From a virus: DNA of 64,000 nucleotides. Both the position numbers and the translations under genes were made by a program. Each line of letters starts with the position of its first letter. Position 1 is the first letter of the stretch. The stretch lies in the IMG/VR virus record IMGVR_UViG_3300045988_092720; one strand, given 5' to 3'. Below are positions 1 to 64,000 of the stretch, piece by piece. The notes below the pieces were generated by a model that did not search any database, was not told the origin of the DNA, and worked only from the letters and a program-made list of their open reading frames with translations.

Positions 1-304
1 GACCTTTTGCCTTTTCAATCTTATCTTGTTCTAATAGCTTTTCTGGTATTTCATCATCTACATTTAAGCCTAACAAATATTCAGGTGGAAATGCAGATAG
101 AATACCCATTTTATCTTTCGTAACAATCAGACTGCGACACTTTCTACGTTTAGTGGCATCAAGTTTTATTAAACCATCTTTTTTCATCGCAATGACTAGG
201 CGTTTGTATCGTTGTTCTGTGCTATCTAGGATATAATCAATACTATCAAGTGGTACATACGTTTTAAAACCTACGTTAATATAGGCTGTATTTAATAAAC
301 TCAT
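1..304 (-). CDS. Hypothetical protein, partial. Only the N-terminal ~101 aa are present; the gene continues past the window start.
   Basis: ATG at 302-304 (reverse complement), preceded by a GAGGGGG RBS. The start overlaps the stop of the upstream gene (ATGA-type coupling). The frame stays open to position 1. Confidence 0.5.
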   Translation of the reverse strand, partial: MSLLNTAYINVGFKTYVPLDSIDYILDSTEQRYKRLVIAMKKDGLIKLDATKRRKCRSLIVTKDKMGILSAFPPEYLLGLNVDDEIPEKLLEQDKIEKAKG

Positions 305-1107
305 AGTGTGTACCCCCTCTCAATTAAAGAGTGTAATTGGTGGTCTAAATAAGGAATTACTTGCCGTTGATGTTCATTCCCACTCATTTCAGCAATATAA
401 AAGCCACCAATAGTAGGTCTGATACCACTTGCTTTACAGTAATCAGGATACACTTGGAATGAACCTTGATGTAATTCCCAAATTTCTTTAGCCACTGGTT
501 TTTTAACGTATTTATTATGCTCAATAACTAATTTAGGAACTGCATATGGTTCGTGAAAATGTTCATACCATGTTACATCAGCATTAAAATAATCATAATG
601 ATTTTTAGCCTTTTTATGTTTATGTAAGATATGATGAACGTAGCAATTTTTATTCACATTAAAATACACAACACCAAATTCACCTTTGTAGAGACTTCTA
701 TCTCCAAGTAAACTTGCAATCATCATTTCAACATTAATAAATGCATCATTATACGCACGTGCACCATGATTACCAGCGGTAATACCAATAAGCTGACCGC
801 TTTCATATAATGGCTTCAAGTCATCTACAATAGCGTATACTTGTTCATCACCACTAGCCCATTCTTCCAATACATTACCTTTAGAATTACGAGTAGTAGT
901 ATTGGTACTATCACCACCAAGGATAACTTTACAATTCGGACCTAGGTGCAATAGCATATCAACTGCTTCTTGTAATTGTCTACGATTATTTAAGCCCTCA
1001 TGCACGTCAGATAATACAGCCAATGCTGCTTTATCGCCATCTACACGTACTTGCATAATATGCTTTTCATAACTATCGTTTAGACTTTTTATTTTTCTTG
1101 CTAACAC
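301..1107 (-). CDS. Calcineurin-like metallophosphoesterase (possibly a Ser/Thr phosphatase or phosphodiesterase).
   Basis: 268 aa carrying the metallophosphatase motifs LSDVHEG (D-x-H), ILGGDSTN (GDxxD) and TAGNHG (GNH[DE]). Confidence 0.7.
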   Translation of the reverse strand: MLARKIKSLNDSYEKHIMQVRVDGDKAALAVLSDVHEGLNNRRQLQEAVDMLLHLGPNCKVILGGDSTNTTTRNSKGNVLEEWASGDEQVYAIVDDLKPLYESGQLIGITAGNHGARAYNDAFINVEMMIASLLGDRSLYKGEFGVVYFNVNKNCYVHHILHKHKKAKNHYDYFNADVTWYEHFHEPYAVPKLVIEHNKYVKKPVAKEIWELHQGSFQVYPDYCKASGIRPTIGGFYIAEMSGNEHQRQVIPYLDHQLHSLIERGYTL

Positions 1108-1606
1108 GCTTAATATACTCCTTTACATCATCATCAATCGTGGCATCTTGTTCGACATACATACAAATAAATGTACGCAATTTCTTTAACAAGGTGTGTA
1201 TTCTTTGTCTAATCGGTCTTAATTTAGTTCCATTATGATTGGGTGGTTCTTGATAATTTTTCTTTTGTAATTTCTTTTGACAGAATACAACCCACGCCTC
1301 TGCATCACACGTCATAGCATATGCGTGTACGGCTTGAATAATTTTATTTACTGATTGTTGGTAAGATAATTTACTAATATGTTCGTACGGGTCGATTACT
1401 TCTTTACGTTCTTTATTTTTTAAATATTGACCAGTTTTATAAAACCATTTTTTGTCTCTCATATATGCCGTAGCATCTGCCCAACTCTCACGTTTACGCA
1501 TTAATTTACATATAGTATTAATTCCATGTTCTACTGTATCGGCATTCTTCATTATCTCCTCGTACCATTGGTCGTAGTCTTTAGCCATTTGTAGAACCGA
1601 TACCAC
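1073..1606 (-). CDS. Hypothetical protein.
   Basis: 177-aa ORF positioned within the operon. Start is uncertain; an internal Met, MAKDYDQ, is possible. No motif recognised. Confidence 0.45.
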   Translation of the reverse strand: MVSVLQMAKDYDQWYEEIMKNADTVEHGINTICKLMRKRESWADATAYMRDKKWFYKTGQYLKNKERKEVIDPYEHISKLSYQQSVNKIIQAVHAYAMTCDAEAWVVFCQKKLQKKNYQEPPNHNGTKLRPIRQRIHTLLKKLRTFICMYVEQDATIDDDVKEYIKRVSKKNKKSKR

Positions 1607-2012
1607 CTTTACGTTCTTTTACTACTGTTTCACCAGTACATAAATAATTTACAAACACGCCTTGTGCAACATTATCACCATTATTAACAGTAATAGCTTC
1701 ATCTGTATTATTATGCAACGCCAACATAATATGTCCTTCGTTATCTTCGTTATCAACATAGTCAGCGTCAATTACAGCTGTGCCATTGGCAAGTGTAATG
1801 CCACGTTTAATACCTATTGATGAACGCACAAAAATTAATAATACTTCATTATCTTCCATGTATACCTTAATCCCTGTATTAAAGATTTTGGTAGTATGAG
1901 GTGGGATTATCCCACCCTCAACTACTGCGAAATCATAACCAGCAGAATATTTTGTTTTCCTTTCTGGTAAGATACCGTTAGGAATATAAGATACTCTTTG
2001 AAATAATCTCAT
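1581..2012 (-). CDS. dut: dUTP pyrophosphatase (dUTPase), trimeric type.
   Basis: All five dUTPase motifs are present: AGYDF, RSSIG, VIDADYV, GDNVAQG and a C-terminal RKGGIGSTNG. Confidence 0.9.
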   Translation of the reverse strand: MRLFQRVSYIPNGILPERKTKYSAGYDFAVVEGGIIPPHTTKIFNTGIKVYMEDNEVLLIFVRSSIGIKRGITLANGTAVIDADYVDNEDNEGHIMLALHNNTDEAITVNNGDNVAQGVFVNYLCTGETVVKERKGGIGSTNG

Positions 2013-2020
2013 ATTTTCTC

Positions 2021-2311
2021 CTATTTATTTACATTTACTTCTGTTACATAATGTTTTCTGCCATCTTTTTCGTAGCTACGTGTTGTTAGGCGACCCTCTA
2101 CATTAACAGGTTCATCAACCATTGCACTAATATATTGGTCTGCATATTCATTCCACGCAACACAATTTACGTAAGAGGTAAGTTCTTTTGGTGTGCCATT
2201 TACATCTACTGTATCTGTACATTTTACTGTGAAATTGCATACTTTACCATTACCTACTTCTCTTACTTGTGGTTCACGAGCCATAACGCCTTCAAGAATT
2301 ACTTTGTTCAT
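2021..2311 (-). CDS. Single-stranded DNA-binding protein-like (short OB fold).
   Basis: 96 aa with an SSB-like N-terminal pattern (MNKVILEGVMAREPQVR...NGKVCNFTV...CVAWNEYAD). Lacks an acidic C-terminal tail. Confidence 0.55.
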   Translation of the reverse strand: MNKVILEGVMAREPQVREVGNGKVCNFTVKCTDTVDVNGTPKELTSYVNCVAWNEYADQYISAMVDEPVNVEGRLTTRSYEKDGRKHYVTEVNVNK

Positions 2312-2322
2312 GTTGTTACTCC

Positions 2323-2667
2323 TTAATTAATATAAACTATGGCATTTTGTCTGCCGAATTCGATAGCCTCATCATAGCTATCCATAAAAATATCAATGAC
2401 ACCATAGATGCCATCTGCCATTCTGTCTGCTACGACATATGGCTGACCATAAATATATACAGTCGTTCCTAAAGGGTAGTCGTTAGATGCTACTGCACCA
2501 ACATATGGATATTGTCCATTTGCCATAGGACTACCCGTGTGTGTATAACCAGTCAATTCTACATTAACTGGATAAGCGAATGTCAAGAGCGGTGTTAATA
2601 CCGCTAATACTGTGAGAATAAATAATCTTACCTGTTTAATAAAATCATCCTTTCTAAAACTTCTCAA
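2323..2667 (-). CDS. Secreted 3D-domain protein (MltA/YuiC-like peptidoglycan-lytic fold).
   Basis: N-terminal signal/TM segment. The 3D-domain consensus is recognisable: ...YPLGTTVYIYG...YVVADRMADGIYGVIDIFMDSYDEAIEFGRQNAIVYI. Confidence 0.6.
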   Translation of the reverse strand: MRSFRKDDFIKQVRLFILTVLAVLTPLLTFAYPVNVELTGYTHTGSPMANGQYPYVGAVASNDYPLGTTVYIYGQPYVVADRMADGIYGVIDIFMDSYDEAIEFGRQNAIVYIN

Positions 2668-2899
2668 CGATAAGACGAAGTAATTCTCGACAAGCGTCTG
2701 ACTTGGCTTCGTAATACCTCATGTTAATATCATCATGAATTTGAGCGTAATAATCTCTTTTATCTTGATAAATACGTAATTCAGCCTCAATTATGTTGGT
2801 AAATACAGATGGGCTGTATTTCATAATTGGTGCGTTAGCTGTGTTATAAACACTTGTTTCTGCACTCATATTGTAGCCATACTCCTTTTGAGAATTCAT
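2654..2899 (-). CDS. Hypothetical protein.
   Basis: 81-aa ORF with coupled overlap to its neighbours. Confidence 0.4.
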   Translation of the reverse strand: MNSQKEYGYNMSAETSVYNTANAPIMKYSPSVFTNIIEAELRIYQDKRDYYAQIHDDINMRYYEAKSDACRELLRLIVEKF

Positions 2900-3305
2900 A
2901 TCTTTTCATTTCTTGCATTAAACCATTAATGATTTGAATAAATTTTACTACTGTTATATCTTCTTCTAGTTTACCATTTATATAGTCAAATGTCAACCCA
3001 ATTACTGACGGTGGAACATCAAACACTGATACAACTTCACTTCCTGTTTCACTATCTGTAATAAATGCAATTTTATCTCCTTGTCTTACAAGGAAACGAC
3101 CTTTTAAGCCATCCATAATAGCTTCGTCATCTAATACATCAACAGTATGATACATTTGTAAAAGTGCATCTAAATCATCACGACATTGATTTAATAAGTA
3201 TTCTACTTCCATAAAATCATCATGTAAAGTCGCAACATTATTAATCTCTTTCATACGACTATTAAGTATTGTCATCTTATTCCGTAATTTTATCAGTGTA
3301 TTCAT
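2844..3305 (-). CDS. Hypothetical protein.
   Basis: 153-aa ORF, same strand and operon. Confidence 0.45.
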   Translation of the reverse strand: MNTLIKLRNKMTILNSRMKEINNVATLHDDFMEVEYLLNQCRDDLDALLQMYHTVDVLDDEAIMDGLKGRFLVRQGDKIAFITDSETGSEVVSVFDVPPSVIGLTFDYINGKLEEDITVVKFIQIINGLMQEMKRYEFSKGVWLQYECRNKCL

Positions 3306-3570
3306 TAAGATACTTCACCTCAATTCTGTTTTTAGGTTTATTAATGAAGTATGGTACATATCCATTACCAACACAAATTTGCAATGTATTCCAATCAACC
3401 GCACGCACTTCAATTTTGAGCGTTTCTCCATGAAGTTCATCTAATGTATAATCAGATGGATTGCGGATGCCTGTAGTTAATATAAAACCAGCTCTACCTG
3501 TTTGGTCAACATGCACTGTTCCATATACCCATTCTCTGTTTTTATCTAATGCTCTAAATAGTGATTTCAT
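3277..3570 (-). CDS. Hypothetical protein.
   Basis: 97-aa ORF. Confidence 0.45.
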   Translation of the reverse strand: MKSLFRALDKNREWVYGTVHVDQTGRAGFILTTGIRNPSDYTLDELHGETLKIEVRAVDWNTLQICVGNGYVPYFINKPKNRIEVKYLNEYTDKITE

Positions 3571-3571
3571 T

Positions 3572-3973
3572 TTATTTTACCTTGTTAATACCGTCTACAA
3601 TAATATTGATATAATCTTGCAAATTAGTTTTAATTACTTCGTTAGCACCATGTAAATTGTCAGGTGTAACATAGCTAGAAATAAGCATTGCTGTAGCGAC
3701 CTGTTTACTAGGAATTAATGCACCTAATATACCTGCGATAACACCACATATTAAACTATATTTTCCCACTTTTATACATTTTCTCATGGTATTGTTTGTG
3801 CTATCGCTATCACTCCATACATCGGTTGCAGCTGCTAAATATATTGACGCTGATATTAATGTAATTGTTGCAGAAGTAATAGCAAATAGATTTAACAACC
3901 ATTGAACATTGGCTGAAATTTCAATTAAATATATAAACAATGGGCTAATTATCGGTTCCATTATTGCCTCCAA
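3572..3973 (-). CDS. Polytopic membrane protein.
   Basis: 133 aa with 3-4 predicted hydrophobic helices. Confidence 0.5.
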   Translation of the reverse strand: MEAIMEPIISPLFIYLIEISANVQWLLNLFAITSATITLISASIYLAAATDVWSDSDSTNNTMRKCIKVGKYSLICGVIAGILGALIPSKQVATAMLISSYVTPDNLHGANEVIKTNLQDYINIIVDGINKVK

Positions 3974-4199
3974 ATTCTGCGATTACTGCGATAAGGATTG
4001 GTAAAATTAAAATACTTAAGCCACTAGCAATAGTTCCAACAAATAGCCATACAACTGTCATGCCAGTGATACCAAACAATCCTAATAGCCAACATGCTGC
4101 ACCAACAACAGTTAAAACAGATAATAATTTAGTTAAAAGAGCACATACTACTGTGAGTAGTGATAGAATAGTTACGATGATAATAATTAATGTATTCAT
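3945..4199 (-). CDS. Small polytopic membrane protein.
   Basis: 84 aa, about three hydrophobic helices. Confidence 0.5.
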   Translation of the reverse strand: MNTLIIIIVTILSLLTVVCALLTKLLSVLTVVGAACWLLGLFGITGMTVVWLFVGTIASGLSILILPILIAVIAEFGGNNGTDN

Positions 4200-4858
4200 T
4201 GTAGTTCCTTTCTTACAGGTGTCTTAGGTTGTTTTTTATGAGATGTGAAATCACATGATGTTTCTTTACAACCCTCACACATACCTAAAATTTCTAATGT
4301 AAATAAATCTGGATATGCCTTGTTTAATTGTTTGTAAATTTCACGAGCAATTGCTTGATGCTCACGAGAAGCACGTTTACATAATCGTTTAGGCAAATAT
4401 TCCAACCACGCTCTAAGATTGCCAGTAACTGTCATGGTAACATTTGTAGCTAATGGTAATACATAAGCGGCAATTTGGTATGGAACGCCATCTTCAACTA
4501 ATTGTTGGTATTTTTTAATCTGTTCTTCAATAGTACTATTAATATGTTCAGCGATTAGTGTTTTATTAACAACTCCAGTCCAATCATGTTCATGAGAGTC
4601 AAAATAACCGCCATCACTGAAATCTGTACCACGTGTAGACTTTACTGTAAAAGATAATTGTCTATGACGTGTAATTTGTGCTAAACATTTTTGGCTCATT
4701 TCGATATCAAATGTAGCATATCCATGTTCTAATAAAGATAAATGACCAGCTTTGCACGCATTAATTAAAGACTTCTCTGTGGTATTAAAACCATAGCACT
4801 TGCTCATAGCATGTACTGGTAATTCTAACACAGTATTTGCTATTAATTCTACTTTCAT
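4196..4858 (-). CDS. thyX: Flavin-dependent thymidylate synthase.
   Basis: Exact ThyX signature RHRQLSFTVKSTR (RHRxxSxxxxSxR). A GAGGTG RBS sits before MKVELIAN, so the start is placed at 4858; the longer ORF extends to 4882. Confidence 0.85.
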   Translation of the reverse strand: MKVELIANTVLELPVHAMSKCYGFNTTEKSLINACKAGHLSLLEHGYATFDIEMSQKCLAQITRHRQLSFTVKSTRGTDFSDGGYFDSHEHDWTGVVNKTLIAEHINSTIEEQIKKYQQLVEDGVPYQIAAYVLPLATNVTMTVTGNLRAWLEYLPKRLCKRASREHQAIAREIYKQLNKAYPDLFTLEILGMCEGCKETSCDFTSHKKQPKTPVRKELQ

Positions 4859-5139
4859 TATTTCACCTCGTATTTTATCCATTGTCCGTTTAAATTAAAT
4901 TCCAATGTACTCCAATCAATTTCAACTGTACCAACATCCCAATTGTCATAATACTCATCATCTGCGTACCCATCTTCATCAAATACTACTTCCCATCTTT
5001 CAGAGAATTCGATATCAGTTATGAAAAAATGAGTATTTTCTTGGTTTTCTGCCCAATATTCTGGTATAGATTTACCATAGACAACCGAACCGTATACTAA
5101 GTTACCATCTTCGTCTTTTGCTCGGAATAAATGTTTCAT
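4858..5139 (-). CDS. Hypothetical protein (start refined to MKHLFRAKDED).
   Basis: AGGAGG RBS lies just upstream at about 5147-5152. Upstream ORF sequence up to 5256 runs through a hairpin/promoter element and is probably an artefact. Confidence 0.5.
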   Translation of the reverse strand: MKHLFRAKDEDGNLVYGSVVYGKSIPEYWAENQENTHFFITDIEFSERWEVVFDEDGYADDEYYDNWDVGTVEIDWSTLEFNLNGQWIKYEVK

Positions 5140-5203
5140 GTACCGCCCTCCTATGCATTCATTGTAGCAAAAGGAGAGGGGGCTGTCAACCCCCTCGCTG
5201 ACA

Positions 5204-7498
5204 CTACCGAACTGGGCAATGTCCATCCTCGCATTCACTATCTTCATCAATCTCAAAATCTTTACCTACTGTTTGTAGTTCAAATTCATAACGATTAACT
5301 AAATCATGGTCTAATGGTTCCATATTTGTTTTGAGCTCAATATACTCTTCACGTGTACATTCTTCATATGGCATTAATGGATAATAATCTTGATTTAAAG
5401 ATAGGAAAGAAATACCAACTACGTATTTCCAGTTATTATCTAACCAGTCAATTACGTCTTCCCATTCATCTTCTTTAACCGTAACAGTAATAGATGTGTT
5501 ATGGTCCACGTAATATCGTTGCATCATTTTATATTGCTCTAATTGTTCTAACGCCGATACGTTGTTTTTTGTAACAAGCGACTTAGACTTACAAGGGAAA
5601 GTAATAACCTTAGTATTGCCATCGTCATCCTGACCAACTTCATTGTCAATTTTCCAACCTTTCAAATGTTTAACTGCTTGATATAAAGGAGAGTTTGTAG
5701 AAATACGCACTCGTCTATAATAATATGGAGAGTGATTATAATGAACACCTGCGGAACAACCACTGATTAAGCCACCAGTACCATCTGGTTGTACTGTTGT
5801 ATACAATACAGGTCTAGGAGATTGATTAGCATCAGCGTATTCATTTGCAGCATCGTTAATCCACATCTTCATTAATACAAGCAGAGCTTCTTGGTCTGAT
5901 TTACTTAAATTACCAGTAACAGCATCTTGCCAACCCGTAATAGAACAACCAATCAAACGGTCTCTATGGTGAATTTCTGACCAATCTTTCAATTCTAATT
6001 CAGGTTCTGTTAAACGATAACAAGCACGAGCAGATAATCTGCAAGCCTCTTTAAGCTGAGGTATCATTACATTACCACGTTCGTCGATAAATTTAGATAC
6101 GTTAATATTAGTAAGATTACACACAGCTTTATTTGGCAACATAATTTCCGCACAGGGGTTGACAATAGCAAAATCAGTCCTACGTTCTTTAGCTGCTTTC
6201 ACATTGATAAAGCCAGGTTCTCCAGTTTCTTTAATAGAATACATCAATTTAGATAATTCTTCACGGCTCGGCTTTTCTTCTAAATACATAGAATTGTTAG
6301 ACATATAGCGGAAGTAATGCTCTGGGTCTAAATTCTCTTTAGCATGTAGCATTTCTTCGTCATCTGGACTGAATAAAATAAGTTCAGCCGTTCTTCGTGT
6401 ACCACCAGCTACTACATTTTGTCCTACAATATTACAAATATCAGATACATTAATAGGTCTTAATTTGCCATTTGTACTTTCTTTAGTGATGATTTTATGG
6501 ATTTTATCAAACATCTCTTTAAGAGATTTAAAACCACTAGCATAACCACCAAATGTTTTAAGTGGGGCACCTTGAGGTCTAATATAACTGTAATCTAAAG
6601 AGATAGAACGAATTGTAACATCAGTCATAGCAGTAAGGTATTCATGTAAAGCCTCACACCAACCCTCTTTGCTATCACCAACAGTAATTACAAGGCTATT
6701 ACCATATTTTTTAGAGTTAGTATGTTCCAAAGTAGAACCCTGTGGGATTGGAGTTTTTACATGATAAATTTCTTTATCGGTATGGAAGTGCGGTAGTTTA
6801 GCCACATCTTCTTTTAGTACACGGCAACCTACGCCAGTACCAACCATTAACAAATAGAACAATTCAGAGAATGCTCCTAATGTATCCATTACCATGCCAG
6901 AGCAGTTATACGCCGCTAATGGTGTTTTTTCTAACGCCTCAGTTCCGCCCATCCATAACATACGACCAGAAACACGTTGTCGTAAATTAAACATATTGTC
7001 AAATAGTTTTTCAGGCTCACCATCTTCGGTAGGCAGATACGAACAGTTACCATTAACAGCACGAGCACACGTTTCTTTCCATGTTTCACGTCTGTTTTTA
7101 TCTGGTAGCCAACGAGAGTATGTACGAATGTAAACAAATTTAGCTAACTCATCCATACAATCTGGATAGTCAGGATACTGTGCTAAAAATGCGTCAGTTA
7201 ATTTATGTTTACTACGTGCCACGTCACGTTTTGTTTTGTATTCAATATATTTAATGGCGGCATCGCCATAACCATCATCATATAATTTATTATAAATTAA
7301 ACGCTCAATATCATGAATTGTAACGTCCTTTTTTACATCTTTAATAATATTCCATACGTGCAAAGATACTTGGAATGGTTCTGCCAACATAGTTGGTTCC
7401 ATAGCCATATATGTAGCAAACATTGCTTTCTCTACTGCACGCTCAATTTTTTGACCTAAGTATTCCTCTTTTGTGCCATCACGCTTAATTACTTGCAT
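5204..7498 (-). CDS. nrdJ: Ribonucleotide reductase large subunit with N-terminal ATP cone; probably class II (adenosylcobalamin-dependent).
   Basis: ATP-cone start VIKRDGTKEEY, with a GAGGTGG RBS before MQVIKRDG. Active-site NPCAEI motif. C-terminal Cys pair CEDGHC. No small (beta) subunit gene anywhere in the window. The gene symbol is tentative. Confidence 0.75.
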   Translation of the reverse strand: MQVIKRDGTKEEYLGQKIERAVEKAMFATYMAMEPTMLAEPFQVSLHVWNIIKDVKKDVTIHDIERLIYNKLYDDGYGDAAIKYIEYKTKRDVARSKHKLTDAFLAQYPDYPDCMDELAKFVYIRTYSRWLPDKNRRETWKETCARAVNGNCSYLPTEDGEPEKLFDNMFNLRQRVSGRMLWMGGTEALEKTPLAAYNCSGMVMDTLGAFSELFYLLMVGTGVGCRVLKEDVAKLPHFHTDKEIYHVKTPIPQGSTLEHTNSKKYGNSLVITVGDSKEGWCEALHEYLTAMTDVTIRSISLDYSYIRPQGAPLKTFGGYASGFKSLKEMFDKIHKIITKESTNGKLRPINVSDICNIVGQNVVAGGTRRTAELILFSPDDEEMLHAKENLDPEHYFRYMSNNSMYLEEKPSREELSKLMYSIKETGEPGFINVKAAKERRTDFAIVNPCAEIMLPNKAVCNLTNINVSKFIDERGNVMIPQLKEACRLSARACYRLTEPELELKDWSEIHHRDRLIGCSITGWQDAVTGNLSKSDQEALLVLMKMWINDAANEYADANQSPRPVLYTTVQPDGTGGLISGCSAGVHYNHSPYYYRRVRISTNSPLYQAVKHLKGWKIDNEVGQDDDGNTKVITFPCKSKSLVTKNNVSALEQLEQYKMMQRYYVDHNTSITVTVKEDEWEDVIDWLDNNWKYVVGISFLSLNQDYYPLMPYEECTREEYIELKTNMEPLDHDLVNRYEFELQTVGKDFEIDEDSECEDGHCPVR

Positions 7499-7940
7499 CT
7501 TCCACCTCGTCATATAACAATTTAAAAATCTCTTTATCACAAGGGTATTGTTCATTATTGACACCAATAATAATTTTATCACCCTCGTTACAATGTACAA
7601 TACCGTTTAATGTAAAGACCAATTCACCAGCTTTACTTTCACGGTATTTTAGTTTATTCGGTTTATGAACACATTGAGTCCATTTATAACCTTTGTGTGG
7701 TCCAACAAAATCATGCTCAATATCAGCGATAATTTTTGTGAGAGAATAAGGTGGCTTATGTCTTGCAAGAAATGGTACAAGAGTTTCAAATGTTAAATAC
7801 GGTAATGAAACCATTTGACCTTGCACATTTTTACCAAATATACTGAGCACATTATTTTCTAGGATTACAAAATTTTCAAATCCTTGTTCTGTCATCTGTC
7901 TAAATAATCTTGTTATATTTTCTTCTTGTGAAATTCTCAT
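7485..7940 (-). CDS. Hypothetical protein.
   Basis: 151-aa ORF overlapping the RNR start by 14 nt. Confidence 0.5.
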   Translation of the reverse strand: MRISQEENITRLFRQMTEQGFENFVILENNVLSIFGKNVQGQMVSLPYLTFETLVPFLARHKPPYSLTKIIADIEHDFVGPHKGYKWTQCVHKPNKLKYRESKAGELVFTLNGIVHCNEGDKIIIGVNNEQYPCDKEIFKLLYDEVEDASN

Positions 7941-8188
7941 TTTATTTTTTCCTCTAGGTCTTTTAATTTGTAATATGTACGTTGAATATAAAATTGATTA
8001 ATTAACACATCAAATAGAATAAGAGTTAGCATAATCATCACGCCATTTTCTAGTCGCTGATTAATAACACCAAATGCAACAGCAATACAAGCATAAATCA
8101 ATAAAGCTATTGCTTCTTTAATGCCCTCTTTGTTTTTACTGGCGAACTCTTTAATTTTTTCTTTCGTCGTTTTGGTTGGTCTTTGCAT
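7937..8188 (-). CDS. Small membrane protein.
   Basis: 83 aa with one hydrophobic helix. Confidence 0.4.
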   Translation of the reverse strand: MQRPTKTTKEKIKEFASKNKEGIKEAIALLIYACIAVAFGVINQRLENGVMIMLTLILFDVLINQFYIQRTYYKLKDLEEKIK

Positions 8189-8349
8189 ACTACTACTTCC
8201 TTTTCATGAAACCACTTACATTTACTACCAAATACAGAATAAAAGTATTCATCATTCTTGGGGTCATATTTGACTAAGCCAATCTTGATAACACCTTTGG
8301 GTGTTTCTACCATTGTTCCTAATTTAATTTCTCTATTCTTTGAACTCAT
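8107..8349 (-). CDS. Hypothetical basic protein.
   Basis: 80-aa ORF with a Lys/Arg-rich C-terminus. It overlaps the previous ORF, so the starts are uncertain. Confidence 0.35.
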   Translation of the reverse strand: MSSKNREIKLGTMVETPKGVIKIGLVKYDPKNDEYFYSVFGSKCKWFHEKEVVVCKDQPKRRKKKLKSSPVKTKRALKKQ

Positions 8350-8524
8350 ATTTCCCTACTACAACCCCATTATCTAATATTACCAATGCTTGTAATTGTA
8401 CAGCATCACATAATAAATTGACTGGGACACCGACCATACGTCTAAGAAACATAGCTTGCTCCATACAGTATTCTATAAACGCATTTTCATTCCGTGATAC
8501 ATATTCGTATTCTCTTAATGTCAT
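8333..8524 (-). CDS. Hypothetical protein.
   Basis: 63-aa ORF. Confidence 0.35.
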   Translation of the reverse strand: MTLREYEYVSRNENAFIEYCMEQAMFLRRMVGVPVNLLCDAVQLQALVILDNGVVVGKYEFKE

Positions 8525-8961
8525 GTATGCCCCACCATCTTTTCATGTATTACTGTACGATTTTGTCTGCAAACATTTTCATAAATCATTTTACAGTCAA
8601 AATAAACACGCTTCAATAAATCAATTTGTGTTTGAACTAATCTCTGGTTGTATACTGTTTGAGTATAATCTTTCCATGCACCTTGCACTTCTTCATGTGT
8701 AGTAGCAATACGGTCCCCCTCAGTAACCTTATTTGAACTTTCACGACTAATTTTAGCATGAGTTGCTTTTGCGAAGCGTTCTAAATCAGATGCTCTTTTG
8801 TTAATTTCGTGTGATAATTCTTCAAAACTAGGTATTAATAAGGAGGACTCTTTCATCAAATAGAATGCTGTGTCTGCATCATTATCTTGTAATGTTTTAT
8901 ACATTTCACAAATTTCATCAGACAATTCTTTGATTTCTTCGTATTGCATAATAATTACCAC
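8521..8961 (-). CDS. Hypothetical protein.
   Basis: 146-aa ORF. Confidence 0.45.
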   Translation of the reverse strand: MVIIMQYEEIKELSDEICEMYKTLQDNDADTAFYLMKESSLLIPSFEELSHEINKRASDLERFAKATHAKISRESSNKVTEGDRIATTHEEVQGAWKDYTQTVYNQRLVQTQIDLLKRVYFDCKMIYENVCRQNRTVIHEKMVGHT

Positions 8962-9200
8962 TCCATAGCTTCAGTACAAGCACCGAATTTAATAATAAGA
9001 TTGCCCATCATCTTCTTAGCTTTGTCTTCATCATTAAATTTAGCAATCACTTCTGTTCGACCATTCGCCAAGGAGCCCTTGATATTATAACCAATAACTA
9101 AATTTTTATCTGTATCATCATACACAGCAGAGATAAAGACAGATTGGCATTCTAAGATTTTAGAACAATCTTTATTTACTATTCTCATTGGCTTCACCAC
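8955..9200 (-). CDS. Hypothetical protein.
   Basis: 81-aa ORF. Confidence 0.4.
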   Translation of the reverse strand: MVKPMRIVNKDCSKILECQSVFISAVYDDTDKNLVIGYNIKGSLANGRTEVIAKFNDEDKAKKMMGNLIIKFGACTEAMEW

Positions 9201-9420
9201 CTTTTACTACCATTTCTTCTAACGCATCTAATGTTTCTGCTACTAGAATTTCAGCCGTATCATAACGATTAGTCGCACGATTTACAATGTCAATTGTAGC
9301 AGCATTCGCTGATGCGATTACTTGCAATAAGATACCAGAGTTTTTAATATTGGTATCAAAACTTACTACACCATCTTCGCTCAATGTAATATTAAAATAT
9401 TTCTTCTCTTTTAATTGCAT
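9172..9420 (-). CDS. Hypothetical protein.
   Basis: 82-aa ORF. Confidence 0.4.
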   Translation of the reverse strand: MQLKEKKYFNITLSEDGVVSFDTNIKNSGILLQVIASANAATIDIVNRATNRYDTAEILVAETLDALEEMVVKGGEANENSK

Positions 9421-10066
9421 CGTATAATTCCTCTTTAATGAAAAATAATCTAGGTAAATATGGTCTACTGATTACAACCATATCACTATTATCCTGATTG
9501 AAATATTTTTCAATCTTTTTAAGACCTTTAGGCTCTTTAGGAATTGCTTCTCCAAAGTCTACCTTATTAATCAACGCTTCAAATAAATCTTGGCGTAGCA
9601 TATAAGCGAAACCTGTGTAATAAATAGGACCATCTTCGGCTTTTTTATACAACCCATCAGTATTAACATCACGTTTACTTTCGATGGTGTATATTTTGTC
9701 GCCAATATCCCATTTTAAATCACCAGACATTCGTTTAGCAATTTCGCTATCACCATAACCCTTAATAGCATTTGTAAGTTTAAAAGCACCTGAAGCAGGT
9801 ACAGCGTGTACATTGAGGTGTTTTGACTCTAGGTATTTTAACAAATCATTCTCTGCTTTCCTACCATTACGTCTATTGGCTTTTCCTCTCTTACTTGCCG
9901 TAGTCTGCTTCTTTGCTTTCTTTGCTAACTTGCGTTCTAGCTTATCTTCCTCTTGTCGAGGTGATAAAATATTAGGGTTTTTAGGTTGATATAGGTTATA
10001 GTTATCACAGTACCAACAACTATCCTTTGGTATTTTGCAATTCGCCTTTACCTTGCATTTCGTCAA
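9392..10066 (-). CDS. Putative PD-(D/E)xK-family nuclease with an N-terminal Cys-rich, Zn-binding-like region. Possibly a resolvase or endonuclease.
   Basis: N-terminal CKVKANCKIPKDSCWYC. Central D...IESK arrangement (GDSEI...DKIYTIESKRD) resembles a D-(D/E)xK core. Confidence 0.35.
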   Translation of the reverse strand: MTKCKVKANCKIPKDSCWYCDNYNLYQPKNPNILSPRQEEDKLERKLAKKAKKQTTASKRGKANRRNGRKAENDLLKYLESKHLNVHAVPASGAFKLTNAIKGYGDSEIAKRMSGDLKWDIGDKIYTIESKRDVNTDGLYKKAEDGPIYYTGFAYMLRQDLFEALINKVDFGEAIPKEPKGLKKIEKYFNQDNSDMVVISRPYLPRLFFIKEELYDAIKREEIF

Positions 10067-10340
10067 TCATCAAACTCCCTAATACGCAATAAACAATAAT
10101 ATCATGTAATCGTTCTTGTGCATCTGGTAATTTCAACCCATTTTCAGCCAATGCTAAATCATGTTTACCTTTATAAACAAGTAGAGCATCAAACATAGAT
10201 TGGATACTACCATCACCATGAACTAAACCAGCCTTACGGAATGCTGACAAGATATCTTTACCATCGGAATATTGTTCACTTTTCTTTACGAATAGGTCGA
10301 TAATCGTATTGAGTTTATTGGTAAAATCTTTAGTCTGCAT
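10020..10340 (-). CDS. Hypothetical protein.
   Basis: 106-aa ORF. Confidence 0.4.
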   Translation of the reverse strand: MQTKDFTNKLNTIIDLFVKKSEQYSDGKDILSAFRKAGLVHGDGSIQSMFDALLVYKGKHDLALAENGLKLPDAQERLHDIIVYCVLGSLMIDEMQGKGELQNTKG

Positions 10341-10725
10341 TTAAACCCTCCGCAATACCTAACAATAATTCTTGTACTTCTGTTGGCAATTCATCAAAGT
10401 CTACATCCTTGCCATTTAAATCATAGCAACAACCGAATAAACCACTTTCTTGAATACAGTTATCTTCGAGTGGCTCTCCTGTAAATGCATCATAACCCAT
10501 TTCATTTGGGTCTTCATATACTGGCTCATCTTCAAAAGTAGCACTTGTTTTTTCAAGGTGGTCAATCATTACATCATAGAATACATCAACATCAACACCT
10601 AATTCATGTGCAACAATTTCAGAATAGATAGCAGTAATATCCTGAATGGATAAATTGCCAACCTTAACACCAACTGCACCATTTTCTTTTACTTCTGCTT
10701 TTAAAAATCCTTTTGTTTTAATCAT
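10330..10725 (-). CDS. Hypothetical acidic protein (start refined to MIKTKGF).
   Basis: AAGGAAGGG RBS. The longer track ORF (to 10842) would overlap the upstream gene by 125 nt. Confidence 0.45.
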   Translation of the reverse strand: MIKTKGFLKAEVKENGAVGVKVGNLSIQDITAIYSEIVAHELGVDVDVFYDVMIDHLEKTSATFEDEPVYEDPNEMGYDAFTGEPLEDNCIQESGLFGCCYDLNGKDVDFDELPTEVQELLLGIAEGLNAD

Positions 10726-11626
10726 GTAATTCCCTTCCTTTGTCGCAAAATTGCCAAACATTACAATAACTCTTGCATTTTCTTCCTCCCCAACATTCTC
10801 TATGTCTACAAGGTGGGGGCATTTCGTTGTTTTCCAACGCATATATTAAGTCCTGACTTTTCTTTCTCATATATCTTTCGACCCAAATATCTGAGATTTT
10901 ATTAATCGGGACTAAATAACTTGGTTCTGTAATACCACGGCTAGTAGCTATATGTGTATTACCATCACGTACAAGAATTTGACAACACATATTATTTACT
11001 GGTAATTTTAACTTACTTTCAATCTTCATACGGTAATCATTTAATTGTACAGCTAAATCAAATCTTAGGTGAACACCATCTTTGCGTAATACATTAACGG
11101 TTTTCTTTTGACCCTTTTTAGCACCAGATTTATAAATATAATCAGTTTCTACCTTTTCCATATAATACCCTAATGTATGGGCTGCTTTATAGCTACCATA
11201 TGTTTTAGTATCAACTAATGTGCCACCATTTTCAGGTGTATAATAATCGAATGCACCAGTGGAATAATCATCTTCGATACGTATTTCAGCCACTTCACCA
11301 TGAGCTGTGCCTACATGACTTTCTAAACCACCGTGTACTTCTGTACCAAACAACATGAATACAGAGTCTTTAGGTGAGATATGATACTTTTGTGTAAGTT
11401 CAAGGAAAACTTCACGTGTACCTTTGAGTAACTGTGTGGTAGATGGTTTACCTGTCCATTTACGTTGTTCTGAAATGGCACGTAATGTTTGTAGGCTCAT
11501 ACATCTACCAGCAGGTACCCAAAGTTCTCCATCATCATTATATTCACCACATAATCTGCATTTAGAAAGGCATTCGTCAATATAAATTAAGTTTCCATCT
11601 GGACATTTATAATTGATATATGGCAT
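10718..11626 (-). CDS. Putative Cas4/RecB-like exonuclease with a C-terminal Cys cluster.
   Basis: 302 aa. N-terminal Cys-rich segment. C-terminal PCRHRECWGGRKCKSYCNVWQFC resembles the Fe-S Cys cluster of Cas4/AddB-type PD-(D/E)xK nucleases. Confidence 0.4.
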   Translation of the reverse strand: MPYINYKCPDGNLIYIDECLSKCRLCGEYNDDGELWVPAGRCMSLQTLRAISEQRKWTGKPSTTQLLKGTREVFLELTQKYHISPKDSVFMLFGTEVHGGLESHVGTAHGEVAEIRIEDDYSTGAFDYYTPENGGTLVDTKTYGSYKAAHTLGYYMEKVETDYIYKSGAKKGQKKTVNVLRKDGVHLRFDLAVQLNDYRMKIESKLKLPVNNMCCQILVRDGNTHIATSRGITEPSYLVPINKISDIWVERYMRKKSQDLIYALENNEMPPPCRHRECWGGRKCKSYCNVWQFCDKGRELHD

Positions 11627-11900
11627 CTTTATCCTCTTTGTAAAAATATACTTTAATATCTTGAGGTCCTACATGACCAGTAACATAGCTATATTCAACA
11701 AGAATAATACGACCATCATTACATTCAAAAACTTTTGTAACGTACGAACACCAATCATCATTGTCATTGGTAATATATTGACCAACCTCTTTAGCGAAAC
11801 CAATAGGATAGTCAATAAACATAAGTGGGTCTTGCAAGGCACGTTTAAGTTCTTTAATATTTTCTTTTGTCATAGTTCTTTTAAATATATGTGTATGCAT
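11607..11900 (-). CDS. Hypothetical protein.
   Basis: 97-aa ORF. Confidence 0.4.
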   Translation of the reverse strand: MHTHIFKRTMTKENIKELKRALQDPLMFIDYPIGFAKEVGQYITNDNDDWCSYVTKVFECNDGRIILVEYSYVTGHVGPQDIKVYFYKEDKDAIYQL

Positions 11901-11920
11901 TTATCTTAAATCACCTTTAC

Positions 11921-12097
11921 TTAATATTCAAAATCAGGCGGACCAAATACAGGGCGACGATTAAAATCAATATAATGACGATTATTACGACGCATCCATT
12001 CTAATTGTGAGCCTGTCGGACCATAACACGGTTCGCCAAAACTTCTTTTATATACTTTCTCTTGATGTTCTTCTTGGATAGATTTTACATTGTCCAT
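11921..12097 (-). CDS. Small hypothetical protein (58 aa, MDNVKSIQEEHQEK...). Not in the ORF track.
   Basis: Read by hand from the sequence. A strong AAGGAGG RBS sits 7 nt upstream of the ATG, and the frame stays open. Confidence 0.4.
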   Translation of the reverse strand: MDNVKSIQEEHQEKVYKRSFGEPCYGPTGSQLEWMRRNNRHYIDFNRRPVFGPPDFEY

Positions 12098-12129
12098 AAT
12101 AGCCTCCTTATATTATATATAATAGCATA

Positions 12130-14109
12130 TTAATTATCAGCTGTCAATACTTCTTCTAATCGTGAAGTATGTATATTGTACTTTAATTCAAACATTGGTG
12201 GACCATTCATACCATCACGTGCTTTCTCTACTTTACATCGTGTAATATTGCGAAGCTCTTGCTGTTTTTCTAATGATAAATTAGGTGCCCTATCAGGTCT
12301 CCATATCATAAGAATATAATCAGCCGATGCCTCCAAATCACCAGTCATTCTTAATTGGTTCATTGTCGGCTCTTCGTATGTATTACCACTACGGTTAAGC
12401 TGTGATAACATGGTGAAAATTACGTTATATCGTTTAGCAATGCCTTTCATCATAAGAGCTTGTTGGCTTGCACCATCGTAATCACCTGCACCTTTTAAAT
12501 AGGTAAAGTAATCAACAACGATAACATCTACTCCGCCATCCATAATATTGCGTGTATTAATTGTATTAATATAACGCTCTATATCATGCATAGATAAATT
12601 GTTCTCATCTACAATATACAACTTTTTACCAATTTTTTCAAGTACTTGATTGACAACTGGGTCGTTGTTCATAATCAATTCTTTAACTTCTGATATACGT
12701 TTTTTAAGTATCTTGCACACAATACGTTCCATAATTTTGCCACGTGGCATTTCTAAACTAAAGAACACTACATTAGCTTTATTTTGAACTATCTGTCGCA
12801 AGATATACTCAATAGCTATATCACTTTTGCCTGACGAACTGTAAGCCCCTATCAATAAAACTTGCCCTTTAGATATACCACCAATACAATTATCTAGCAA
12901 CTGGAAATGAGTAGGGTATGTACCACGCTTATAAATATCACGCAATTGATTTAAGCTACTAGACGCATCGTGTAATGTTTCAACAATATCCTCTTCAGCA
13001 GATACCCCACTATCAAAATACGCCTTTAAATCAGATACGTCTCTATCCCAAATTTGACCAAGAGCTTTAATGGCTTCTGCTCTAATCATAGGAGACCGTA
13101 TTGTTTTAAGGAAAGCCTCAGCAACAACATACTGTTGTTCAATTGTCTTGTATTGTTTAATTACTTGTTTGATTGTAAAAATATCAATATGTTCCGTAGG
13201 TAAATCTTGTAAATTATATCCTGCACATAACAAGTCATTAATATCTTTACATTCTTCTGGCATAATTAGAACACGTACATTCACGCGAGGTAGCATTGCT
13301 TGGAAATGGTCTCTTGTACGTGGTAAATGCTTAACACCAGCTTCGTCATTATCAGGACAAATTACTATCGTAATTTCTTTACGCATGAAATTACCTAATT
13401 TCTTAATCTGGTCTTTATGTAATTCACTACCACAATAAGCTACCGTTGGAACACCCATTTGATGACCACTAATAGCATCCATATATCCCTCACATAAGTA
13501 AAGAGTATCTTTAATATGTTTCCTAGCTAAATCTAAATTAAATAAAAACGCTGATTTCTTATATAAGATACTATTGGGAGTATTCTTATATTTAGGCTTT
13601 TTATTGAATTGTCTGATTGCCAAGCTCACATGTTGTCCATGCTCATTTCTTAAAGGAATTGTTAGACAATCATTATGGAACCCCAATTTAAAATCGTTGA
13701 TTGTATCATCTGATAGCCCACGCTTATGTAAATACTCTGTAATCTGTTTGACATTCTTGTGGTACATTTCTGCTTCTCTAGTAAATCTCATTTCTTCACT
13801 AGCTTCTAATTGGTATTCCTTGTTGTCTTTCAGACTAATATTACATTCATTTGCCAGTATTTCAGTAGCTGCACGATAACTAATCTTTTCTTTATCAGAT
13901 AGAAAATTAATTACACTACCGCCACACTCACAACTAAAGCAATAGAATGAATTAGTATCAGGGAAAACCACTAATGTTTCTGATGTATCATCACTTTCAT
14001 GTAATGGACACTTCCCTTTCCAATATCGACCGCTTTGATGTAAATTAGTATATTTGCCGATAAAGTCTATAATATCTACTTGTTGCATTATAGTTTCGGT
14101 TATATTCAT
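12130..14109 (-). CDS. DNA primase / replicative helicase fusion (DnaG-like Zn-finger plus TOPRIM, and a DnaB/RecA-like P-loop ATPase).
   Basis: CHC2 Zn finger CPLHESDDTSE...CFSCECGG. TOPRIM LCEGYMDAISG. Walker A GAYSSSGKSD. Walker B IVVDYFTYL. Confidence 0.85.
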   Translation of the reverse strand: MNITETIMQQVDIIDFIGKYTNLHQSGRYWKGKCPLHESDDTSETLVVFPDTNSFYCFSCECGGSVINFLSDKEKISYRAATEILANECNISLKDNKEYQLEASEEMRFTREAEMYHKNVKQITEYLHKRGLSDDTINDFKLGFHNDCLTIPLRNEHGQHVSLAIRQFNKKPKYKNTPNSILYKKSAFLFNLDLARKHIKDTLYLCEGYMDAISGHQMGVPTVAYCGSELHKDQIKKLGNFMRKEITIVICPDNDEAGVKHLPRTRDHFQAMLPRVNVRVLIMPEECKDINDLLCAGYNLQDLPTEHIDIFTIKQVIKQYKTIEQQYVVAEAFLKTIRSPMIRAEAIKALGQIWDRDVSDLKAYFDSGVSAEEDIVETLHDASSSLNQLRDIYKRGTYPTHFQLLDNCIGGISKGQVLLIGAYSSSGKSDIAIEYILRQIVQNKANVVFFSLEMPRGKIMERIVCKILKKRISEVKELIMNNDPVVNQVLEKIGKKLYIVDENNLSMHDIERYINTINTRNIMDGGVDVIVVDYFTYLKGAGDYDGASQQALMMKGIAKRYNVIFTMLSQLNRSGNTYEEPTMNQLRMTGDLEASADYILMIWRPDRAPNLSLEKQQELRNITRCKVEKARDGMNGPPMFELKYNIHTSRLEEVLTADN

Positions 14110-14116
14110 ATATACC

Positions 14117-14449
14117 TCATAAGTTTAAAACATCATCCAAGCTATAACTTTCTACTTTTTCTATCTTAACATTACGCATTTCTTTTTCATTGTGTTTCTT
14201 TATACGATAAAGCCTATATTGTTCTGCATCATGATACATTTCAGTTAATGTCATAATTTGTTTTTCAGGCTTATCTTGTAAATATTTTAATACCTTTTCT
14301 AGCGTATTTTCATCTTGCTTATAGAAATGTGCTCGGATTTTAAAATAGGAGGGGTTAAAACCCCTCTTTAGAAATACAGGTTCGTCAGTACATTTTTGCA
14401 TGAATAATCGTGTTATTGCATCAAAAATGTTAAACTTTTTGGTACTCAT
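14117..14449 (-). CDS. Hypothetical protein.
   Basis: 110-aa ORF. Confidence 0.45.
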   Translation of the reverse strand: MSTKKFNIFDAITRLFMQKCTDEPVFLKRGFNPSYFKIRAHFYKQDENTLEKVLKYLQDKPEKQIMTLTEMYHDAEQYRLYRIKKHNEKEMRNVKIEKVESYSLDDVLNL

Positions 14450-14721
14450 TTTATCACCGCATAAGATGCTCCATGCGTTCCCCTAATATCAATACGCTCA
14501 ATATATCCTAGGTCAGAAAGAATTTTAACGCCTCGCCAAGCAGTCATACGACCAAAACCAATACCCTCTGCAATTTCTGGCATGGTTAATTTGATGAATT
14601 TTTTGCCAGCTAAATCGTATCCATCTTCTTCTGCACGTCGTTTAATATACCCATGAACCAATGCTACTGTGATATTAAGCTCATGTAATATTTTTAAATC
14701 AACAACAACACTATCAATCAT
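14446..14721 (-). CDS. Winged-helix DNA-binding protein (possible replication organiser or regulator).
   Basis: 91 aa with a wHTH-like segment LTMPEIAEGIGFGRMTAWRGVKILSDLGYIER. Confidence 0.45.
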   Translation of the reverse strand: MIDSVVVDLKILHELNITVALVHGYIKRRAEEDGYDLAGKKFIKLTMPEIAEGIGFGRMTAWRGVKILSDLGYIERIDIRGTHGASYAVIK

Positions 14722-15409
14722 TTAGTTCACCTAACCTTTTTTGACTATGTTTTTTAGTTTCTTCATCAAAGCTAGATTGTTCAACAACCCAACGCAAATA
14801 ATTTACATCGCTAATTTCAGAAATTGCTTTATTCGCATATTTACCTTTTGTAAATCGTGGAGTATCATCTTGTTGTGGTTCTTCGTTTGAACTGAAAATA
14901 GGATTGTCGTCGCTTTGTACTTGTGCGTGAACTTGTTGGTGACCTTTAGGTAAAGCCCACAAAGGCAAACGAGGAGGCTCAAATTTATTATAAGGTCCAA
15001 GATTAACCCAACTTTCAGTTAAATTATATAAATAACGACCAATGCCAAACTGAACTGCCGCACGCTTCATACTATCAGACAAACCACCTTTAATTGGTTC
15101 AATATTAGTACAGCTCGCACCGTCTTCACGTGCTAAACAACGAGGACCATCTTCGGTATCAATAATAATATTTAATTCACAAATATAACCATTATCGCCA
15201 CCACGAGATGTTTCTCTATATCTGTTAAACCATTTATCTGGTCCAACTACATCATCTAGGCGGTCCATAATCGCACGGTTAGTTACATATGGTAATACCA
15301 TAGCTTTTTTACCGTCTTTTGATTTTTGACAAATTCGCCACTGAATATCCTCTGGTGGAAATGGTTCTTTTAACGCATCAAATATTTCTTTCATTGTTTT
15401 CTTTGCCAT
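14714..15409 (-). CDS. Rad52/Sak-like single-strand annealing protein.
   Basis: Rad52-family signature ...GLSDSMKRAAVQFGIGRYLY, plus an upstream LDDVVGPDKWFNRY block. Confidence 0.55.
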   Translation of the reverse strand: MAKKTMKEIFDALKEPFPPEDIQWRICQKSKDGKKAMVLPYVTNRAIMDRLDDVVGPDKWFNRYRETSRGGDNGYICELNIIIDTEDGPRCLAREDGASCTNIEPIKGGLSDSMKRAAVQFGIGRYLYNLTESWVNLGPYNKFEPPRLPLWALPKGHQQVHAQVQSDDNPIFSSNEEPQQDDTPRFTKGKYANKAISEISDVNYLRWVVEQSSFDEETKKHSQKRLGELND

Positions 15410-15426
15410 AATCTTTTTCCTTTCAT

Positions 15427-15460
15427 AAAATAAAATAAGATGTAGGGGAGGCTTGCTCCC
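15427..15460 (-). terminator. Intrinsic terminator after the polymerase gene.
   Basis: Hairpin GGGGAG-gcttg-CTCCCC at 15444-15460, followed on the minus strand by a U-rich tract (15427-15443). Confidence 0.55.
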
Positions 15461-15492
15461 CTCGTGGACAACCTCAGTCTACCACCCCCTGC

Positions 15493-18411
15493 TCAGGCTG
15501 TCAAGCGGTCGAGCTGACAAGCGTCGGTGATGACCCCTTTGCTAATTCGTAGTGCGTGTACCGTTCCCTTAGTCAGCTTAGTAAAATCAACATCAAAGGT
15601 TACTAACTTTTCCACGCCTGAATTCGTCTGTGCGGTAATAAAAGCATAAGGTTTACCGTGTTTAGTTTTACGTGCAGTTACAGAAAGTATGATAGCAGGC
15701 ACAACATTACCCACACATATACTTGTATCGTATTCATCAAAAATACTATTGAATGTGTATCCTAATGCTTTTAACTCCATAGCACCTTTGCTCAGATTAT
15801 CTTTAGAATTAGCATCAAATTTATATTCACCTTTAGATTTACGTTTATCCTTTAGCCATTGTACATATTGAATATAGTCATTCCTATCATCGCCATCGTC
15901 AATTGCACCACTATAAATTAAACCTTTTAATTGAGTTAAATTCATAGATGCATTCTTTTCTAAGAATTCTTTACCACGTGCACATTCATATGATTTAAGA
16001 TTGCTACATCCTGCAATTGCTCCAAGACCTAAACATACTGTATTCTTAGCAGTAGTACAGTGCTTATCTCCATATATATCAGGAGGTATAACTTTAATAT
16101 TATTCTGTTTAGCATTATCTATAAATACTGATAGTTTTTCTTTGTCTCCAAAGTTGTTATCAAATATAGATGCATAAAATAACTCTGGATAATGTGCTTT
16201 TAAATATGCACATCGCCAAGCAGTTAAACCATATGCGGCACTATGCCCTCTGTTAAATACATAGGAACCACAAGCAATCATTTGGTCAGCAATAGGTCTT
16301 ACCACATCTTCTGTATATCCATGTTCACTAGCACGCTTAACAAATTCGTCTACGGCTTGATTAATTTTATCTAACTCTTTACGACCGATAATGCGTCTCA
16401 TAATATCAGCTTCACCCATTGAATAGCCAGCTAATGTACGTACAATCTGCATAATTTGTTCTTGATATAAAATAACACCCTCAGTATCTTTTAAAATCGG
16501 TTCTAATACAGGGTGTAAATATGTTACAGGCTCTTTGCCTTGTCTTCGTGCTATAAATACCTTGTCCATACCAACATCTAATACGCCAGGTCTTCCTATA
16601 GCTACAGTATCAACTAAATCATATACGCTCTTAGAATGGATACTCTTAACAATATTTGTCATTACGTCTGACTCAATTTGGAAAATACCAATGGTATTGC
16701 CACTCTGTAACAATTCTGCTGTCACTTTATCTTCTAACGGTATACTATGTATATCAAAATCACCAATACGATTAACTGTATTTTCAATAATATCTAATGT
16801 AGCTAAACCTAGAATATCTAATTTAAGGATACCTTGCTTTTCTAAAATATGGAAATCTTCAGCCGCTACATACTGACCGTCTTGATACTCTATTGCACAC
16901 CATTGAGCAGGGTCGCTAGGGAATACTGCAACTGCACTAGCATGAGTACTATAGTTTTCTAAGCGATTTAACATACTTTCTGCCATTTTCTTTAACTTAG
17001 CATCTTTAACTTCACTAATATCGTTGATGTTTTTAGATACTTTAGTTACATCAGATGGTTTCATATTTAATGCCCTACCAGCTTTTTGTACTGCTGCTTT
17101 GTCAGATAAGAAGCCAAATGTTCTTACTGGATACGCATGGGTGTACTTTTCTTGAATATATTGAATAACTTCTTGTCTACGAGACTGTTGAAAATCACAA
17201 TCTATATCACAAGGGGTTACACGTTCTGGGTTTGTAAATCGTTCAAATACGAGATTGTATTGTAATGGGTCAATTTCTGTAATACCCATTAAATAAGCGA
17301 CTAAACTACCACAAACAGAACCACGACCTGCACCAGTAAGCATTCCTTTAGACTTAGCCCATTGTAACATATCATGAATGATACAAAAATAGTTATTATA
17401 ATCAACTTGAGTTAATACTTCAAGTTCATGTTTAACTTGTTTTGCATATTCATCTTTGTTAGGTTTTTTAGCAATACCTAGCTTTTTATATCCATCCCTA
17501 CAATGGTCTAATACATATTTTGCAGGGTCTTTTACTGGGAATACAGGATAATGATTTTGACCAAATTCAATTTCTACATTACACTTATCAATAATATTAC
17601 TAACATTATCATAGTATTTTTGTTCTGGATAAATAGCCTTAAATTCATCTACAGTCCACATATGATAATCTCTACTACCATAATATGTTGACATATGATT
17701 ATATTGCTCTTGATATTTTTGTTCTTCTTTATCGGAACTAGAATTATCTATCCTATATTGTATTTCTGCTAAATCTGCATCTAATAATAAGAAATCTCTA
17801 TGCGATTGCATTTGTTCGGGATACGCATAATGACTATCACCTGTAATAATAATAGGTACATTATATTTATCGCCAAGCTCCATAACTACTTTATTGTATT
17901 CCCATTGCAAAGGAAAATCATGAGGTTGTATTTCTAAATAAAAATCATCACCAAATGTATCTAACATACGTTGTATAAATTCGTCTCTAAGTAATTCATT
18001 TGATAATGGACCAGCAACACAAGCAGTACTAACAATAATATCTTCATGGTATTCTCTTAATGCTTTATAATCAATTAATGGTTTATAATAGTGATGGTAT
18101 GCACCATATGTAGATAGCCTACGTAAGTTGTATAAACCTTCTGTTGATTTTGCTAACAATACCAAGTGATAACTTTCTCTAGTTTTTACATCTAAATCAT
18201 ATGAAAAATAGGCTTCCATACCAAGTATTGGTTTAATACCTGCATTTTGACAAGCAATATAATGTGATGTTAAACCAGATGTAGTACCGTGGTCTGTTAA
18301 CGATACGGCTGAATATCCTATTTCTTTAGCACGTTGTATACGCTCTTCTAAAGATGAATAAGCATCACGCCTACTATAAAAACTATGGCTATGTAAATCT
18401 GTAAAATTCAT
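15493..18411 (-). CDS. DNA polymerase III alpha-like replicative polymerase with N-terminal PHP domain.
   Basis: 972 aa. PHP motif LHSHSFYS...SLTDHGTTSG. Polymerase core of the DnaE/PolC family. Confidence 0.85.
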   Translation of the reverse strand: MNFTDLHSHSFYSRRDAYSSLEERIQRAKEIGYSAVSLTDHGTTSGLTSHYIACQNAGIKPILGMEAYFSYDLDVKTRESYHLVLLAKSTEGLYNLRRLSTYGAYHHYYKPLIDYKALREYHEDIIVSTACVAGPLSNELLRDEFIQRMLDTFGDDFYLEIQPHDFPLQWEYNKVVMELGDKYNVPIIITGDSHYAYPEQMQSHRDFLLLDADLAEIQYRIDNSSSDKEEQKYQEQYNHMSTYYGSRDYHMWTVDEFKAIYPEQKYYDNVSNIIDKCNVEIEFGQNHYPVFPVKDPAKYVLDHCRDGYKKLGIAKKPNKDEYAKQVKHELEVLTQVDYNNYFCIIHDMLQWAKSKGMLTGAGRGSVCGSLVAYLMGITEIDPLQYNLVFERFTNPERVTPCDIDCDFQQSRRQEVIQYIQEKYTHAYPVRTFGFLSDKAAVQKAGRALNMKPSDVTKVSKNINDISEVKDAKLKKMAESMLNRLENYSTHASAVAVFPSDPAQWCAIEYQDGQYVAAEDFHILEKQGILKLDILGLATLDIIENTVNRIGDFDIHSIPLEDKVTAELLQSGNTIGIFQIESDVMTNIVKSIHSKSVYDLVDTVAIGRPGVLDVGMDKVFIARRQGKEPVTYLHPVLEPILKDTEGVILYQEQIMQIVRTLAGYSMGEADIMRRIIGRKELDKINQAVDEFVKRASEHGYTEDVVRPIADQMIACGSYVFNRGHSAAYGLTAWRCAYLKAHYPELFYASIFDNNFGDKEKLSVFIDNAKQNNIKVIPPDIYGDKHCTTAKNTVCLGLGAIAGCSNLKSYECARGKEFLEKNASMNLTQLKGLIYSGAIDDGDDRNDYIQYVQWLKDKRKSKGEYKFDANSKDNLSKGAMELKALGYTFNSIFDEYDTSICVGNVVPAIILSVTARKTKHGKPYAFITAQTNSGVEKLVTFDVDFTKLTKGTVHALRISKGVITDACQLDRLTA

Positions 18412-18977
18412 ATTTTTACCTCATATCTTTTTGATTGACAATATTTATCAATTAATTGAGAAATAATATGGTCGTTCATTTTTTGCCTACTTTCATTTAA
18501 TACATTTTTGATTATCAAAGCTCTATATTTTGGTATTACACTACCAACTTTATATGTTTCAGTAATTGTAGTTGGTTGTACTATATTAAATGAACTATAA
18601 AAATCAATTTGTTCTGTTGAGCTGTTGCTTGTTAGTACCATAGGTATTCTTTGTTCATAACAAGAAAAACCATCTAATAATTCATGAATTTTCATTCTTA
18701 CAACAATTAAATCGTTACCTGCATTTTCGTATTGTATATTAACTAATTCGATACCAGCTCTTGATATAAATCCATCCGCTGACAATTCATGAACAAGTAA
18801 TTGATTTAATGGCACTTGATTAAGAGGAGTTTCAATAATTAAATAGTCTTTGTTCCACGTGTTTATATAATATGCATTATCATTATTACTTACTGCACTA
18901 GCAAATGACGATAGAGTTACTTTTAATATATCCTCATCATATGTATTTATTGGTTCAAATATTCTATATCTACTCAT
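18408..18977 (-). CDS. Hypothetical protein.
   Basis: 189-aa ORF coupled to the polymerase gene. Confidence 0.45.
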   Translation of the reverse strand: MSRYRIFEPINTYDEDILKVTLSSFASAVSNNDNAYYINTWNKDYLIIETPLNQVPLNQLLVHELSADGFISRAGIELVNIQYENAGNDLIVVRMKIHELLDGFSCYEQRIPMVLTSNSSTEQIDFYSSFNIVQPTTITETYKVGSVIPKYRALIIKNVLNESRQKMNDHIISQLIDKYCQSKRYEVKI

Positions 18978-18986
18978 ATTATCTCC

Positions 18987-19178
18987 TTATAAATCTGCGT
19001 AATCATCTTCCATATATGCTAATATTAAACTTAATTCTTCATTAGATATAGTTTCTAAACTATCACCAGTTTTACAATCATCAATATAATATGCTAACCA
19101 ACTCTGATTACCTAAACTATGATGATAACTTTCAATTAATTTAATTTGATTTTCTCGCAATATATCTTGTGTTTGCAT
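18987..19178 (-). CDS. Hypothetical acidic protein.
   Basis: 63-aa ORF. Confidence 0.4.
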   Translation of the reverse strand: MQTQDILRENQIKLIESYHHSLGNQSWLAYYIDDCKTGDSLETISNEELSLILAYMEDDYADL

Positions 19179-19196
19179 TATTTATCCTTACTTTCA

Positions 19197-19361
19197 TTAT
19201 AATACCTTCTCTAAATATTCAATATCTCTCATCCAATTGTCACGTTCAGCACACAGTCGTTTATTTGTTTCTTTCAGTTGTTTAATTAACTTTTCATTTT
19301 GCTTAATTAAAGCATTAGTAATTGCAATATTTTCTCTAGTTTTTTCTTTTGTTTGATACAT
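19197..19361 (-). CDS. Small coiled-coil protein (54 aa, MYQTKEKTRENIAIT...). Not in the ORF track.
   Basis: Read by hand. GGAGGT RBS. Lies immediately downstream of a consensus promoter. Confidence 0.4.
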   Translation of the reverse strand: MYQTKEKTRENIAITNALIKQNEKLIKQLKETNKRLCAERDNWMRDIEYLEKVL

Positions 19362-19382
19362 TTTTCTACCTCCATTTACTGC

Positions 19383-19411
19383 ATTATATCATACCTAAAT
19401 AAATTTGTCAA
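19383..19411 (-). promoter_or_regulatory. Consensus sigma-A/sigma-70 promoter: TTGACA, 17-nt spacer, TATAAT.
   Basis: On the minus strand: TTGACAaatttatttaggtatgaTATAATgc, about 20 nt before the ATG of the small ORF. Confidence 0.6.
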
Positions 19412-19437
19412 ATAAAAAAGGACCCCATAAAGGGGTC
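19412..19437 (-). terminator. Intrinsic terminator closing the leftward early unit.
   Basis: Hairpin GACCCC-auaaa-GGGGUC followed by U8 on the minus strand. Confidence 0.7.
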
Positions 19438-19439
19438 TA

Positions 19440-20270
19440 CTAAGTGTAACGTATTACGAAGTGTAATTCAATATTACGCTGAGTAATGTTATTCTTCTTT
19501 GTTTTATATACTAAGTTGTAGTAATGTTATTACGTTCTAAGTGGTAGCGTTATAAATACCTAAAATACTGATACTGTAGAACCGCTACGCTAGGTGAAAT
19601 ACTCACATCGTTAGTTGCTGTAGTTGTAGATAATACCAAGAAGGAATATCTTTGTTCGTATTTTCTTTTTCTTATGTGTATTACCAACTAATCAATATCT
19701 GAACGCTAGTGAAGATATTCTGCGAACGCACCAGTTATGAATACCAAGTAACTGTATCACTTATTGGTAGTAATGTTGAGCATCTACTCTATATCTGTTA
19801 CTACGCACTTCGTTTGTAACTACTTCGTAGTTGATTGTAGTATATATTAATTAGTGAATATCTACTGTATTCTCTACTCGATGATTGCCCCAGTTAGTGC
19901 CGAGGTATTGCCCCAATATACATGGGAGCGTATATACTTGTTTGGTATATAATCGAAACTTCATAGTTAATACTAAGGTAGCCCAGGTGTAGCTTTACCT
20001 ACCACTCAAAAGAGTTTGTTTCGACTGCCATCTACGACGGGACAAAATCTGGGAAAATTGCACGCCAAACAGCCCCTGTCTCACAGCCATATTACCGAGT
20101 TGCTAATTCGGTTCCGTTATTTTCAGTTGGTTTACGTTCTCAACACTATTCCGATATGATGTTTTATAAACATATTTAGTCAATACTCTGGATATACATG
20201 AGACTGCATGAACTTTCAAGGTTTGCCTATCTCCGTGCAATATGTATATTAGCAACCAGATATACTGAGT
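19440..20270 (-). other. ORF-free transcribed region of about 830 nt: a candidate non-coding RNA or an array of very small peptide genes.
   Basis: No ORF of 60 aa or more on either strand. Lies between three tandem strong promoters plus a small gene and a terminator. Internal short repeats (gtagtaatgtt, attacg). No convincing tRNA cloverleaf was found by eye. Confidence 0.3.
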
Positions 20271-20274
20271 TGTG

Positions 20275-20475
20275 TTATCTTACATAACACTTACGTTCAG
20301 ATGTTTTCCATACACTAGAAAATCTTTTGTATTTCTTACAAAACATTTGTGTACCATTCGTAGAATACGAACAATATTTACATCCTTTGCAATATTCTTT
20401 TTTCGGCTTTCTACGAGTGTGTTCAATACGACCACCCATTGAAACGCCATGTGTTCCTTTAGACCACTTTGCCAT
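20275..20475 (-). CDS. Small basic Cys-rich, zinc-ribbon-like protein (66 aa from MAKWSKGTHG).
   Basis: AGGAGA RBS. Cys pattern CKGCKYC...C...C. It is the first gene downstream of the triple promoter. Confidence 0.5.
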   Translation of the reverse strand: MAKWSKGTHGVSMGGRIEHTRRKPKKEYCKGCKYCSYSTNGTQMFCKKYKRFSSVWKTSERKCYVR

Positions 20476-20524
20476 AATTTTCTCCTTTCGGTAGAGCAAG
20501 TTCTGTGGCTCTACCACTACTCAC

Positions 20525-20553
20525 ATTGTAGCACCCTCACTGTCAGCTGTCAA
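20525..20553 (-). promoter_or_regulatory. Promoter P3: TTGACA, 17-nt spacer, TGCTACAAT (extended -10).
   Basis: Minus strand: ggtgTTGACAgctgacagtgagggtgcTACAATg. Confidence 0.6.
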
Positions 20554-20592
20554 CACCTTTGCTGACACCGCACCGTTGCTGGGTTTGTGAGG

Positions 20593-20622
20593 ATTGTAGC
20601 ACAGCCGAGGGCGAACCGTCAA
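20593..20622 (-). promoter_or_regulatory. Promoter P2: TTGACG, 18-nt spacer, TGCTACAAT.
   Basis: Minus strand: cTTGACGgttcgccctcggctgtgcTACAATc. Confidence 0.5.
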
Positions 20623-20668
20623 GCCCACCCCTGACCGCACCACGGAGGAGATAACATTGCCTATAGTT

Positions 20669-20697
20669 ATAGTAACATATAAAAATCAATTTGTCAA
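20669..20697 (-). promoter_or_regulatory. Promoter P1: TTGACA, 17-nt spacer, TACTAT.
   Basis: Minus strand: TTGACAaattgatttttatatgtTACTAT. Confidence 0.5.
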
Positions 20698-20701
20698 ATT
20701 T

Positions 20702-21325
20702 TTAATTGGTATACATTTTTATGAAGTTATAGCGTACATAATATACAGGTTCTTTGTCTGTAATATCATACTTAGCACCGTATACTAATTTGCCATTTTG
20801 TTTATCAATACCAACCTGACTATGAAACTTACCTGCACGGAATTCTTCTTGACCGTATACATTCAATTCATGACGTTCTGGTACTTTAATATCAAATTCA
20901 ACAGTAGATTTTTGGTCCAATACTACTTTACCATTTTCAAACTTTTGTGTTTCATTTTGCTGTAAATCAAATTTCTGCTTTTTACCATTTACTTTGACTA
21001 CAACAGCTGGCTTTTCAATACTAGCTTCTACGTCTGTATCTTCTTGTACATACGTTGGTACATTATTCACATATACCAATTCTTTCTGCTTTGGAACATA
21101 AGATACGGTAGTCTTAGTATTAAGAGTAGCCTTCTCGTTCATTATTTTAGGCTGTAAGGTGGGTGTAGATTGTTCCACGTGTGTTTGCCTATGGAGCATA
21201 TAAAACAGCCCACAGAACGCAAATAACGCAATTAAAATGATAATATAAATCTTAATCTTTACATTCTTCAGGGTGGTAATGATACCAGATAGCTTTTCCA
21301 CGAATAATAGCACCTCCGTCTCCAT
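20702..21325 (-). CDS. Membrane-anchored protein (N-terminal TM/signal-anchor), possibly lysis-associated.
   Basis: One strong N-terminal hydrophobic helix followed by a hydrophilic ~150-aa domain. Overlaps the 3' end of the amidase gene. Start uncertain. Confidence 0.45.
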   Translation of the reverse strand: METEVLLFVEKLSGIITTLKNVKIKIYIIILIALFAFCGLFYMLHRQTHVEQSTPTLQPKIMNEKATLNTKTTVSYVPKQKELVYVNNVPTYVQEDTDVEASIEKPAVVVKVNGKKQKFDLQQNETQKFENGKVVLDQKSTVEFDIKVPERHELNVYGQEEFRAGKFHSQVGIDKQNGKLVYGAKYDITDKEPVYYVRYNFIKMYTN

Positions 21326-21785
21326 CTTCTTGCGGTAATGCAATCAAATCCCAACGCATATCAGGGTCATCATCATAGATAGAATACCCGTCAATAATTG
21401 CCCAGTCATTGTGTGTTTTAAAATGTTCTTTATCAATTTCCCAACCTTTAGCATCAGCAATGGTTTTAACAATCATAGCCATTTTATTAACTTGTGCATC
21501 AGTTGGTGGAACAGTTCCCCATCTAACATTTCCTTCTGTATCTACGCTTGCATCTGCACAGCAAAGAATAGATACACCAATATTACCTGTATTACGATGC
21601 CATGTATGTTTACCAGTAGCATCAAAACTGTTAAAATCAGACCATACACGCCCATCACCTAAAATATTTAAGTGGTAGTAAGGGGAGGTATTTTCATACC
21701 CCCCACCACTCCAATGTAAGGTTACTTGGTCGGCATGGCAATTAGCTGCTAAATAAGCAATATCATTTAGAGTATAAAAAGCCAT
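21252..21785 (-). CDS. N-acetylmuramoyl-L-alanine amidase of the T7-lysozyme / Amidase_2 (PGRP) type; candidate endolysin.
   Basis: Collinear with T7 lysozyme blocks: VTLHWSGG, YYHLNILGDGRV, GKHTWHRNTGNIGVSI, VPPTDAQVNKMAMIVKTIADAKG, FKTHNDW. Confidence 0.7.
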   Translation of the reverse strand: MAFYTLNDIAYLAANCHADQVTLHWSGGGYENTSPYYHLNILGDGRVWSDFNSFDATGKHTWHRNTGNIGVSILCCADASVDTEGNVRWGTVPPTDAQVNKMAMIVKTIADAKGWEIDKEHFKTHNDWAIIDGYSIYDDDPDMRWDLIALPQEDGDGGAIIRGKAIWYHYHPEECKD

Positions 21786-24700
21786 TATTCCTCCTCAATA
21801 CCGTCATATAAACCATCAACAAATGTGTTATAAACATTAGCTTGTTCCTTGACCTTATCAGCCTCCACGGAAGATTTTTTAGGTAAGTATTTATTAGCCT
21901 TGTCAATCGCAGACATTTGTTTCAATTCTCTTGCATCTCTAAGCTGTTTGCCAGTTACACCAAAGTCTTTAATACGTTGTTTGTTTTCTGGAGATGGGTC
22001 ACGCAAGAAGTCATTAATAGCTTCTTTCTTCCCATCTTTAAGCTCTTGATTTGCCATAGTAAGTCTATAAGCTAAATCATTTTCTATAGACTCACGAACA
22101 GGTCTGAAACCTAACAATTTCATAAAACGCTCTTCAGATGTATATGCACCTTTATTTTCAGCATTTTTCCAGTCACGCATATTACCAGTGTATGCTTGAT
22201 AGAAGTTGCCAAGTTGTGGAGATAACGCATGACTTACGCCTGTTACTACATCTCGCCAATCATGACTATTCCTAGCCACATCGCCAAGAGCACCATACGT
22301 AGATAATGTAGGACCTAGTAATTCGCTACCACTACTAGGTGTTAAATCACCAAAGCCAACATTTCGGCTAAAGTCAACTCCAAACATAGATGGTGCACCC
22401 ATAATAGCCATCATCGCTATACGTTGTTTAGTTTGGTCTTTACCAGCCCAATCATACAACACATCTTTTGTTCTATCTGTTAAGCCTTTACCTGTTAGCC
22501 ATTTTAACATATCATCGCCAGCACTCATGAATGGTAACCCCATAAAGCCAGCCATACCCATTGTAATACCAATAAAGCGACTTAATCCTTTATAGTCAAT
22601 GGAGCCATCAGGACCTTTGAATGCTGTAAATAAGAACTCAGCTTCCTTAACACCGAACTTCTTAAATTGCAAGATAGTTTTACCTAGTGTACCAAACTTA
22701 GTAAATAACTGTGGAGAGTCAATATCTGTATAGTCAAAGTTTGTTTTAACTACGAAATCTTTGGCATATTCCATAGCCTTTTTATAAGCCTCTGGATTTT
22801 TAGTGTGTAAATCAGTAGTGTCTAAACCGTGTTTAGCAGCGTATTCTTCGTATGCGTGAATAGCAGCAACCTTACGAGTATAAGCATCGGCTTTCATAAA
22901 GCCTTTCATAGAAAGGTCAAATAATTTACCGAATTTAACTCCACCGATTGTAATTCTGCGATAATCTCCACTATCTAAGAATTCAGATGCTTGGCTTGCA
23001 CTTTCTTCATACACTTCTAAATCATCAAATAATTGACCATATTTACCGTTTTTGCCACTCTTACCAGCTTGTTGCATAGCGTATTTTAATTGTGGCGTAA
23101 AGCCTGTTAAAGCTGCTACGTTAGCTAAAGTACCAAACTGTGCGATAGCGGCAGTAGGTCTAAATACACCTAATTTGAATACAGCCATAGCTTGCATATT
23201 ACGGTTAAGAAGTGTTGTTACCCAATTATCACCCATATGTTTTGTCATATAGGCACCGATAAATGGAATTTCACGACCGATAGTATTTAATACCTTATCA
23301 GTATTATTTGGTGCACCTATTACACGTTGAATATAGTTATGGACAATATCTTGTCGTGCGTTTTTAGCACCTGTACCATTACGACCGTATTGTTTTTCAT
23401 AATTCTCACCATATACTTGTTCATAGTAACGTGTAGCAAAATCTAAGAATGGAGCATTGCCTTGATACTTCGCTTGTGTATTTGCATAATGGTAAATCGC
23501 TTTAATATGGTCTTCATTATGACCAAGCACGCCAGCACGTTTAAGATTATGCTTATTCCACATTTGAGCACCAGAACTACGGTATAAATATGCACTAACA
23601 TTATCGTGTGTTAATACGCCATCTTTATCTTTCTTTAAGAGCTTTTCAAAGTTAGCCATACCAGCTTCTTTTTGTAGTTTTTTATAATCTAAACCAAGCT
23701 CTTTCATACGTTCTTTGTTGTTAATTAGGTTTTGGAAATCATCATAAGTCATTGACTTATCTTTACCTTTTAGGAAGTGGTCAATGAATTTCTTAGTTTC
23801 TGTATAATTACCTTGTACACGATTGAATAATGCTGCGGCATCCTCATCAGACATACGCTCATATACCTTATGTAATTCAGCTTCTTCATCTGTTAAGTTC
23901 GAATAGTAACCATCATAAGATTTAGATGCATCTGCTTGATATCTTTCTCTACGAATAGTCATGTAACCAACACCTTTTTCAACAGGTCTTGAGTCTACAT
24001 ATTTATTCGCATCAGCTTCTGTATCAAAAGAAGTTAGTACCGTATACTGAGGGTAATATCTACCAGTTTCTGGGCTATACTTAACTTCCATTTTGTAAAC
24101 ACCATAACGCTTATGCTCACGTGGAATATAGCCCCATAAGTCAGCAGATGGGTCCTTACCTCGTGATACTTGGTTGTCATTTACGTCTTTATGGATTTGG
24201 TTAAGTACTTGGCGAATACCAACATATTTATCCCACAACCTTTCACTATAGCCTAAGTGTTTAGCATACGCTTTAGACATTTCCATTGCCACCTTGTTTG
24301 CATTAGCTTTATCTTTGTAGGAAGGGATATTTTCCTTACTAGAGATTACTTGGTATACATCCTTATTAACGCCAATATAAACATGATTACCTTTTTCTCT
24401 TTCAGCTTTTACAAACTTACGCATACGCTTATCGTCAGCTAAACCAAATTCCGTGAATGTATCTTCTGGTTTGATAATGGCGTATTTTAATTCACCGTTT
24501 AAATTAACTGCTACTGGTTGAGCAAATTCACGACCACGTTTATCTACTTCACCTAATAGCTCATTCATTTTTTTATCTTCACCATTTTTTACATCCAAAT
24601 CTGCAAACTGTTTATCAAGCAGTTGCACATATTCAGTTTTCTTGCGACGATATGTGCGAGCGGCTACATATGCCTCTTTAATGATTGGCTTTAATTCTGG

Positions 24701-27700
24701 GATTAATTTACGTGCCATAGATGATGGAGATTGTAACATTTTACGGAACCATGCAAAAGATATACCGTCTTCTGATGGATTGATACGCTCAATAATACCA
24801 CCGCCATTTTCCATAATGTCAGCAAGTAATTTTTGTTCAGCTTGGTCAATTCTGTCATTCTTTCTAATTGAATAATCAGTATCTTGCTTAATTTTTGCCA
24901 AAACTTTTGCGATAGGGGCTTCAGGTGTTGTAGTAGCACGATTACGTTGGTGTAATGTATCTAGTTTTTGTACACGTTTTCTATCCGCTAAAGCATCTTG
25001 GAAATGCTCTCTAATTTGTTGTTCACTAAAGATATTTGTATTACCATATGAGAACATTTCATTAATAAACGAATAATATTTTTGGTCTAGTTGTGGATTA
25101 TTACCAAGTTTTGGTACCACCATAGCAGCTAAGAATAATTTATCTTTAGTGTCCATAGGGCTATTGATAATAGCTTGTGGTACATCTAAAAAGTCATGTG
25201 CGTTTTGGTTAGCCTGAGCTAGACCCATAATTAATTTTAAGCTGTTTGTGTCGCTTTCTGGATTGTTGATGCTTTGAATAAATTGTCTAATTCTTGTTCG
25301 TTGTTGAGATTTTCCAGCGAGTGCATCAAGGTTTTTACGTCCAAATTTTCCTTGATGTGAAACTGTTCCATCTTCACTTTGATTAGAGCCATCTTTACGT
25401 ACAACTCCGAATGCTCTTTTAAGATTTTTAGAGGCACGTTGTATAACATCTTCAACAGACTGTGGGTCGTTTTCGCTGACAGATGCAAGTATTTTACCGT
25501 TGCCAACTGCTCTGTATATTTCGCCTGCAAGTCCTTCATCTTTTTCAAGCTCCTCTCTCATTAAGTCTAATGTATCATTTACTACATTTTTTAAGTCAGC
25601 TGTCTTAGTAAAGTCAGTTGCACTATGTAATAATTCATGTACAAATGTGTCATTTGTTGGTGTAATATTATCACTTGTGATATATAATCGACCAGTAGAT
25701 GGCATATATGCACCATTAAATTTCAACCCTAATGGGTCATTATTTACTAATCTATCAGCTACATAAATCTCTAAATTAGGATGTGTACGAATATAATTTA
25801 ATATAGTTACATACGCTTGTTGGTCGCCATTAACTACGTGCATAATAGATTTTAAGATATTACGCATTTCTCCATTTGTAAGTTTACCTAACCCTTTGGA
25901 ACGGTCTGCAACCTTTTTCATGATACCCATTTCAATTTCACTAGGTTCATGGAACTTAGCATTTTTGCTATTAGATACTTTCTTGTCGCCTGTTACAGAC
26001 ATTTGAATGTCATTAGTTGGCACAATTGTATATGTATCATCATTAATAATAACTTCATAGCCTAAACGAGAAGTAAGGTCTTTGTGAGATTTAAGGTAAT
26101 TTTTACCATTTTGGTCTAGTAAATCAGCATCAATAACAATGCCTTTGTTTTGACGAGCAACTTCCGCTAGTGCATGGAATGCATAGTCAGCAACTTCACT
26201 ACCGTTGTTAAATAACGCTGATGGTACATATTCCGCATTAACTATAATTTTACCATCTTTAATTTCACTATCAATAATATCATTCATGGTGATAACACCC
26301 ATATCATATAAGTAACCATCTAATACTTCTTTAAAGTCGTCAGGGTCAATAAATTCTGGCACTTTAATTTCTACTGGGAATTCTTCACCTAGTTTGATAT
26401 CCATTTTAATATCTGTGGTATAGATATCACCTTGATAGTTAGGAATAGATGCATGTAAAACTCCGTCTTTATAAGCACTCAATCGTAAAGCCGTAGACAC
26501 TTGATTTTTTGTCTTTTTGTCTTTTAATTTTTCTTCTGTGATTTTAGAGTTTTTGCTAATGCGGTCATCCATAACCTCTGTAACAACGTCTTTGATTTCA
26601 CTATATACACGTTTAGCTAATGGAGAATTAATATTATGTAGACGTGGTGCACCATTTGGGAATAGTTTCTTGGCACCTACTCTGCCAGCCATTGATTTAT
26701 ATTTGTTCTCATTACCAATAGCAGGATAAAGATGTACTGCACGATTGACTAATCTACCTAGCAAATGGTCGCCATTTGGATTGTCAAGTTCTTCCATCAA
26801 CTTATCCATGCCAATAGCTTTAACACGTGTCAAACCTTTTTGAAGTGCGTTAAGAATGATAAAATTACGCATTCTATCATATCGACTAGCTTGCGTAACA
26901 TCTGAAATATTATAATCTTTGTCGAACCATAAACGAATATTTTCATCAAAATGACTAGGGCTATTCAAGAAAGCATTCAATACAACTTGAGGTATTTTTA
27001 CTTCACCACGATTAACAGCTTCCATTAACTCACGTTGAGATGGGATTTTATAATCAGGTACATTATTGAGAATACCCTTCCAAGCTGGAGCATACATTGG
27101 TTCTTTACGCATTAATTGATTACGCTTAGCAATAATACCGTTGAGTATTTTACGGTATTCAGACTTGGAAATAAATGGATGACTATGTAAATATTGAATA
27201 GCATCGGCAATACTATTAATAATATCCATATGTTTTTCCATAACCGCTTGTTCATCTTTAATATTATCACTAATGTCGATATCACCAGTATCTTCGTTCG
27301 CTTGATGTTTCAAATATTCTCTGAATGCCTGTTTCTCTTTTTTACCTTTATCCGTTTCCATTTGCAAGTCATCAACCATTTTTAATGCATCGACTTCGTT
27401 GATTTGTCCGCCACTTTGGATTTGAGATTTTAATTCAGCTAATTTTTCAACGTCTCGCATTACAGCTTTTTGGTCGTCAGTGACCATGTCAACAGTTCTA
27501 GGACCCCTAGGTCTAGTTTGTTTTTTAGGTTTTGGTTGGGCTGGATTTAAGCCTAGTCGTTCTTCATATGGAGTAACAATAGGTTCTTCGCCTGTAGGAT
27601 TGTCATGTTCGATAGTTTCTGTGTGGTCTTTTTTAACTGGTCTTGCTTCCCATTTTTTATTTGGGTTTGGTACAATAACATTATACGGACCAATATTACC

Positions 27701-30166
27701 ACCAAGCACATCATTATTTGCATTTCTATATTTTAGAGCCTCTTTAGTGAGTGGCATTTTCATGCCAGTTTCACGACCAGTATGAGATAGATATTGCTGT
27801 ATTTTCAATAAACCATCACGTGTTACTCTATCACTATTTAGATAATCGGCAATCATTTGGTCATCACCAGCGATATTACGGTCAGATGTTGCTAATTGTG
27901 TGTTATTAACAACTTTTTCTGGCGTGCCATTCGGACGTACTGCAACTTGTGAGTTTTTTCTACGTGTTTCTTCTGCACTACGTTTAGCTTCATCAATGTT
28001 AGCTTGTAACATTCTGCGTTCGTTAGTAGTTAAGATTTTACGTACGTTATCAAATTGAGGTCCAGTAACATCAATACCATTTGCACCTAAAGTAATAAGT
28101 GTATCTTTGATTTTACTAGCAAGAGCGTGTTTTGCTGGTAAATAATTTGCATCATCTTTTGGAGGAAGTGTATTAATTACTTCTTCCATTTTTTCAGCAA
28201 CATCACGGTTTTCGATATAGCTTTTAGCACTGTCCTGTGTACGCTCTGTATTATCCATGTGTTTAACATAGTTTGTAATACGACCAAGCTCTTCATTTGT
28301 ATAGCCATTTCTTGATTTAATACCAGCTTTAGCTAAATAGTTACGTGGGTTTTTGGCTTGTTCATTGCGTCGAATATCAGAGCTATTAGCATCACGTTTA
28401 CGTGCTTGCATTGCATTATGTACACGATACGCTGCATCTCTTGCTTTGATTGGGTTATCTTTATATTCATGCTCAAAGTATGTTTTATTTGGAGAATTCT
28501 CATATCGTTCATTATGATATGCATTTCTACGTTCATTAATAGCATCAAGCTGAGCTTGGAAAGCATTCTGCTTTTCTCTTTCTTGAATTCTATTTGTAAT
28601 ATCACGCACAGATGTTTGGTCAGGGTTTTCACGTTCAAGGTTAGAGCGTTCTGCTTCTGTTAATTCAATACCAAGTCTATCAGCTTTTTCAGCAAGAGTT
28701 TCTTCTTGTGGTTGCTCCTGAACAGATGGTTCTTCTACTACTTCATTAGAACGTGTCATATCTTCATATAAACTACGAGAAAGTAAATTTGCTTCTTTGT
28801 TGGTAAAACCTAAATTAGCAAAGTTCTCAGCAAACATACGAGGAGATAAATCTTCAGCAGTTTTATCACCATGCAAGCCCATAATATTAGCACGCTCATC
28901 TTGTACAGCTTCCATTGCTGCCGCATAGTCTTCTGGTGCTTTTTTATTCAATACTTGGTTTACAGAATTAGCGAAAGAACTTTCTTCCATCATTGGGGAA
29001 TATGAAGCGTTAGAAATATCATCAACCTCTGTATTACCAAGAGGTGTATTATCAATAAATGTAGGTTCTTCAGCAACGATATCGCCTAAACCATCGTTTT
29101 GAACTATAGGTCCTGCACTATCAGCAATAACATCTTCAGTTGATGTTAAGCCAGCCATTTCGTCAGCTTTATTTATGATTTTATTAGAAGCACCACGAAC
29201 AGCACCACCTACACCGCCTACAGCCATGGAGATGTTAAATGCGTCCTGTGCTGCCATATTCATATCATTGGTCCATGTAGATGGGTCTAACATAGATACT
29301 TGGTCATAGCCCTCTTGACCTTTAATACGACCTTCAATAGCTTGTTGCCATGCTTCTGTATAGCCTTCTACTGCACTGTTAGCTGCATTACTAAGTAAAC
29401 CTTTAACCATTAGTTTACCGCCGTCTTTAGCAAATGCACTAGCTAACATGCCAACCTTACCAGATACACCGATACGGTCAGCTGCATAATCTAACATTGC
29501 AGGTCCCCAACCCTCACTCATAGATTGTCTAAAAGCATCACCTGCTACATCTGTGCCATACCCTGCATTACGATAATCATTGTAAATAGAGCCAGCATTT
29601 TGTACGTTCTCAAGACCAGAACCTACTGCAAGTTCTGTACCGTATTTAGCTACTTTACTTAAACCAGTAGCAACAGAGCCAGCTAATCCCTCAGATACGC
29701 CAGCTCTTGCTAATAAACCACCAATTTTACCTGCGTTTAAAATACCAGCAGTAGTACCGCCTGTAGACATAGCCATAGCTACTTGCGGAACGACATTACC
29801 GACAAATTGACCACCTTGAGCCGCCCAATAGTGAGGATTTGTAACTTTATCTCCCCATGATAAATCAGCAGTATCTGGGATTGTACTTCTGTAAGCTGCT
29901 AGATTAGAATAGTAATTAGCTTCGTTTTCAGTTTTCCCACGTAGCCATTGTGCTGTATCGCTGTCAGATAGGGATAATCCATAAGATACCGCACCTAACA
30001 TATCAGAACCTAAGCGGTCTAAACCAGCACTAAAGTTACCTACAAATTCATCAGCAATGCCATCATAATGTGCCTTGCCCATATAATCATATCCAAGAGT
30101 AGCAAGGTTATTACGATACTGGGCATCAGCATTTCTACTGGCTAACCCGTCTGTCCAATTTGCCAT
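21785..30166 (-). CDS. Giant (2793 aa) virion protein, tape-measure-like or ejection/polyvalent type, with an internal HExxH motif.
   Basis: Gly/Ala-rich N-terminal region. Long helical stretches. Hydrophobic segments near the C-terminus. Sits in the tail module. FVHELLHSATDF lies at aa ~1510 (nt 25625-25639). Confidence 0.55.
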   Translation of the reverse strand: MANWTDGLASRNADAQYRNNLATLGYDYMGKAHYDGIADEFVGNFSAGLDRLGSDMLGAVSYGLSLSDSDTAQWLRGKTENEANYYSNLAAYRSTIPDTADLSWGDKVTNPHYWAAQGGQFVGNVVPQVAMAMSTGGTTAGILNAGKIGGLLARAGVSEGLAGSVATGLSKVAKYGTELAVGSGLENVQNAGSIYNDYRNAGYGTDVAGDAFRQSMSEGWGPAMLDYAADRIGVSGKVGMLASAFAKDGGKLMVKGLLSNAANSAVEGYTEAWQQAIEGRIKGQEGYDQVSMLDPSTWTNDMNMAAQDAFNISMAVGGVGGAVRGASNKIINKADEMAGLTSTEDVIADSAGPIVQNDGLGDIVAEEPTFIDNTPLGNTEVDDISNASYSPMMEESSFANSVNQVLNKKAPEDYAAAMEAVQDERANIMGLHGDKTAEDLSPRMFAENFANLGFTNKEANLLSRSLYEDMTRSNEVVEEPSVQEQPQEETLAEKADRLGIELTEAERSNLERENPDQTSVRDITNRIQEREKQNAFQAQLDAINERRNAYHNERYENSPNKTYFEHEYKDNPIKARDAAYRVHNAMQARKRDANSSDIRRNEQAKNPRNYLAKAGIKSRNGYTNEELGRITNYVKHMDNTERTQDSAKSYIENRDVAEKMEEVINTLPPKDDANYLPAKHALASKIKDTLITLGANGIDVTGPQFDNVRKILTTNERRMLQANIDEAKRSAEETRRKNSQVAVRPNGTPEKVVNNTQLATSDRNIAGDDQMIADYLNSDRVTRDGLLKIQQYLSHTGRETGMKMPLTKEALKYRNANNDVLGGNIGPYNVIVPNPNKKWEARPVKKDHTETIEHDNPTGEEPIVTPYEERLGLNPAQPKPKKQTRPRGPRTVDMVTDDQKAVMRDVEKLAELKSQIQSGGQINEVDALKMVDDLQMETDKGKKEKQAFREYLKHQANEDTGDIDISDNIKDEQAVMEKHMDIINSIADAIQYLHSHPFISKSEYRKILNGIIAKRNQLMRKEPMYAPAWKGILNNVPDYKIPSQRELMEAVNRGEVKIPQVVLNAFLNSPSHFDENIRLWFDKDYNISDVTQASRYDRMRNFIILNALQKGLTRVKAIGMDKLMEELDNPNGDHLLGRLVNRAVHLYPAIGNENKYKSMAGRVGAKKLFPNGAPRLHNINSPLAKRVYSEIKDVVTEVMDDRISKNSKITEEKLKDKKTKNQVSTALRLSAYKDGVLHASIPNYQGDIYTTDIKMDIKLGEEFPVEIKVPEFIDPDDFKEVLDGYLYDMGVITMNDIIDSEIKDGKIIVNAEYVPSALFNNGSEVADYAFHALAEVARQNKGIVIDADLLDQNGKNYLKSHKDLTSRLGYEVIINDDTYTIVPTNDIQMSVTGDKKVSNSKNAKFHEPSEIEMGIMKKVADRSKGLGKLTNGEMRNILKSIMHVVNGDQQAYVTILNYIRTHPNLEIYVADRLVNNDPLGLKFNGAYMPSTGRLYITSDNITPTNDTFVHELLHSATDFTKTADLKNVVNDTLDLMREELEKDEGLAGEIYRAVGNGKILASVSENDPQSVEDVIQRASKNLKRAFGVVRKDGSNQSEDGTVSHQGKFGRKNLDALAGKSQQRTRIRQFIQSINNPESDTNSLKLIMGLAQANQNAHDFLDVPQAIINSPMDTKDKLFLAAMVVPKLGNNPQLDQKYYSFINEMFSYGNTNIFSEQQIREHFQDALADRKRVQKLDTLHQRNRATTTPEAPIAKVLAKIKQDTDYSIRKNDRIDQAEQKLLADIMENGGGIIERINPSEDGISFAWFRKMLQSPSSMARKLIPELKPIIKEAYVAARTYRRKKTEYVQLLDKQFADLDVKNGEDKKMNELLGEVDKRGREFAQPVAVNLNGELKYAIIKPEDTFTEFGLADDKRMRKFVKAEREKGNHVYIGVNKDVYQVISSKENIPSYKDKANANKVAMEMSKAYAKHLGYSERLWDKYVGIRQVLNQIHKDVNDNQVSRGKDPSADLWGYIPREHKRYGVYKMEVKYSPETGRYYPQYTVLTSFDTEADANKYVDSRPVEKGVGYMTIRRERYQADASKSYDGYYSNLTDEEAELHKVYERMSDEDAAALFNRVQGNYTETKKFIDHFLKGKDKSMTYDDFQNLINNKERMKELGLDYKKLQKEAGMANFEKLLKKDKDGVLTHDNVSAYLYRSSGAQMWNKHNLKRAGVLGHNEDHIKAIYHYANTQAKYQGNAPFLDFATRYYEQVYGENYEKQYGRNGTGAKNARQDIVHNYIQRVIGAPNNTDKVLNTIGREIPFIGAYMTKHMGDNWVTTLLNRNMQAMAVFKLGVFRPTAAIAQFGTLANVAALTGFTPQLKYAMQQAGKSGKNGKYGQLFDDLEVYEESASQASEFLDSGDYRRITIGGVKFGKLFDLSMKGFMKADAYTRKVAAIHAYEEYAAKHGLDTTDLHTKNPEAYKKAMEYAKDFVVKTNFDYTDIDSPQLFTKFGTLGKTILQFKKFGVKEAEFLFTAFKGPDGSIDYKGLSRFIGITMGMAGFMGLPFMSAGDDMLKWLTGKGLTDRTKDVLYDWAGKDQTKQRIAMMAIMGAPSMFGVDFSRNVGFGDLTPSSGSELLGPTLSTYGALGDVARNSHDWRDVVTGVSHALSPQLGNFYQAYTGNMRDWKNAENKGAYTSEERFMKLLGFRPVRESIENDLAYRLTMANQELKDGKKEAINDFLRDPSPENKQRIKDFGVTGKQLRDARELKQMSAIDKANKYLPKKSSVEADKVKEQANVYNTFVDGLYDGIEEE

Positions 30167-30181
30167 TTAGTTCACTCCTTT

Positions 30182-31540
30182 TTATCCTGTATAAGCGGTT
30201 TGTTTTTCAACCCCCCATGCTTTAGCTTTAGCATCTTGGTCATACTTTTGCCAACCTAATACAGTTTGAATAGCATCTCTACCCTCTACTGTATCTTTAT
30301 AAGGGGATAATTTATCAATAATTTGTTGAGTTGTTTTTGTAACATTACCATTCCAGCCATCGTAGGAAGTTTGTGCCCAGTCAGCATCAGATGCTTCTGT
30401 GAACATACCTTGACCCTCTGCTAAGATTTTAGCAATGTCTTTTTGATGTGCAATAGTAGCACGTGGTTGACCCTCAGCATCTAAATACGAACCATCAGGT
30501 AGTTTACTACCAGCTCCAGAACGAGCACCTGCTCTAATACTCGCTGTAGATAATGCTTGTTGCATTTTCATATTTTGTAATGCCTTTTGTTGTTCAAACT
30601 GCATATTTGCCAATTCTTTTTTCTGAGCAAACGCTGTTTGTTGGTCTTGCAATGCTTGTTGACGTTTCATGTTAGCTAATGCCATTTGATTACTGTTCAT
30701 GTAACGGTCAGCCATTGGGTCTAAACGTACACCTAAAGATGCACCTAGACTAGCTAACATTTTACTATTAGAGCTATTATGACTATTAGCAATCATTTGA
30801 GCTAGTTGACCTGCATTAGTTAATTTCTGTGTATTATTAGCTGTATTAGCCGCCGATACTGCTTGGTTTACTAATGCTTTCATTTGGTCAGCATTGTTTT
30901 TACTTAATGCAGTTCCCATTTCTCCAAAGTAAGAGGAATTACGTAAGCCAGCAATTCTACCAGCTTGTGTTGCACGAGCAGCTTCTACTTCTGGACTAGC
31001 CACTTGATAGTTCATTAAAGTTTGAATTTTATCCCAATCAAGTTTTTCATTTGGGTCATCAAATGCAAAACCCTGTGCATTTGGGTTATTATTTTGTAAC
31101 CTCACCATTGACGTAGGCGAGCCTGCTTGAGAAAATGCCTCACGTGCTGCATTTGTTCTGTGAGATAAATCAGTATCTGCACTCTTTTCAAAGTTATCAT
31201 GGAACCATACAGCAGCTTCTTCTGGTGTTTGCAGTTGGTTGAGTGCATTGATGCCTTCTGGACCAAGCTCTTTTAACATGTATTGGATTTGAGCCTCTGG
31301 TGTACCAGAAGAAATACCTAAAGACTTGGCAAATTCTGCCAAGCCTCTTTGTCTACCTTCGTCGGTCCATTGGAATAAACCGTAACCATGTGTACCATTA
31401 ATAGGTATTTCATTTGCACTGCCACCACCTTGAATAATAGTTGGGTCCATATTAGACTCCATCATACTATTACCAATAATGCCAGCTGCTGCCGCAGGAG
31501 TTAGTCCGTAACCTTGGAGCAATCCCATGTAGTCAGACAT
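30182..31540 (-). CDS. Virion-associated peptidoglycan hydrolase with an N-terminal SLT/lysozyme-like domain and a Q/A-rich C-terminal region.
   Basis: SLT-type E-S...GLFQ pattern (MMESNMDP...HGYGLFQWTDEGRQ). The C-terminus is a low-complexity coiled region. Confidence 0.6.
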   Translation of the reverse strand: MSDYMGLLQGYGLTPAAAAGIIGNSMMESNMDPTIIQGGGSANEIPINGTHGYGLFQWTDEGRQRGLAEFAKSLGISSGTPEAQIQYMLKELGPEGINALNQLQTPEEAAVWFHDNFEKSADTDLSHRTNAAREAFSQAGSPTSMVRLQNNNPNAQGFAFDDPNEKLDWDKIQTLMNYQVASPEVEAARATQAGRIAGLRNSSYFGEMGTALSKNNADQMKALVNQAVSAANTANNTQKLTNAGQLAQMIANSHNSSNSKMLASLGASLGVRLDPMADRYMNSNQMALANMKRQQALQDQQTAFAQKKELANMQFEQQKALQNMKMQQALSTASIRAGARSGAGSKLPDGSYLDAEGQPRATIAHQKDIAKILAEGQGMFTEASDADWAQTSYDGWNGNVTKTTQQIIDKLSPYKDTVEGRDAIQTVLGWQKYDQDAKAKAWGVEKQTAYTG

Positions 31541-31548
31541 AGTACCTC

Positions 31549-32007
31549 CTATTTAATATTTTGTGTTAAACCACCATATGCTTGCCAATAATTAGGAAAA
31601 TCTTGATAGTTTTGGTCATGTACTCGCAAACCTTGGTTAGCTTGACCGTAACCTTTAATGTAATCAATCGCACCAGTGTTATTTGTTAAAGCACCATCAA
31701 TTGTGTCGGCATTTAAGCCAAATGCATTACGATACCCACGACCAGCTAAATCAGCTTGAATACCTAATGCTTGTTGCTGTAATCCTTTATTAGTAGCATA
31801 TTCTGGGTTTTGATATAAACCTTGTAAGTTTGTTAAGCCAGATGTAAAACCTTGTTGACGAGCCAATTCTTCTTTTTGTGCTTGGTTATTAGCCTCACGC
31901 AAAGCACCTCTATCAAGTCGGTTATTAAACATCATACCACCGATAAGACCTGCTAATTTCCCTAATTGGGTTTGCCAATCGTTATCTTGTGTTTGAATTA
32001 CTTGCAT
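31549..32007 (-). CDS. Hypothetical structural protein.
   Basis: 152 aa, Gln/Asn/Gly-rich, in the tail module. Confidence 0.4.
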   Translation of the reverse strand: MQVIQTQDNDWQTQLGKLAGLIGGMMFNNRLDRGALREANNQAQKEELARQQGFTSGLTNLQGLYQNPEYATNKGLQQQALGIQADLAGRGYRNAFGLNADTIDGALTNNTGAIDYIKGYGQANQGLRVHDQNYQDFPNYWQAYGGLTQNIK

Positions 32008-32016
32008 ATTTACCTC

Positions 32017-33072
32017 CTAAAACGACTCTGCGTAAATGCCCTCTGCCAAGAACATATTGTCGTCTGTGTCTAATACTAATTCATAGACTTCTTCTTTATC
32101 ATCAGTTTCAAGAATGAATGCGACCTTTTCAAAGCCATCAGCCGTCTCCACTCTATCTTTACTTGTAATTTCAGATAAAGCCTTGCGACCATTCTTCGTT
32201 TGAAACACCTCTGTATCAGTTGTGCGAAGTTTATGATTAGTCGTAACGAGTAAGAAGATAGGTTGGATACCCATGTTTCTGTTTTCTGTTACAGTTGCTT
32301 CCCCATTGCGTGTTTTAACTTTATCTCCCTCTTGTACTTCAACAATTGGTTTTTCTGTTCCATCAGCCATTGTAACCAATACATAACGAGGGAAGCATGC
32401 AATGATTGAACCAGCTAAGGATAATGCACCACCTAAGAAGCCACCACTAGAAGATTGAGTTGCGAATGTTCTACCATTATTCAACTGACCTTGAGTTTGT
32501 AATGCTTGGTTAGTGGATTGGCTTTGACCCTGTGCCAAAGACAAAGAGTTTTGTACAGGAGTAAACGATGCTTGATGTGCTTTCTGTGCGTATTCGATAG
32601 GGGTAGAAGCATATTTCATACGTTGGTCCATTAAGCCAGCCGCTGTTTTCAAGTTATTATCATAATCCTGAGACATTTGTGATGCAAAGTTCTTTTGCAC
32701 GTCATTTGTAGTTGTATTAAATCTGGAGCTATCAATAACACCACGTTGAGCTAGAGATGCTAAATTCTTACCCATTGTATTTTCATACATGCGATTAAAG
32801 TAATTTTGTTTTGCATTTGCAAATACATCTGGTAAAATACCTTGGCTAAGAGGAGTAAACTCGTTCTTAATTTGTTGCATTTCGGCTGTTTGGTCATTAT
32901 ATAATTTTTGCCAATCAGGTGTAACAATATTACCAATTTGATTTGTACCATAATTTACTAACGCATCAATACTGGGTTGAATAGAGTCTAGGTATCTCCC
33001 TTGTAACGCTATTAGATGGCGTTCTTCTGGTGTTAGTTGTCGCTCATGAATAGTGGTTTTAGACTTACCCAT
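32017..33072 (-). CDS. Structural protein with a C-terminal Hint (Hedgehog/intein-like) autoprocessing domain.
   Basis: aa 217-351: Cys-1 block CFPRYVLVTMADGTEKPIVEV..GDKV, TxxH block TTNHKL, and block F VYELVLDTDDNMFLAEGIY. The domain ends the protein, so there is no C-extein. Confidence 0.55.
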   Translation of the reverse strand: MGKSKTTIHERQLTPEERHLIALQGRYLDSIQPSIDALVNYGTNQIGNIVTPDWQKLYNDQTAEMQQIKNEFTPLSQGILPDVFANAKQNYFNRMYENTMGKNLASLAQRGVIDSSRFNTTTNDVQKNFASQMSQDYDNNLKTAAGLMDQRMKYASTPIEYAQKAHQASFTPVQNSLSLAQGQSQSTNQALQTQGQLNNGRTFATQSSSGGFLGGALSLAGSIIACFPRYVLVTMADGTEKPIVEVQEGDKVKTRNGEATVTENRNMGIQPIFLLVTTNHKLRTTDTEVFQTKNGRKALSEITSKDRVETADGFEKVAFILETDDKEEVYELVLDTDDNMFLAEGIYAESF

Positions 33073-33435
33073 CTAAACCTCCTTCGTGAAATAGTAATAA
33101 GTGCCATTTTTATTTGTACGTTCTTCATAAGAACATTTGGCTAATCTTGCATATGCTTTAGGATTGCGACTGTCAGTATAAGAAGCTATTCGTTTTAATC
33201 CTAATTTTTTAGCCATACTATGAATGCCTTTAAATCCTTCAATCATTGGGACCCCACACCCAATATCTATTTCTAAGGTATCGCCTATGATACCAAATGT
33301 TAAGAAAGAACCATCCTCTCTTAACCATACCATTGGGTGTAGCTCATAATCCCAGTCGTCTAGGTAATGTCTACCTACACGCCTTTTATATTCATCAATA
33401 TGTTTTTGTATATTAGCTGTAAGGGCTACCGCCAT
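33073..33435 (-). CDS. Hypothetical protein.
   Basis: 120-aa ORF. Confidence 0.4.
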   Translation of the reverse strand: MAVALTANIQKHIDEYKRRVGRHYLDDWDYELHPMVWLREDGSFLTFGIIGDTLEIDIGCGVPMIEGFKGIHSMAKKLGLKRIASYTDSRNPKAYARLAKCSYEERTNKNGTYYYFTKEV

Positions 33436-34912
33436 TTTTATGAGCTCCTTTCAGAAAATCATTTTGGCTTCTACCCTTTCTACGTTTTCTCCTATTTTGT
33501 CCACCTTTAGTATCTGCGGAGGCACTTACCATCGACTCTCTCTCAACTACAATATCGAAAGAAATATACTTAAAGATGATTGGGTCATCAGTTTCAAAAC
33601 GGAATTTCAAGATAGGAGCGAGAATTTGTGTCTTAAATTCTCCTTGTAACTCTTTAACGGCCCATTTATGAGTTAATTGTACATCGTTAATGTAAATATA
33701 CCCACGACCGTCATTCTCTTCAGATTGGATATCAATATACGTTCTATATGCATTAAGGTTATGAGTGTCTCTCATTTCCTTCGATTGAATAAGTTGATGA
33801 ATGGCGTAACCATTGTCAGTTGTATATTTAAAATCAAATTCGTAAATTGCACCATGAGTGTCGTCTGTGTTCATGGCTACCAATACATGATATTGGTTTT
33901 CACAAATTGATGTAACATTATAAGGGAAAATCCATTTAGTATATCCACCAGTCCAGTAATGATATACAAACATTTCACGACCACACGAACCGCTTACTAC
34001 CATCTGTTTTGTTCTACGCAAATCAGAAATAAATGGTTTGGTAACATTATTTTTAAGTTCTGGGTTGATGTTATCACCAATATCCATAACATTAAAGTTT
34101 GCATATACTTGAGAACTTTTAACAGATTTTAGACCACGAGTAGAAACGAATACAATATCAGTATTAATATTATCGCAAGCATGTCTACTTACTACATCAG
34201 AATTATTAGCAAGCAATGTAATTGACCATTCTTCTGGTTCGTTTTGAACGTCGTAAATATAGCCATTACTTTTGAATACCAATACATCAGAAGCTAATTC
34301 AGCTATAGCAACAATATCCCCACCGTCACCATAACCAATATTAACATCTTTTCGTGCAGAAGCATCGTTACTATTTTCATTCCAGCTATTCACATCACCA
34401 ATAGCAGAATATATTAGTAAATCGGAGCCAGTTTTGGCTACAACTACACGAGATGAACGTGTAAATACAATATCGCAATTAGGACTACCATCAATTGTTT
34501 TAAGTGTTTGATAATTATATTCTTGTAACTTAGAGCCACTTGCAATAAGTAAAGAACCTTTCCATTTACAACAAGAAGGGCGTTCCGCATCTCCATTAAT
34601 TTTACCAATTAATATTGGTTGTTTGCCAAATTCATATCTGTATACTTCTTTGTTTTTAAGAAATATGAAGAAATCATTCATTTCGTAATCATTGTATACA
34701 TGTGTAACAGGAGAATTGAAAGAAGCTAGAGGGGTACTTAAACCCCTCCGTGTTCTTAATTTACTACCTACTACATCGAATTCCATGTTTTCTAGGCGAA
34801 CAACTTCATTATCTTTGATAAACTCAGGAGACTTGGCAATATTCATGCCACCAGTTAAATCATCTAATTTAACGGTAACAATTTTTTTAGTTTTGCCACG
34901 TTTTTGAGCCAT
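33413..34912 (-). CDS. Tail/baseplate structural protein.
   Basis: 499 aa, in the tail module, with a basic C-terminal tail. Confidence 0.45.
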   Translation of the reverse strand: MAQKRGKTKKIVTVKLDDLTGGMNIAKSPEFIKDNEVVRLENMEFDVVGSKLRTRRGLSTPLASFNSPVTHVYNDYEMNDFFIFLKNKEVYRYEFGKQPILIGKINGDAERPSCCKWKGSLLIASGSKLQEYNYQTLKTIDGSPNCDIVFTRSSRVVVAKTGSDLLIYSAIGDVNSWNENSNDASARKDVNIGYGDGGDIVAIAELASDVLVFKSNGYIYDVQNEPEEWSITLLANNSDVVSRHACDNINTDIVFVSTRGLKSVKSSQVYANFNVMDIGDNINPELKNNVTKPFISDLRRTKQMVVSGSCGREMFVYHYWTGGYTKWIFPYNVTSICENQYHVLVAMNTDDTHGAIYEFDFKYTTDNGYAIHQLIQSKEMRDTHNLNAYRTYIDIQSEENDGRGYIYINDVQLTHKWAVKELQGEFKTQILAPILKFRFETDDPIIFKYISFDIVVERESMVSASADTKGGQNRRKRRKGRSQNDFLKGAHKNGGSPYS

Positions 34913-34925
34913 AATTCACCTTGTC

Positions 34926-36035
34926 TTAATAATCGAATACAGTATCTTCAAAATCAGCAGATGTTGGTAATGAACCATCGGACAATAGACCAATGCCAAT
35001 CGTAGCGTATTCGTCATTTTTTAATCCATTGATTACATCCATAATAAAACCTTCAGTACTAGATTGACCTGGTGATTTAGAAACAAGTAATTTAGTAGCT
35101 AGTTTGCCATTATTTTTTGAGATATATAGATAAACATTGTTGTCTTCTACATAGATAAAACATGAGTTTTTACCGCCATTAATATTGAAGTTTACAGTCT
35201 CAACTTGCTTTAAGTACACTGGCATATCTAAGACACGGTTGTTGCCATGGGACCACACTCTTAATAGACCTCTAACGGAACGTTCTCCATTCAAGGAGTT
35301 AATATAAGAGAAAGCCTCTGGGTATGTTTCACCACCTAACATATATCTAGTTGTACCATCAACCTGTACATCAATATCTCTCCAATTATCGACATTAGAG
35401 TTTGGTTTCAAATCCTTTTCAGGTGTGTTTTCAAATGCAATAAATTGTTCTACAAAGAAAGGTTTTACTCCAGTTTGTAATCTTTTGTCTCGTACATATA
35501 GAGGAATAGTTTTTTGAACACCACCAACTGTATAACTAATATTCACAGTAGCATCTGTTACTTCTGCTTCTATTGGCTCAATCATAAATTCATATTTTTT
35601 GTATTTAACTTCGCCTGCATCAAAATCTTGCATTCCGTTAACCGTAACTTGAGATTTCATTTTATCAGCATATAACGATTGCTGTTGGGTAATACGTGAT
35701 TTGTATGGACCATCTGGGATAGTAATATTTTCAACAGGTAACGCTGTTAACAATACTGTCTTATTATAACCGCTCATTTCAATAACTGGTTTTACTTTTG
35801 CAAAAGGTACTAAATCTGTATCATTTAATGCAAAAGCATTATTTCTATCAATATCATTAATAATCTTACGATACACATCTGTACCTTTAGAATTTACAAC
35901 AATAGAGCGGATTTCAGATGGGAATTTAGAGAATTTTCTTTCTGATGTTACACCTTTTTCTTTAATAGCAGATGCAATATCATTTTTAGTCTTCTCTAAT
36001 TCGTTAAAACTTACAATTACGCTTTGAATATCCAT
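34926..36035 (-). CDS. Tail structural protein.
   Basis: 369 aa, in the tail module. Confidence 0.45.
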   Translation of the reverse strand: MDIQSVIVSFNELEKTKNDIASAIKEKGVTSERKFSKFPSEIRSIVVNSKGTDVYRKIINDIDRNNAFALNDTDLVPFAKVKPVIEMSGYNKTVLLTALPVENITIPDGPYKSRITQQQSLYADKMKSQVTVNGMQDFDAGEVKYKKYEFMIEPIEAEVTDATVNISYTVGGVQKTIPLYVRDKRLQTGVKPFFVEQFIAFENTPEKDLKPNSNVDNWRDIDVQVDGTTRYMLGGETYPEAFSYINSLNGERSVRGLLRVWSHGNNRVLDMPVYLKQVETVNFNINGGKNSCFIYVEDNNVYLYISKNNGKLATKLLVSKSPGQSSTEGFIMDVINGLKNDEYATIGIGLLSDGSLPTSADFEDTVFDY

Positions 36036-36043
36036 AATACCTC

Positions 36044-37222
36044 CTAAGCATTTAATCTATCAACGGCTTGTTTTAGAAGAGTTAAATCCTCCTCGTACTT
36101 AGCCTTAGAAATAAAATTATCGTCTACTTCTTTTTTTGTATAAAGAGTTTTAGAGTCTGTTTCTAAATCTTTAGTAGTTAATAAGGAGCGAGATTTAGAA
36201 CCGTCCCACCATGTAACACGAGATGCAGATAACGCTAAAGGTTTATCTTTATGACCTGCCTCAACACCATTACCTCTGGAAAGTTTAATTAAGCTCCATT
36301 CCGTACCAGATGTATCTTTGCCTGTTAATGGCACATTATTCTCTAATGGTGTAATACTTGGCGGAGTATAGTTAATGTTATTGAAATACTTAGTATTAGC
36401 ACTGTGTTTATATACTTCAACCTTGCCATTGTTATTAGCTGTGAAATATACCTCGCCATTAGCGATAGCAAAATCTTCAACCTCAAGTGCAGATGTTACT
36501 TCTGTATTAGTAACACTATCTTCTAAGTTTTCGATAATATAGCCACCAACAGAGAATACAATACTCTTCCCATTATATAACGCACCGTTTGTATCTTGGC
36601 TAGTAGAGATAATTGGAATTGTTGCAGTGTTTTCCAACGCTCTATTTTCATTATAATACTGAACTGTTCGTTGCTTAGTAGTGCTAGTATACAGAATAGA
36701 AACAAACTTATTCGCCGTTTTGTCGTAAGCTAAGTTAAACACCTTATTAGGGAAGTTTACAGTACCTTCAATAGCCATGTCAGTAGTCATAACAGCTACT
36801 TGGTTAGGATTTACAGCACCATTAGTTACATAGATTTTACCTTTGTAAGCACACAATGTATTGCAATGACCCAATCTATTTTTATCTGTAAATGTTTGCT
36901 TAGACATTAAGGTGGAAAAGTCAGCATTGTATTTATAGAATACTTGTTTGGTATTATCATTATTTACACAAGCAATATAGAAAGCATTCGCTTCTTCACT
37001 ATATGTAAATCCTTGACATTGGTTTACACCACTATCTAAAGGAATTTCTAATACCTTAACAATGTTATCTGCACTCTTGAATAATGTCGGTGCAGAGCCT
37101 TTAAGACTTTTAATGAAGTCAGCTTCTGTGCCTGTATTACCAAGCTCTAACCAAGATTGATAAGCACTTTTACCAACATCGCCCTTAGGACCTTTAATAT
37201 TACCTAATTTAACTCTTGGCAT
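36044..37222 (-). CDS. Tail structural / fibre-associated protein.
   Basis: 392 aa, coupled (start/stop overlap) to the collagen-like gene. Confidence 0.45.
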   Translation of the reverse strand: MPRVKLGNIKGPKGDVGKSAYQSWLELGNTGTEADFIKSLKGSAPTLFKSADNIVKVLEIPLDSGVNQCQGFTYSEEANAFYIACVNNDNTKQVFYKYNADFSTLMSKQTFTDKNRLGHCNTLCAYKGKIYVTNGAVNPNQVAVMTTDMAIEGTVNFPNKVFNLAYDKTANKFVSILYTSTTKQRTVQYYNENRALENTATIPIISTSQDTNGALYNGKSIVFSVGGYIIENLEDSVTNTEVTSALEVEDFAIANGEVYFTANNNGKVEVYKHSANTKYFNNINYTPPSITPLENNVPLTGKDTSGTEWSLIKLSRGNGVEAGHKDKPLALSASRVTWWDGSKSRSLLTTKDLETDSKTLYTKKEVDDNFISKAKYEEDLTLLKQAVDRLNA

Positions 37223-38574
37223 TACTGACCTCCTTCCCAGAAACCAACAATATCTAAAATGTAGCGTTTGTTATTACCTGCTACGCCCCAACCTTTGATA
37301 TTACGAGAGTTAGGCTCAACGTAAACGCTATTATTATTGGCATCAATAGATACTTCTAATAACCGTTTAGGAACAGGAGAACTATTAGGTAATGTACATA
37401 ATACACCACCATTACCAGAACCATTACCAGTTACTTTCATATCTAAGTGCAATTTGCCGAAGCCTGTAGCAGGGTTGAATTCGAGATAACCCCGACCATT
37501 ACCTGCGGCTCCTGCCTGTGCAACACCCCACACAACATCGTATGTTTTAACTGCACTTGTATTTACAGCATTAGGTGCAACAGCATTACTAGGTGCAAGG
37601 TTAGAATAAGCAATATCTACAAACAAATCACCATTTTCATCTAGTGTAAATGTTAATTCTGGTTGCGTACCATTATCGCCTTTATCCCCCTTAGGACCTG
37701 TGGGACCTATGTCACCTTTCGGTCCTCGTTCTCCTGCTTCTCCTTTTGGTCCTACGTTACCTTGTGGTCCTTGTGGTCCTACATTACCTTGTAAACCTTG
37801 TGGACCATCTACACCTCTAGGTCCTTGTGGACCAGTAGGACCTATTGGACCTTGTGGACCAATATCGCCTTTGTCACCTTTTACGCCAGACATAGTAATG
37901 AGGTATTCCATTACTCCGCCATTTTTAACAAATACTTTACCGTTATCGGCATCATTAGAACGAACCATAACTAAGCTGTATTCAGAGAATGTGGAAGCGT
38001 TGTTATGCACAGATGCTACAGATGGTTGGATAGAGCTGATTTTAAAAGGCTCCCCTCGTTCACCTCTTGGACCTTGTAAGCCAGTAGGACCGATAGGACC
38101 TATAGGACCACGCTCACCCTGTACGCCACGAGGACCTTGTGGACCAATTTCCCCACGTATACCTTGAATACCTTGCAAGCCTTGAGGGCCGATAGGACCA
38201 ACATCACCACGTTCACCTTTAGGACCTGCTTCACCACGTTCGCCGTTATCCCCTTTAGGTCCAATAGGACCTGCGGGACCAGTTGGTCCAGTTAGACCTT
38301 GTGGACCTACATCACCTTTTGGACCCGCTTGACCATCGTTACCTTTTGGACCAGTTAAACCTCTAGGACCTTCTGGACCCATAGGACCTTGAGAGCCATC
38401 TTCCCCTTTAGGACCTGCTTCACCTTTAGGTCCTTTTAGTTTTTCCAATTGTTCTGGCGTAAAGTCTTCAAACTTAAAGTCTTTGCCATTTTTGCCATCT
38501 TTCCCATCACGATTGTGATTAATCGTAATACTAGGAGAAGAGGGTTGGATAATTTTAATAATTTTGTCAGCCAT
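37222..38574 (-). CDS. Collagen-like repeat protein (tail fibre) with a C-terminal globular domain.
   Basis: Two long runs of G-X-Y triplets ([25 protein letters not shown]...), about 80 triplets in total. Confidence 0.8.
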
Positions 38575-38583
38575 TTATACCTC

Positions 38584-38964
38584 CTAGTGGAAAGAAATAC
38601 CAGGACTTACAATAAACTTGCCCTGTACAATACGTTCTTTACGACCGTTTGTGTTAATTTGCTGAACATCATAATAGTAAGAGTTTGTTTCTCCGTAATA
38701 ATCACCATCTGTGTCAATTTGACTGGTAACTTCAGAGGAGAAGTTAATGTCTAACACGCCTTTTGTCGCATCACGAATGACACATTCAGCTTCGGCAATT
38801 ACATCTTGGTTTTCAGCTGTTTCTCTTACCTTACAAACAAACTGATATCCAGTAATGTCAATGGGTTTGTTTTGCCCATCGCTGACAACCATCTGCAAGG
38901 AAAAATCATCACCTTGATTGACGGTAATATCATATACTGGAACTGTAGATTTAAACTTTGCCAC
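38584..38964 (-). CDS. Hypothetical structural protein.
   Basis: 126 aa, beta-rich. Confidence 0.4.
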   Translation of the reverse strand: MAKFKSTVPVYDITVNQGDDFSLQMVVSDGQNKPIDITGYQFVCKVRETAENQDVIAEAECVIRDATKGVLDINFSSEVTSQIDTDGDYYGETNSYYYDVQQINTNGRKERIVQGKFIVSPGISFH

Positions 38965-39221
38965 TACTCAGCACCAGACCTTTCTTTGTAGCTTCCTACC
39001 TCAGAATTATATTTAGAGTTAATGTATTTATTGGCTACTTGAGTCATAGGACCACCACCTGCCGCCATAGTAGCAAGCGTTTCGTAATGGTCCCATCTAG
39101 CATCAAAGAATACCAAGTAGATTGTAACTCCAATAAATAATAATACGAACAACATAGAGATTGTTCTAGTGAGTGAAAGTCCGCCATTTTCAAACATTAG
39201 CATTTCAAATAAACGCTTCAA
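38964..39221 (-). CDS. Small membrane protein.
   Basis: 85 aa with one TM helix. Confidence 0.4.
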   Translation of the reverse strand: MKRLFEMLMFENGGLSLTRTISMLFVLLFIGVTIYLVFFDARWDHYETLATMAAGGGPMTQVANKYINSKYNSEVGSYKERSGAE

Positions 39222-39766
39222 TTTTTTATCACCTCTTTGGTTTCCTTGATAAATTCACGTAACTCTTTAAACCATTTAAAGGCTTCTGCGTCTAGTTCAT
39301 TTAATTTTTCGATAATAGATACAATCTCACATAACATCGGTGCTAACATAAATAGCATTGATAAAAGTGCATCTATTCTAAATCCCATAACAGGAACATC
39401 AGGTAATGACCATGCTGTAGCTGCTAGAGTGAAGAAAATAGGATATTCAAAAGATACCTTAGAAAATAAAGATTTACGGAATGCTTTACTAACCAAAAAT
39501 CTTTTCTTTGTCCCATTCGAGAGAGTAACAGTTCCCCAACCAAGGAATAACGCTTTAAACATATTCCATGCGGTACATTCTTTACCAACCGCCTTGTTGT
39601 ATTCAACAAGTTCAATAACAAACCGTAATGCAATATCTATTAATAATAGAATTGTTACAGCTAAAATACAGAAAATAATATCGTACACAGCATTATCTGG
39701 TGTACTTTGATATAAGTAGGAAAGAATGCTATCCCTTGGTGGTGGCAGCATTATTTCAATCATCAA
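39218..39766 (-). CDS. Polytopic membrane protein.
   Basis: 182 aa with 3-4 TM helices. Confidence 0.45.
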   Translation of the reverse strand: MMIEIMLPPPRDSILSYLYQSTPDNAVYDIIFCILAVTILLLIDIALRFVIELVEYNKAVGKECTAWNMFKALFLGWGTVTLSNGTKKRFLVSKAFRKSLFSKVSFEYPIFFTLAATAWSLPDVPVMGFRIDALLSMLFMLAPMLCEIVSIIEKLNELDAEAFKWFKELREFIKETKEVIKN

Positions 39767-39777
39767 ACCTCCAATTA

Positions 39778-40602
39778 TTAAATTATATTATCATAACTAA
39801 CTGGAATATCAGAACAATTATCAACGTCGGCAACTAAAATTATTGTGCCTTGTTCAGGTATATATGAATAGGTAGTACCTCTACCATTTTTTTGATATGT
39901 TCCATAAATAGAATTTCCATCTATATTAATACGTTGAAGGTGAGCATAGTTCCCTTCTGACGATGCTTTTAACAAAACAGCGACAGCCATTTTTTTAATA
40001 GATGGGTATTGATATGCAGGAAAATCATACTGTTTGTCTCCTTGGTCGTAGTGTTTAGTAATAATGTCTTTGACTTGCAGATATCTGTAGTTGCTATTAA
40101 ATAATACATCACCATTACTATTCATAACCTCAAATCCATTTTCGCCCTTGTGAATAATATTATCAGTATAGACATAAATTTTAATATATTTATGTCCGTC
40201 GTACTGATGGTCAGTATTTTTAAATTTTACATACAGTTCTAGCCTACGACCACCTTTGTCGCTCATAACCAAACCATTTTTTCCCCAACTCTCTATTGTC
40301 CCGTATACTTCGTTAATCTGGAAGTCTTCGATAGGAGCACTACTTTCAACGACATACAACAAATTTTCAGAATTAATATCGGATGTAATGTTAACACGTG
40401 CGTACCATACATTACTTGATTGACCGTTAGGATATTTTACCCAGTATGCACCAACTGGATAACCATTCTTTTCATAAAAGTTATCTTTCGGACCAATTTT
40501 CTGTGTAGAATGGAACCCTATAACCTTTTTCAAAACCATATTTTGATATTGGTCACTAATCTGCAAAATATTATTGTCATTAGTAATTTCTACATACTTC
40601 AT
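39778..40602 (-). CDS. Hypothetical structural protein.
   Basis: 274 aa. Confidence 0.45.
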   Translation of the reverse strand: MKYVEITNDNNILQISDQYQNMVLKKVIGFHSTQKIGPKDNFYEKNGYPVGAYWVKYPNGQSSNVWYARVNITSDINSENLLYVVESSAPIEDFQINEVYGTIESWGKNGLVMSDKGGRRLELYVKFKNTDHQYDGHKYIKIYVYTDNIIHKGENGFEVMNSNGDVLFNSNYRYLQVKDIITKHYDQGDKQYDFPAYQYPSIKKMAVAVLLKASSEGNYAHLQRINIDGNSIYGTYQKNGRGTTYSYIPEQGTIILVADVDNCSDIPVSYDNII

Positions 40603-40977
40603 TTAGCATACCCCATATATAATTTTTAAAATACACCCACCATTTTTATAGGCATCAATATAACCCCGTTTACTTTCCATAATTTTATAATGAATAGTAT
40701 TACCGCTAACCCACATTAAGTAAGGATTTTCATATAAACCATAAAGATTAATACTAAACCAAATTTTCGCTCCACTAATTACAGGAACGTCAATACTACC
40801 AGACTCCTCTATTTTTGTTAGAGTTTTAACACCGACAATTTGTGTTAATCTATCTGTAATATCTACAACAGTTTTGCCATTCTCATCAAATATTTGTATA
40901 CCTTGTGGCACTTTATCCTCCTTTTTAAAGAAAGATTTGATTTTTTCTTTAATTTTTTTAAACCAGCTCAATTCCAC
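40603..40977 (-). CDS. Hypothetical protein.
   Basis: 124 aa. Confidence 0.4.
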   Translation of the reverse strand: MELSWFKKIKEKIKSFFKKEDKVPQGIQIFDENGKTVVDITDRLTQIVGVKTLTKIEESGSIDVPVISGAKIWFSINLYGLYENPYLMWVSGNTIHYKIMESKRGYIDAYKNGGCILKIIYGVC

Positions 40978-42908
40978 ACCCCCACTCTAACACGCAACCG
41001 ATTATTTTCATCATATACCTCAATTAAATTATCTCTGATTTCAGTCCTAGCACCAGTAGTAGCTGTTCTTAATATACCAATTTTAGCACTAAGGCTTGAC
41101 AAGCTATTAACATTTAACTTATCAGCAGAAATAGAATTTGCTTTAATTTTATCAGCATCGACCGCTCCTGCTTTAAGTTTATTAGTATCAATTGCACCTG
41201 CTTGGATTTTATCACCACTAATTGTATTAGCTGCAATTTTATCACCAACCAAAGTTCCAGTCTTAATAGCAGAACCATCTAGTGTATTGGTAATGATTTT
41301 TGTTCCCTCAATACTATTAGCAGCTATATGGCTTGACTTAATCTCGCCAGCTTTAATCTTATCTGCGGTAATTGCATTGGCGGCAATCTTATTACCAGTA
41401 ACTGCATTAGCTACTAACTTATCTGTACTAATCGCACCATCAGCAATCTTAGTGCCTACAACAGCGTTATCTCCGATATACTTAGATACTATTACACCAT
41501 TATCAAATACTGTTTGACCAGTGATATGAATGTATTTACCAGAAATACTAACAGTATCAGGTGCTAGATTAATACGAGACACAATCTCTTGACCAGTTAG
41601 TTTATCAACGCCTGCTTTAACTTTAATCTCAATGCTATTAGCTACTTGCGTAATGCTAGTTTGTAAGTTATTAAAGTTGTTCGATACAGTAGAGTTGATT
41701 GCCTTTGCAGTAGCTGTCAATCTACTTTCAGCCGTATCTTTAGCATCTTTAACCTTGGCATCAATAATACCATTCATAGAAGTTAGTGATGTTTGTAATC
41801 CGCCAATCTTCTTGTCAATCTCTTTACGAGCATTATTAATATCTGTGATACCTTGGTTAATAGCATTAATACCTAACTTTTCTTTATTGAGCATTTCTAT
41901 TGGTATTTCTTCAACAGTACTAATAGTTACTGGGTCAGACATTTCGCCATTACCAAAAATATCAACGTAACAAACCTTAACAGTGTAAGTGCCAGTAGAA
42001 CAGAGGTAATTAAGACTGTTGTCCACCACAAAGTTTTCTTCATTATTAACATAGACAATAGCTCCTGTACAATCTTCTGGAATACTAGCAAATGTAATAT
42101 TAAGACCTTCAATTACTGGTTTAACTACTAACTGTGTTGGTTTGGCAGGTACAGCCTTACTGTAATTTACAGTAGCAGGTACTGAATACGAATTACCAAC
42201 ACCTTTATTGTAAATATAACCAGTGCCAACACGTGCATATGGTTTAGCAGTAGAGTGCCAATCAGTAGTCAAATCTAATCTATTATGTAACTCACCCACA
42301 TGTTCATCTAAACGGAGTTCTGTCCATTGATAATCATTTTGTGGTCTTTGTTTCCACGACCAATAAGCACCACGTTTATCAAATACAACAGTTGCTTCAT
42401 ATGGAGCTTCTGGCACATGAGTTTGCTCAGATACATAATAATATGTGATAGGGGCTCTAGCCTTTTCAGAAAGTGCATTACGAATATCTCTACCACGAAT
42501 TACAAATTCATATTTCTTACCAATCTCTACGTTTGGTATTGTAAAGATATTTGTTTTGCCTGTATCGTAATGTTGATGTACCTGTTTATCAGCAAATTGG
42601 TCTACTGTATCGTGGAAATCACCAACTTTAACATCTATACTTACGCCTGCATATTGTTTAATAGGAGTACTATCCCATTTAAGAATTAGAGATACACTAC
42701 CATTAACTGAGCGTTCGTCTATGGTAATATTACGGACTTGTTCAGAAATGGTATCAGGGTTGTCAGCAATACCATTCCAAATCTTTGTAGCCTCATTGAT
42801 TTGGTCTTCTAAAGAAGCCTTAATATCGTTTAAATACCCTTTTAGCAAGGAGATAAATTTACGACCATCACCATTTATCGTAGATGGTAGGTTATTTTGT
42901 TTGTCCAT
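40968..42908 (-). CDS. Tail fibre / host-recognition protein with FN3-like domains, a coiled coil and a C-terminal tail-fibre repeat array.
   Basis: FN3-like segments (WKQRPQNDYQW; PAKPTQLVVKPVIEGLNITF). About 8 degenerate repeats of (A/G)DKI-A-N-I at aa ~500-610, matching periodic DNA at ~41080-41420. Confidence 0.55.
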   Translation of the reverse strand: MDKQNNLPSTINGDGRKFISLLKGYLNDIKASLEDQINEATKIWNGIADNPDTISEQVRNITIDERSVNGSVSLILKWDSTPIKQYAGVSIDVKVGDFHDTVDQFADKQVHQHYDTGKTNIFTIPNVEIGKKYEFVIRGRDIRNALSEKARAPITYYYVSEQTHVPEAPYEATVVFDKRGAYWSWKQRPQNDYQWTELRLDEHVGELHNRLDLTTDWHSTAKPYARVGTGYIYNKGVGNSYSVPATVNYSKAVPAKPTQLVVKPVIEGLNITFASIPEDCTGAIVYVNNEENFVVDNSLNYLCSTGTYTVKVCYVDIFGNGEMSDPVTISTVEEIPIEMLNKEKLGINAINQGITDINNARKEIDKKIGGLQTSLTSMNGIIDAKVKDAKDTAESRLTATAKAINSTVSNNFNNLQTSITQVANSIEIKVKAGVDKLTGQEIVSRINLAPDTVSISGKYIHITGQTVFDNGVIVSKYIGDNAVVGTKIADGAISTDKLVANAVTGNKIAANAITADKIKAGEIKSSHIAANSIEGTKIITNTLDGSAIKTGTLVGDKIAANTISGDKIQAGAIDTNKLKAGAVDADKIKANSISADKLNVNSLSSLSAKIGILRTATTGARTEIRDNLIEVYDENNRLRVRVGVWN

Positions 42909-42916
42909 TTATCCTC

Positions 42917-43381
42917 CTATAAATAATTAATAATAGCCTCCACAAAGTCTTGTTCTACTGTCATATCGAATTCATGATTACTCATTGCAAATACGATAGT
43001 TAATTGAGCAAGAATATTAGAGAATGCTTCATTTGTCCACGGTAATTCATCATTAACTGTAGACACAAATTGAGGTCTGCGATAGTATCTCACAGTATAT
43101 GGCAATTCACCATAACATTCAATTGTTTTACCTTTGTTTTTTAAAAGCAATGGTGCTTGATTGGTAGCTTTATACCAATCATCTGGTGTCGGCGTTTCCT
43201 TTTGTGTGAAAGTAATATCACCGATAACCTCATAATAATTATTGTCGATGAGTACATGCCATACAAAATCAATTGCATCATTAAAGTATGCAATCAATTC
43301 ATCATCATCATACCCACTTTCAATACTATCAGATAAGCGGTTCCTCAATGCCGCTTTTGTCATTAATTCTTTTACTGTCAT
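42917..43381 (-). CDS. Head-tail connector / completion protein (by position).
   Basis: 154 aa, between the capsid and tail genes. Confidence 0.35.
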   Translation of the reverse strand: MTVKELMTKAALRNRLSDSIESGYDDDELIAYFNDAIDFVWHVLIDNNYYEVIGDITFTQKETPTPDDWYKATNQAPLLLKNKGKTIECYGELPYTVRYYRRPQFVSTVNDELPWTNEAFSNILAQLTIVFAMSNHEFDMTVEQDFVEAIINYL

Positions 43382-43389
43382 ATTACCTC

Positions 43390-43857
43390 CTAGCCTTGGT
43401 CAGCTGGTGTAGTATTGCTCCCATCAGACTCTTTTTCAAGAGATGGTTTAGCTTCATACAGCAAAAATTGCAATAATTGTTTGTTGAACATAACACGTTT
43501 GAATGGGATTTCATCTTCAAGAGATTTAACATGTGGCATTGCAACATAGTATACAATCTCTAATTCACCATCAAATTCTGGGTCTAAGTGTTTCATAACT
43601 GGACCATCAACTCTATATTCAAACTCAACAGGGAATTGACCTTGGAATGCGATAAAATCATCTGGTCTTTTTACTTCAGTTGTACCAGTTAATGTTAATT
43701 TCTTCGTCAATTCAGGGTCATTTTGATGAGATAATTCATAGGATAAGCGGTCAATTGCGTTATTTAAACAGTAAATCAACTCAATATCAGAGTATGATGT
43801 TTTCTGCATATCACCAAGACGTTGCCGTGCTAGAATTAACATCTCTTTTACTTTCAT
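43390..43857 (-). CDS. Head-tail connector protein (by position).
   Basis: 155 aa. Confidence 0.35.
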   Translation of the reverse strand: MKVKEMLILARQRLGDMQKTSYSDIELIYCLNNAIDRLSYELSHQNDPELTKKLTLTGTTEVKRPDDFIAFQGQFPVEFEYRVDGPVMKHLDPEFDGELEIVYYVAMPHVKSLEDEIPFKRVMFNKQLLQFLLYEAKPSLEKESDGSNTTPADQG

Positions 43858-43866
43858 GCTTACTCC

Positions 43867-44391
43867 TTATACATAAAACTGCATAGGTCGCTCAATAGGT
43901 CTACTAGCATCACTGGCTGTCATTTTGCGAATTTCTTCTGCAATCATTTTAGCCATACCGTCAGAACCACCTGTTTTATCAGGCTCTTTACGGAGCAACA
44001 TAGTAGCAAAGCGTACAAATAAATCAAATAAAATTGGAGGTAAATCAATTTCGTCTGTTACATCTTCAACTTCATCAATGATGCGGTAATACTTTAAAGT
44101 AGTATCATTTTTGATGTATATTTTTTTGCCCATGATTTCATAAGTATCATTTGTATCTTCTTCTATGGAGTCAAATTTACCGAAATCACTTGGTAGCTTA
44201 GCAACGCCATTATTCGGCTTTAACGGTACTTTATTCGCAATGTAAGAGCTCTCGACGTTGATAAGGGACAAATTGACATATCTCAATACCGTATTAATTG
44301 CATCAATGAGTTCACTGTTGGAGTGTTGACGATTATATGCCTCATCTAAGTTATATAAAATACTCTCAACGATGGACTGTACTCTAATCAT
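43867..44391 (-). CDS. Head-tail connector protein (by position).
   Basis: 174 aa. Confidence 0.35.
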   Translation of the reverse strand: MIRVQSIVESILYNLDEAYNRQHSNSELIDAINTVLRYVNLSLINVESSYIANKVPLKPNNGVAKLPSDFGKFDSIEEDTNDTYEIMGKKIYIKNDTTLKYYRIIDEVEDVTDEIDLPPILFDLFVRFATMLLRKEPDKTGGSDGMAKMIAEEIRKMTASDASRPIERPMQFYV

Positions 44392-44744
44392 TAAACGCCT
44401 CCATATTTGGCTGTAGATTTAATAATTTTACCTGTATTTTCAGAGTAGATTGTGTTAGTGGTGCGGAATTCTGGATTTTTAGCCAACCAGATGTTTAGCC
44501 ATTTAGCTGCTTCAATATTATCTTTACCTTGACATTGTTGATATTGCATTAATTCAAAGTCAGTAGCAAATCTGTGTCTAGGTATCATGGCAATCTTCTT
44601 GGCTTTACCATCATGAATGCGACCTTCTTCCATGCTATCACGCATACGCTGACATTCACGAAGTACTACACCTTCATCATATGTTTGTTTGATTTTCCAA
44701 TCACCAGTTTTAGGGTCAATTTCTACTTGTGTGCCTATATTCAT
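44391..44744 (-). CDS. Hypothetical head protein (start refined to MNIGTQVEID).
   Basis: AGGAGG RBS. The longer track ORF reads through the terminator hairpin and is an artefact. Confidence 0.45.
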   Translation of the reverse strand: MNIGTQVEIDPKTGDWKIKQTYDEGVVLRECQRMRDSMEEGRIHDGKAKKIAMIPRHRFATDFELMQYQQCQGKDNIEAAKWLNIWLAKNPEFRTTNTIYSENTGKIIKSTAKYGGV

Positions 44745-44753
44745 AGTACCTCC

Positions 44754-44781
44754 TAAAAAAAATAGGGGAGGTCGCCCTCCC
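44754..44781 (-). terminator. Intrinsic terminator immediately after the capsid gene.
   Basis: Hairpin GGGGAGG-gcga-CCUCCCC followed by U8 on the minus strand. The arrangement is typical for capsid genes, with partial read-through into the next gene. Confidence 0.7.
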
Positions 44782-44792
44782 CATATCATTTA

Positions 44793-45962
44793 TTATTTTG
44801 TGATGTTGTAAATACGAGCGTTAGCAATAGGTGCAGTACATTCTAAAGTAGCATCACCAGTGATGTATTTAGATTTGTAAGTACCTTTACGCAAACCATT
44901 TTCAACGTGGAATGGAATTAAGTAACCCAATTTCCAGTATTGTGCTTCGATTAAGTCTACTACGTCATCTGTGTACATACGATGGGAAACTAAGTCGATA
45001 CGACCGAAATCTGTTTCCAATACATCTACAACTTCTACCAATTCTTTAGAAGTTTGTTCACGGTTTTTAGTAGTACCTTGAGTGAAACCAGAGCATACAC
45101 GTTTGTTTTTACCAGACATTACAGCGAAATCAATGGAACCGCCACGGGACCAAGCTGCTTGCATAGCATCATTAATAATGTCGAATGTCAATTTACCAGC
45201 ATTTGCACCAGTAATAGCACCAGCATCTACTGCGTTGCCAGAAGTTAATTCGCATTTACCAGCGGAAATAGCAGCAGCAGGTTTAATAACAGTAGGTGCA
45301 GTTGCAGTTGTTTCTTGCTCAGTTGCACAAATGTTGAAAGTATTAGCATCAATAACTTTTACGAAGTATTGAGTGTTAGCTTTCAAGTTAGCATCAAGTG
45401 TATTACCTGCTTTACCACGGAATACAACAACATCGCCATTTACAAATTTATGGTTTGTAAGTGTGAATACACCAGTAGTTGCAGCAGTTACCTCTTTGAA
45501 GTTTTCTAAGAAGTAAGGGATACCACCCATTTTACCAGCGATTGCATCATCACCCATAACTTTGGATTTGTTGCGAACGATAGCATATTCAAGGTCACGA
45601 CCAATTTCTTTAGTCGCTTTTACCATTTGGTAACCCAACTCATCTGCTACGCCATATTTAGCGATTGCTTGAGTTGTATCAGTAACGGAGTAACCATGTA
45701 AGAATTTTTGTACATAGTTAGAGTCACGTTTACGTGGATTTGCCTTTTGAGAGTCGAAGTCAACTGCTTCTTGGAAGGCATTTTCCATAGCAGGACGCAA
45801 GGAGTCATTCAACCATGCGTGCTCAGTGGAAGTAACTTTAGTTTTACCAAACTTATTAGTTAATAGTGTTTGGTCAGGGTCAATTGCTGTAACAAAATCA
45901 GTAATGTCCTCTTTTTTACCTACAACGGTAAAGGAACGGACAGCCATATCTTTATCTGCCAA
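44793..45962 (-). CDS. Major capsid protein (by position and size).
   Basis: 389 aa, directly downstream of the scaffold gene and followed by a strong terminator. Confidence 0.55.
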   Translation of the reverse strand: MADKDMAVRSFTVVGKKEDITDFVTAIDPDQTLLTNKFGKTKVTSTEHAWLNDSLRPAMENAFQEAVDFDSQKANPRKRDSNYVQKFLHGYSVTDTTQAIAKYGVADELGYQMVKATKEIGRDLEYAIVRNKSKVMGDDAIAGKMGGIPYFLENFKEVTAATTGVFTLTNHKFVNGDVVVFRGKAGNTLDANLKANTQYFVKVIDANTFNICATEQETTATAPTVIKPAAAISAGKCELTSGNAVDAGAITGANAGKLTFDIINDAMQAAWSRGGSIDFAVMSGKNKRVCSGFTQGTTKNREQTSKELVEVVDVLETDFGRIDLVSHRMYTDDVVDLIEAQYWKLGYLIPFHVENGLRKGTYKSKYITGDATLECTAPIANARIYNITK

Positions 45963-45984
45963 TTTTCATACCTCTTTCAAAAAA

Positions 45985-47046
45985 TTATAGCTGGGTCAAG
46001 CCAGTCTTTTGGAATAATTGTACCAACTGGTCATTAGTCATTTTACCCATCGCCTTGAAATCTACATCTTGTGTAACAGACGTTGGAGGTCGTGTACCAC
46101 TACCTGCTTGTTCAAGGACAGGTGGCTTTGGTTTTGCAGTTGGTTGTGGAATATTTGGTACCACTTGTTGTGGTGGATTTTGCTGATTATGTTGTGCATT
46201 CAACATTCCGTAATATTCATTACGAGCTGCTGTCATAAATTGTGCTACTGTATCAGCATCGTAATTGTTTAAAGCATTTTGAATTTTTACTGCTTGTTGA
46301 TAAGGCATGTTTTGTAAACGCCATTCAGCATAGCGGTCAATTTCTTCAAAGTTCGGGTCTTGTCGGAACTGGTTGACTACGTTAGCAAAATTCTTCTGGA
46401 TAGATTGTTGTTCATAGATTTGTGCCTTAATTGTAGCAACACTATCAGTTAAAGCAGCAATATGAACTGGATTGAGTTCATCAAACTCAACACCTAAATT
46501 ACGCTCAACTTCGCCCTTAGCAAACTCTGCAAGTTTATTATAATATTCCGCTTGGGTAAATTGTGGTTGTTGCGGCTCTTGTGGTTCAGGTTGTACTTGT
46601 GGTTGTTGATACTGAGCATATTGTTGTTGTAACTGTCTACGTTCATCAGCTAATGCTTGTGTCTTACGAGAATAATCTGCTTGGCGTTGGTAGCCATTCA
46701 AAAGTTCTTCAAGTGGAACTTGCATTTCTTGACCGTCAACTTTGACTGTATACATCTGTGGTTCTGGTGTCGCATTTTGTGGTTCTGTTGGTTCTACTTG
46801 TCCTTCGTCAGAGTCCTGCGTTTCTGGTTCAGGGGCATGTTCTTCATCACCATCAAAAGCAAACATTCGATTGCCATTGAAGAATACATCTCCGTTTTCG
46901 TCAATACCAAAATCAAAATCAGCAGGTTCAGTCTGAGGCTCTACCTCAGGTGCATCACCAGTTGTTTCTGTTGGTGTAGCGTCTGTTGCAGGTACTTCAG
47001 CTTCACCCTCTGCAAATAATTGCAAATCAAATTCAAAATCCTTCAT
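45985..47046 (-). CDS. Scaffolding protein.
   Basis: 353 aa, highly acidic and Q/P-rich with low complexity (…QQYAQYQQPQVQPEPQEPQQPQ…), placed between portal and capsid. Confidence 0.6.
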   Translation of the reverse strand: MKDFEFDLQLFAEGEAEVPATDATPTETTGDAPEVEPQTEPADFDFGIDENGDVFFNGNRMFAFDGDEEHAPEPETQDSDEGQVEPTEPQNATPEPQMYTVKVDGQEMQVPLEELLNGYQRQADYSRKTQALADERRQLQQQYAQYQQPQVQPEPQEPQQPQFTQAEYYNKLAEFAKGEVERNLGVEFDELNPVHIAALTDSVATIKAQIYEQQSIQKNFANVVNQFRQDPNFEEIDRYAEWRLQNMPYQQAVKIQNALNNYDADTVAQFMTAARNEYYGMLNAQHNQQNPPQQVVPNIPQPTAKPKPPVLEQAGSGTRPPTSVTQDVDFKAMGKMTNDQLVQLFQKTGLTQL

Positions 47047-47086
47047 TACGTTCTCCTTTCACTCCCTAGTGGGTTGGTGAATAATC

Positions 47087-48226
47087 TTAAATTAATCCAG
47101 CAGGGTTCGATGCATAATAATCACGAACATTATCACTACCACCGCTACCACCTAAGCCATTGAAAAATCTACCGATGGCAGAGCCTTCCCAAATAGACTC
47201 ATGTTTAGGAGCAGTGTATACTGGTTGTTGGTAATGCATCATCGCACGTTGGGTACTCACCTCTGGTTCATAGCTTACACTAGGTGCCTCATCATAAGAT
47301 GGTTCATAAGAACCACCATAAGAAGCAGCTCTAGCTTGTGCCACTCTAGCAGCTTCGGCTTCTGCTTGTTGACGTAAGCGTTCTTGTTCTGCTAGATATT
47401 CACGATATGGTGCACGAATGGCTCCTTGCCGATATAACTCTTCGATTTCTTGTGGGTGGAATTCAGTACGTGCTTTCATAGACGTAATATCATCTGCACC
47501 CCAACCAAGTTCTCCGAGTTTTTTGTCATCTGCCCATTGATAACCCATCTCTTTAGAGAATGGATTTTGTCGTGCCCATGCCATATCTTGAGGAATTGCA
47601 TCCATACGTTGCTGAGCAATCTGTCCCATTGTTAATGGGGTATAGTTTCCTTCAGCTGCGTTTCGGAATTTTTCCTCTAAAGCCTTACCTTGTTGCAAAA
47701 TATCATAAATAGCACTAGGATTAGACAAGCCTTGATGGCTGGCTGCAAATTCTTGACTACCATCACTTTGGAATTTAGGTGCCATACTCACAGATGTAAA
47801 ATCTTGTGATGGCTTATACATGCCGTCTTTAGGGAAGCCTTGAGTAGCCTCATATTGAGCTTTCGCCTGATTAATCGGTTCTCTTTGCTTCATAAAATCT
47901 TGGTAGTTAGGAACAGCAGCTTGAACACCAGCTTGTTTTGCCAATTGTTCTGCAATTGGAGCATAGCCCATACGTGGTGTCAAATCCATATGTGGTTGAC
48001 TAGGTGTAGGGTTAGCTGTCATAACCTGATGCTGTGGTTTTGCATTAGGGCTAGGTTTTTTATCTAGCAAGGCTTGTTGTTCTGCCGAAAAATTTTGCCT
48101 TTCACTATATTCTTCTTTTTCTGGCGTTTTGTCCATTTTTTGTTTCTCTTGAGATAATGGAGTAAATGTACCAGAGTTAATGTCATATTGAAAAGGCAAT
48201 TTTGTTGGACTGTAAGAAATCTTCAA
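47087..48226 (-). CDS. Head morphogenesis / minor head protein (by position).
   Basis: 379 aa. Non-ATG start (TTG) in the track. Q/P-rich N-terminus. Confidence 0.4.
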   Translation of the reverse strand: MKISYSPTKLPFQYDINSGTFTPLSQEKQKMDKTPEKEEYSERQNFSAEQQALLDKKPSPNAKPQHQVMTANPTPSQPHMDLTPRMGYAPIAEQLAKQAGVQAAVPNYQDFMKQREPINQAKAQYEATQGFPKDGMYKPSQDFTSVSMAPKFQSDGSQEFAASHQGLSNPSAIYDILQQGKALEEKFRNAAEGNYTPLTMGQIAQQRMDAIPQDMAWARQNPFSKEMGYQWADDKKLGELGWGADDITSMKARTEFHPQEIEELYRQGAIRAPYREYLAEQERLRQQAEAEAARVAQARAASYGGSYEPSYDEAPSVSYEPEVSTQRAMMHYQQPVYTAPKHESIWEGSAIGRFFNGLGGSGGSDNVRDYYASNPAGLI

Positions 48227-48463
48227 AATACATTATCCTTTCTATAAATTTGTTCATTACCCAGAACGTGGGAGATAATAGGACCACCTCCGTCATACTA
48301 CGCCAAATATGAATTCAGTCATCTTACTATCACCCCCAATCATGAGTTGTATAACTAAACTGGATAATAACCACGTTGATTTTCAAATTTGTGTTTTTCC
48401 AGTAAAGTTGCCAGTTCTTGTTCGGCAATTACGCCATTTGTAATAATAGCATTCAAGAAGTCA

Positions 48464-50605
48464 TTAAAAGCCTCCGACGCTACGAGAAGGTTCCGTTGGT
48501 GCTCCATTTCCGTTACGTGGCACGATTTGAGGCGATTGATTATCAGTTCTTGATAAGCCCCCAACCAGTCCTTGAGCAAGGTTTGGACCGCCAAAGCTAA
48601 ATCCTTGTCCGCCATTTCCGCCTTGAGTTGCTCCGTTTCCTTGTAGAGTGTTGAATAATCCTGTTTGTTCTGTTCCATTTCCTTCTCCTCCAAATAATAA
48701 CTGTAGTTCTGGTGGTAGCATCAATAAGTATTGAGGTGGTAATACACCAAATGTCATATATGCTTGTAATGCTTCTGGTGGTAAACTACCAAGGACTTGT
48801 TGTTTAAGTTGCATATCCATAATTGCACGTTGTTGTACAACAGCAGGGTCTGTAACATAATCATTGTAATTTTTAAAACCAGCACTTTCAATCCATTTTT
48901 TGAATAGATTGTAAATGTTTTGTGGTGTAACAATAGGAATACCAGCTGCTTGTGTTTGCATTAAAGCTGTAAGCATTGTTTGCAAAGTCATAATAGTAGA
49001 CTCTTTAGTAGAAATACTGATACCAGCATTGACAACCAAATCGAAATTGCCATTTAAGTCGTCAGGGCTAATACGTAACTGTTTGTTAGTTAGTCGAACC
49101 ACTGTTTCTTGGTCTACGAATTTTTGGTTCAAGCTAACCATAAAACGAAACAGTTCCGATATCCCTGTCTCCGCAAACATACGAGCAATTAATTCAAGCC
49201 GTTGTGCAGATTGTCCTAAAATAGCACTAATGCCTGTAGCCGTTTTGTTTAGGCTGTTAGCATCAAGACCTTGGTTATACCGTGTAATACCAGTGCGATT
49301 TTCCTTTTGCCCCTCTAGCCACTCTAAAAATTGGAAAGTTTGTGGGGATAATTGGTTTACAGGCATAGACATAGCTACGTCACCCATACTAGCACCTGGT
49401 TTTTTACGAATAACCTTACGACCTTCAATATAGTCAGAGATGTTAATACTATCTTCAGACAAAATCATTTTAGGGTCATTTGTCAATGCAATATTTTGTA
49501 CGATTTGGCGAGTTAAAGCTACTTTCATATCTTGTAATTCACCAATAAGTTCTGCATAAGAACGCTTAACCCAAATACGATGTGGGTCTTTAGTTGGAGA
49601 AATAGAGAAGAATGGGTGTCTACCCATGTAATTAGGCTCAGCACGTAGGATTACATCACCAGCAACGGTAATAATCATATCCTCAAGAATACCATCGTTA
49701 TTGAAGTCAATCTTGGTATAGCACTCATAAATTGTAACTTCATCACGTGCTTTTTCTTGATTATTTTTATTAAGAGGAGTGTAATTATCGCCAATAGCTT
49801 GTTCTACTTCGTTAGATAGCCAAGATGTAGGACCATTATCTGGTTTAACCATATCTACATTAGCGTAAATACCCTCTTTTTCTTTTTGACGAAGATGAGA
49901 CATGGTAACTTTTTTACGGTGTGCCACGAAATTCGCATCTTCGAGGTTTTTAGCATCAGGAGAATATAGAAATTCTGATACTAAGATGTTCTCAATTTTA
50001 GGACTATTCTTAATATAATACGGAGAATTCCATGTAACCATGAAGTCACCCATCATATCTGGACCTTGTACATTGGTAATTTCAACACCAGTATGAGCTA
50101 ATAACTGTAAAGCCTCGGCATTGAGCTTTTGTGTTTCTGGTGTCCACCCCTCTGTACGTTCCCAATAGCATTTGATAATACCCATACCTGTAATCAAAGA
50201 GTCTTTCATCCAATTATACAGAATAGGGAAGAATTTGTTTTGGCGTTGCAATTGATATACAAGTAAACTTTGCATAACTTCTGCATTTTGGTCATCTTCT
50301 TCAGTAACACCAGCTACTGTAATTACTTCGTCAGAGCCAGTAAATACCTTCATCAAAGATGGTAACGCCCATTCAATAGTATCCGCCACATCTGTAGATA
50401 CCAAAGAAGAAGTTTTACTTAAAATAGGGAATTTATTAGCGTAGTAATCTTTATCAGCATAGTAAATCTGATAACGCTCACGGACAGTAGGCTCAATAAT
50501 AGATTGTTGATATGCCTCAGCTTCCGCAATGTCAGCTTGTACAGACTTTAATAAAGCCTTATCCGCTTCTTCACCTGTTAATTCAACCATATATTCATCA
50601 GCCAA
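48464..50605 (-). CDS. Portal protein.
   Basis: 713 aa, immediately downstream of the large terminase. Gly-rich disordered C-terminus. Confidence 0.7.
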   Translation of the reverse strand: MADEYMVELTGEEADKALLKSVQADIAEAEAYQQSIIEPTVRERYQIYYADKDYYANKFPILSKTSSLVSTDVADTIEWALPSLMKVFTGSDEVITVAGVTEEDDQNAEVMQSLLVYQLQRQNKFFPILYNWMKDSLITGMGIIKCYWERTEGWTPETQKLNAEALQLLAHTGVEITNVQGPDMMGDFMVTWNSPYYIKNSPKIENILVSEFLYSPDAKNLEDANFVAHRKKVTMSHLRQKEKEGIYANVDMVKPDNGPTSWLSNEVEQAIGDNYTPLNKNNQEKARDEVTIYECYTKIDFNNDGILEDMIITVAGDVILRAEPNYMGRHPFFSISPTKDPHRIWVKRSYAELIGELQDMKVALTRQIVQNIALTNDPKMILSEDSINISDYIEGRKVIRKKPGASMGDVAMSMPVNQLSPQTFQFLEWLEGQKENRTGITRYNQGLDANSLNKTATGISAILGQSAQRLELIARMFAETGISELFRFMVSLNQKFVDQETVVRLTNKQLRISPDDLNGNFDLVVNAGISISTKESTIMTLQTMLTALMQTQAAGIPIVTPQNIYNLFKKWIESAGFKNYNDYVTDPAVVQQRAIMDMQLKQQVLGSLPPEALQAYMTFGVLPPQYLLMLPPELQLLFGGEGNGTEQTGLFNTLQGNGATQGGNGGQGFSFGGPNLAQGLVGGLSRTDNQSPQIVPRNGNGAPTEPSRSVGGF

Positions 50606-50607
50606 TA

Positions 50608-52044
50608 TTACATTGCACCTCCCATCGGTATGTCAGCAGTATTAACTGTTCCAAATGTTCCTACAGGTGGACTAGCAATAGCTGAAATGTGTGCTAAACT
50701 GTCAATTAAATCGTCATGTAAAGATTTAGGGAACGATAAAAACTCGCTCTCAAGTTCTACTAAGAAGTCTTTGCCCATAGGGAACCACAATGTGCCAGCC
50801 TTAAAGCGTGGTTGCAATGCGGCAATACGAATTTCTTTCTTCTCCTTAGCCTCTAATGGCTTAACTGTGAACCAAGTATTACGAGCAATCATTTCTTTCT
50901 CCACAAAATGAATTAAAGCCGCCTGATAAGCGACCTTTTCAATACCAACAAAGATTGGTCGGTATTTTTGTACCATTCTAAAGATGGTGTCAATTGTTTT
51001 CGTTGGGTCCCATCGTCCATAATCAATTTCTAATAGGAACCAATGGTTTTCTGGATTTACGGCAACAGCACAGACAGATGTAAAGTCAGCTGTTTCCTTT
51101 TCAGAAATAGCTAAATCGCAAGCGATAAAGATAGAACAATCTTCGATATTCAATACGTTAGGGTCATAATAGCGGAAGTATTCTTTTTTGAAGATTTGGC
51201 TTTCAGGAGAGATAGCAATACATAGTTTCTCACGTTCCCAAATATCTAACTGACCAAGTTTACGCCACTTTTCTCGTTCATCATTAATCGCTTCTACTGG
51301 ATACATCTCTTCCCAGTTAGATTGACCATCTTCATTTAATACAGGAATACGCTCAGCATCAAAACCTAATTCCTCTTTGTTGGATATTACCTGTTCAATA
51401 ATACACTTTTCACCAAGATTATTACCGATGAAGAATATCCGTGTGTTCTTGCCAAGGAAATACACATCAGATAAGAACCATTGATAGTCAGATTTTTGCA
51501 CTGTATCAGATAAACTATCTTCCAAGTCTTGAGGGTCATCTATGAGGATAATATCAGGTCGTCTATCCTTGTTATTCAAACCACGGACACTAGAACCCTT
51601 ACCATACGCTTCCATACGCACAGTGATTTCTTCACCGTTTTTATCCTTCACCACAATTTCAAATGCCTTCTCAGACTGTTCTTTAATACGAACAAGATTA
51701 AGGTTCATTAATTCATTACTGGTGTATTCTTCTGCAATATCTTTAAGCCTTCGGCTGGCTGCCCGTTGGTTAGCCATGATAAATACGATGTATTGCTTCT
51801 TCTTGGATGGAAATACCAAACAGTGAATTGGGAAAGCTCTTAATACGTACGACGTTTTCGCACTCTCACGGAAGCCCTCTACCGCATAATGTCTATCTCC
51901 GTTTAGTAATACCTCTCCCCATTTACGGTGAAACCAAGCAGGCTTTACTTCGTTCTCCGCTGGAAGAAACATCTGCCTAAATAATACCAAGTCATTCTCA
52001 CATCTATCGTAAATCTCAGCTAATTGTTCAATCTCTTTCGACAT
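50608..52044 (-). CDS. terL: Terminase large subunit.
   Basis: N-terminal ATPase with a deviant Walker A (GFRESAKTS). C-terminal RNaseH-like nuclease with acidic residues (FIACDLAISEKETADFTSV). First gene of the leftward late operon. Confidence 0.85.
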   Translation of the reverse strand: MSKEIEQLAEIYDRCENDLVLFRQMFLPAENEVKPAWFHRKWGEVLLNGDRHYAVEGFRESAKTSYVLRAFPIHCLVFPSKKKQYIVFIMANQRAASRRLKDIAEEYTSNELMNLNLVRIKEQSEKAFEIVVKDKNGEEITVRMEAYGKGSSVRGLNNKDRRPDIILIDDPQDLEDSLSDTVQKSDYQWFLSDVYFLGKNTRIFFIGNNLGEKCIIEQVISNKEELGFDAERIPVLNEDGQSNWEEMYPVEAINDEREKWRKLGQLDIWEREKLCIAISPESQIFKKEYFRYYDPNVLNIEDCSIFIACDLAISEKETADFTSVCAVAVNPENHWFLLEIDYGRWDPTKTIDTIFRMVQKYRPIFVGIEKVAYQAALIHFVEKEMIARNTWFTVKPLEAKEKKEIRIAALQPRFKAGTLWFPMGKDFLVELESEFLSFPKSLHDDLIDSLAHISAIASPPVGTFGTVNTADIPMGGAM

Positions 52045-52465
52045 TACATCTCTCCTTTCTTACCCTTTCATTACTTTCTCCTAAAAATACAATTTTGTAG
52101 CGTATTTGTTACTCTACAGATAATTACAGAAAGAAAATACTCTACGTTTCTGCTTTCGTAATACCACTCTGAAGTGTATCCCTGAGAAAGCTGATACGTA
52201 TTTTTTCTGACGAGTATTACAATACGAGGAAGAAAAAAGAAAAAGAAAAGAAAGAAATATATAAAGAAAGAAAAGACAAAGAAAAAAGACTAGTAAACCA
52301 CACTATACATAGTTTGCCATTTTTTGGTACTTACGATACCCCAACCCACCATTTCAACCGTATTACAATATCCACCTGTCAATTAAAAATAGCGTCCATT
52401 TTCGTATTCTGGGGAGATACAATTACTTCATGTTACATTCATTTATAGTACTACCCTTTTTAGAA

Positions 52466-52582
52466 GCCCCACCCCTTTGGATTTTTGTATAAGCATGATT
52501 TCAGAAGTCTTTGAATTTTTGTATAAGCAGTCTCTATTTTCTATGTCCAGCCCCCACGCCCCGAATGCGAAGCCCCACCCCC
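52466..52582. promoter_or_regulatory. C-rich/G-rich regulatory element with a 15-bp direct repeat and a G4-capable motif, in the divergent control region.
   Basis: agCCCCACCCC at 52466-52476. Direct repeat atttttgtataagca at 52480-52494 and 52515-52529. CCCCCacgCCCC...CCCCaCCCCC at 52551-52582, which on the minus strand is four G-runs of four or more. Confidence 0.4.
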
Positions 52583-52822
52583 TGAAGTGTGGAAGAGAAA
52601 GAGCAAACAGATGTACGATAGAAAGGGCAAAATTCACAGTATTACAACGCACTATATAAAGTGGGGGGGTAATGTCGGAAAACACGGGGTAAATACAACG
52701 CATTACACTATATGATTGGATATGTGGCATAGTTTAGTCAAGGCAACTGACTAAGGGTTGCAGGATACACAAACAAGTATCCAGTTATATTACTTGCCCT
52801 CAAGGGCGGAAAGAGGTCTAAA

Positions 52823-53251
52823 ATGGCTAAAACTACAACAACAAATATCGTAACTGATTTCAAGGCTTTGCTTGAAAAAGCTCACAAACTATCTGAGGGC
52901 GAACGCTTGCCAATGGTAGAGCGTAAATATCAAGCTGTAACAGATACAAAAAATCTAACTGTATCCGTAACACTTGAATTGCCACTCAGTGAAGTAATGA
53001 AATCCGCAAAGGGCTCTAATTACATTGTCCCTATGGGCAATGTAAAAGGTGCTAGAGGCTCAAATGTGATTGAGGCTCACACTGAGGATGGGCTTATTAT
53101 CAAATTATACGCTGATAGAGCCTATATTTCAAGCGAAGCTCAAGAAAAAGAAAAAGCAGTGAAAAACGCTACTAATTCTGAAAAAGAGCTATTAAAAGAG
53201 CAAAATAAAATGCTCATGGCTCTATTAGCTAAAAATGGTATTGAATTATAA
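52823..53251 (+). CDS. Hypothetical protein, expressed as an isolated gene.
   Basis: 142 aa. The 5' UTR holds three palindromes (TAGTCAaggcaacTGACTA, GGATACacaaacaaGTATCC). A strong terminator follows. Confidence 0.5.
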   Translation: MAKTTTTNIVTDFKALLEKAHKLSEGERLPMVERKYQAVTDTKNLTVSVTLELPLSEVMKSAKGSNYIVPMGNVKGARGSNVIEAHTEDGLIIKLYADRAYISSEAQEKEKAVKNATNSEKELLKEQNKMLMALLAKNGIEL

Positions 53252-53259
53252 TCCTAGGA

Positions 53260-53290
53260 GGGTAGTCTATTAAGGCTACCCTTTTTTTTT
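53260..53290 (+). terminator. Intrinsic terminator (T1).
   Basis: GGGTAG...CTACCC hairpin followed by T9. Confidence 0.7.
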
Positions 53291-53292
53291 AT

Positions 53293-54180
53293 TTTATATT
53301 TTAATTGTATACAATTATGTTTTATACTGTTATATTGGTATTATGGTAAATTTGATACAATGGAATTTTATATTATTCTTTTCCCCGCAAGTCAATTGTG
53401 TACAATTGAATTGTATACTATTTTCTGGTGTTTTTTATGATGTTTAAAATCGAACATATGTTTATATACATTGTATAAAATTGAATTGTGTATAATGTAG
53501 CCTGCAATCGAACACATTGTATGGAATTGTATTTTATGCAATTGAGTTTTATACTATTATCTTTTATAGAAATTGTATTTCATACAATTTGATTTTATTC
53601 TATTATATCTTATACTGTATTATCTTATATTGTTTATATTTTATAAAATGGAATTTGATACTTTTATTTTCCCCGCAACCGTATTGTATGCAATTGAATT
53701 GTATTCGATTATATTGTATTGTGTATCATCATACCCAATTAATTGTATGCAATCTTATTTTGTATTATTCAATCGTGATTATTGCTAGTTGTATAAAATT
53801 ATATTTGAGGCTATCCTATTGTGTAGGGTAGCCTTTTTTTTTATGTCAAATTTTATTGTGTACAATTTAATCGTGTAATTTAAAACGCTTTATTTGCCCT
53901 GTACGGCGTTTTTATATGTTCCATGATAGATTATACCTAAAAATAGTTAGATAGGGCTTACAGCTTAAATAAATGAATTCTAGGGCTATTGACAAAATTA
54001 TATATATGTGGTATTTTATTATATTTACATTTAATAGAGAATACAATTCAATTTGATACAATTTAATTGATAGTAGAATAATCACGCACTATATATTTTT
54101 TATATATTATATTTGATGCAATTTAATTTCACGCATACGTATTATATAAAATATAATTTGATGTAGCATCGAACATACGT
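53293..54180. repeat. AT-rich non-coding iteron / direct-repeat region; candidate replication origin or regulatory hub.
   Basis: At least 12 copies of ATTGTRTR (AATTGAATTGTAT). Three ATCGAACAYA boxes at 53448, 53507 and 54166. Four to five TTTGATRCAAT boxes. An approximately 280-bp direct repeat anchored on ttttccccgcaa (53378 and 53660). An internal TTGACA-N17-TATTTT promoter at ~53989. Confidence 0.5.
53809..53842 (+). terminator. Intrinsic terminator (T2), near-duplicate of T1.
   Basis: GGCTAtCCTA...TAGGgTAGCC hairpin followed by T9. Its flanks resemble those of T1 (…TTTTTTTTTAT…ATTGTrTACAATT). Confidence 0.6.
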
Positions 54181-54373
54181 TTGCTTTGGGTGGTTGGCTG
54201 GCTTGCTCCGTCGTCCGTCAGTTCGCATAGTTGCTGGGTTTTCAACCGATGGCTCGGAAATGTGGGATAGTCAGGTTGTCCCAACGGACAGCACCACGTT
54301 GGGTTGAGTACCTCGGTACTTCGTAGATTGGTGCGTAGTTCGCCAGAAATAAGAGGCGAGAAAGGGGTTCATT

Positions 54374-54649
54374 ATGAACATCGAAAAACAAATACAAGTG
54401 TCTTGGAAAGCCGCTATAGCGATATTATTAGGAAAAGCTGGTATTTATGACGCCAACTTAGATTACGTGCATCTTTCTGATGCAGAGGGTTTCCCAGAAG
54501 ATTACGGTTGGATTGAATATCGTAGTATAGAGGGACCTGTAATTTATACTTCTACACCATTTTGTTTTATGGCTTATAAAAATAATGTAGCTCGTGCTAA
54601 AAAAGTTGGTATGAGAAAAATTATTCGTGCATACGAAGTATGTCGATAG
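54374..54649 (+). CDS. Hypothetical protein.
   Basis: 91 aa, preceded by a GC-rich structured leader of about 190 nt. Confidence 0.5.
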   Translation: MNIEKQIQVSWKAAIAILLGKAGIYDANLDYVHLSDAEGFPEDYGWIEYRSIEGPVIYTSTPFCFMAYKNNVARAKKVGMRKIIRAYEVCR

Positions 54650-54668
54650 TGTATTAGGAGTGAATATT

Positions 54669-54884
54669 ATGAGACGTGAGTTTGCATCTACGTACCCAGC
54701 GGGTACAGATTTCTTTTTAATGTTTGACTCTGCCCGTATTGTGGCAGTTCACATGGGCGAAGATGTTCCAGATGCTTTGTCTGATGCTGATTTAGAATGT
54801 TTGGCTACGGAACGATGTGTGTCTATTCACACTATCCGTCTTGAACATCAATATTTCCAACGTGGTATTTTAGGCTGGGAGTAA
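54669..54884 (+). CDS. Hypothetical protein (start refined to MRREFAST).
   Basis: GGAGTG RBS. Confidence 0.45.
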   Translation: MRREFASTYPAGTDFFLMFDSARIVAVHMGEDVPDALSDADLECLATERCVSIHTIRLEHQYFQRGILGWE

Positions 54885-54911
54885 TCCCAGTCTTTTTAAT
54901 TGGAGGTTATT

Positions 54912-55055
54912 ATGACACTCAAAGAATTGCGTAGAAAACAATCCAAGGATAAAGCCTTGGTGGAAGATATACTGTTTATTACAGGCGTATTTGTGTTATT
55001 AGTTATCTGGGGACAATACTGTTTGTCCCATGGTTGGGTAATATTTTTAGATTGA
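54912..55055 (+). CDS. Small membrane peptide (47 aa, MTLKELRRKQ...GVFVLLVIWGQ...). Not in the ORF track.
   Basis: Read by hand. GGAGG RBS, one TM helix. Confidence 0.4.
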   Translation: MTLKELRRKQSKDKALVEDILFITGVFVLLVIWGQYCLSHGWVIFLD

Positions 55056-55063
55056 GGGCTGAT

Positions 55064-55468
55064 ATGTTCAAAGTTAAAAATGCATTGGAAATCTTAACTA
55101 TTCGAGCCTTTTTATCATACTTGGATAGAGGCTATGGTGTACTACCACTAGGCAATAGTATTTTTGCTGTTGCATATGAAATCTATGTTCGTGATTTTTA
55201 CAATAATATAGATTGTGATGTTACTTGCATTACCGTACAAGACCGTCATCTTTATGTAGATTACCGTAATAATATTGCAGAATGCTATGATGGTGATTAT
55301 ACACCACTATGGACACCTGAAGAATGTTTATATTATACGCTCTTGTCAGTTGGTTTGGTCAATAAAGGCGATAAATACAAGAAATTTGTCGGTAAAGACC
55401 GTGAATATGGTAAACCTTGGAAATATTATTGGGAAATAGATTGGAACACAAAACAGGAGGATGAATAA
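55064..55468 (+). CDS. Hypothetical protein.
   Basis: 135 aa with a GAGGG RBS; start refined to MFKVKN. Confidence 0.45.
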   Translation: MFKVKNALEILTIRAFLSYLDRGYGVLPLGNSIFAVAYEIYVRDFYNNIDCDVTCITVQDRHLYVDYRNNIAECYDGDYTPLWTPEECLYYTLLSVGLVNKGDKYKKFVGKDREYGKPWKYYWEIDWNTKQEDE

Positions 55469-55560
55469 TGTATAACGATATTTGGTGGTTAATTTTCTTA
55501 ATTATGGCTGGTATATTTATTATTATTATCGGACTTGGCGTAATTTATATTTTCTTATAG
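55468..55560 (+). CDS. Tiny hydrophobic peptide (30 aa, MYNDIWWLIFLIMAGIFIIIIGLGVIYIFL). Not in the ORF track.
   Basis: AGGAGG RBS 8 nt upstream. ATGA overlap with the previous stop. Confidence 0.3.
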   Translation: MYNDIWWLIFLIMAGIFIIIIGLGVIYIFL

Positions 55561-55568
55561 GGGGTATT

Positions 55569-55718
55569 ATGTTAATTACGGTCGATGACATATTACGTGT
55601 TATAGAAAACAATCCGAAAACCTATACATGGTATATATATGATAGGTATACAAAAGTAACACGTGAAATCAATAATTTCCGTCTCGCCCCTGATATGCTA
55701 GTATTATGTGATGACTGA
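55569..55718 (+). CDS. Small hypothetical protein (49 aa, MLITVDDILRV...).
   Basis: GGGGG RBS. Start refined within track ORF 55482..55718. Confidence 0.35.
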   Translation: MLITVDDILRVIENNPKTYTWYIYDRYTKVTREINNFRLAPDMLVLCDD

Positions 55719-55727
55719 GAAAACATA

Positions 55728-55919
55728 ATGAACAGCAAAGCTGTGTGCAAAGCTGTAAGATTTTTGCATTTAGATACGCTTGTAAAGGTTGGTCTATTCC
55801 ATTACCAATACAGACACTATACTCTGTTTTATCATGAAAAACATATTCGTGATATTGTAATCCAAGATAAAAAAATTATCCTCGTTATCGACAGTGATGA
55901 AAGGAGATGGGGTAAATGA
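55728..55919 (+). CDS. Hypothetical protein.
   Basis: 63 aa. Confidence 0.4.
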   Translation: MNSKAVCKAVRFLHLDTLVKVGLFHYQYRHYTLFYHEKHIRDIVIQDKKIILVIDSDERRWGK

Positions 55920-56272
55920 GCAAACAAGACGTAGGAAATTTGAGCTTTATTTATGATAGCAAGAAAAATCGTCCTGTATTTGCAAGACGGTTAATTAATG
56001 GTCAAGTGTGCGATATTCCATTGAAACGCACATCGTATACAGACGAACATACCGTGTTTTTAACATGGGATGGGTATCATGACCAATTAATGTCTAAGGA
56101 TTTTGGTCGCATAGCCCGTAAAAATGGATATTGGATGGATGTTAAAATTCGTTCAGTTGGTATGCATTTTGTTGGCACTTGGGATATTTTTGAACAAGTA
56201 ATTGAAGATGAAAAGGTATACCTATGTATCACAGATGGTACATTCCTAGAAGAAAACGGTCTATCATTATGA
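55916..56272 (+). CDS. Hypothetical protein.
   Basis: 118 aa with ATGA coupling. Confidence 0.45.
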   Translation: MSKQDVGNLSFIYDSKKNRPVFARRLINGQVCDIPLKRTSYTDEHTVFLTWDGYHDQLMSKDFGRIARKNGYWMDVKIRSVGMHFVGTWDIFEQVIEDEKVYLCITDGTFLEENGLSL

Positions 56273-56350
56273 TGCATGACGTAGTTTGTTTATTAATTTT
56301 ATCTTATATGCTTTATTGTGTGTATATTATTTGGAAAGGTGGTCAATAAT

Positions 56351-56866
56351 ATGGCTAGAACAATATTTGGGATTTTTAATAACGTAATCCAATTAAAAAA
56401 GGAATTTGCATCTACGCATGGTTTAGCATTTGAGGCAATTATTCCTGTGGATGAATTGAAATTCATCGCAGATACTTATAATGTAAGTGCTAATTGCGTA
56501 TACTTAGCGTATAAATTATGGAAACAACCTACTTATTCCCCTAAAATTATACATGAGGTAGCTTCTAAAGCTGCTAAATTACCAGCTAAAGATAAAGTAT
56601 TTTTGTACAACTCATTAGTACCAGTGGCTGATATGGCGTTTGAAAATCTCCCTCATAATTGGGATATATGCCGAGGTAAAATGGCAACAAGTGTGTTACA
56701 AGATAGTATGGAATTAGGTGTATTCGACATTGCAGATGACTATTTCTTTCACGATAAAGACTTTGGTTTTTTGTCGTTCAATGAAATTCGTAATGTAGAA
56801 CTCGCTGGTGCTATTGAAATGTGGTTATGGGAACAGACACAAGGAGGTAAACGTGGAGCTAATTAA
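56351..56866 (+). CDS. Hypothetical protein.
   Basis: 171 aa from MARTIFGIF. GAAAGGTGG RBS. Confidence 0.45.
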   Translation: MARTIFGIFNNVIQLKKEFASTHGLAFEAIIPVDELKFIADTYNVSANCVYLAYKLWKQPTYSPKIIHEVASKAAKLPAKDKVFLYNSLVPVADMAFENLPHNWDICRGKMATSVLQDSMELGVFDIADDYFFHDKDFGFLSFNEIRNVELAGAIEMWLWEQTQGGKRGAN

Positions 56867-57182
56867 TAAAACTCCGCATGATATCACTATCCTTAATGAA
56901 GATGGTGAAGTAGTGCGGATAATTGAACCTACAGGTGAGGCTTGGAGATTACAGGAAGAAGTCCATTTTTCCCATTATGAAGATGGAGTCCCTGTAACAG
57001 AAAGTAGATACACATGTATTAATTTACCTCCTGAAAAGGAGAATGTTGCATACATTGTATCCCAACTGTTTATAAACTCTTATCCTCACCGTAGGGATTT
57101 AAGAGTGCCTGCTCAAGTGATTAGAACAGGCAGTAATATTATGGGTTGTTTGTCACTAGGTAGATTACCGAAAGGAGAATAA
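56853..57182 (+). CDS. Hypothetical protein (GTG start, VELINKTPHD...).
   Basis: AGGAGG RBS 6 nt before the GTG. Confidence 0.4.
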   Translation: MELINKTPHDITILNEDGEVVRIIEPTGEAWRLQEEVHFSHYEDGVPVTESRYTCINLPPEKENVAYIVSQLFINSYPHRRDLRVPAQVIRTGSNIMGCLSLGRLPKGE

Positions 57183-57183
57183 A

Positions 57184-57969
57184 ATGGAAAACCTAGCTGT
57201 TACAGTTAATGCAGAAACTGGTTTTTCTGCATATATTGACACAGAAAATACTGTATGTTTCACTGAATTTAGTGGAACGAAATACTCCAAAGTTGACAGA
57301 TTTTCTGACATTTGCTCTAAAATAGAAAAGGGCAAATACCGTATTCATGCCACTAAGTTTTATCGCCCTGAAGTCCTGTTAGTGCGAACTGATATGGATG
57401 ACGAAGCTATTAAATACGGTGGGTTACCGTATCATGTAGGCTCTCAAACTTATGATATCGGCACAGTGCGTATTGGTCAAATTAATGGCGAAAAGTATGT
57501 ATCTATGATTGCCATTCCAAGAGCACAAGTAGCTAGTATTAAAAATAGTTTGAAGCGTTTTGGTACTGATTTACGAAGTATAGGATACTTTGGTGAGGGA
57601 TTATACCAAATAACTAAACGAAAAGCAAAACCTGATACGCCAATTGTAATTATTGCCGATGATGGTATTAGTTGCTTAGGTTTGGTATTCATTAATGGCT
57701 TATTATGTGCTGCTCGTTATTACAACGATGTGGAAATTAAATTAGGTTTTGTGGAACGCTTAGTTGCATCAACAACTTTAGCACAAGACTTATACAATCC
57801 ACAAGTTGCCTTGTTTACTCCTGAAAATAATGTCTGGACAAAAGCATTAAAAGGGGTAGAAATTGTAGATATTCGTCGCTATTATAGCAAAAATAAAGAA
57901 ATCACATCACCTTTGTTTTATAATAGTGTGGGCTTACTGTTTAAAAAAGGAGGAATTTTCAATGCCTAA
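57184..57969 (+). CDS. Hypothetical protein.
   Basis: 261 aa. Confidence 0.45.
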   Translation: MENLAVTVNAETGFSAYIDTENTVCFTEFSGTKYSKVDRFSDICSKIEKGKYRIHATKFYRPEVLLVRTDMDDEAIKYGGLPYHVGSQTYDIGTVRIGQINGEKYVSMIAIPRAQVASIKNSLKRFGTDLRSIGYFGEGLYQITKRKAKPDTPIVIIADDGISCLGLVFINGLLCAARYYNDVEIKLGFVERLVASTTLAQDLYNPQVALFTPENNVWTKALKGVEIVDIRRYYSKNKEITSPLFYNSVGLLFKKGGIFNA

Positions 57970-58177
57970 TTTTGAAGTAAAACGCCATTTCCGTGTAGTG
58001 TTTGCTAAACCTACACGTAGTCTTCGATACAGATTATGTCAAGTGGGACGCTCAGAAACTCTACCAAATGGTAATATTGCCATTTATGCAAATCCATTCT
58101 ACACAGACAGTGAGTTTCATCGTAAAGCATCCAATTTAGTTACAGTGGATAGAATTATGGAGGGTGATTTTCTATGA
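57962..58177 (+). CDS. Small basic protein (71 aa), first gene of the coupled cassette.
   Basis: AAAGGAGG RBS. Its stop overlaps the start of the amidoligase gene (ATGA). Confidence 0.45.
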   Translation: MPNFEVKRHFRVVFAKPTRSLRYRLCQVGRSETLPNGNIAIYANPFYTDSEFHRKASNLVTVDRIMEGDFL

Positions 58178-59901
58178 GATTAACTTTAGGACGTATTGTA
58201 GAACATAACAACCGTCGTTGGCGTGTTGTTGGTGATGGCTTCGACCATGAAGATAATTTTGGTTATATCCTAAATGATGGCGTTAATACAATCTTTGTTA
58301 AAGAGGAAGAACTGCAATACAAAACTGATTATAACATCAAGCCAGAAGATTGTCAACTTGTTAGATGCAATAATGGACGAACAGTTATTAACCATGGTGC
58401 TTTCTCGAACGACCATAAGCGATTACCATGGCGAATTGGCGATATTATTAAAGACCGTTATGGCAATATTCTTACTGTTGTCACTCGTGGCGATATAGTA
58501 TACTACTTCTGTGCTCGTATTGATAGCTACATTTATCAACTACCTGATGGTAATGATAATATTAAGCTAGGTACTAATGCTACCCATTGTGCTGTTACTG
58601 GTGAAGAACTAACAGATGCAATGGAAGTTCATACTAAATGTGGTGTGATTTATATAAATAAACGTAGTAAACCAGAATTCGTAAAACAATCCTGTTTAAG
58701 TGGGAACTGGTATGAACCACAATACTTCCATTTAGTATTAGGCAAGGATTATGAAAATCTCTACGTTGGGTTTGACGAACTGCACCTTGTTCCTAATAAT
58801 CCAGATTTGGCTATTTGTAATGTTACAAATATTCCATTTTATATTGAGGATGAAAGAGATATTGTAAAGAGCACAGGTATTCATCCAGTACTTGTAGACT
58901 CCTTAATGGTTACTTGTCCAGTATCTAATCTCTGTGGTTTAAAAAGAGAGATGTTGGTCGGATATATCCATGGTCAAGGTGCAACATTCTTCCATCCATC
59001 TATTAAAGACCAATTGGTATGTTATAATGGTACATATGGACGTTCTGAAGGTGACTTCTTTACCGTTGAAGATACTGGCGAGAAGTACAGCTATGCCGTA
59101 GCTGACCAATTCTTTAGAGCCAACAACGGTAAATACTATAGCTCTCAATCAGTAGCTCCAATGTTAGGTATTCACCCTTATAACTTTAAACCAGAGCCGA
59201 AATTCTTTGGTAAAGGCAAAAAGTTTATTGGTATTGAATTAGAATTCCATAGCTGTGGTGAAAGCGACCGTACTGCTGATAGAATTATTGGTCCAATGAA
59301 TAATATTATCTACGCTAAACATGATGGCTCTCTACACGATGGTATTGAGTTTGTAACACATCCATGTACTCCAGAATACCATCTAAATGATATGGACTGG
59401 AATAACTTTATCCAACGATTAGTTGATAATAATGGTGATGCAGGTTGTGGAGCTGGTATTCACATGCATGTAAATCGTAATTATTTTAAAGACGATTTGT
59501 GCATCGCTCGAATGGTACGTTTTATTGAAAATCACCATGACACAATTCTGCATATGTCCAATCGGACAGATAGCGACCGTAACTGGTGTGAAAAGTACAG
59601 ATACACTGTGAAAGAAATCAGAAGTATCTTTAGATACGCTCAAGGCTCTGGTGCTAAGTATAGAGCTCTAAATTTATGTCCTGCACATACAATTGAGTTC
59701 CGTATGTTTAGAAGCACTGTGAATGTTAATAGATTGAAAGCATATATCCAATTTGTTGATACTTTGACTAGCGTTGCTAATATGCAAAGTATTAAGTATA
59801 TTGGTTGGTCTCATATTCGTAGACAAGCTGAAAAGCGTGGATATACAGAATTAATTCAGCTATTAGACAGTAAAAATATTGGTAAAGTAAAGGAGAAATA
59901 A
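58174..59901 (+). CDS. Two-part protein: an N-terminal ~340-aa domain of unknown function plus a C-terminal glutamine-synthetase-fold amidoligase-like domain (Amidoligase_2-like).
   Basis: The C-terminal ~230 aa carry GS/GCS2-type blocks: FIGIELEFHSCGE (paired Glu) at nt ~59229-59246, HDGSLHDGIEFVTHP, and GAGIHMHVNRN (GlHvHV-type) at ~59451-59474, followed by ...TIEFRMFRST. Confidence 0.55.
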   Translation: MRLTLGRIVEHNNRRWRVVGDGFDHEDNFGYILNDGVNTIFVKEEELQYKTDYNIKPEDCQLVRCNNGRTVINHGAFSNDHKRLPWRIGDIIKDRYGNILTVVTRGDIVYYFCARIDSYIYQLPDGNDNIKLGTNATHCAVTGEELTDAMEVHTKCGVIYINKRSKPEFVKQSCLSGNWYEPQYFHLVLGKDYENLYVGFDELHLVPNNPDLAICNVTNIPFYIEDERDIVKSTGIHPVLVDSLMVTCPVSNLCGLKREMLVGYIHGQGATFFHPSIKDQLVCYNGTYGRSEGDFFTVEDTGEKYSYAVADQFFRANNGKYYSSQSVAPMLGIHPYNFKPEPKFFGKGKKFIGIELEFHSCGESDRTADRIIGPMNNIIYAKHDGSLHDGIEFVTHPCTPEYHLNDMDWNNFIQRLVDNNGDAGCGAGIHMHVNRNYFKDDLCIARMVRFIENHHDTILHMSNRTDSDRNWCEKYRYTVKEIRSIFRYAQGSGAKYRALNLCPAHTIEFRMFRSTVNVNRLKAYIQFVDTLTSVANMQSIKYIGWSHIRRQAEKRGYTELIQLLDSKNIGKVKEK

Positions 59902-59904
59902 AAT

Positions 59905-61020
59905 ATGTGTGTTATCGCTTATGCAAGTAAAGGTGTTGAAATTTCTGAAAAGGAGTTTCGCAACTGCTTTATAAATAACCCAGATGGGGCAGGGTTTATG
60001 ATTTATGACCCACAGAAGAAAAAGGTACATATCCGCAAAGGGTTTATGGACTTTGAAAGTTTTTGGTCTGCCGTTAAGGACCTACCTACGGATAAAGACC
60101 GTGTGTTTCATTTCCGTATCGCAACGTCTGGTAAGGTATCACCAGAATGTTGTCATCCTTTTATCCTAACAGATAATCTTGATGATATGCGTCAAACAGA
60201 TGTATACTCTGATATTGGTTTCTCCCATAATGGTGTAATGGCTGACTTCACTCCTACCGCAGCATTAAATGCACCTTATAGTGATACAATGCACTTTGGT
60301 GCTGAAATTTTATATCCTTTACGTTCTAAGTTATACGAAGAAAGCACTCAATATCTTTTGAAAAAAGCCATGGGTAACAATAAGTATGCTATCCTTGGTA
60401 AAAAGGGTGCCATTATTCTTGGTGCTTGGAATACATCCAAAGAAACAGGTGTTCAATACTCTAATACATCCTACGAAGAACGCAAGAAATACTATGATTA
60501 TGGTTCTTGTGGCAATTATGGATATGGTAGTTATAACAACTCCTATACATATTCTGTAGATGCAGATGCCGATGTTGATAAATTATCTGCCAAAATCAAA
60601 ACATATGGTGGTATTGTATCTTCTTGGTACTACGATACAGATAAAATTTACTTTACTGTAACAAAGTATTTGTATCCAACTAATTTCTCTGAGTACAATC
60701 TTCGTTATGTTGGTTTTGGTGCAGGTTATTCTATCCCAAAGAAAGAAAAGAAAGTCGAAACTACGTATACAATGATACGTTGTTCGGCTGGTAATGTTCC
60801 AATGAACCAAGAGAAAATCGAAATGATGATGCAATTCGTCGAAGATTGTGGTGGTTCTGTTTGGGATATGACAGAAAATACAGTATCGAAAGACATTGTA
60901 TTGTATGTTACCAATTTTAATGAACTTGAGGGTGTTGTACAAGGGGTTACATACGCTGCTTATGGCACCATCAAGGGTGTTTATGATGATGAAACAGGTA
61001 CTGTAAGGGTATCTGCCTAA
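59905..61020 (+). CDS. Ntn-hydrolase / class-II glutamine-amidotransferase-like protein (Cys-1 nucleophile) with a C-terminal domain of unknown function.
   Basis: Starts MCVIAYA (Met-Cys as in GATase-II/YafJ/EgtC). FHFRIATSGK matches the R-x-A-T-x-G block. Low-complexity Tyr/Gly/Ser/Asn segment at aa ~200-225. Confidence 0.55.
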   Translation: MCVIAYASKGVEISEKEFRNCFINNPDGAGFMIYDPQKKKVHIRKGFMDFESFWSAVKDLPTDKDRVFHFRIATSGKVSPECCHPFILTDNLDDMRQTDVYSDIGFSHNGVMADFTPTAALNAPYSDTMHFGAEILYPLRSKLYEESTQYLLKKAMGNNKYAILGKKGAIILGAWNTSKETGVQYSNTSYEERKKYYDYGSCGNYGYGSYNNSYTYSVDADADVDKLSAKIKTYGGIVSSWYYDTDKIYFTVTKYLYPTNFSEYNLRYVGFGAGYSIPKKEKKVETTYTMIRCSAGNVPMNQEKIEMMMQFVEDCGGSVWDMTENTVSKDIVLYVTNFNELEGVVQGVTYAAYGTIKGVYDDETGTVRVSA

Positions 61021-62207
61021 TGAAGTTATACCCATATCAAAGACAGGGGGTAAACAAGATGCTTAGTCAATCATCCATCTTCCTCTGTGATGATATGGGA
61101 CTAGGCAAAACAGCCCAAGTATGTACTGTCATCAAAGAAAGGAATAAGTTTCCAACTGTGGTTGTATGTCCTGCACCTCTTAAAGAAAACTGGAAAAGAG
61201 AGTTAAAAACATGGGCAAATATTTCTGTGAATACCGATGATTTGAGTAGCAAAGTAATAATTATTAATTATGAAATGCTTAATCACCACCTTTCCAAACT
61301 CAAACAATTAAATATTCAACAAGTGATATTTGATGAATGCCATGTATTAAAAACTCCCACTTCCCAGAGAACACAAGCGGCTCTTAAACTTGTAGAGGGT
61401 GTTCGTTATCGTATTATGATAACTGGTACACCAGTATTAAACAGACCTAAAGAGTTATTGTGTCAATTAGAGATTGCAGGACTTACATATAAACTAGGTG
61501 GCAAGCAGAAGTTTCTACAAGAGTATTGTGGTAACTATGCATCACCTTGGGGTTCATCTTATGATGGTCATTCCAATCTATCAAAGCTCAATGAAGCGAT
61601 GAAGAAAATTTGGATACGCCGTATTAAGAAAGAAGTCCAGAAACAATTACCTCCAAAAACTGTCCACATGGTTCCATGTTGTACTATATCTCAACCAGAA
61701 CCAACTTCGTTTGAGGAGATTGAAAAATACGATAGAGAAGCATTAAAGCAAAAACTTCCTTATTGTATTGAATATATTCGTAAAGTGTTAGAAAGAGGTG
61801 AGTCCCTTGTGGTGTTTGCACACCATCGTAATATAATTGATAAGTTGAAAAAGGAATTTCCTGATGCAAAAATCATTATCGGTGGTCAAACTAAAACAGA
61901 AAGACAAAAAAATATTGATAATTTTCAAAGTCACTCTAACTCGAATGCTAATTACAACCTTATACTGTGTTCTCTGCAAGCCAGTGCTGTAGGTATTACA
62001 CTTACTAATGCACATAAAGCGATATTTATTGAATATCCGTGGTCACCATCTCTTATGGCTCAAGCAGAGGACCGTATACACCGCATTGGTCAAACTCAAC
62101 CATGCGAAATTATTTATCTCTATGCTAAAGATAGTATAGATGAGTACCGATTACGTACTCAAAAAATCAAACAAACTATTATTACTCATACAATGAAAGA
62201 GGTATAA
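61020..62207 (+). CDS. Minimal SNF2-family ATPase / DNA translocase (395 aa).
   Basis: LYPYQRQGV start. Motif I DDMGLGKT. Motif II FDECHVLK. Motif III ITGTPVLN. Helicase-C motifs ...SLQASAVGITLT... and QAEDRIHRIGQ. Confidence 0.8.
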   Translation: MKLYPYQRQGVNKMLSQSSIFLCDDMGLGKTAQVCTVIKERNKFPTVVVCPAPLKENWKRELKTWANISVNTDDLSSKVIIINYEMLNHHLSKLKQLNIQQVIFDECHVLKTPTSQRTQAALKLVEGVRYRIMITGTPVLNRPKELLCQLEIAGLTYKLGGKQKFLQEYCGNYASPWGSSYDGHSNLSKLNEAMKKIWIRRIKKEVQKQLPPKTVHMVPCCTISQPEPTSFEEIEKYDREALKQKLPYCIEYIRKVLERGESLVVFAHHRNIIDKLKKEFPDAKIIIGGQTKTERQKNIDNFQSHSNSNANYNLILCSLQASAVGITLTNAHKAIFIEYPWSPSLMAQAEDRIHRIGQTQPCEIIYLYAKDSIDEYRLRTQKIKQTIITHTMKEV

Positions 62208-62209
62208 CT

Positions 62210-62752
62210 ATGACAACAGTAGCTCAAATGAATTTAATTATTACTAATTACGTTTCCGCTTTATCTGATAAAGAACAACTTCGTTTTATTGCTCAATCTT
62301 TGAAAACAACACAAGTATTCCCAGCTACTCCACTTGGTCTTTCCCGTGCAGTAACATTGTTCATGGATACTCAAGCACATAAAGATGAATTTAAAGCGAT
62401 TGCATTGCCAAAAATTACATTTGACGAAGCAACTGCTAAAAAATATTTGTTCTTGTCCAAATCTGGTGCGGTTCGCATTCGTGAACTTCAACAAATTGTT
62501 TCTTTAGCTATCCAAGCACGTACTAAAAAGTATGTTGAACGTGGTGCTGAAACATCCTACCTGTTAATTCAAGAATTAAAACGAATTGACCGTGAAATGG
62601 GTACTGAATTTTACGAGCACTACAAAATGACTAATCCAACTCCTGTTGTGATGGTCCAACCAACTGTAGAAACTACACCAGTAGAAGATGCACCAGTTAA
62701 TAATGAAGCAACTAATGTTGCCGAAACAGAAGCTGTAAATTCTGCTGAGTAA
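62210..62752 (+). CDS. Hypothetical protein, last gene of the cassette.
   Basis: 180 aa with a coupled start (taactATG). Acidic, Thr/Pro/Val-rich C-terminus. Confidence 0.45.
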   Translation: MTTVAQMNLIITNYVSALSDKEQLRFIAQSLKTTQVFPATPLGLSRAVTLFMDTQAHKDEFKAIALPKITFDEATAKKYLFLSKSGAVRIRELQQIVSLAIQARTKKYVERGAETSYLLIQELKRIDREMGTEFYEHYKMTNPTPVVMVQPTVETTPVEDAPVNNEATNVAETEAVNSAE

Positions 62753-62758
62753 TTCTAA

Positions 62759-62776
62759 GGGGAGCTTCGGCTCCCC
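62759..62776 (+). promoter_or_regulatory. Stable stem-loop with a UUCG tetraloop, lacking a U-tract.
   Basis: GGGGAGC-TTCG-GCTCCCC immediately after the cassette stop codon. Confidence 0.4.
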
Positions 62777-62808
62777 ACAAATAAGACTGAATATACAAGG
62801 AGAATACT

Positions 62809-63006
62809 ATGATTAATTCATTCGGAGAGTCTTGTAAGGTGCGTACATTATTATATAATACATCACGAAAATCAGTATATAAAGAATATGGAGCATATCC
62901 AGTACATAAAATAAACACAAGTATTTATTATGTATACGCCAGTAAATATAATGCTTATCCAACTAATATGCTTTTAGGCGTAAATGAGGTAGTAATTTAT
63001 GATTAA
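62809..63006 (+). CDS. Small hypothetical protein.
   Basis: 65 aa with an AAGGAG RBS. Confidence 0.4.
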   Translation: MINSFGESCKVRTLLYNTSRKSVYKEYGAYPVHKINTSIYYVYASKYNAYPTNMLLGVNEVVIYD

Positions 63007-63190
63007 AAATATTAATGAAATAATGGTGTTCGATAAAACGACATATATACCACGAATTATCCAAAGTAATAATCATTTTACCGCCACACCTTATGCATTA
63101 TTTACACGTAATTTATCTGTAGCATATAGACTTAAATATGGTGGAGAAATGTCGTACTCTGCATATTATGGAATAAGGAGAAGAAGATGA
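62999..63190 (+). CDS. Small hypothetical protein.
   Basis: 63 aa, coupled by overlap. Confidence 0.35.
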   Translation: MIKNINEIMVFDKTTYIPRIIQSNNHFTATPYALFTRNLSVAYRLKYGGEMSYSAYYGIRRRR

Positions 63191-63375
63191 TAAGGAATGG
63201 AGATGTTGTGGAAAGATATTATACTCATTATGATAAAATTAGAAGTAAGTTGGATTTTTCCCCTTTGCATGGTGTTGGTCTTCGAAATAATTGTTATGTA
63301 TATCATGCTATCTGTGATGCATATGCCACATATGAAGCCAATGCAACAACCAAAATAAAGAGGATGGGAAAATGA
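63187..63375 (+). CDS. Small hypothetical protein.
   Basis: 62 aa, coupled by overlap. Confidence 0.35.
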   Translation: MIRNGDVVERYYTHYDKIRSKLDFSPLHGVGLRNNCYVYHAICDAYATYEANATTKIKRMGK

Positions 63376-63587
63376 TACAAAATAAAATTTTACAAACATG
63401 GGTATTATTGTATATCCCAGATATTGAACGATATCAAAATAAATTCAATAGAGTTCCAGTATGTAATATTGGGTTAAGCCCCACAAGTATCTTTAAGGAT
63501 ATGTATAATTTTGATGGCGACATGCGTAGACATTCATATGCTATACGTGGTCATGAAGATGACAATGAGGTGACAATCTATGCTTAA
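63372..63587 (+). CDS. Small hypothetical protein.
   Basis: 71 aa, coupled by overlap. Confidence 0.35.
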   Translation: MIQNKILQTWVLLYIPDIERYQNKFNRVPVCNIGLSPTSIFKDMYNFDGDMRRHSYAIRGHEDDNEVTIYA

Positions 63588-63774
63588 TAGGGGTATTTAT
63601 ACAGAACTAACACTAGGAAATACATTCAGAGTCGCTCGCCGCCTGAATACATTTCACCCATCTGTAGTAGGTGCAAAGATTGGGTTGAGTTTAGTATCTG
63701 CTTTGGTAGAAAAATATAATAATAATATACTGTTTTATGAAATGGAGGTATTATGCTATGTTGAAAAAGATTGA
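63580..63774 (+). CDS. Small hypothetical protein.
   Basis: 64 aa. Confidence 0.3.
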   Translation: MLNRGIYTELTLGNTFRVARRLNTFHPSVVGAKIGLSLVSALVEKYNNNILFYEMEVLCYVEKD

Positions 63775-63928
63775 CAATATTGTGTATAAACTTTCTCCTT
63801 GGAGAAATATGTTTGACAAAGCTCATGCACAGTATAACTATACAGATTGTATGAGAGAAATGAAATTAATTGAAATGTACAGATGGAATTATAGCGAAAC
63901 ACCAGCATTCTATATTAGAAAGGTTTAA
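63737..63928 (+). CDS. Small hypothetical protein.
   Basis: 63 aa. Confidence 0.3.
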   Translation: MKWRYYAMLKKIDNIVYKLSPWRNMFDKAHAQYNYTDCMREMKLIEMYRWNYSETPAFYIRKV

Positions 63929-64000
63929 ATATGATGAACATACATAGAGCAATGCTATGTCTATTTATTGTGAGACACGAGCCTCATTTAGCATGTTTTA

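What the first reader, a model, noticed from the sequence alone, without database searches (positions are those of the whole stretch)
20520..20700. Three tandem near-consensus extended -10 promoters firing leftward into a tiny Cys-rich gene and an ORF-free region
Within 180 bp on the minus strand there are three strong promoter candidates: TTGACA-N17-TACTAT, TTGACG-N18-TGcTACAAT and TTGACA-N17-TGcTACAAT. The latter two are embedded in unusually GC-rich spacers within an AT-rich genome. This resembles the tandem strong early promoters that phages use for immediate-early host takeover. They drive only a 66-aa basic zinc-ribbon-like protein and then about 830 nt without ORFs. A hairpin sits in the 5' UTR (GGTAGAGC...GCTCTACC) just before the RBS.
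Basis: seen in the sequence. Interest (0 to 1): 0.6.

Follow-up and report, generated by a model that had tools for sequence, protein, structure and literature searches.

The report
Triple promoter driving phage EGFOA RNA
Three strong host-type promoters in a row are really there, and what they most likely drive is a tiny cysteine-rich protein gene fused to a large folded non-coding RNA (the known but unexplained EGFOA RNA) in an uncultured ~65-kb phage.

Summary
On the minus strand sit P1 (20697-20669), P2 (20622-20593) and P3 (20553-20525), all with a TG-extended -10. Only 11 sites of this quality occur in the window. Three within 200 nt never arose in 100 shuffles.

About 50 related phage contigs carry the same locus. 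Their intergenic sequences are unrelated between lineages (GC-rich here, AT-rich elsewhere). Nearly all still hold two or three TTGACA-N17-TGnTAyAAT promoters, which argues for real promoters. No transcript data exist.

The 66-aa gene is real (median dN/dS 0.20, four invariant Cys). It has no detectable family or fold match.

The "ORF-free 830 nt" is not empty. It holds an Rfam EGFOA RNA (19952-20058, 73 bits). A covarying 5' domain starts 7 nt after the stop codon (22 of 70 pairs compensatory). An intrinsic terminator ends the unit.

Sister phages with the same promoter cassette carry Rfam EGFOA-assoc-1 plus EGFOA at this position.

Best reading: a self-contained, highly transcribed unit for a small protein plus a structured RNA. 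"Immediate-early host takeover" is untested. Moderately interesting, because it gives an orphan RNA family a defined transcription unit, a phage context and a candidate protein partner.

The parts
20669..20697 (-). P1: TTGACA-N17-TGtTACTAT, starting 5 nt after the stop codon of the 213-aa gene
   Evidence: The -35 and the whole spacer are invariant in 20 distinct relatives. The -10 varies at one position, TACTAT/TAATAT.
20593..20622 (-). P2: TTGACG-N18-TGcTACAAT with a GC-rich spacer (72% GC)
   Evidence: One relative has TTGACA. The spacer varies at 3-4 positions while TG and the -10 do not.
20525..20553 (-). P3: TTGACA-N17-TGcTACAAT with a GC-rich spacer (65% GC). Predicted start near 20518.
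   Evidence: The spacer varies at six or more positions, and L119 has a wholly different spacer. The -35, TG and -10 are invariant.
20489..20516 (-). 5'-proximal leader hairpin (core GGTAGAGC/GCTCTACC). It does not cover the ribosome-binding site.
   Evidence: -12.8 kcal/mol, z -1.9. The stem variants seen in relatives keep pairing through G-U. The hairpin is absent in the L007 and L109 lineages.
20275..20475 (-). Gene for a 66-aa basic protein with four invariant Cys (C29, C32, C46, C63). GGAG at 20485-20482.
   Evidence: Median pairwise dN/dS is 0.20. No Pfam or PHROG family. Only 4-5 clusters in billions of proteins.
20272..20290 (-). Hairpin GTGTTAT/ATAACAC that encloses the stop codon of the small gene
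   Evidence: A hairpin at the equivalent place folds in all five allele types, weakly in two. In the sister type it is the first helix of Rfam EGFOA-assoc-1.
20059..20268 (-). Covarying 5' RNA domain: a nested multi-helix domain followed by hairpins. Not in Rfam.
   Evidence: helices 1-4, 7 and 8 show compensatory changes. No RF02970 hit at E<=10. The covariance model R1 finds it only in this phage group.
19952..20058 (-). EGFOA RNA (Rfam RF02955)
   Evidence: 73.4 bits against a gathering score of 37.7, E 2.6e-11, full-length match. The CCCAG/CUGGG pairing covaries to CCUAG/CUAGG in 4 sequences.
19910..19929 (-). Conserved hairpin GCTCCC...GGGGC on the 3' side of the Rfam model
   Evidence: helix 15; A-U changes to G-C in 8 sequences.
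19438..19909 (-). 3' half of the ORF-free region: short ATTAC/GTAAT-type hairpins and ACGAAGT motifs. Structure and role unresolved.
   Evidence: Only one hairpin, AACTAC-GAA-GTAGTT (19830-19816), shows a compensatory change.
19412..19437 (-). Intrinsic terminator (GACCCCtttatGGGGTC followed by a T run) that closes the unit
   Evidence: Conserved in the window's lineage. Absent in the L014 and L015 lineages.
19383..19411 (-). Next promoter, a perfect TTGACA-N17-TGaTATAAT, heading the replication module

Best explanation
P1, P2 and P3 are genuine promoters for the host's primary sigma factor, of the TG-extended -10 type common in Firmicutes. They are stacked in tandem to give very frequent initiation.

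Together they head a short transcription unit that lies between the lysis genes and the replication module of an uncultured ~65-kb phage that looks virulent. The transcript is predicted to be about 1.1-1.25 kb and to contain:
- a leader with a 5'-proximal hairpin, probably a stabiliser because it leaves the ribosome-binding site free;
- the gene for a 66-aa basic protein with four invariant cysteines;
- starting 7 nt after the stop codon, a large folded RNA made of a lineage-specific 5' domain and the conserved EGFOA core;
- a further ~470 nt of unresolved character, ending at an intrinsic terminator.

The point of three promoters would be a high dose of the RNA, and of its possible protein partner.

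Shown: the sequence elements, their conservation, purifying selection on the gene, the Rfam match, and the covariation.

Inferred: that all three promoters fire, that gene and RNA are one transcript, the timing of expression, and any function.
For: The cluster is far beyond chance.

About 50 related contigs keep two or three TTGACA-N17-TGnTAyAAT sites before the small gene. They do so in at least four intergenic versions that do not align with one another.

Among 20 distinct sequences of the window's lineage, 2 of 42 hexamer and TG positions vary, against 54 of 191 others (Fisher p = 6e-4). L119 has a different P3 spacer with the same hexamers.

Many copies show the TRTGn form of the -16 region.

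Other single promoters of the same quality head gene groups in the replication module (19411, 15504, 12147, 5189). Apart from one site inside the 2793-aa gene (26274), none lies in the structural block.

Cargo: EGFOA at 73.4 bits. 70 predicted pairs are 99.1% paired, against 34-50% when partners are slid. 22 pairs show compensatory change, against 1-2 in the slid controls.

No terminator and no conserved promoter lies between the gene and the RNA.

Sister phages with the same promoter cassette carry EGFOA-assoc-1 (305 bits, starting inside the last codons of their small gene) plus EGFOA.

Gene: median dN/dS 0.20.
Against: There is no transcript or start-site evidence of any kind, and the host is unknown.

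Part of the invariance statistic is conditioned on the patterns used to collect and anchor the loci: the P2 -10 for loci L119-L139, and the P1 -35 as the anchor.

In the window's lineage no terminator follows the upstream late gene, so late read-through could also supply the RNA.

Some relatives show only one site at the strict threshold, or lose the TG (L097-L104).

The hairpin is not conserved in all lineages.

The 3' half shows no covariation support.

In two lineages the unit has no terminator, so there the promoters may also serve the downstream replication genes.
Confidence: 0.72

Rival explanations
1. Only one promoter is used, most likely P3, which is the best match and has the hairpin right at its predicted start. 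The others would be decaying duplicates or spare copies with little activity.
For: P2 and P3 look like a duplicated module: both have GGTGCGGT..CAG-N8-TTGAC...TGCTACAAT. Copy number varies between lineages from 2 to 3, and is apparently 1 at the strict threshold in some. P1 and P2 match 10/12 against 11/12 for P3.
Against: The hexamers and TG of P1 and P2 stay intact while neighbouring bases change. Unrelated AT-rich versions also keep two or three perfect or near-perfect copies, each with its own upstream motif. That is not what decay predicts.
Confidence: 0.13
2. The tandem promoters and the non-coding stretch serve DNA replication. Transcription from stacked promoters would activate or prime an origin in the 3' half (19438-19909), as at the T7 primary origin behind promoters phi1.1A and phi1.1B. 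This is not exclusive of the main explanation.
For: The unit sits directly upstream of the replication module: Pol III alpha, Rad52, primase-helicase. The 3' half is non-coding, shows no RNA covariation, and is rich in short inverted repeats (ATTAC...GTAAT) and ACGAAGT repeats. The type of the 3' half travels with the phage backbone rather than with the RNA cargo.
Against: The 5' two-fifths of the region is demonstrably constrained as RNA. The ACGAAGT motif is enriched genome-wide, not only here (17 observed against 5 expected; 3 here). No origin-binding protein or iteron array was identified. The T7 comparison comes from memory.
Confidence: 0.08
3. The GC-rich block is itself a functional RNA leader or a protein-binding element. 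Its promoter resemblance would be incidental, and the region would be transcribed by read-through from the late operon.
For: GC of 0.52-0.61 in an AT-rich genome suggests constraint. The P2-to-ATG stretch folds at -36.7 kcal/mol with z about -2. This lineage has no terminator after the late gene.
Against: The candidate stems are broken in relatives: TGTCAGC/GCTGACA becomes GCTCAGC/ACCGACA without compensation. Other lineages replace the block with unrelated AT-rich sequence that again contains consensus promoters, preceded there by a terminator. GC-rich spacers also occur in single promoters at 15504 and 5189. No Rfam hit covers the block.
Confidence: 0.04
4. The unit is a moron-like accessory cassette with its own promoters and its own terminator. 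It would be expressed from a resident prophage, or constitutively, rather than as an early lytic function.
For: The unit is bracketed by terminators in most lineages and follows the lysis genes, a classic moron position. The central cargo is swapped between backbones. Two contigs that carry the locus are 527 kb and 952 kb long.
Against: No integrase or repressor was found among the ORFs scanned. The genome carries its own Pol III alpha, RNR, ThyX and primase-helicase, which suggests a virulent phage. The large contigs may be assembly chimeras. The locus is present in every relative found, so it is not accessory in the usual sense.
Confidence: 0.03

Closest known systems
T7 early promoters A1, A2 and A3 (three tandem strong host-polymerase promoters; from memory)
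   Same: Several near-consensus host-sigma promoters stacked within about 200 bp in a phage, all firing in one direction.
   Different: The T7 set heads the early protein-coding operon at the genome end. Here the set lies internally, between the lysis and replication modules, and its immediate product is a tiny gene plus a structured RNA closed by a terminator. Timing is unknown here.
Tandem P1-P2 promoters of bacterial rRNA operons (from memory)
   Same: Stacked promoters that give a high output of a stable, structured, non-coding RNA.
   Different: There is no evidence here for growth-rate or stringent control, and no homology. The cargo includes a translated ORF.
EGFOA RNA, Rfam RF02955 (Weinberg et al. 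2017, PMC5737381; oligomeric cryo-EM structures in bioRxiv 10.64898/2026.07.01.735769)
   Same: The window holds a full-length match well above the gathering score. It lies in a large stretch without annotated genes, as the preprint describes for the family.
   Different: Here it is embedded in a longer conserved RNA and preceded by a small conserved gene and a promoter stack. EGFOA copies in bacterial genomes (Paenibacillus, Lysinibacillus, Brevibacillus and others) lack the small gene, strong promoters (one isolated TTGAAA-N18-TATAAT site about 1.1 kb upstream in L067) and the 5' domain.
EGFOA-assoc-1 RNA, Rfam RF02970
   Same: It occupies the same position, between the small gene and EGFOA, in sister phages that share this promoter cassette. 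The overall layout looks similar by eye: a hairpin over the stop codon, a nested multi-helix domain, then several hairpins.
   Different: The window's 5' domain gives no RF02970 hit at E<=10. A model built from it does not find the RF02970 regions. It is either a different domain or one diverged beyond detection.
TG-extended -10 (TRTGn) promoters of Gram-positive bacteria (Helmann 1995; Voskuil and Chambliss 1998; from memory)
   Same: -35 TTGACA, 17-18 nt spacing, TG at -15/-14 (often TRTG), and a TAnAAT -10.
   Different: Nothing unusual in the elements themselves. What is unusual is the GC-rich spacers (65-76% GC) in a genome of roughly 30-35% GC. Four promoters in the window share this.
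GOLLD and ROOL large ornate RNAs of phages and prophages (Weinberg 2009, 2017; from memory)
   Same: Large, intricately folded RNAs of unknown function carried by phages of Firmicutes. Like EGFOA they are reported to form RNA-only multimers.
   Different: No sequence or model match. This RNA is smaller and is coupled to a small protein gene.

Membership tests
Primary-sigma (sigma-A/sigma-70) extended -10 promoter | -35 hexamer close to TTGACA | tested here: met
   P1 6/6, P2 5/6, P3 6/6.
Primary-sigma (sigma-A/sigma-70) extended -10 promoter | Spacer of 17 +/- 1 nt with TG one base upstream of the -10 | tested here: met
   Spacers of 17, 18 and 17 nt. TGt, TGc and TGc precede the -10 hexamers.
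Primary-sigma (sigma-A/sigma-70) extended -10 promoter | -10 hexamer close to TATAAT, with A at position 2 and T at position 6 | tested here: met
   TACTAT (4/6), TACAAT (5/6), TACAAT (5/6).
Primary-sigma (sigma-A/sigma-70) extended -10 promoter | Elements conserved across relatives more than their surroundings | tested here: met
   2 of 42 positions vary against 54 of 191 others. Unrelated intergenic versions keep the elements. Caveat: the invariance is partly conditioned on the retrieval patterns.
Primary-sigma (sigma-A/sigma-70) extended -10 promoter | Transcripts start 6-8 nt downstream of the -10 | not testable with these tools
   No transcript data are available, and the host is unknown.
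EGFOA RNA (Rfam RF02955) | Covariance-model score at or above the gathering score of 37.7 bits over the full model | tested here: met
   73.4 bits, model positions 1-108 of 108, window 20058-19952 on the minus strand.
EGFOA-assoc-1 RNA (Rfam RF02970) | Covariance-model score at or above the gathering score of 224.5 bits | tested here: not met
   No hit at all at E<=10 over 19300-20800. Sister loci L127 and L133 score 304-305 bits at the same position.
Zinc ribbon or other zinc-binding small protein | Two CxxC (or CxxH) knuckles on beta-hairpins | tested here: not met
   There is one invariant CxxC (C29, C32) plus the single Cys C46 and C63. Four ligands are available, so zinc binding remains possible.
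Zinc ribbon or other zinc-binding small protein | Match to a known family or fold | tested here: not met
   No Pfam or PHROG hit. The AlphaFold2 model has mean pLDDT 65. Foldseek against the PDB gives nothing below E = 1.
Protein-coding gene | Purifying selection on the reading frame across homologues | tested here: met
   26 distinct DNA alleles and 21 distinct proteins. Median dN/dS is 0.20 and the maximum is 0.67.
Intrinsic (Rho-independent) terminator | GC-rich stem-loop followed directly by a T run | tested here: met
   GACCCCtttatGGGGTC then CTTTTTTATT at 19437-19412. Conserved in 10 relatives.
5'-terminal stabiliser hairpin of Firmicute mRNAs (ermC, aprE and SP82 type; from memory) | A stable stem-loop within a few nt of the 5' end that leaves the ribosome-binding site free | tested here: inconclusive
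   The geometry fits only if P3 starts near 20518, and the start is predicted, not mapped. Half-life cannot be tested. The hairpin is absent in two lineages.

The most novel reading that the evidence does not exclude
The small four-Cys basic protein and the composite RNA (5' domain plus EGFOA) form one co-adapted module, either a phage ribonucleoprotein or an RNA-only multimeric scaffold with a protein cofactor. The promoter stack would make it in very large amounts from the start of infection. Lineages would exchange it as a cassette because it is under diversifying selection, for example as an anti-defence, exclusion or takeover device.

This is consistent with three results:
- Protein allele and RNA 5'-domain type are perfectly linked (five types), while the promoters and the 3' tail recombine independently.
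- The RNA structure begins inside or at the end of the ORF.
- EGFOA RNAs are reported to assemble into trimers and dimers.
Probability: 0.2. Interest if true: 0.8.

Novelty: new variant of a known kind. Interest (0 to 1): 0.5.

Why it matters
EGFOA and EGFOA-assoc-1 are orphan RNA families. The preprint I could read describes EGFOA as putative small RNAs in unusually large gene-free regions. It reports cryo-EM oligomers but no biology.

This locus supplies a concrete, testable setting:
- a defined phage group;
- a fixed genomic position;
- a promoter stack and, in this lineage, a terminator that bound the transcript;
- an overlooked small protein gene whose alleles travel with the RNA's 5' domain.

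That makes expression, processing, protein binding and knockout experiments straightforward to design.

The promoters themselves are ordinary in kind. They are useful as a compact, probably very strong natural promoter stack for AT-rich Gram-positive-type hosts.

Tried and rejected
- DNA search of the locus against 50,697 deposited phage genomes found no match. The Pol III alpha protein has no phage relative above about 32% identity, so there is no cultured relative and no host.
- No tRNA or tmRNA in the window.
- An RNA or operator hairpin around the P3 -35 (TGTCAGC/GCTGACA) was rejected, because relatives break it without compensation.
- A separate conserved promoter just upstream of EGFOA (TTGACT at 20183) was rejected. 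The -10 is poor and the spacing is not conserved across types.
- The GC-rich cassette was searched in viral contigs for other contexts. It occurs only at this locus in this phage group.
- Homology of the window's 5' domain to EGFOA-assoc-1, or its presence next to bacterial EGFOA copies, was not detected.
- The structure of the 3' half has no covariation support within the lineage.
- A fold or family for the small protein was not found.
- No supplementary text is held for Weinberg 2017, so the original description of EGFOA could not be read.
- A literature search for the host gave nothing useful.
A five-sequence alignment was used instead.

Full report
**Observation.** Reading the minus strand and the consensus scan confirm three promoter-like sites:
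- P1: TTGACA-N17-TGtTACTAT, 20697-20669.
- P2: TTGACG-N18-TGcTACAAT, 20622-20593.
- P3: TTGACA-N17-TGcTACAAT, 20553-20525.

GC reaches 0.52-0.61 across P2 and P3, against 0.23-0.38 in the flanks.

Sites with at least 10/12 matches plus TG number only 11 in the whole window on both strands. Dinucleotide shuffles give 3.5 +/- 1.9. None of 100 shuffles had three on one strand within 200 nt. The Poisson expectation is about 2e-5.

The hairpin (20516-20489, -12.8 kcal/mol) starts 2-4 nt after the predicted P3 start and leaves the GGAG at 20485-20482 free.

That stretch ends at a good intrinsic terminator (19437-19421). A perfect TTGACA-N17-TGaTATAAT promoter follows at once (19411-19383).

**Context.** The window is most of an uncultured ~65-kb phage.
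- Terminase, an SU10-type portal, structural genes, a 2793-aa protein, an amidase (21252-21785) and a 213-aa membrane protein run leftward down to 20702.
- After the unit come Pol III alpha, Rad52, primase-helicase, RNR and ThyX.
- No integrase was found among the ORFs scanned.
- There is no close cultured relative.
- Single promoters of the same quality head gene groups in the replication module (19411, 15504, 12147, 5189). Apart from one site inside the 2793-aa gene (26274), none lies in the structural block.
- Four strong promoters (20622, 20553, 15504, 5189) share GC-rich spacers, so that trait belongs to the phage and not to this cluster alone.
- The promoter at 15504 is also followed by a GC hairpin and a ribosome-binding site.

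**Are they promoters?** I collected relatives four ways:
- an EGFOA sequence pattern;
- the small protein;
- a protein-alignment scan of metagenomes;
- the GC-rich cassette.

Every relative has the same layout: the 213-aa gene, an intergenic region, the small gene, a structured RNA, then the next module.

The intergenic regions fall into versions that do not align with one another:
- the GC-rich version seen here;
- AT-rich versions with two or three promoters, each preceded by CTTCATCAAACTTTCAT and an A-tract;
- the L013 type, with two promoters and a ~110-nt leader;
- L097, with two promoters and a ~250-nt leader.

Almost all hold two or three TTGACA-N17-TGnTAyAAT sites, many at 12/12.

Within the window's lineage there are 20 distinct sequences. 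Two of 42 hexamer and TG positions vary, against 54 of 191 others (p = 6e-4). L119 has an entirely different P3 spacer between unchanged hexamers.

One caveat applies. Some loci were retrieved or anchored with patterns that include the P2 -10 or the P1 -35. The earlier set, obtained independently, gave the same picture.

Candidate stems around the -35 boxes are broken in relatives, which argues against an RNA or operator reading of the GC-rich block.

I conclude that these are real promoters, with tandem multiplicity as a conserved property of the locus. Nothing here shows when they fire.

**The small gene.** There are 26 distinct DNA alleles and 21 distinct proteins. Median pairwise dN/dS is 0.20. 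Invariant residues include C29, C32, C46 and C63.

A third, more distant allele has the same Cys spacing: MSRKKYKINRG...CGVC...FC...KC, 68 aa.

The family is tiny, with 4-5 clusters in billions of proteins. It has no Pfam or PHROG match. The AlphaFold2 model is only moderately confident (pLDDT 65, beta-hairpins over residues 34-63). It has no PDB fold match. "Zinc-ribbon-like" therefore remains a guess.

**The "ORF-free" region.** Rfam places a full-length EGFOA RNA at 20058-19952 on the same strand (73.4 bits).

I aligned 26 distinct relatives over 20290-19898. RNAalifold predicts 70 pairs, and 22 of them show compensatory changes. On that structure 99.1% of cells pair, against 34-50% when partners are slid by 1-3 columns. 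The 22 compensatory pairs compare with 1-2 in the slid controls. The structure was derived from the same alignment, which favours it, but the margin is large.

The 5' domain starts at 20268, 7 nt after the stop codon. It has a long-range helix enclosing further helices, including a hairpin with an invariant CUUGAAA loop and a fully covarying stem. Several hairpins follow.

A hairpin encloses the stop codon in all allele types, although it is weak in two.

CCCAG/CUGGG, left unpaired in the Rfam model, covaries to CCUAG/CUAGG.

Sister phages with the same GC-rich promoter cassette carry Rfam EGFOA-assoc-1 at this position. It scores 304-305 bits, the model begins in the last eight codons of their small gene, and a weaker EGFOA (49.5 bits) follows.

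The window's 5' domain is not EGFOA-assoc-1 by model search in either direction. It is also absent beside EGFOA copies in bacterial genomes. I treat it as an undescribed EGFOA-associated domain.

The 3' half (19909-19438) has short ATTAC/GTAAT hairpins and ACGAAGT motifs but no covariation support.

**One transcript?** No terminator and no conserved promoter lies between the gene and the RNA, and the RNA fold begins at the ORF's end. Co-transcription from P1-P3 is therefore the simplest reading, but it is inferred.

In the L014 and L015 lineages the unit lacks the closing terminator, and L015 also lacks a new promoter. There the stack may also feed the replication genes.

In the window's lineage there is no terminator upstream of P1, unlike the other lineages. 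Late read-through may therefore add to the output.

**Mosaicism.** Signature typing of all loci shows three things:
- The protein allele and the RNA 5'-domain type are always linked: 1 with A, 2 with B, C with C, 3 with assoc-1, and L105 with D.
- The promoter cassette type travels with the type of the 3' tail, that is, with the phage backbone.
- The central cargo is exchanged between backbones.

Physical adjacency can explain the protein-RNA linkage, but it also fits a co-adapted protein-RNA module.

A preprint reports that EGFOA RNAs form trimers and strand-swapped dimers. If assembly depends on concentration, a promoter stack would make sense. That is speculation.

In kind, the promoters are ordinary. 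The unit as a whole is a new variant built around known but unexplained RNA families. Function is unknown. The mechanism I commit to is high-output, host-polymerase transcription of a small-protein-plus-structured-RNA unit (confidence about 0.7).

Noticed in passing
window 15444-15504 (-): A second promoter with a very GC-rich spacer (TTGACA-GCCTGAGCAGGGGGTGG-TAGACT, with TG). A GGGGAG/CTCCCC hairpin and a ribosome-binding site follow it, ahead of the Rad52-family gene. This is the same promoter-hairpin-RBS layout as P3. Another GC-rich-spacer promoter lies at 5189-5161.
   Followed up: partly
window 19438-19909 (-): The 3' half of the ORF-free region holds several short hairpins with the same arms (ATTAC-N3-5-GTAAT) and ACGAAGT motifs. 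ACGAAGT occurs 17 times in the window against 5 expected, 3 of them here. Equivalent AATTAC...GTAATT repeats sit before the next promoter in other lineages. They could be operators, origin elements or RNA hairpins.
   Followed up: partly
L007, L014, L105, L109, L111-L117 (upstream of the small gene): In the AT-rich lineages every promoter copy is preceded by CTTCATCAAACTTTCAT, which is two TTCAT repeats 11 bp apart, plus an A-tract at about -46 to -38. This could be an UP element or a regulator site. The window's P2 and P3 instead share GGTGCGGT(GT)CAG-N8 upstream, and that motif is less conserved.
   Followed up: partly
L013, L015, L097-L104 leaders; L118 positions 100-330: Leaders of the small gene in other lineages carry hairpins with a conserved loop and covarying stems. 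CCGTAGAGCAUAUG occurs once in the L013 type and twice in L097. The distant L118 has three hairpins with UUCGCA loops. The window's hairpin shares GUAGAGC, but there it lies in the stem. These may be protein-binding sites.
   Followed up: no
L104 (BNJT01000377.1, 952 kb) and L099 (BNJS01001657.1, 527 kb): Two metagenome contigs far larger than the ~65-kb phage carry the locus, one of them in mid-contig. This means either an integrated or host-linked form or an assembly chimera. It could reveal the host.
   Followed up: no
L140 (ENA ERZ13616057 NODE_36547), 835-1853: A distant homologue of the small protein (P0008, 68 aa, GVSMGGTIEYTR...CNKC...) is also followed by about 800 nt with no called gene, relatively GC-rich and with a long hairpin at 1668-1768. 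There is no EGFOA or assoc-1 hit. The arrangement of a small protein followed by a long non-coding stretch may therefore be older than EGFOA.
   Followed up: partly
window 58328-58356 (-): A perfect 12/12 TG-extended promoter on the minus strand lies inside the plus-strand 575-aa gene (amidoligase-like, 58174-59901). It is either an antisense promoter or chance.
   Followed up: no
window 21785-30166 (-): A single 2793-aa ORF sits directly upstream of the amidase. It is presumably a giant virion or ejection protein and was not analysed.
   Followed up: no
L024, L026, L048 (Paenibacillus), about +700 to +1200 after EGFOA: The EGFOA copies in bacterial genomes lie in long stretches without convincing ORFs. 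The three Paenibacillus loci share conserved spurious-looking reading frames about 0.7-1.2 kb downstream. This suggests further conserved non-coding sequence there.
   Followed up: no
A2 columns 148-153 with 355-360 (window about 20150-20145 with 19957-19952): RNAalifold pairs AUCGAA, upstream of EGFOA, with the UUCGAU that the Rfam model pairs with GUCGAAAC inside EGFOA. Two mutually exclusive helices are therefore possible. Only one-sided changes are seen, so this is undecided.
   Followed up: no

Follow-up and report, generated by a model that had tools for sequence, protein, structure and literature searches.

A conserved array of short dyads at the early/late junction of an uncultured podophage, a tentative origin-type region beside the main early promoter

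What does a phage do with ~0.9 kb of gene-free DNA placed exactly where its early and late genes part? The locus at 53286-54180, here called the block, belongs to an uncultured podophage of ~66 kb from human samples, with LUZ24 and N4 as distant relatives. The window, which is the whole 64-kb stretch of DNA that was analysed, lacks 2.2 kb of this genome. The block is AT-rich (23.6% GC), as an earlier note on this DNA had remarked, and occupies a divergent junction, with the large terminase gene running leftward and the early genes rightward, so that late genes lie on one side of it and early genes on the other. We read it as the central non-coding control region of the podophage, and it most likely serves as the site where a phage protein assembles for replication start and/or early-gene control. 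Tentatively, and at less than even confidence, we favour an origin-type array of protein-binding sites next to the main early promoter (P_E).

Replication genes, namely a primase-helicase (12130-14109) and a DnaE-type polymerase (15493-18411), share the strand of the late genes, a giant gene for a 2793-aa protein forms the distal end of the structural module, and the small terminase gene is located at the other, convergent junction, away from the block. The GC skew switches at 52-53 kb, but gene orientation changes at the same place, so that the skew by itself is uninformative about an origin. No lysogeny or partition genes, which would have pointed to a prophage switch or a centromere, were found in the window or in the missing 2.2 kb, and no omega-like genes were found in the window; the phage looks lytic. 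No near-identical DNA turned up among GenBank phages, and a literature search on Veillonella phages and the origins of N4-like phages returned nothing specific. A relative of the phage was found within the assembly of a cultured Veillonella isolate, and the host is probably Veillonella or another member of the Negativicutes. Human-associated metagenomes often contain this clade, and IMG/VR, ENA and Logan hold dozens of its contigs of 64-68 kb; none of its members has been cultured.

The dense, imperfect repeats described in the earlier note are present in the block far beyond chance in both shuffle and Markov controls. A repeat-density scan of the whole sequence placed the block as its top window; the only rival cluster sits within an ORF (37222-38574), and no other dense repeat cluster was found in non-coding DNA. 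With at least three repeated sites, unique in the genome, the block resembles an iteron region in this respect. The core unit is the dyad ATTG-TRTR-CAAT, present with up to one mismatch at 12 positions in the block and 4 elsewhere. Allowing one mismatch on both strands, ATTGTRTRCAAT gave 24 matches in the window compared with 5.0 +/- 2.7 in shuffles, at 12 distinct positions within 53304-53866 and 4 elsewhere. Half-sites were similarly concentrated: ATTGTRT occurs 20 times in 53250-54200 versus 47 times in the remaining 63 kb, ATTGTRTR 13 times (the earlier count was at least 12) versus 19 outside, and AATTGTAT 10 times in the block versus 7 outside, a 94-fold enrichment. Under a local first-order Markov control, ATTG-N4-CAAT was observed 5 times against 0.06 expected, and ATTGT 16 times against 4.9 +/- 2.2. 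A longer dyad form, AATTGTAT-NNN-ATRCAATT, was also identified. In total, the array comprises about 15-20 short dyads or half-sites (ATTGTRT / AYACAAT) in both orientations, and the motif behaves as a dyad or half-site for a putative DNA-binding protein. The 15-bp spacing between sites is local, restricted to pairs and triplets; a block-wide 15-bp lattice was not significant in a Rayleigh test. The parts of the block are listed in Table 1.

Table 1. Features in and next to the block, from left to right (window coordinates; a dot stands for no strand)
Feature	Position	Strand	Remarks
Terminator T1, stem-loop and T9 run	53256..53294	+	Ends the transcript of the 142-aa ORF; stem-loop almost unchanged in 15 relatives
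A-site 1, perfect 14-bp palindrome AATTGTATACAATT	53303..53316	.	Directly 3' of T1; nearly invariant in 15 relatives
Duplication copy 1	53347..53441	+	Holds TTTGATACAAT (53351-61) and a TTTTCCCCGCAA box (53379-90)
A-site pair in copy 1, 15 bp apart	53394-53407, 53409-53422		
B box 1 CGAACATATGTTTA	53450..53463	.	Gram-positive LexA consensus CGAAC-N4-GTTCG except for the last two bases
Degenerate A-sites	53469-82 and 53484-97 (15 bp apart), 53515-28	.	Within 53469..53528
Two 46-bp tandem units	53525..53614	+	Each opens with the long-form dyad AATTGTAT-NNN-ATRCAATT (53525-43, 53571-89)
AT-rich core, about three tandem 15-mers TATTCTATTATATCT, TATACTGTATTATCT, TATATTGTTTATATT	53596..53645	.	Candidate unwinding element
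Duplication copy 2	53635..53729	+	Holds TTTTCCCCGCAA (53667-78)
A-site triplet in copy 2, 15-bp spacing	53682-95, 53697-710, 53712-25		
A-site AATTGTATGCAATC	53741..53754	.	Halves split by a 45-nt cassette in four relatives
Terminator T2, stem-loop and T9 run	53807..53844	+	Inside the block; nearly invariant in relatives
A-site TATTGTGTACAATT	53854..53867	.	Directly 3' of T2, mirroring T1 and A-site 1
Inverted repeat AAAACGC-N17-GCGTTTT	53882..53912	+	Conserved, 91-95% identical in relatives
Main early promoter P_E, TTGACA-17-nt spacer-TGgTATTTT	53989..54017	+	Nearly invariant in 15 relatives
Two inverted A-type sites 15 bp apart, GAATACAATTC, TTTGATACAATTT	54039..54069	-	Fall at roughly +15 to +45 in the P_E transcript
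B box 2 CGAACATACGTTTG	54169..54182	.	CGAACATACGTT invariant; perfect consensus CGAACATACGTTCG in three relatives
Early operon 5' leader, GC-rich, with conserved hairpins	54183..54373	+	Adjoins the array, not part of it

Several further elements had been proposed for this region. All three ATCGAACA boxes were found (53449, 53507 and 54168), and the TTGACA promoter placed at about 53989 was recovered as TTGACA-17-TATTTT with a TG extension, from which a transcription start near 54024 is predicted. Only three exact copies of TTGATRCAAT exist (53352, 54053 and 54113), so that the four to five TTTGATRCAAT boxes claimed earlier are reached only by counting the one-mismatch copies at 53531 and 53577. 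The marker TTTCCCCGCAA of a proposed duplicated unit of ~280 bp does occur twice, 288 bp apart (53380 and 53668), and marks a duplicated stretch of 95 nt with 77% identity (53347-53441 and 53635-53729). A small peptide encoded by this unit (MEF..FPA..IELY) was considered and rejected: it lacks a ribosome-binding site, and almost all of the substitutions in relatives would be non-synonymous. The idea of an RNA polymerase-binding or -10-box array finds no support: promoter-like matches stay at chance level, with 21 sigma-70-like matches found in the region versus 15.2 +/- 4.2 expected.

Both terminators were confirmed. T1 (53256-53285) and T2 (53807-53835) each form a GC-containing stem-loop of 13 pairs followed by a T9 run, as in intrinsic terminators, and both are conserved in relatives; a scan of 52000-55000 detected 7 terminator-like sites compared with 1.4 in shuffles. 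Over 31 nt their 3' flanks share 84% identity, and each terminator is followed by this flank and then by an ATTG-TRTR-CAAT dyad, in agreement with the proposed duplication of a terminator-containing unit. However, the two do not bound the whole block, since T2 lies 345 bp inside it rather than at its right end; together they bracket only the left ~520 bp.

Comparison with 15 relatives revealed that the block is a conservation island between diverged neighbours. Its nucleotide identity is 80-91%, against 85-98% for the terminase gene, whereas the 142-aa ORF beside it reaches only 49-70% identity, and among the early ORFs several show 40-60% protein identity or are absent. By alignment, the conservation of the block is comparable to that of an essential gene, which suggests strong purifying selection on non-coding DNA. 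The AT-rich core (53596-53645) reaches 89-98% identity, and TTTGATACAAT with its surroundings (53348-53371) is almost invariant. No other non-coding DNA of the genome is conserved as well, which makes the block the obvious experimental handle for mapping replication or genome ends, for shuttle or interference plasmids and for finding the binder. Among relatives, the array gains and loses 15- and 45-nt modules, growing and shrinking as binding-site arrays do. Indels are concentrated at 53500-53560, and indels and cassettes at 54060-54160. The 45-nt cassettes are nested palindromes inserted exactly at dyad centres, with Y-shaped folds of -16 to -20 kcal/mol. In distant relatives the layout is kept and the repeats differ, for example TTGGCATGA in five copies in L037, TACTA-TATA-TAGTA in L040 and ATTGATAATCAAT in the Veillonella element. 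A changed repeat within a kept architecture would fit a co-evolving binding protein, and such lineage-specific repeats constitute a natural series for pairing DNA-binding proteins with their sites.

The suggestion in the earlier note of an origin or initiator-binding array stands as the best single reading and has gained some new evidence, with origin activity itself still a proposal. By nearest-neighbour calculation, the least stable 50-bp duplex of the window is the AT-rich core and the least stable 100-bp duplex is 53549-53648, both between the two clusters of A-sites. The AT-rich DNA of lowest stability that adjoins iterons is thus present, but in several relatives the minimum lies some 2.1-2.3 kb upstream of the terminase gene, a position that in L066 falls just upstream of the early promoter, so that low stability may be no more than a property of AT-rich DNA ahead of promoters. 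In favour of an origin, the motif is clustered, unlike a dispersed promoter. Against it, the array consists of short dyads instead of helically phased direct iterons of 17-22 bp, and the two half-site spacings among the dyads (N4 and N9) could not both be bound alike by one dimer. A cluster of DnaA boxes (TTATNCACA, up to one mismatch) was sought and dismissed, with 5 found versus 2.9 +/- 1.7 expected. Moreover, the features that support an origin are also compatible with an array for transcription control or with a region of genome ends.

If the block is an origin, the binding protein would fill the dyads in packed pairs and triplets, 15 bp apart, flanking the core. Transcription from P_E, which is 350 bp away and points away from the core, would add negative supercoiling behind the polymerase, and the core would open. 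The primase-helicase and the DnaE-type polymerase could then take over, while T1 and T2 may shield the bound region and the early operon from transcription. What the analysis itself establishes is the array and its statistics, its conservation, the terminators, the promoter consensus and the stability minimum, whereas each of these steps, and which protein binds, is our inference. The dyad-binding protein is probably encoded by the phage. A small winged-helix protein (14446-14721) is only a candidate; it lies inside the replication module, 39 kb from the array, matches weakly to phrog_8102, a "replication initiation protein" family (E = 0.006), and keeps R-T-WR--K in its presumed recognition helix at 52-56% overall identity. 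No initiator gene was found adjoining the array, and the neighbouring 142-aa ORF (52823-53251) had no family match and yielded an unusable structure model (pLDDT 41).

The origins of lambda and of the lytic lactococcal phages c2, phi31 and sk1, whose hosts are Gram-positive, are non-coding and AT-rich, contain direct and inverted repeats and are activated by a neighbouring promoter; that of c2 separates divergent blocks of early and late genes. The block shares with them a unique non-coding locus, a cluster of dyad-symmetric sites next to the least stable AT-rich DNA and a strong nearby promoter that could activate opening, and with c2 also its position. It differs in the absence of an adjoining initiator gene and in the two terminators that bracket the left part of the array. 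With respect to iteron origins, the difference lies in the sites themselves, 12-14-bp dyads and 7-bp half-sites spaced by 15 bp rather than phased direct repeats of 17-22 bp.

Control of early transcription is a possible, though doubtful, alternative, in which the dyads are operators and a phage or host repressor shuts off or times P_E through a roadblock at +15 to +45 together with looping to sites upstream. Two inverted A-type sites indeed lie just 3' of the predicted start and another site lies about 135 bp upstream; the near-invariance of P_E and the location of the block at the early/late divergence point also favour a control array. On the other hand, about 12 of 15 sites are found 130-700 bp upstream of P_E, beyond T2, no site overlaps its -35 or -10 element, and about 20 sites over 900 bp go far beyond the needs of simple operators. 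A repressor gene was not identified in the window. Omega repressor heptads (pSM19035), ParR-parC (plasmid R1) and the p4/p6 switch region of phi29 are closely packed arrays on which small dimeric proteins build a nucleoprotein filament, either at promoters or at centromeres. They have in common with the block many short sites, direct and inverted, at sub-helical-turn spacing, but no partition or omega-like genes were found here.

The same control reading would tie the switch to the host LexA through two CGAAC-N4-GTTT boxes (53450-63 and 54169-82). Both correspond to a LexA (Cheo) box, a Gram-positive consensus that may not be that of the host. The window contains 3 matches to the LexA consensus versus 0.55 expected, a perfect CGAAC-N4-GTTCG is present in L002, L004 and L020, GAAC-N4-GTTT of B box 1 is kept in all relatives, and boxes of the form GAAC-N4-GTTY are again present in the L039 and L040 junctions. 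In phage GIL01, the functional dinBox1 CGAACaagcGTTTT lies in the control region and the Gram-positive consensus is CGAAC-N4-GTTCG (PMC4551915). The B boxes fit this consensus and resemble dinBox1 in sequence and in their location in a phage control region (PMC4551915). In contrast to GIL01, the boxes are off the promoter (box 2 at about +145 of P_E, box 1 at no supported promoter), so neither overlaps a promoter as a LexA operator would, and lysogeny genes are lacking. Should these boxes be functional, they would connect a phage that looks lytic with the damage response of its host.

A genome-end region is rather unlikely. According to this explanation, the block contains or abuts a direct terminal repeat with end-processing and packaging signals, merged into a single copy during assembly. 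Judged by portal and terminase, the cultured phages nearest to this one are LUZ24-like and N4-like, both of which package with short direct terminal repeats, and the large terminase matches and junction synteny agree with such a packager. As in LUZ24-like (Bruynoghevirus) and N4-like phages, portal and large terminase genes run leftward, about 2 kb is non-coding, and small early genes run rightward from a sigma-70-type early promoter; LUZ24 carries a 184-bp terminal repeat in the equivalent junction, with sigma-70 promoters on both sides. The flanking terminators would keep transcription off an end-processing site. The available assemblies are single-copy, so that a terminal repeat would be invisible in them; contigs of relatives begin at arbitrary places, and one is 1.4 genome lengths long. 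Assemblies that are circular, or in which terminal repeats have collapsed, would be expected to look like this. Break points of IMG/VR contigs, scattered over 52.2-53.8 kb, were discarded as a clue to physical ends, strain variation being the better explanation. However, the repeat motif is lineage-specific while the large terminase is highly conserved (94-99% protein identity within the clade), as a packaging signal the family-wide box AAGCCCCACCC upstream of the terminase gene is the stronger candidate, and the small terminase gene lies at the convergent junction, whereas in LUZ24 it adjoins the large one. The LUZ24 junction has no comparable dense dyad array, portal identity is only 28.6%, and the replication genes of the present phage, unlike those of LUZ24-like and N4-like phages, are on the late-gene strand. 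At the left end of T7, a terminal repeat, arrays of short repeats (7-bp direct repeats), the tandem early promoters A1-A3 and a secondary origin occur together. The short repeats of the block would resemble those arrays, and both loci combine short repeats, strong host-type early promoters and a candidate origin in the first kilobase before the early genes, but T7 has neither a dyad array nor bracketing terminators.

A combined model, which we consider improbable, would have the block act as the replicon and also as the switch in a carrier state gated by LexA. Host LexA on the two conserved CGAAC-N4-GTTY boxes and a phage protein on the dyads would silence P_E and the origin in an episome until DNA damage releases them, and the array would be remodelled by the 45-nt cassettes, as a small element of the site-specific mobile or the template-switch kind. 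Such gating could represent a GIL01-like strategy in the LUZ24/N4 supergroup that does without an integrase or classical repressor, and, if true, an episomal carrier state would account for the relative inside the Veillonella isolate assembly.

There is a similarly slim chance that an internal promoter drives an AU-rich RNA of 200-470 nt ending at T2 and acting as a regulatory RNA or replication primer. T2 requires some transcript to terminate, and its source could be the almost invariant extended -10 TTTGATACAAT or TTGATT-16-TATACT at 53589-53616, but promoter-like matches do not exceed chance. The T1-T2 interval folds better than shuffles (z = -5.35), which follows from the folding of the inverted repeats themselves, and the Y-shaped cassettes at dyad centres recall the growth of structured RNAs. 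A conserved RNA structure in this interval was rejected for want of covariation: among 16 sequences, 0 of 69 predicted pairs showed a compensatory change (covariation term +0.5), the dyads vary on one side only, with loss of pairing, and the short dyads offer only 4-5 A/U pairs.

The reading of long-form dyads (8-bp stem, 3-nt loop) as extruded N4-type hairpin promoters for a virion RNA polymerase, the 2793-aa protein, is largely refuted and very improbable: although terminase and portal resemble those of N4-like phages, the giant gene ends the structural module and the 3-nt-loop dyads occupy the genome's early end, the protein has no Pfam, PHROG or PDB match, no T7/N4 polymerase motifs (R-x3-K...YG, HDS) and no DxDxD motif, the hairpins, with 8-9 A/T-rich pairs, reach only -2.5 to -5.3 kcal/mol as DNA where the N4 type has a stable 5-7-bp stem, and a near-invariant host-type consensus promoter already serves the early genes.

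Searches for RNA families gave no Rfam match in the block, and at E <= 1 only two chance-level matches, in or beside the 142-aa ORF. An unrelated EGFOA RNA at 19952-20058 is the sole match to a known RNA family in the window.

The repeat region of 53286-54180 is real, under strong selection and single in the genome. It is the window of highest repeat density in the whole sequence, with 23.6% GC, and all repeats listed in the earlier note are present. The heptamer ATTGTRT was found in 20 copies in 53250-54200 compared with 47 in the other 63 kb, while AATTGTAT occurs 10 times inside the block region and 7 times outside. With at most one mismatch, the 12-mer ATTGTRTRCAAT yielded 24 matches (5.0 +/- 2.7 in shuffles), spread over 12 positions inside the block and 4 in the rest of the window. 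ATTG-N4-CAAT was observed 5 times, against 0.06 expected from a control matched to the local AT-rich composition. The three ATCGAACA boxes and the TTGACA promoter were confirmed, as were the 46-bp tandem unit, the two TTTCCCCGCAA copies at a distance of 288 bp and the 95-nt duplication. Both terminators reported earlier exist, but they do not bound the whole block, as the second lies inside it. The TTGATRCAAT boxes, previously counted as four to five, number only three as exact copies, and the 15-bp spacing is local to pairs and triplets, with no lattice across the block. The window's next densest cluster of repeats (37500-38500, minus strand), built of the words GGTCCTAC and CCACAAGG, falls within an ORF (37222-38574) among structural genes and may encode a repetitive protein segment.

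The core element is the dyad ATTG-TRTR-CAAT (A-site), and several good copies are accompanied by a degenerate copy 15 bp further on. A long form, AATTGTAT-NNN-ATRCAATT, starts both 46-bp units (53525 and 53571). Variation of the dyad in relatives is one-sided, with for example ATTGTGTA, ATTTGATA and ATTTTATA each opposite a constant CAAT half; the TTTGATRCAAT boxes of the earlier note are thus variants of the A-site, whose true unit may be a 7-bp half-site. The second element, the B box (CGAAC-N4-GTTT), is matched three times in the window, where 0.55 matches would be expected. Its sequence agrees with the Gram-positive LexA consensus CGAAC-N4-GTTCG and is similar to that of dinBox1 of GIL01, which is functional in that phage (PMC4551915). 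In three relatives, box 2 is a perfect CGAAC-N4-GTTCG. Downstream of the stem-loop terminators T1 and T2 the arrangement is alike, a T-rich flank of similar sequence leading to an A-site, indicating that a terminator-plus-site unit was duplicated. Between two A-site clusters, about three tandem AT-rich 15-mers (53596-53645) form the duplex of lowest stability in the entire window. The main early promoter P_E (TTGACA-17-TGgTATTTT) is nearly invariant in relatives; downstream of it, two inverted A-type sites occupy about +15 to +45 and B box 2 lies at about +145, after which a GC-rich leader extends to the first early gene at 54374.

Coordinates of the features, with nucleotide identity to the window in 15 relatives
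Feature	Position	Direction	Identity
Leftward genes (structural and replication genes included)	52044 down to 1	leftward	
Large terminase	50608-52044	leftward	85-98%
SU10-type portal	48464-50605	leftward	
Scaffold and tail genes, amidase		leftward	
Giant protein, 2793 aa (Gly/Ala-rich N-terminus, hydrophobic C-terminal segments)	21785-30166	(-)	
DnaE-type polymerase	15493-18411	leftward	
Winged-helix protein	14446-14721		
Primase-helicase	12130-14109	leftward	
Erf-type annealing protein		leftward	
Ribonucleotide reductase, ThyX, dUTPase		leftward	
Small genes, mostly without known function	from 52823 on	rightward	
142-aa ORF	52823-53251		49-70%
Terminator T1	53256-53285		
Repeat block	53286-54180		80-91%
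A-sites, good copies	53303, 53394, 53682, 53741, 53854		
B boxes 1 and 2	53450-53463 and 54169-54182		
Terminator T2	53807-53835		
T2 to P_E	53836-54030		80-93%
Early promoter P_E	53989-54017		
Leader	54183-54370		62-89%
Cassette sites in L002, L004, L006, L008, L009, L012, L013, L030 and L031	equivalent to ~53401, ~53505, ~53746, ~54072, ~54115		

Alignment with the 15 relatives across 52180-54640 identified the block as an island of conservation between fast-evolving neighbours. The early ORFs of 54374-56300 (plus strand) are hypervariable beside the conserved noncoding block: none of the 15 relatives has a homologue of the first (54374-54649), and several others are 40-60% identical at the protein level or absent, some occurring in only part of the relatives. 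Almost invariant stretches within the block were observed at 53348-53371, 53572-53660 and 53880-54020, and its length changes as 15-nt units and a 45-nt cassette are gained or lost. The GC-rich leader of 54183-54373 (plus strand, 190 nt) is conserved, in contrast to the ORF that follows it, for which no relative has a homologue; it contains conserved hairpins and a few compensatory pairs (e.g. TCGCC/GGCGA vs TCTCC/GGAGA), but it is not predicted to fold more stably than shuffles do. The relatives are 77-94% identical in 52180-52340, a stretch of purine-rich (A/G) non-coding DNA upstream of the terminase gene. Conservation also extends to 52520-52580 and 52640-52720, the latter with a repeated ACAACGCAYTA...ACTATAT motif.

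The cassette is absent from the window itself. In several relatives it splits an A-site exactly into its two halves and reads AATTGTAT-TTT-ATACAATT, followed by GTAAAC-N4-GTTTAC. At least three different A-sites are occupied across different genomes, a related form is located downstream of P_E, and presence varies by site and genome; in the T1-T2 interval, the insertion point is the exact centre of the ATTGTRT/ATRCAAT dyad. As single strands, the cassette loci are predicted to adopt Y-shaped folds (-16 to -20 kcal/mol). This pattern could reflect template switching at the centres of palindromes, a very small site-specific element, or selection acting on a single-stranded structure.

In distant relatives (terminase 53-71% identical), the junction follows the order of the window: terminase, non-coding DNA with AAGCCCCACCC boxes, small ORF(s), terminator, AT-rich repeats, consensus promoter and GC-rich leader. 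The repeat itself differs, being TTGGCATGA in five copies in L037, TACTA-TATA-TAGTA in L040, and ATTGATAATCAAT and TATAGGCTGTAT in the Veillonella element. Such a lineage-dependent motif in a fixed architecture argues for a putative co-evolving, sequence-specific binding protein and against a universal host factor. The AAGCCCCACCC box, a candidate late promoter or packaging signal, occurs at 52465-52474 and 52571-52580, both in non-coding DNA on the upstream side of the large terminase gene. It recurs family-wide (terminase 53-100% identical; L037, L039, L040, L065, L066) and adjoins GAAC-N4-GTTY boxes in L039 and L040.

The phage genome comprises about 66 kb, of which 64 kb lie within the window, and the sign of the GC skew flips at 52-53 kb, where gene orientation changes as well. 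The 2.2 kb outside the window encode the small terminase and no integrase. This gene (phrog_2538, E = 1e-12; L094:7090-7611) sits between window positions 64000 and 1 at a convergent junction, ~52 kb from the large terminase along the leftward block and ~14 kb the other way round. No GenBank phage is near-identical to the window. For the portal, the nearest cultured relatives are a Photobacterium phage (31% identity) and LUZ24-like phages (28.6%); for the terminase, they are N4-like and LUZ24-like phages. More than 30 close relatives were identified in IMG/VR, on contigs of 64-68 kb from human-associated samples, and the wider terminase family has about 1000 members, many on ~65-kb contigs. 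A 94-kb contig, IMGVR_UViG_3300007196_000010 (L012 and L024), carries two terminase copies ~65.6 kb apart; this assembly thus covers 1.4 genome lengths, which fits a circularly assembling or concatemeric genome. Many large-terminase homologues (P0001, P0013-P0022, P0025) measure ~810 aa vs 478 and contain LAGLIDADG or Hom_end domains, indicating inteins or homing endonucleases inside; the L039 portal (8478-11660, 1060 aa), with a faint LAGLIDADG_3 match, may be similarly interrupted. One contig of the Veillonella sp. VA139 isolate genome bears a relative whose terminase is 64% identical. This relative (L066; NZ_RQVL01000001.1, 15911-31245) lies on a 247-kb contig with the junction architecture of the window. 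It may represent a prophage, an episomal or carrier state, or an assembly that is chimeric or concatemeric. Together with strong Shine-Dalgarno sites, the Veillonella relative points to Negativicutes as probable hosts.

An origin, early/late transcription control and genome ends are each expected once per genome, and all suit this location. The kind of region is familiar, namely a phage origin or control region of repeated binding sites beside an early promoter; the motif, terminator bracketing, LexA-type boxes and cassette are new details from an uncultured phage clade of human-associated samples. We tentatively favour an origin-type nucleoprotein array, because the sites are numerous, extend over 900 bp and flank the stability minimum. 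The functional steps, all of which we infer, would be that the terminators shield the array and that transcription from the strong P_E, directed away from the sites, feeds negative supercoils into the AT-rich core. The winged-helix protein of the replication module is a plausible binder, with a weak match to a replication-initiator family and a presumed recognition helix conserved at 52-56% overall identity. Against an origin count the absence of an initiator gene adjacent to the array, the two half-site spacings of the dyads, the lack of DnaA box enrichment, and a stability minimum that in relatives tends to sit near the early promoter.

A control array for P_E is a somewhat less likely reading. 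The boxes of LexA type fit it, as do the sites located past the inferred start of transcription; the majority of sites, however, are found on the far side of T2, and the promoter core itself is free of them. A genome-end region is less likely still. In its favour, LUZ24 has its 184-bp terminal repeat at the corresponding junction, flanked by divergent sigma-70 promoters, and the terminase belongs to the type that packages genomes with terminal repeats. Against it, the repeat varies by lineage despite a conserved terminase, the gene for the small terminase is found at the convergent junction instead, and the AAGCCCCACCC box, shared across the family, makes a better candidate for the signal. The origin, control-array and genome-end readings are mutually compatible; at the T7 left end, ends, repeats, early promoters and a secondary origin all fall within one kilobase. 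A non-coding RNA ending at T2 is improbable, with 0 of 69 predicted pairs compensatory and thus no covariation support. N4-type hairpin promoters are essentially excluded, since the hairpins are weak and the giant protein lacks any polymerase signature. This 2793-aa protein, which matches nothing in Pfam, PHROG or PDB and is devoid of RNA polymerase motifs, is probably an internal or ejection virion protein. In the AT-rich region between the replication and lysis genes, a full-length match to the Rfam EGFOA RNA was identified at 19952-20058 (minus strand; 73 bits vs a gathering score of 37.7).

Follow-up and report, generated by a model that had tools for sequence, protein, structure and literature searches.

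A probable two-gene amidoligase and Ntn hydrolase module in the early operon of a human-associated podophage

Organisation of the early locus

The window analysed is a stretch of 64,000 nucleotides of viral DNA (IMG/VR record IMGVR_UViG_3300045988_092720) belonging to a podophage with a genome of ~66 kb from human-associated metagenomes. Six open reading frames, all confirmed, follow one another closely within the early block of the phage genome, every one of them on the + strand. They encode, in order, a 261-aa protein with no assigned function (57184..57969), a 71-aa protein with an ATG start (57962..58177), a 575-aa amidoligase (58174..59901), a 371-aa class-II GATase-like protein of the N-terminal-nucleophile (Ntn) type (59905..61020), a 395-aa SNF2-family helicase (61020..62207) and a 180-aa protein with an acidic tail rich in Pro, Thr, Val and Glu (62210..62752). 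The genes claimed in a sequence-only reading of this DNA are all present with the strand and extents it gave them, and the motifs it had pointed out in the amidoligase, the Ntn protein and the helicase are all found.

The last five genes had been described as a chain linked by ATGA and TAATG overlaps. The close spacing holds, with no gap of more than 3 nt, but true overlaps occur at just two of the four junctions: an ATGA of 4 nt between the 71-aa and amidoligase genes, and a TAATG sharing 1 nt between the Ntn and SNF2 genes. The amidoligase and Ntn genes are separated by 3 nt, and the SNF2 and 180-aa genes by 2 nt. Since the tight chain continues upstream, where the 261-aa and 71-aa genes overlap by 8 nt and a gene for a 124-aa protein ends 1 nt before the 261-aa gene, a unit of five genes is an arbitrary one. 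The transcription unit probably spans the region from a terminator-like site at 54872-54893 to a GC-rich hairpin, GGGGAGC-UUCG-GCUCCCC (62759..62776, + strand), which lies directly 3' of the 180-aa gene and was recognised by its sequence and fold (-16 kcal/mol, z-score -2.85). As it has no U-tract, this hairpin is not a canonical intrinsic terminator; it probably marks where the transcription unit ends or its RNA is processed.

The amidoligase

The catalytic domain of the amidoligase occupies residues ~330-575 (59161..59898, + strand) and includes the motifs GIELEF (353-358), GIEFVTHP (390-397), GIHMHV (428-433) and EFRMFR (508-513). The sequence-only reading had proposed a glutamine synthetase (GS)-fold amidoligase and suggested a profile search. 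That search bears the assignment out, with Pfam Amidoligase_2 (PF12224) matching residues 391-530 at 26.6 bits (E 6.5e-6), above the gathering cut-off of 22 bits. Fold comparison agrees, finding the catalytic fold of GS and glutamate-cysteine ligase in the protein (AF2 model, pLDDT 88.4). There are also matches to the PHROG amidoligase families 2443 and 7469, and the C-terminal domain has 6910 homologues at E<=1e-3. E355, E357, H432, R464, E508 and R510 show no variation across 101 sequences, in which E392 and H430 are conserved to 90% or more. These Glu, His and Arg columns are of the metal- and phosphate-binding type, suggesting a catalytic role. The protein is thus predicted to form amide bonds in an ATP-dependent reaction, for which fold-level homology, at 12-14% identity, would point to glutamate as a substrate.

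The N-terminal ~329 residues (58174..59160, + strand) are clade-specific and beta-rich, with SH3/Tudor-like barrels. The N-terminal domains of this family are large and vary rapidly among relatives, some of which carry LIM-like domains. This region probably selects the target of the enzyme.

The Ntn protein

Residues 1-192 of the 371-aa protein (59905..60480, + strand) constitute an Ntn glutaminase-type domain with Cys2 as the nucleophile, containing the motifs MCVIAYA (1-7) and HFRIATSG (69-76). The polypeptide has no synthase domain; instead, a Tyr/Gly/Ser-rich linker leads to two small ferredoxin-like (ACT-like) alpha/beta domains (60535..61017, + strand). Structure comparison of the AF2 model (pLDDT 85.9) reveals the four-layer alpha-beta-beta-alpha Ntn fold, the top match of the Ntn domain being the glutaminase domain of GlmS, with EgtC also matched. 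The protein has 365 homologues. Met1-Cys2 is retained in all 57 family members compared, C2, R71, T74, N109-G110 and D127 are invariant in the family, and the HxRxAxxG, HPF and HNG motifs are in register with 1te5 and with GlmS 1xff. We take R71, N109-G110 and D127 to be the equivalents of R73, N98-G99 and D123 in GlmS.

The earlier claim that this is a Met-Cys, class-II GATase-like Ntn protein therefore stands on fold and motifs but not on Pfam profiles. The best match among GATase_2/4/6/7, GATase_4, scores 13.4 bits (E 0.036) against a cut-off of 23 bits, and a PDB profile search returns 1te5 at E 0.052. The protein belongs to a divergent class-II GATase subfamily, recognised by fold and motifs rather than by curated profiles. 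Removal of the initiator Met would make Cys2 the N-terminal nucleophile, and the pocket retains the residues by which the alpha-amino and alpha-carboxylate groups, both free, of glutamine or of a gamma-glutamyl moiety are held. These residues suit free glutamine equally with gamma-glutamyl-X.

ACT-like domains typically bind amino acids, and homologues with the GS/GCL fold act on small molecules. Both observations would fit a pair of auxiliary metabolic genes that act on no macromolecule and either redirect host glutamine, glutamate or nitrogen metabolism or produce a small gamma-glutamyl compound. Some papers have adopted this metabolic reading. Against it, N-terminal domains as large and fast-varying as these usually serve to recognise targets in conflict systems rather than to support metabolism, and the ligase, for which no close host homologue was found, sits among early host-takeover ORFans. 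We consider it highly improbable.

Conservation of the pair among phages

The survey of gene neighbourhoods covered 68 diverse loci with an Ntn gene. In 62 of them an amidoligase is present, nearly always encoded on the same strand by the gene just upstream, and the adjacency is tight, with frequent overlaps. In most of the remaining six, the Ntn gene lies near a contig end. No third gene family recurs in more than eight of the 68 loci. The ligase-then-Ntn order is found also in phiEco32 (gp84/gp83), MEP402 (gp06/gp07), MW202733 and Mycobacterium phage Tesla (108/109). The association of amidoligase and Ntn protein proposed in the sequence-only reading is thus well borne out, and the functional core probably consists of two genes, an amide-forming ligase and a GAT-type hydrolase.

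At one locus (L101) a single ORF spans both proteins. This is probably a read-through: the DNA is high in GC, and the internal Met-Cys is kept, preceded by a low-complexity linker; in such a fusion the Cys would not be N-terminal.

The sequence-only reading had not recognised the exact arrangement as a characterised system. However, the amidoligase/GAT-II pairing in phage was predicted by Iyer, Abhiman, Burroughs and Aravind in 2009 and recurs in phage genome papers. The literature searched holds no biochemical characterisation of any member of such a pair. Such pairs are widespread among phages.

The SNF2 helicase and other neighbours

The 395-aa protein has SNF2-rel_dom (E 6.4e-37) and Helicase_C (E 7.1e-14) domains in Pfam scans and matches phrog_62 at E 2e-89. 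The motifs DDMGLGKT, FDECH, TGTP, LQASAVGITL and QAEDRIHRIGQ are located, in agreement with the earlier description of an SNF2 protein retaining motifs I-VI. It is a short SNF2 helicase of the kind ordinary in phages: matches occur in 1134 phage records, and there the protein mostly serves in replication or recombination. The defence-system SNF2 equivalogs ZorD, DrmD and DpdE score far below their cut-offs on it. Outside this phage family an SNF2 gene occurs in just four of the 68 diverse Ntn loci; the linkage is confined to the family, and SNF2 has no place near the pair in phiEco32, MEP402, MW202733 or Tesla. Within the family of ~65 kb phages, by contrast, it always lies 0.9-4.3 kb downstream, even where the order of ligase and Ntn genes is swapped (L079-L088). 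In every family locus that extends far enough, ligase, Ntn and SNF2 genes are on the same strand within ~4.3 kb, at identities down to ~40%, with small genes in varying number between Ntn and SNF2 in relatives.

Such synteny within one phage lineage is explained by shared descent, although persistence through the order swap may reflect a lineage-specific functional link. The small neighbours are also restricted: the 71-, 261- and 180-aa proteins are limited to the closest clade, and the 71-aa protein, which matches no family in Pfam, PHROGs, NCBIfam or PADLOC, is confined to loci where the identity of the Ntn protein reaches ~61% or more. The five-gene cassette is not sustained by this distribution, and the SNF2, 261-, 71- and 180-aa genes are best regarded, on balance, as co-transcribed neighbours rather than components of the module. 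Pupylation-like tagging was considered and rejected, as the 71-aa neighbour ends in EGDFL, not GGQ or GGE, and is clade-limited.

The sequence-only reading had coupled the amidation chemistry to SNF2 as a DNA motor, acting in base hypermodification or in anti-defence along DNA. The persistence of the three genes within ~4.3 kb in family loci, through inversion and to ~40% identity, speaks for this reading, as does the occurrence of Tudor/SH3-like folds in chromatin and DNA-repair proteins. Furthermore, amidoligase and amidotransferase genes are in some cases part of the thymidine-hypermodification clusters found in metagenomes (PMC8989533). In Pfam scans of window ORFs other than the large structural ones, however, none of the markers taken from the clusters of Lee et al. 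2021 was found (5-hmU kinase (5-HMUDK), aGPT-Pplase, dUMP hydroxymethylase, TET/JBP), the nucleotide genes present being ThyX, dUTPase and a class-II RNR. With SNF2 absent from 64 of 68 pair loci and generic in phages, variable small genes intervening in relatives, clade-specific small proteins and a synteny attributable to descent, we regard the five-gene DNA model as very unlikely. Equally unlikely is a three-part machine of ligase, Ntn protein and SNF2, in which the SH3/Tudor-like N-terminus of the ligase would attach to DNA or to a protein bound there and the helicase would move the complex; it keeps a small probability because the trio persists through inversion and at ~40% identity. Were it correct, gamma-glutamyl or amide marks would be placed on, and removed from, DNA-associated proteins or DNA in the service of counter-defence or host takeover.

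Proposed function of the pair

The best explanation, to which we assign a probability of about 0.6, is a ligase/hydrolase module of two early-operon genes which forms and cleaves gamma-glutamyl-type amides. The ligase would act as an ATP-dependent carboxylate-amine ligase of the GS/gamma-glutamylcysteine-ligase fold. It would phosphorylate a carboxylate, which homology with GS, GCL and gamma-glutamyl-amine synthetases suggests to be the gamma-carboxylate of glutamate. The activated carboxylate would be coupled to an amine carried by a target of host or phage origin. The Ntn enzyme would cleave gamma-glutamyl amide bonds, its substrate being either the ligase product or glutamine. If it is the ligase product, the two enzymes may follow the logic of a writer and an eraser, or of a transient protecting group, as in EgtA/EgtC and PuuA/PuuD. 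The folds, the conserved catalytic residues, the obligate adjacency of the genes and their place in the early block are observed; the gamma-glutamyl chemistry, the direction in which each enzyme works and the target are inferred.

A second reading, which we hold possible but less probable than not by a wide measure, is that of a glutamine-dependent amidotransferase, in which the Ntn glutaminase passes ammonia to the acyl-phosphate formed by the ligase, converting R-COOH to R-CONH2. Here both enzymes work in the same direction and two genes suffice, whereas a ligase and a hydrolase acting on the same bond would run a futile cycle unless a step or target intervened, and the loci conserve no enzyme for such a step. 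All class-II glutamine-binding residues are kept in the Ntn protein, whose pocket fits free glutamine too, so that an ammonia-donor role may apply. Its closest structural match is the GlmS glutaminase, GS-fold enzymes use ammonia, and the two genes are adjacent and often overlapping, with one ORF across both at L101. The sub-threshold Pfam score of the Ntn protein is a further point against the ligase/hydrolase reading.

Several observations weigh against ammonia donation. The L101 ORF is probably a read-through lacking an N-terminal Cys. EgtC, a characterised stand-alone class-II GAT domain, is a gamma-glutamyl amidohydrolase rather than an ammonia donor, and so is the stand-alone class-II GAT of yeast, Dug3. 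The description of PF12224, which follows Iyer et al. 2009, reportedly lists two alternative partners of the amidoligase, a GAT-like thiol peptidase and an AIG2 cyclotransferase. The phiEco32 cassette adds an ATP-grasp protein and a gamma-glutamyl cyclotransferase (GGCT), and Firmicute prophages pair an amidoligase with GGCT. As GGCT cannot donate ammonia, a bond-cleaving role of the ligase partner is favoured.

MurT/GatD is described as a separately encoded, co-transcribed ATP-dependent ligase and glutaminase which amidate a glutamate carboxylate, that of D-iso-glutamate in lipid II, and to that extent offers a precedent for the amidotransferase (PMC3267633). Nevertheless, neither is homologous to the window pair: MurT is built on the Mur-ligase fold, and GatD belongs to the class-I (triad) glutaminases. 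EgtA/EgtC (mycobacterial ergothioneine) and PuuA/PuuD (putrescine utilisation) are small-molecule pathways of cellular organisms that resemble the phage pair at the level of fold; both place intermediate enzymes between ligation and hydrolysis, which the window pair does not conserve. Unlike PafA/Dop, the locus has no Pup-like tag and no proteasome context, and its hydrolase is of the Ntn rather than the GS fold.

Related cassettes and the bacterial envelope

Phages like phiEco32, LUZ24 and RIO-1 carry an amidoligase/GAT-II/ATP-grasp/GGCT cassette, described for phiEco32, LUZ24, PaP3, tf, RIO-1 and CW02 (Iyer et al. 2009; Hardies et al. 2013), of which the pair is probably a reduced, minimal form. 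The two share the ligase Pfam family, the Ntn class-II fold of the partner, the gene order (gp84, the ligase, then gp83, the GAT-II) and a position among the early or middle genes of podophages, and the window phage has a portal of the SU10/phiEco32 type. They differ in that the 575-aa ligase is only ~20% identical to gp84 and carries a 330-residue N-terminal extension, whilst the Ntn protein matches gp83 at the level of motifs and has ACT-like domains in place of its long C-terminal region. The window pair also has SNF2 downstream. Pfam scans that covered 38 ORFs of the window, among them all those of 100 aa or longer on the + strand, found no ATP-grasp protein, COOH-NH2_lig (PF14395) or GGCT. 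Minimal two-gene versions occur in the OM43 phages MEP401/402, Podoviridae sp. ctgrD200 (MW202733) and Marvinvirus mycobacteriophages, where a ligase of 450-550 aa lies immediately upstream of an Ntn protein of ~300 aa (tblastn with the 371-aa protein, E 1e-9 to 5e-20). These represent other phage lineages and hosts, with no SNF2 nearby and unrelated ligase N-termini.

For the phiEco32/RIO-1 cassette an envelope role has been proposed in the literature, and the window pair might likewise edit gamma- or iso-glutamyl-type amide links in peptidoglycan stem peptides, blocking superinfection or preparing lysis. Peptidoglycan offers suitable bonds in its gamma-D-Glu links and iso-Gln amidation. The likely hosts are Negativicutes (Veillonella, Phascolarctobacterium; L089, L091, L092), whose peptidoglycan bears polyamines amide-linked to D-Glu. 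However, the cited papers offer this role purely as a prediction, the scanned window ORFs include no ATP-grasp, second ligase or GGCT to complete the cassette, and phages carrying the pair infect hosts whose walls differ greatly. The SH3/Tudor-like and LIM-like domains of the ligase family suggest a protein or nucleic-acid target. Neither protein has signal peptides or membrane segments in its model, although cytoplasmic precursors are possible substrates. We therefore judge envelope remodelling unlikely. This proposal concerns the target of the pair and is compatible with either hydrolase or amidotransferase chemistry.

A conserved unit of two genes

A sequence-only reading of this region had proposed a five-gene amidation cassette coupled to a DNA motor, built around an amidoligase of the glutamine synthetase (GS) fold (the ligase), an N-terminal-nucleophile class-II glutamine amidotransferase-like protein (the Ntn protein) and an SNF2 helicase. 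Six plus-strand ORFs are concerned and all lie exactly where that reading placed them: 57184-57969 (261 aa), 57962-58177 (71 aa), 58174-59901 (the ligase, 575 aa), 59905-61020 (the Ntn protein, 371 aa), 61020-62207 (SNF2, 395 aa) and 62210-62752 (180 aa). The observation itself is thus confirmed, and its interpretation is supported in part: the pairing of amidoligase and Ntn protein is real.

Eighty viral loci carrying Ntn relatives were scanned with the window proteins, and all belong to one group of phages of 45-70 kb. Every locus that reaches far enough carries ligase, Ntn and SNF2 genes on one strand, with SNF2 starting 0.9-4.3 kb past the start of the Ntn gene. Variable small genes lie between Ntn and SNF2 (as in L005), and the order is inverted in a sub-clade within L079-L088 (L079-L082 and L086-L088, IMG/VR contigs of 60-72 kb), where Ntn is followed by the amidoligase and then, ~0.8 kb on, by SNF2; the trio remains together despite this local rearrangement. 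In this set the 261-, 71-, 180-, 124- and 182-aa proteins were detected solely in loci with an Ntn identity of ~61% or more.

Of 67 loci fetched from assemblies of bacteria and archaea, 66 were analysed, and two distant phages brought this diverse set to 68 loci. An amidoligase was found in 62, nearly always immediately upstream of the Ntn gene on the same strand and often overlapping it, and in four of the six loci without one a contig end lies less than 550 nt from the Ntn gene. SNF2 was present in only four loci, two of which (L089 and L090) are relatives of the window's phage family. When all flanking ORFs were clustered, no further family recurred in more than eight of the 68. These counts identify the conserved unit as a pair of genes, with obligate adjacency, and the SNF2 linkage as synteny inside one lineage. 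Thus the neighbourhoods bear out the linkage of ligase to Ntn but not, outside the window's phage family, that of SNF2, and the coupling to a DNA motor, the claim behind the initial excitement, is not supported, SNF2 being absent from 64 of the 68 diverse loci. A true ligase-Ntn-SNF2 machine in the window's own lineage is highly improbable.

The pair ranges across phages of Actinobacteria, Proteobacteria and Firmicutes and into archaeal MAGs, and the order ligase to Ntn is also seen in MEP402 (gp06 followed by gp07) and MW202733. It is found again in Mycobacterium phage Tesla, where gene 108 (locus L157, 1558-2919) is labelled 'glutamine amidotransferase domain protein'. The BFVD model of this gene product matches the amidoligase model (E 1e-16), so that gene 108 is an amidoligase by structure and the true Ntn protein is encoded by the next gene, 109; annotations of the gene 108 type are probably wrong across Marvinvirus genomes. 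In an Atopobiaceae MAG (L101, 5173-7218) one 681-aa ORF covers both amidoligase and Ntn domains. It was not used as Rosetta-stone evidence: the domains are joined by an Arg/Pro-rich linker after which the internal Met-Cys is kept, in high-GC DNA, and the single ORF is therefore probably a lost stop codon or read-through and not a functional fusion.

The two enzymes

Residues ~330-575 of the ligase match Pfam Amidoligase_2 above its gathering score (26.6 bits against 22), and the protein also matches PHROG amidoligase families. For the Ntn protein the curated profiles match weakly, and the best of them, GATase_4, stays below threshold (E 0.036). Exhaustive HMMER searching among cluster representatives gave 6910 homologues of the ligase domain (E<=1e-3), which align to the C-terminal domain alone except in the closest clade and its short fragments. 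The motifs GIELEF, GIEFVTHP, GIHMHV and EFRMFR, on which the amidoligase assignment had been based, are present and hold residues invariant in a 101-sequence alignment (G353, E355, E357, D384, S386, G390, P397, G428, H432, R464, N500, E508 and R510). Profile searches found no PDB match to the catalytic domain by sequence; only comparison of folds works, and by it the GS fold of the ligase and the Ntn fold of its partner are both shown.

The N-terminal region of the ligase is variable. In 72 of 85 distant homologues it is occupied by CxxC...CxxC repeat arrays (median eight CxxC motifs), seen in amidoligase homologues P0042, P0043 and P0165-P0260 (alignments A2 and A3) and in L101 at 5173-5650. 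The repeats match the LIM double zinc finger weakly (E ~1e-3), and amidoligases fused to LIM-like zinc-finger arrays are a common phage architecture. No such arrays occur in the window's clade. MAFFT placed the N-terminal region of the window's ligase beside the CxxC repeats, which raised the idea of a degenerate array, but hhalign gave a probability of 0.7-1.3% and homology is hence not claimed.

The Ntn family comprises 365 matches, with the first ~190 residues strongly conserved, and the protein is found at 519 viral-contig loci. In all of 57 sequences M1, C2, N25, G28-A29-G30, H69, R71, A73, T74, G76, H84, H108-N109-G110 and S126-D127 are invariant, and in the profile search HxRxAxxG, HPF and HNG align to 1te5 and GlmS. 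By these sequence criteria the nucleophile and oxyanion hole are intact, as are the Arg and Asp predicted to bind glutamine through its alpha-carboxylate and alpha-amino groups, and the substrate should be glutamine or a gamma-glutamyl amide whose alpha groups are free.

Known systems and predicted chemistry

The sequence-only reading had not recognised this exact arrangement as a characterised system, yet the pairing has already been predicted and annotated. Phage papers (LUZ24-like, tf, RIO-1-like, OM43 and others) place an 'amidoligase' and a 'glutamine amidotransferase' side by side, often together with a gamma-glutamyl cyclotransferase (GGCT), an ATP-grasp enzyme and a further COOH-NH2 ligase. 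Iyer et al. 2009 and Hardies et al. 2013, as cited in these papers, predict modification of peptidoglycan peptides or synthesis of gamma-glutamyl peptides. Amidoligase and amidotransferase genes also occur in some thymidine-hypermodification clusters (Lee et al. 2021, PMC8989533), which are defined by 5-HMUDK, aGPT-Pplase and either a hydroxymethylase or TET/JBP; Pfam scans of 38 window ORFs, among them every plus-strand ORF of 100 aa or more, found none of these. A paper on a Klebsiella 'amidoligase' is of no relevance, its subject being an ATP-grasp enzyme.

In phiEco32 the full cassette consists of gp86, gp84, gp83, gp80 and gp77, and gp84 precedes gp83 in the same ligase to Ntn order as the window pair. 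The two pairs are, however, only ~20% identical, and the window lacks the accessory enzymes. The literature searches gave only annotation-level mentions of the pair and no biochemical characterisation, and the window pair is a divergent minimal member of this known predicted system. The pair is very common, and its annotation goes back 15 years. To this the window contributes a clean minimal case from a human-associated phage, two confident protein models and counts showing that precisely two genes make up the unit. If the chemistry were solved for a single member, thousands of phage genes would gain an annotation.

By homology with GS, gamma-glutamylcysteine ligase, YbdK, PuuA-type enzymes and PafA, the ligase would make an acyl-phosphate and transfer the acyl group to an amine, most likely using glutamate's gamma-carboxylate. 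The Ntn enzyme would hydrolyse a gamma-glutamyl amide. The favoured reading is a gamma-glutamyl write/erase or transient-modification logic like that of EgtA/EgtC and PuuA/PuuD. The main rival is a two-subunit amidotransferase resembling MurT/GatD, with the Ntn protein supplying ammonia, which would be simpler for a two-gene unit. GGCT cleaves gamma-glutamyl bonds but cannot give ammonia. That it can be the amidoligase's partner in related cassettes (Pfam description) argues for write/erase, and the ammonia-supplying arrangement is less likely. Possible targets are peptidoglycan precursors, the guess made in the literature, or host proteins.

SNF2, small proteins and operon limits

As a helicase, the 395-aa SNF2 protein is of the standard short kind (SNF2-rel_dom E 6e-37, Helicase_C, phrog_62 E 2e-89). 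Relatives are found in 1134 phage records, where the usual annotation is DNA helicase in a replication or recombination module. A defence or anti-defence assignment was rejected: PADLOC and NCBIfam defence models matched only the generic SNF2 core, far under cut-offs, and gave no match to the other five proteins. Searches of four libraries, these two among them, assigned no family to the 261-, 71- or 180-aa protein. The 71-aa protein was considered as a Pup-like tag and discarded for its wrong C-terminus and lack of conservation.

The five genes had been described as chained by overlaps. Two of the four junctions are so (ATGA between the 71- and 575-aa genes, TAATG between the 371- and 395-aa genes), whilst the other two are gaps of 3 and 2 nt. 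Moreover, tight packing continues upstream, with an 8-nt overlap between the 261- and 71-aa genes and a 1-nt gap between the 124- and 261-aa genes. The set of five therefore has no clear boundary as a unit, and the small proteins are limited to close relatives. A plausible extent for the operon is from the terminator-like site at 54872-54893 to a GC-rich hairpin, GGGGAGC-UUCG-GCUCCCC (62759-62776, -16 kcal/mol, z-score -2.85), 6 nt past the stop codon of the 180-aa gene. This hairpin has no U-tract and may close the operon as an element for the RNA 3'-end, for stability or for processing.

The phage and its hosts

The window is the nearly complete genome of a phage of ~66 kb with a GC content of about 35%. 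Its genes recur, with protein identities of 97-99%, on IMG/VR contigs of 64-68 kb, no close DNA-level match was found among GenBank phages, and the phage is seen in metagenomes only (99% identical IMG/VR contig). Going by sample identifiers, many related contigs are taken to be from the Human Microbiome Project. One relative, whose Ntn protein is 45% identical and whose ligase and SNF2 genes keep the order seen here, was found at the start of a contig (247 kb) from the isolate Veillonella sp. VA139 (L089, NZ_RQVL01000001.1, 18815-39384). IMG/VR gives the first 54 kb of this contig as a viral region (L061). Further relatives occur in Phascolarctobacterium MAGs (L091 and L092). Together these suggest Negativicutes as hosts, probably oral or gut Veillonella.

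Genes from 0.3 to 52 kb lie on the minus strand. They include ThyX (4196-4882), a class-II B12-type ribonucleotide reductase with an ATP cone (5204-7600), a Rad52-like annealase (14714-15409), a DnaE-type Pol III alpha subunit with PHP, NTPase and finger domains (15493-18411), a dUTPase, a primase-helicase and an endolysin amidase. A 2793-aa ORF (21785-30166, minus) immediately upstream of the gene for the endolysin-like amidase presumably encodes a giant virion or ejection protein, and a 478-aa ORF lies at 50608-52044 (minus). In relatives, genes at corresponding positions carry Terminase_6C and SU10_portal domains. This podophage, with close relatives whose portal is of the SU10/phiEco32 type, has a Pol III alpha of the DnaE type, in contrast to the Pol A-type polymerase of phiEco32. 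From ~52.8 kb on there is a divergent plus-strand early block, mostly of small ORFans, which holds the ligase, Ntn and SNF2 genes. ARAGORN found no tRNA genes in the window (1-64000).

Only two perfect matches to TTGACA-N17-TATAAT occur in the window, both on the minus strand. One, at 58356-58328, has a TG extension and lies antisense within the amidoligase gene; in an 80% identical relative (L010) its -10 hexamer is off by one base. The other, at ~19411, lies inside a low-GC, ORF-poor gap (18977-20702) and could be a real promoter.
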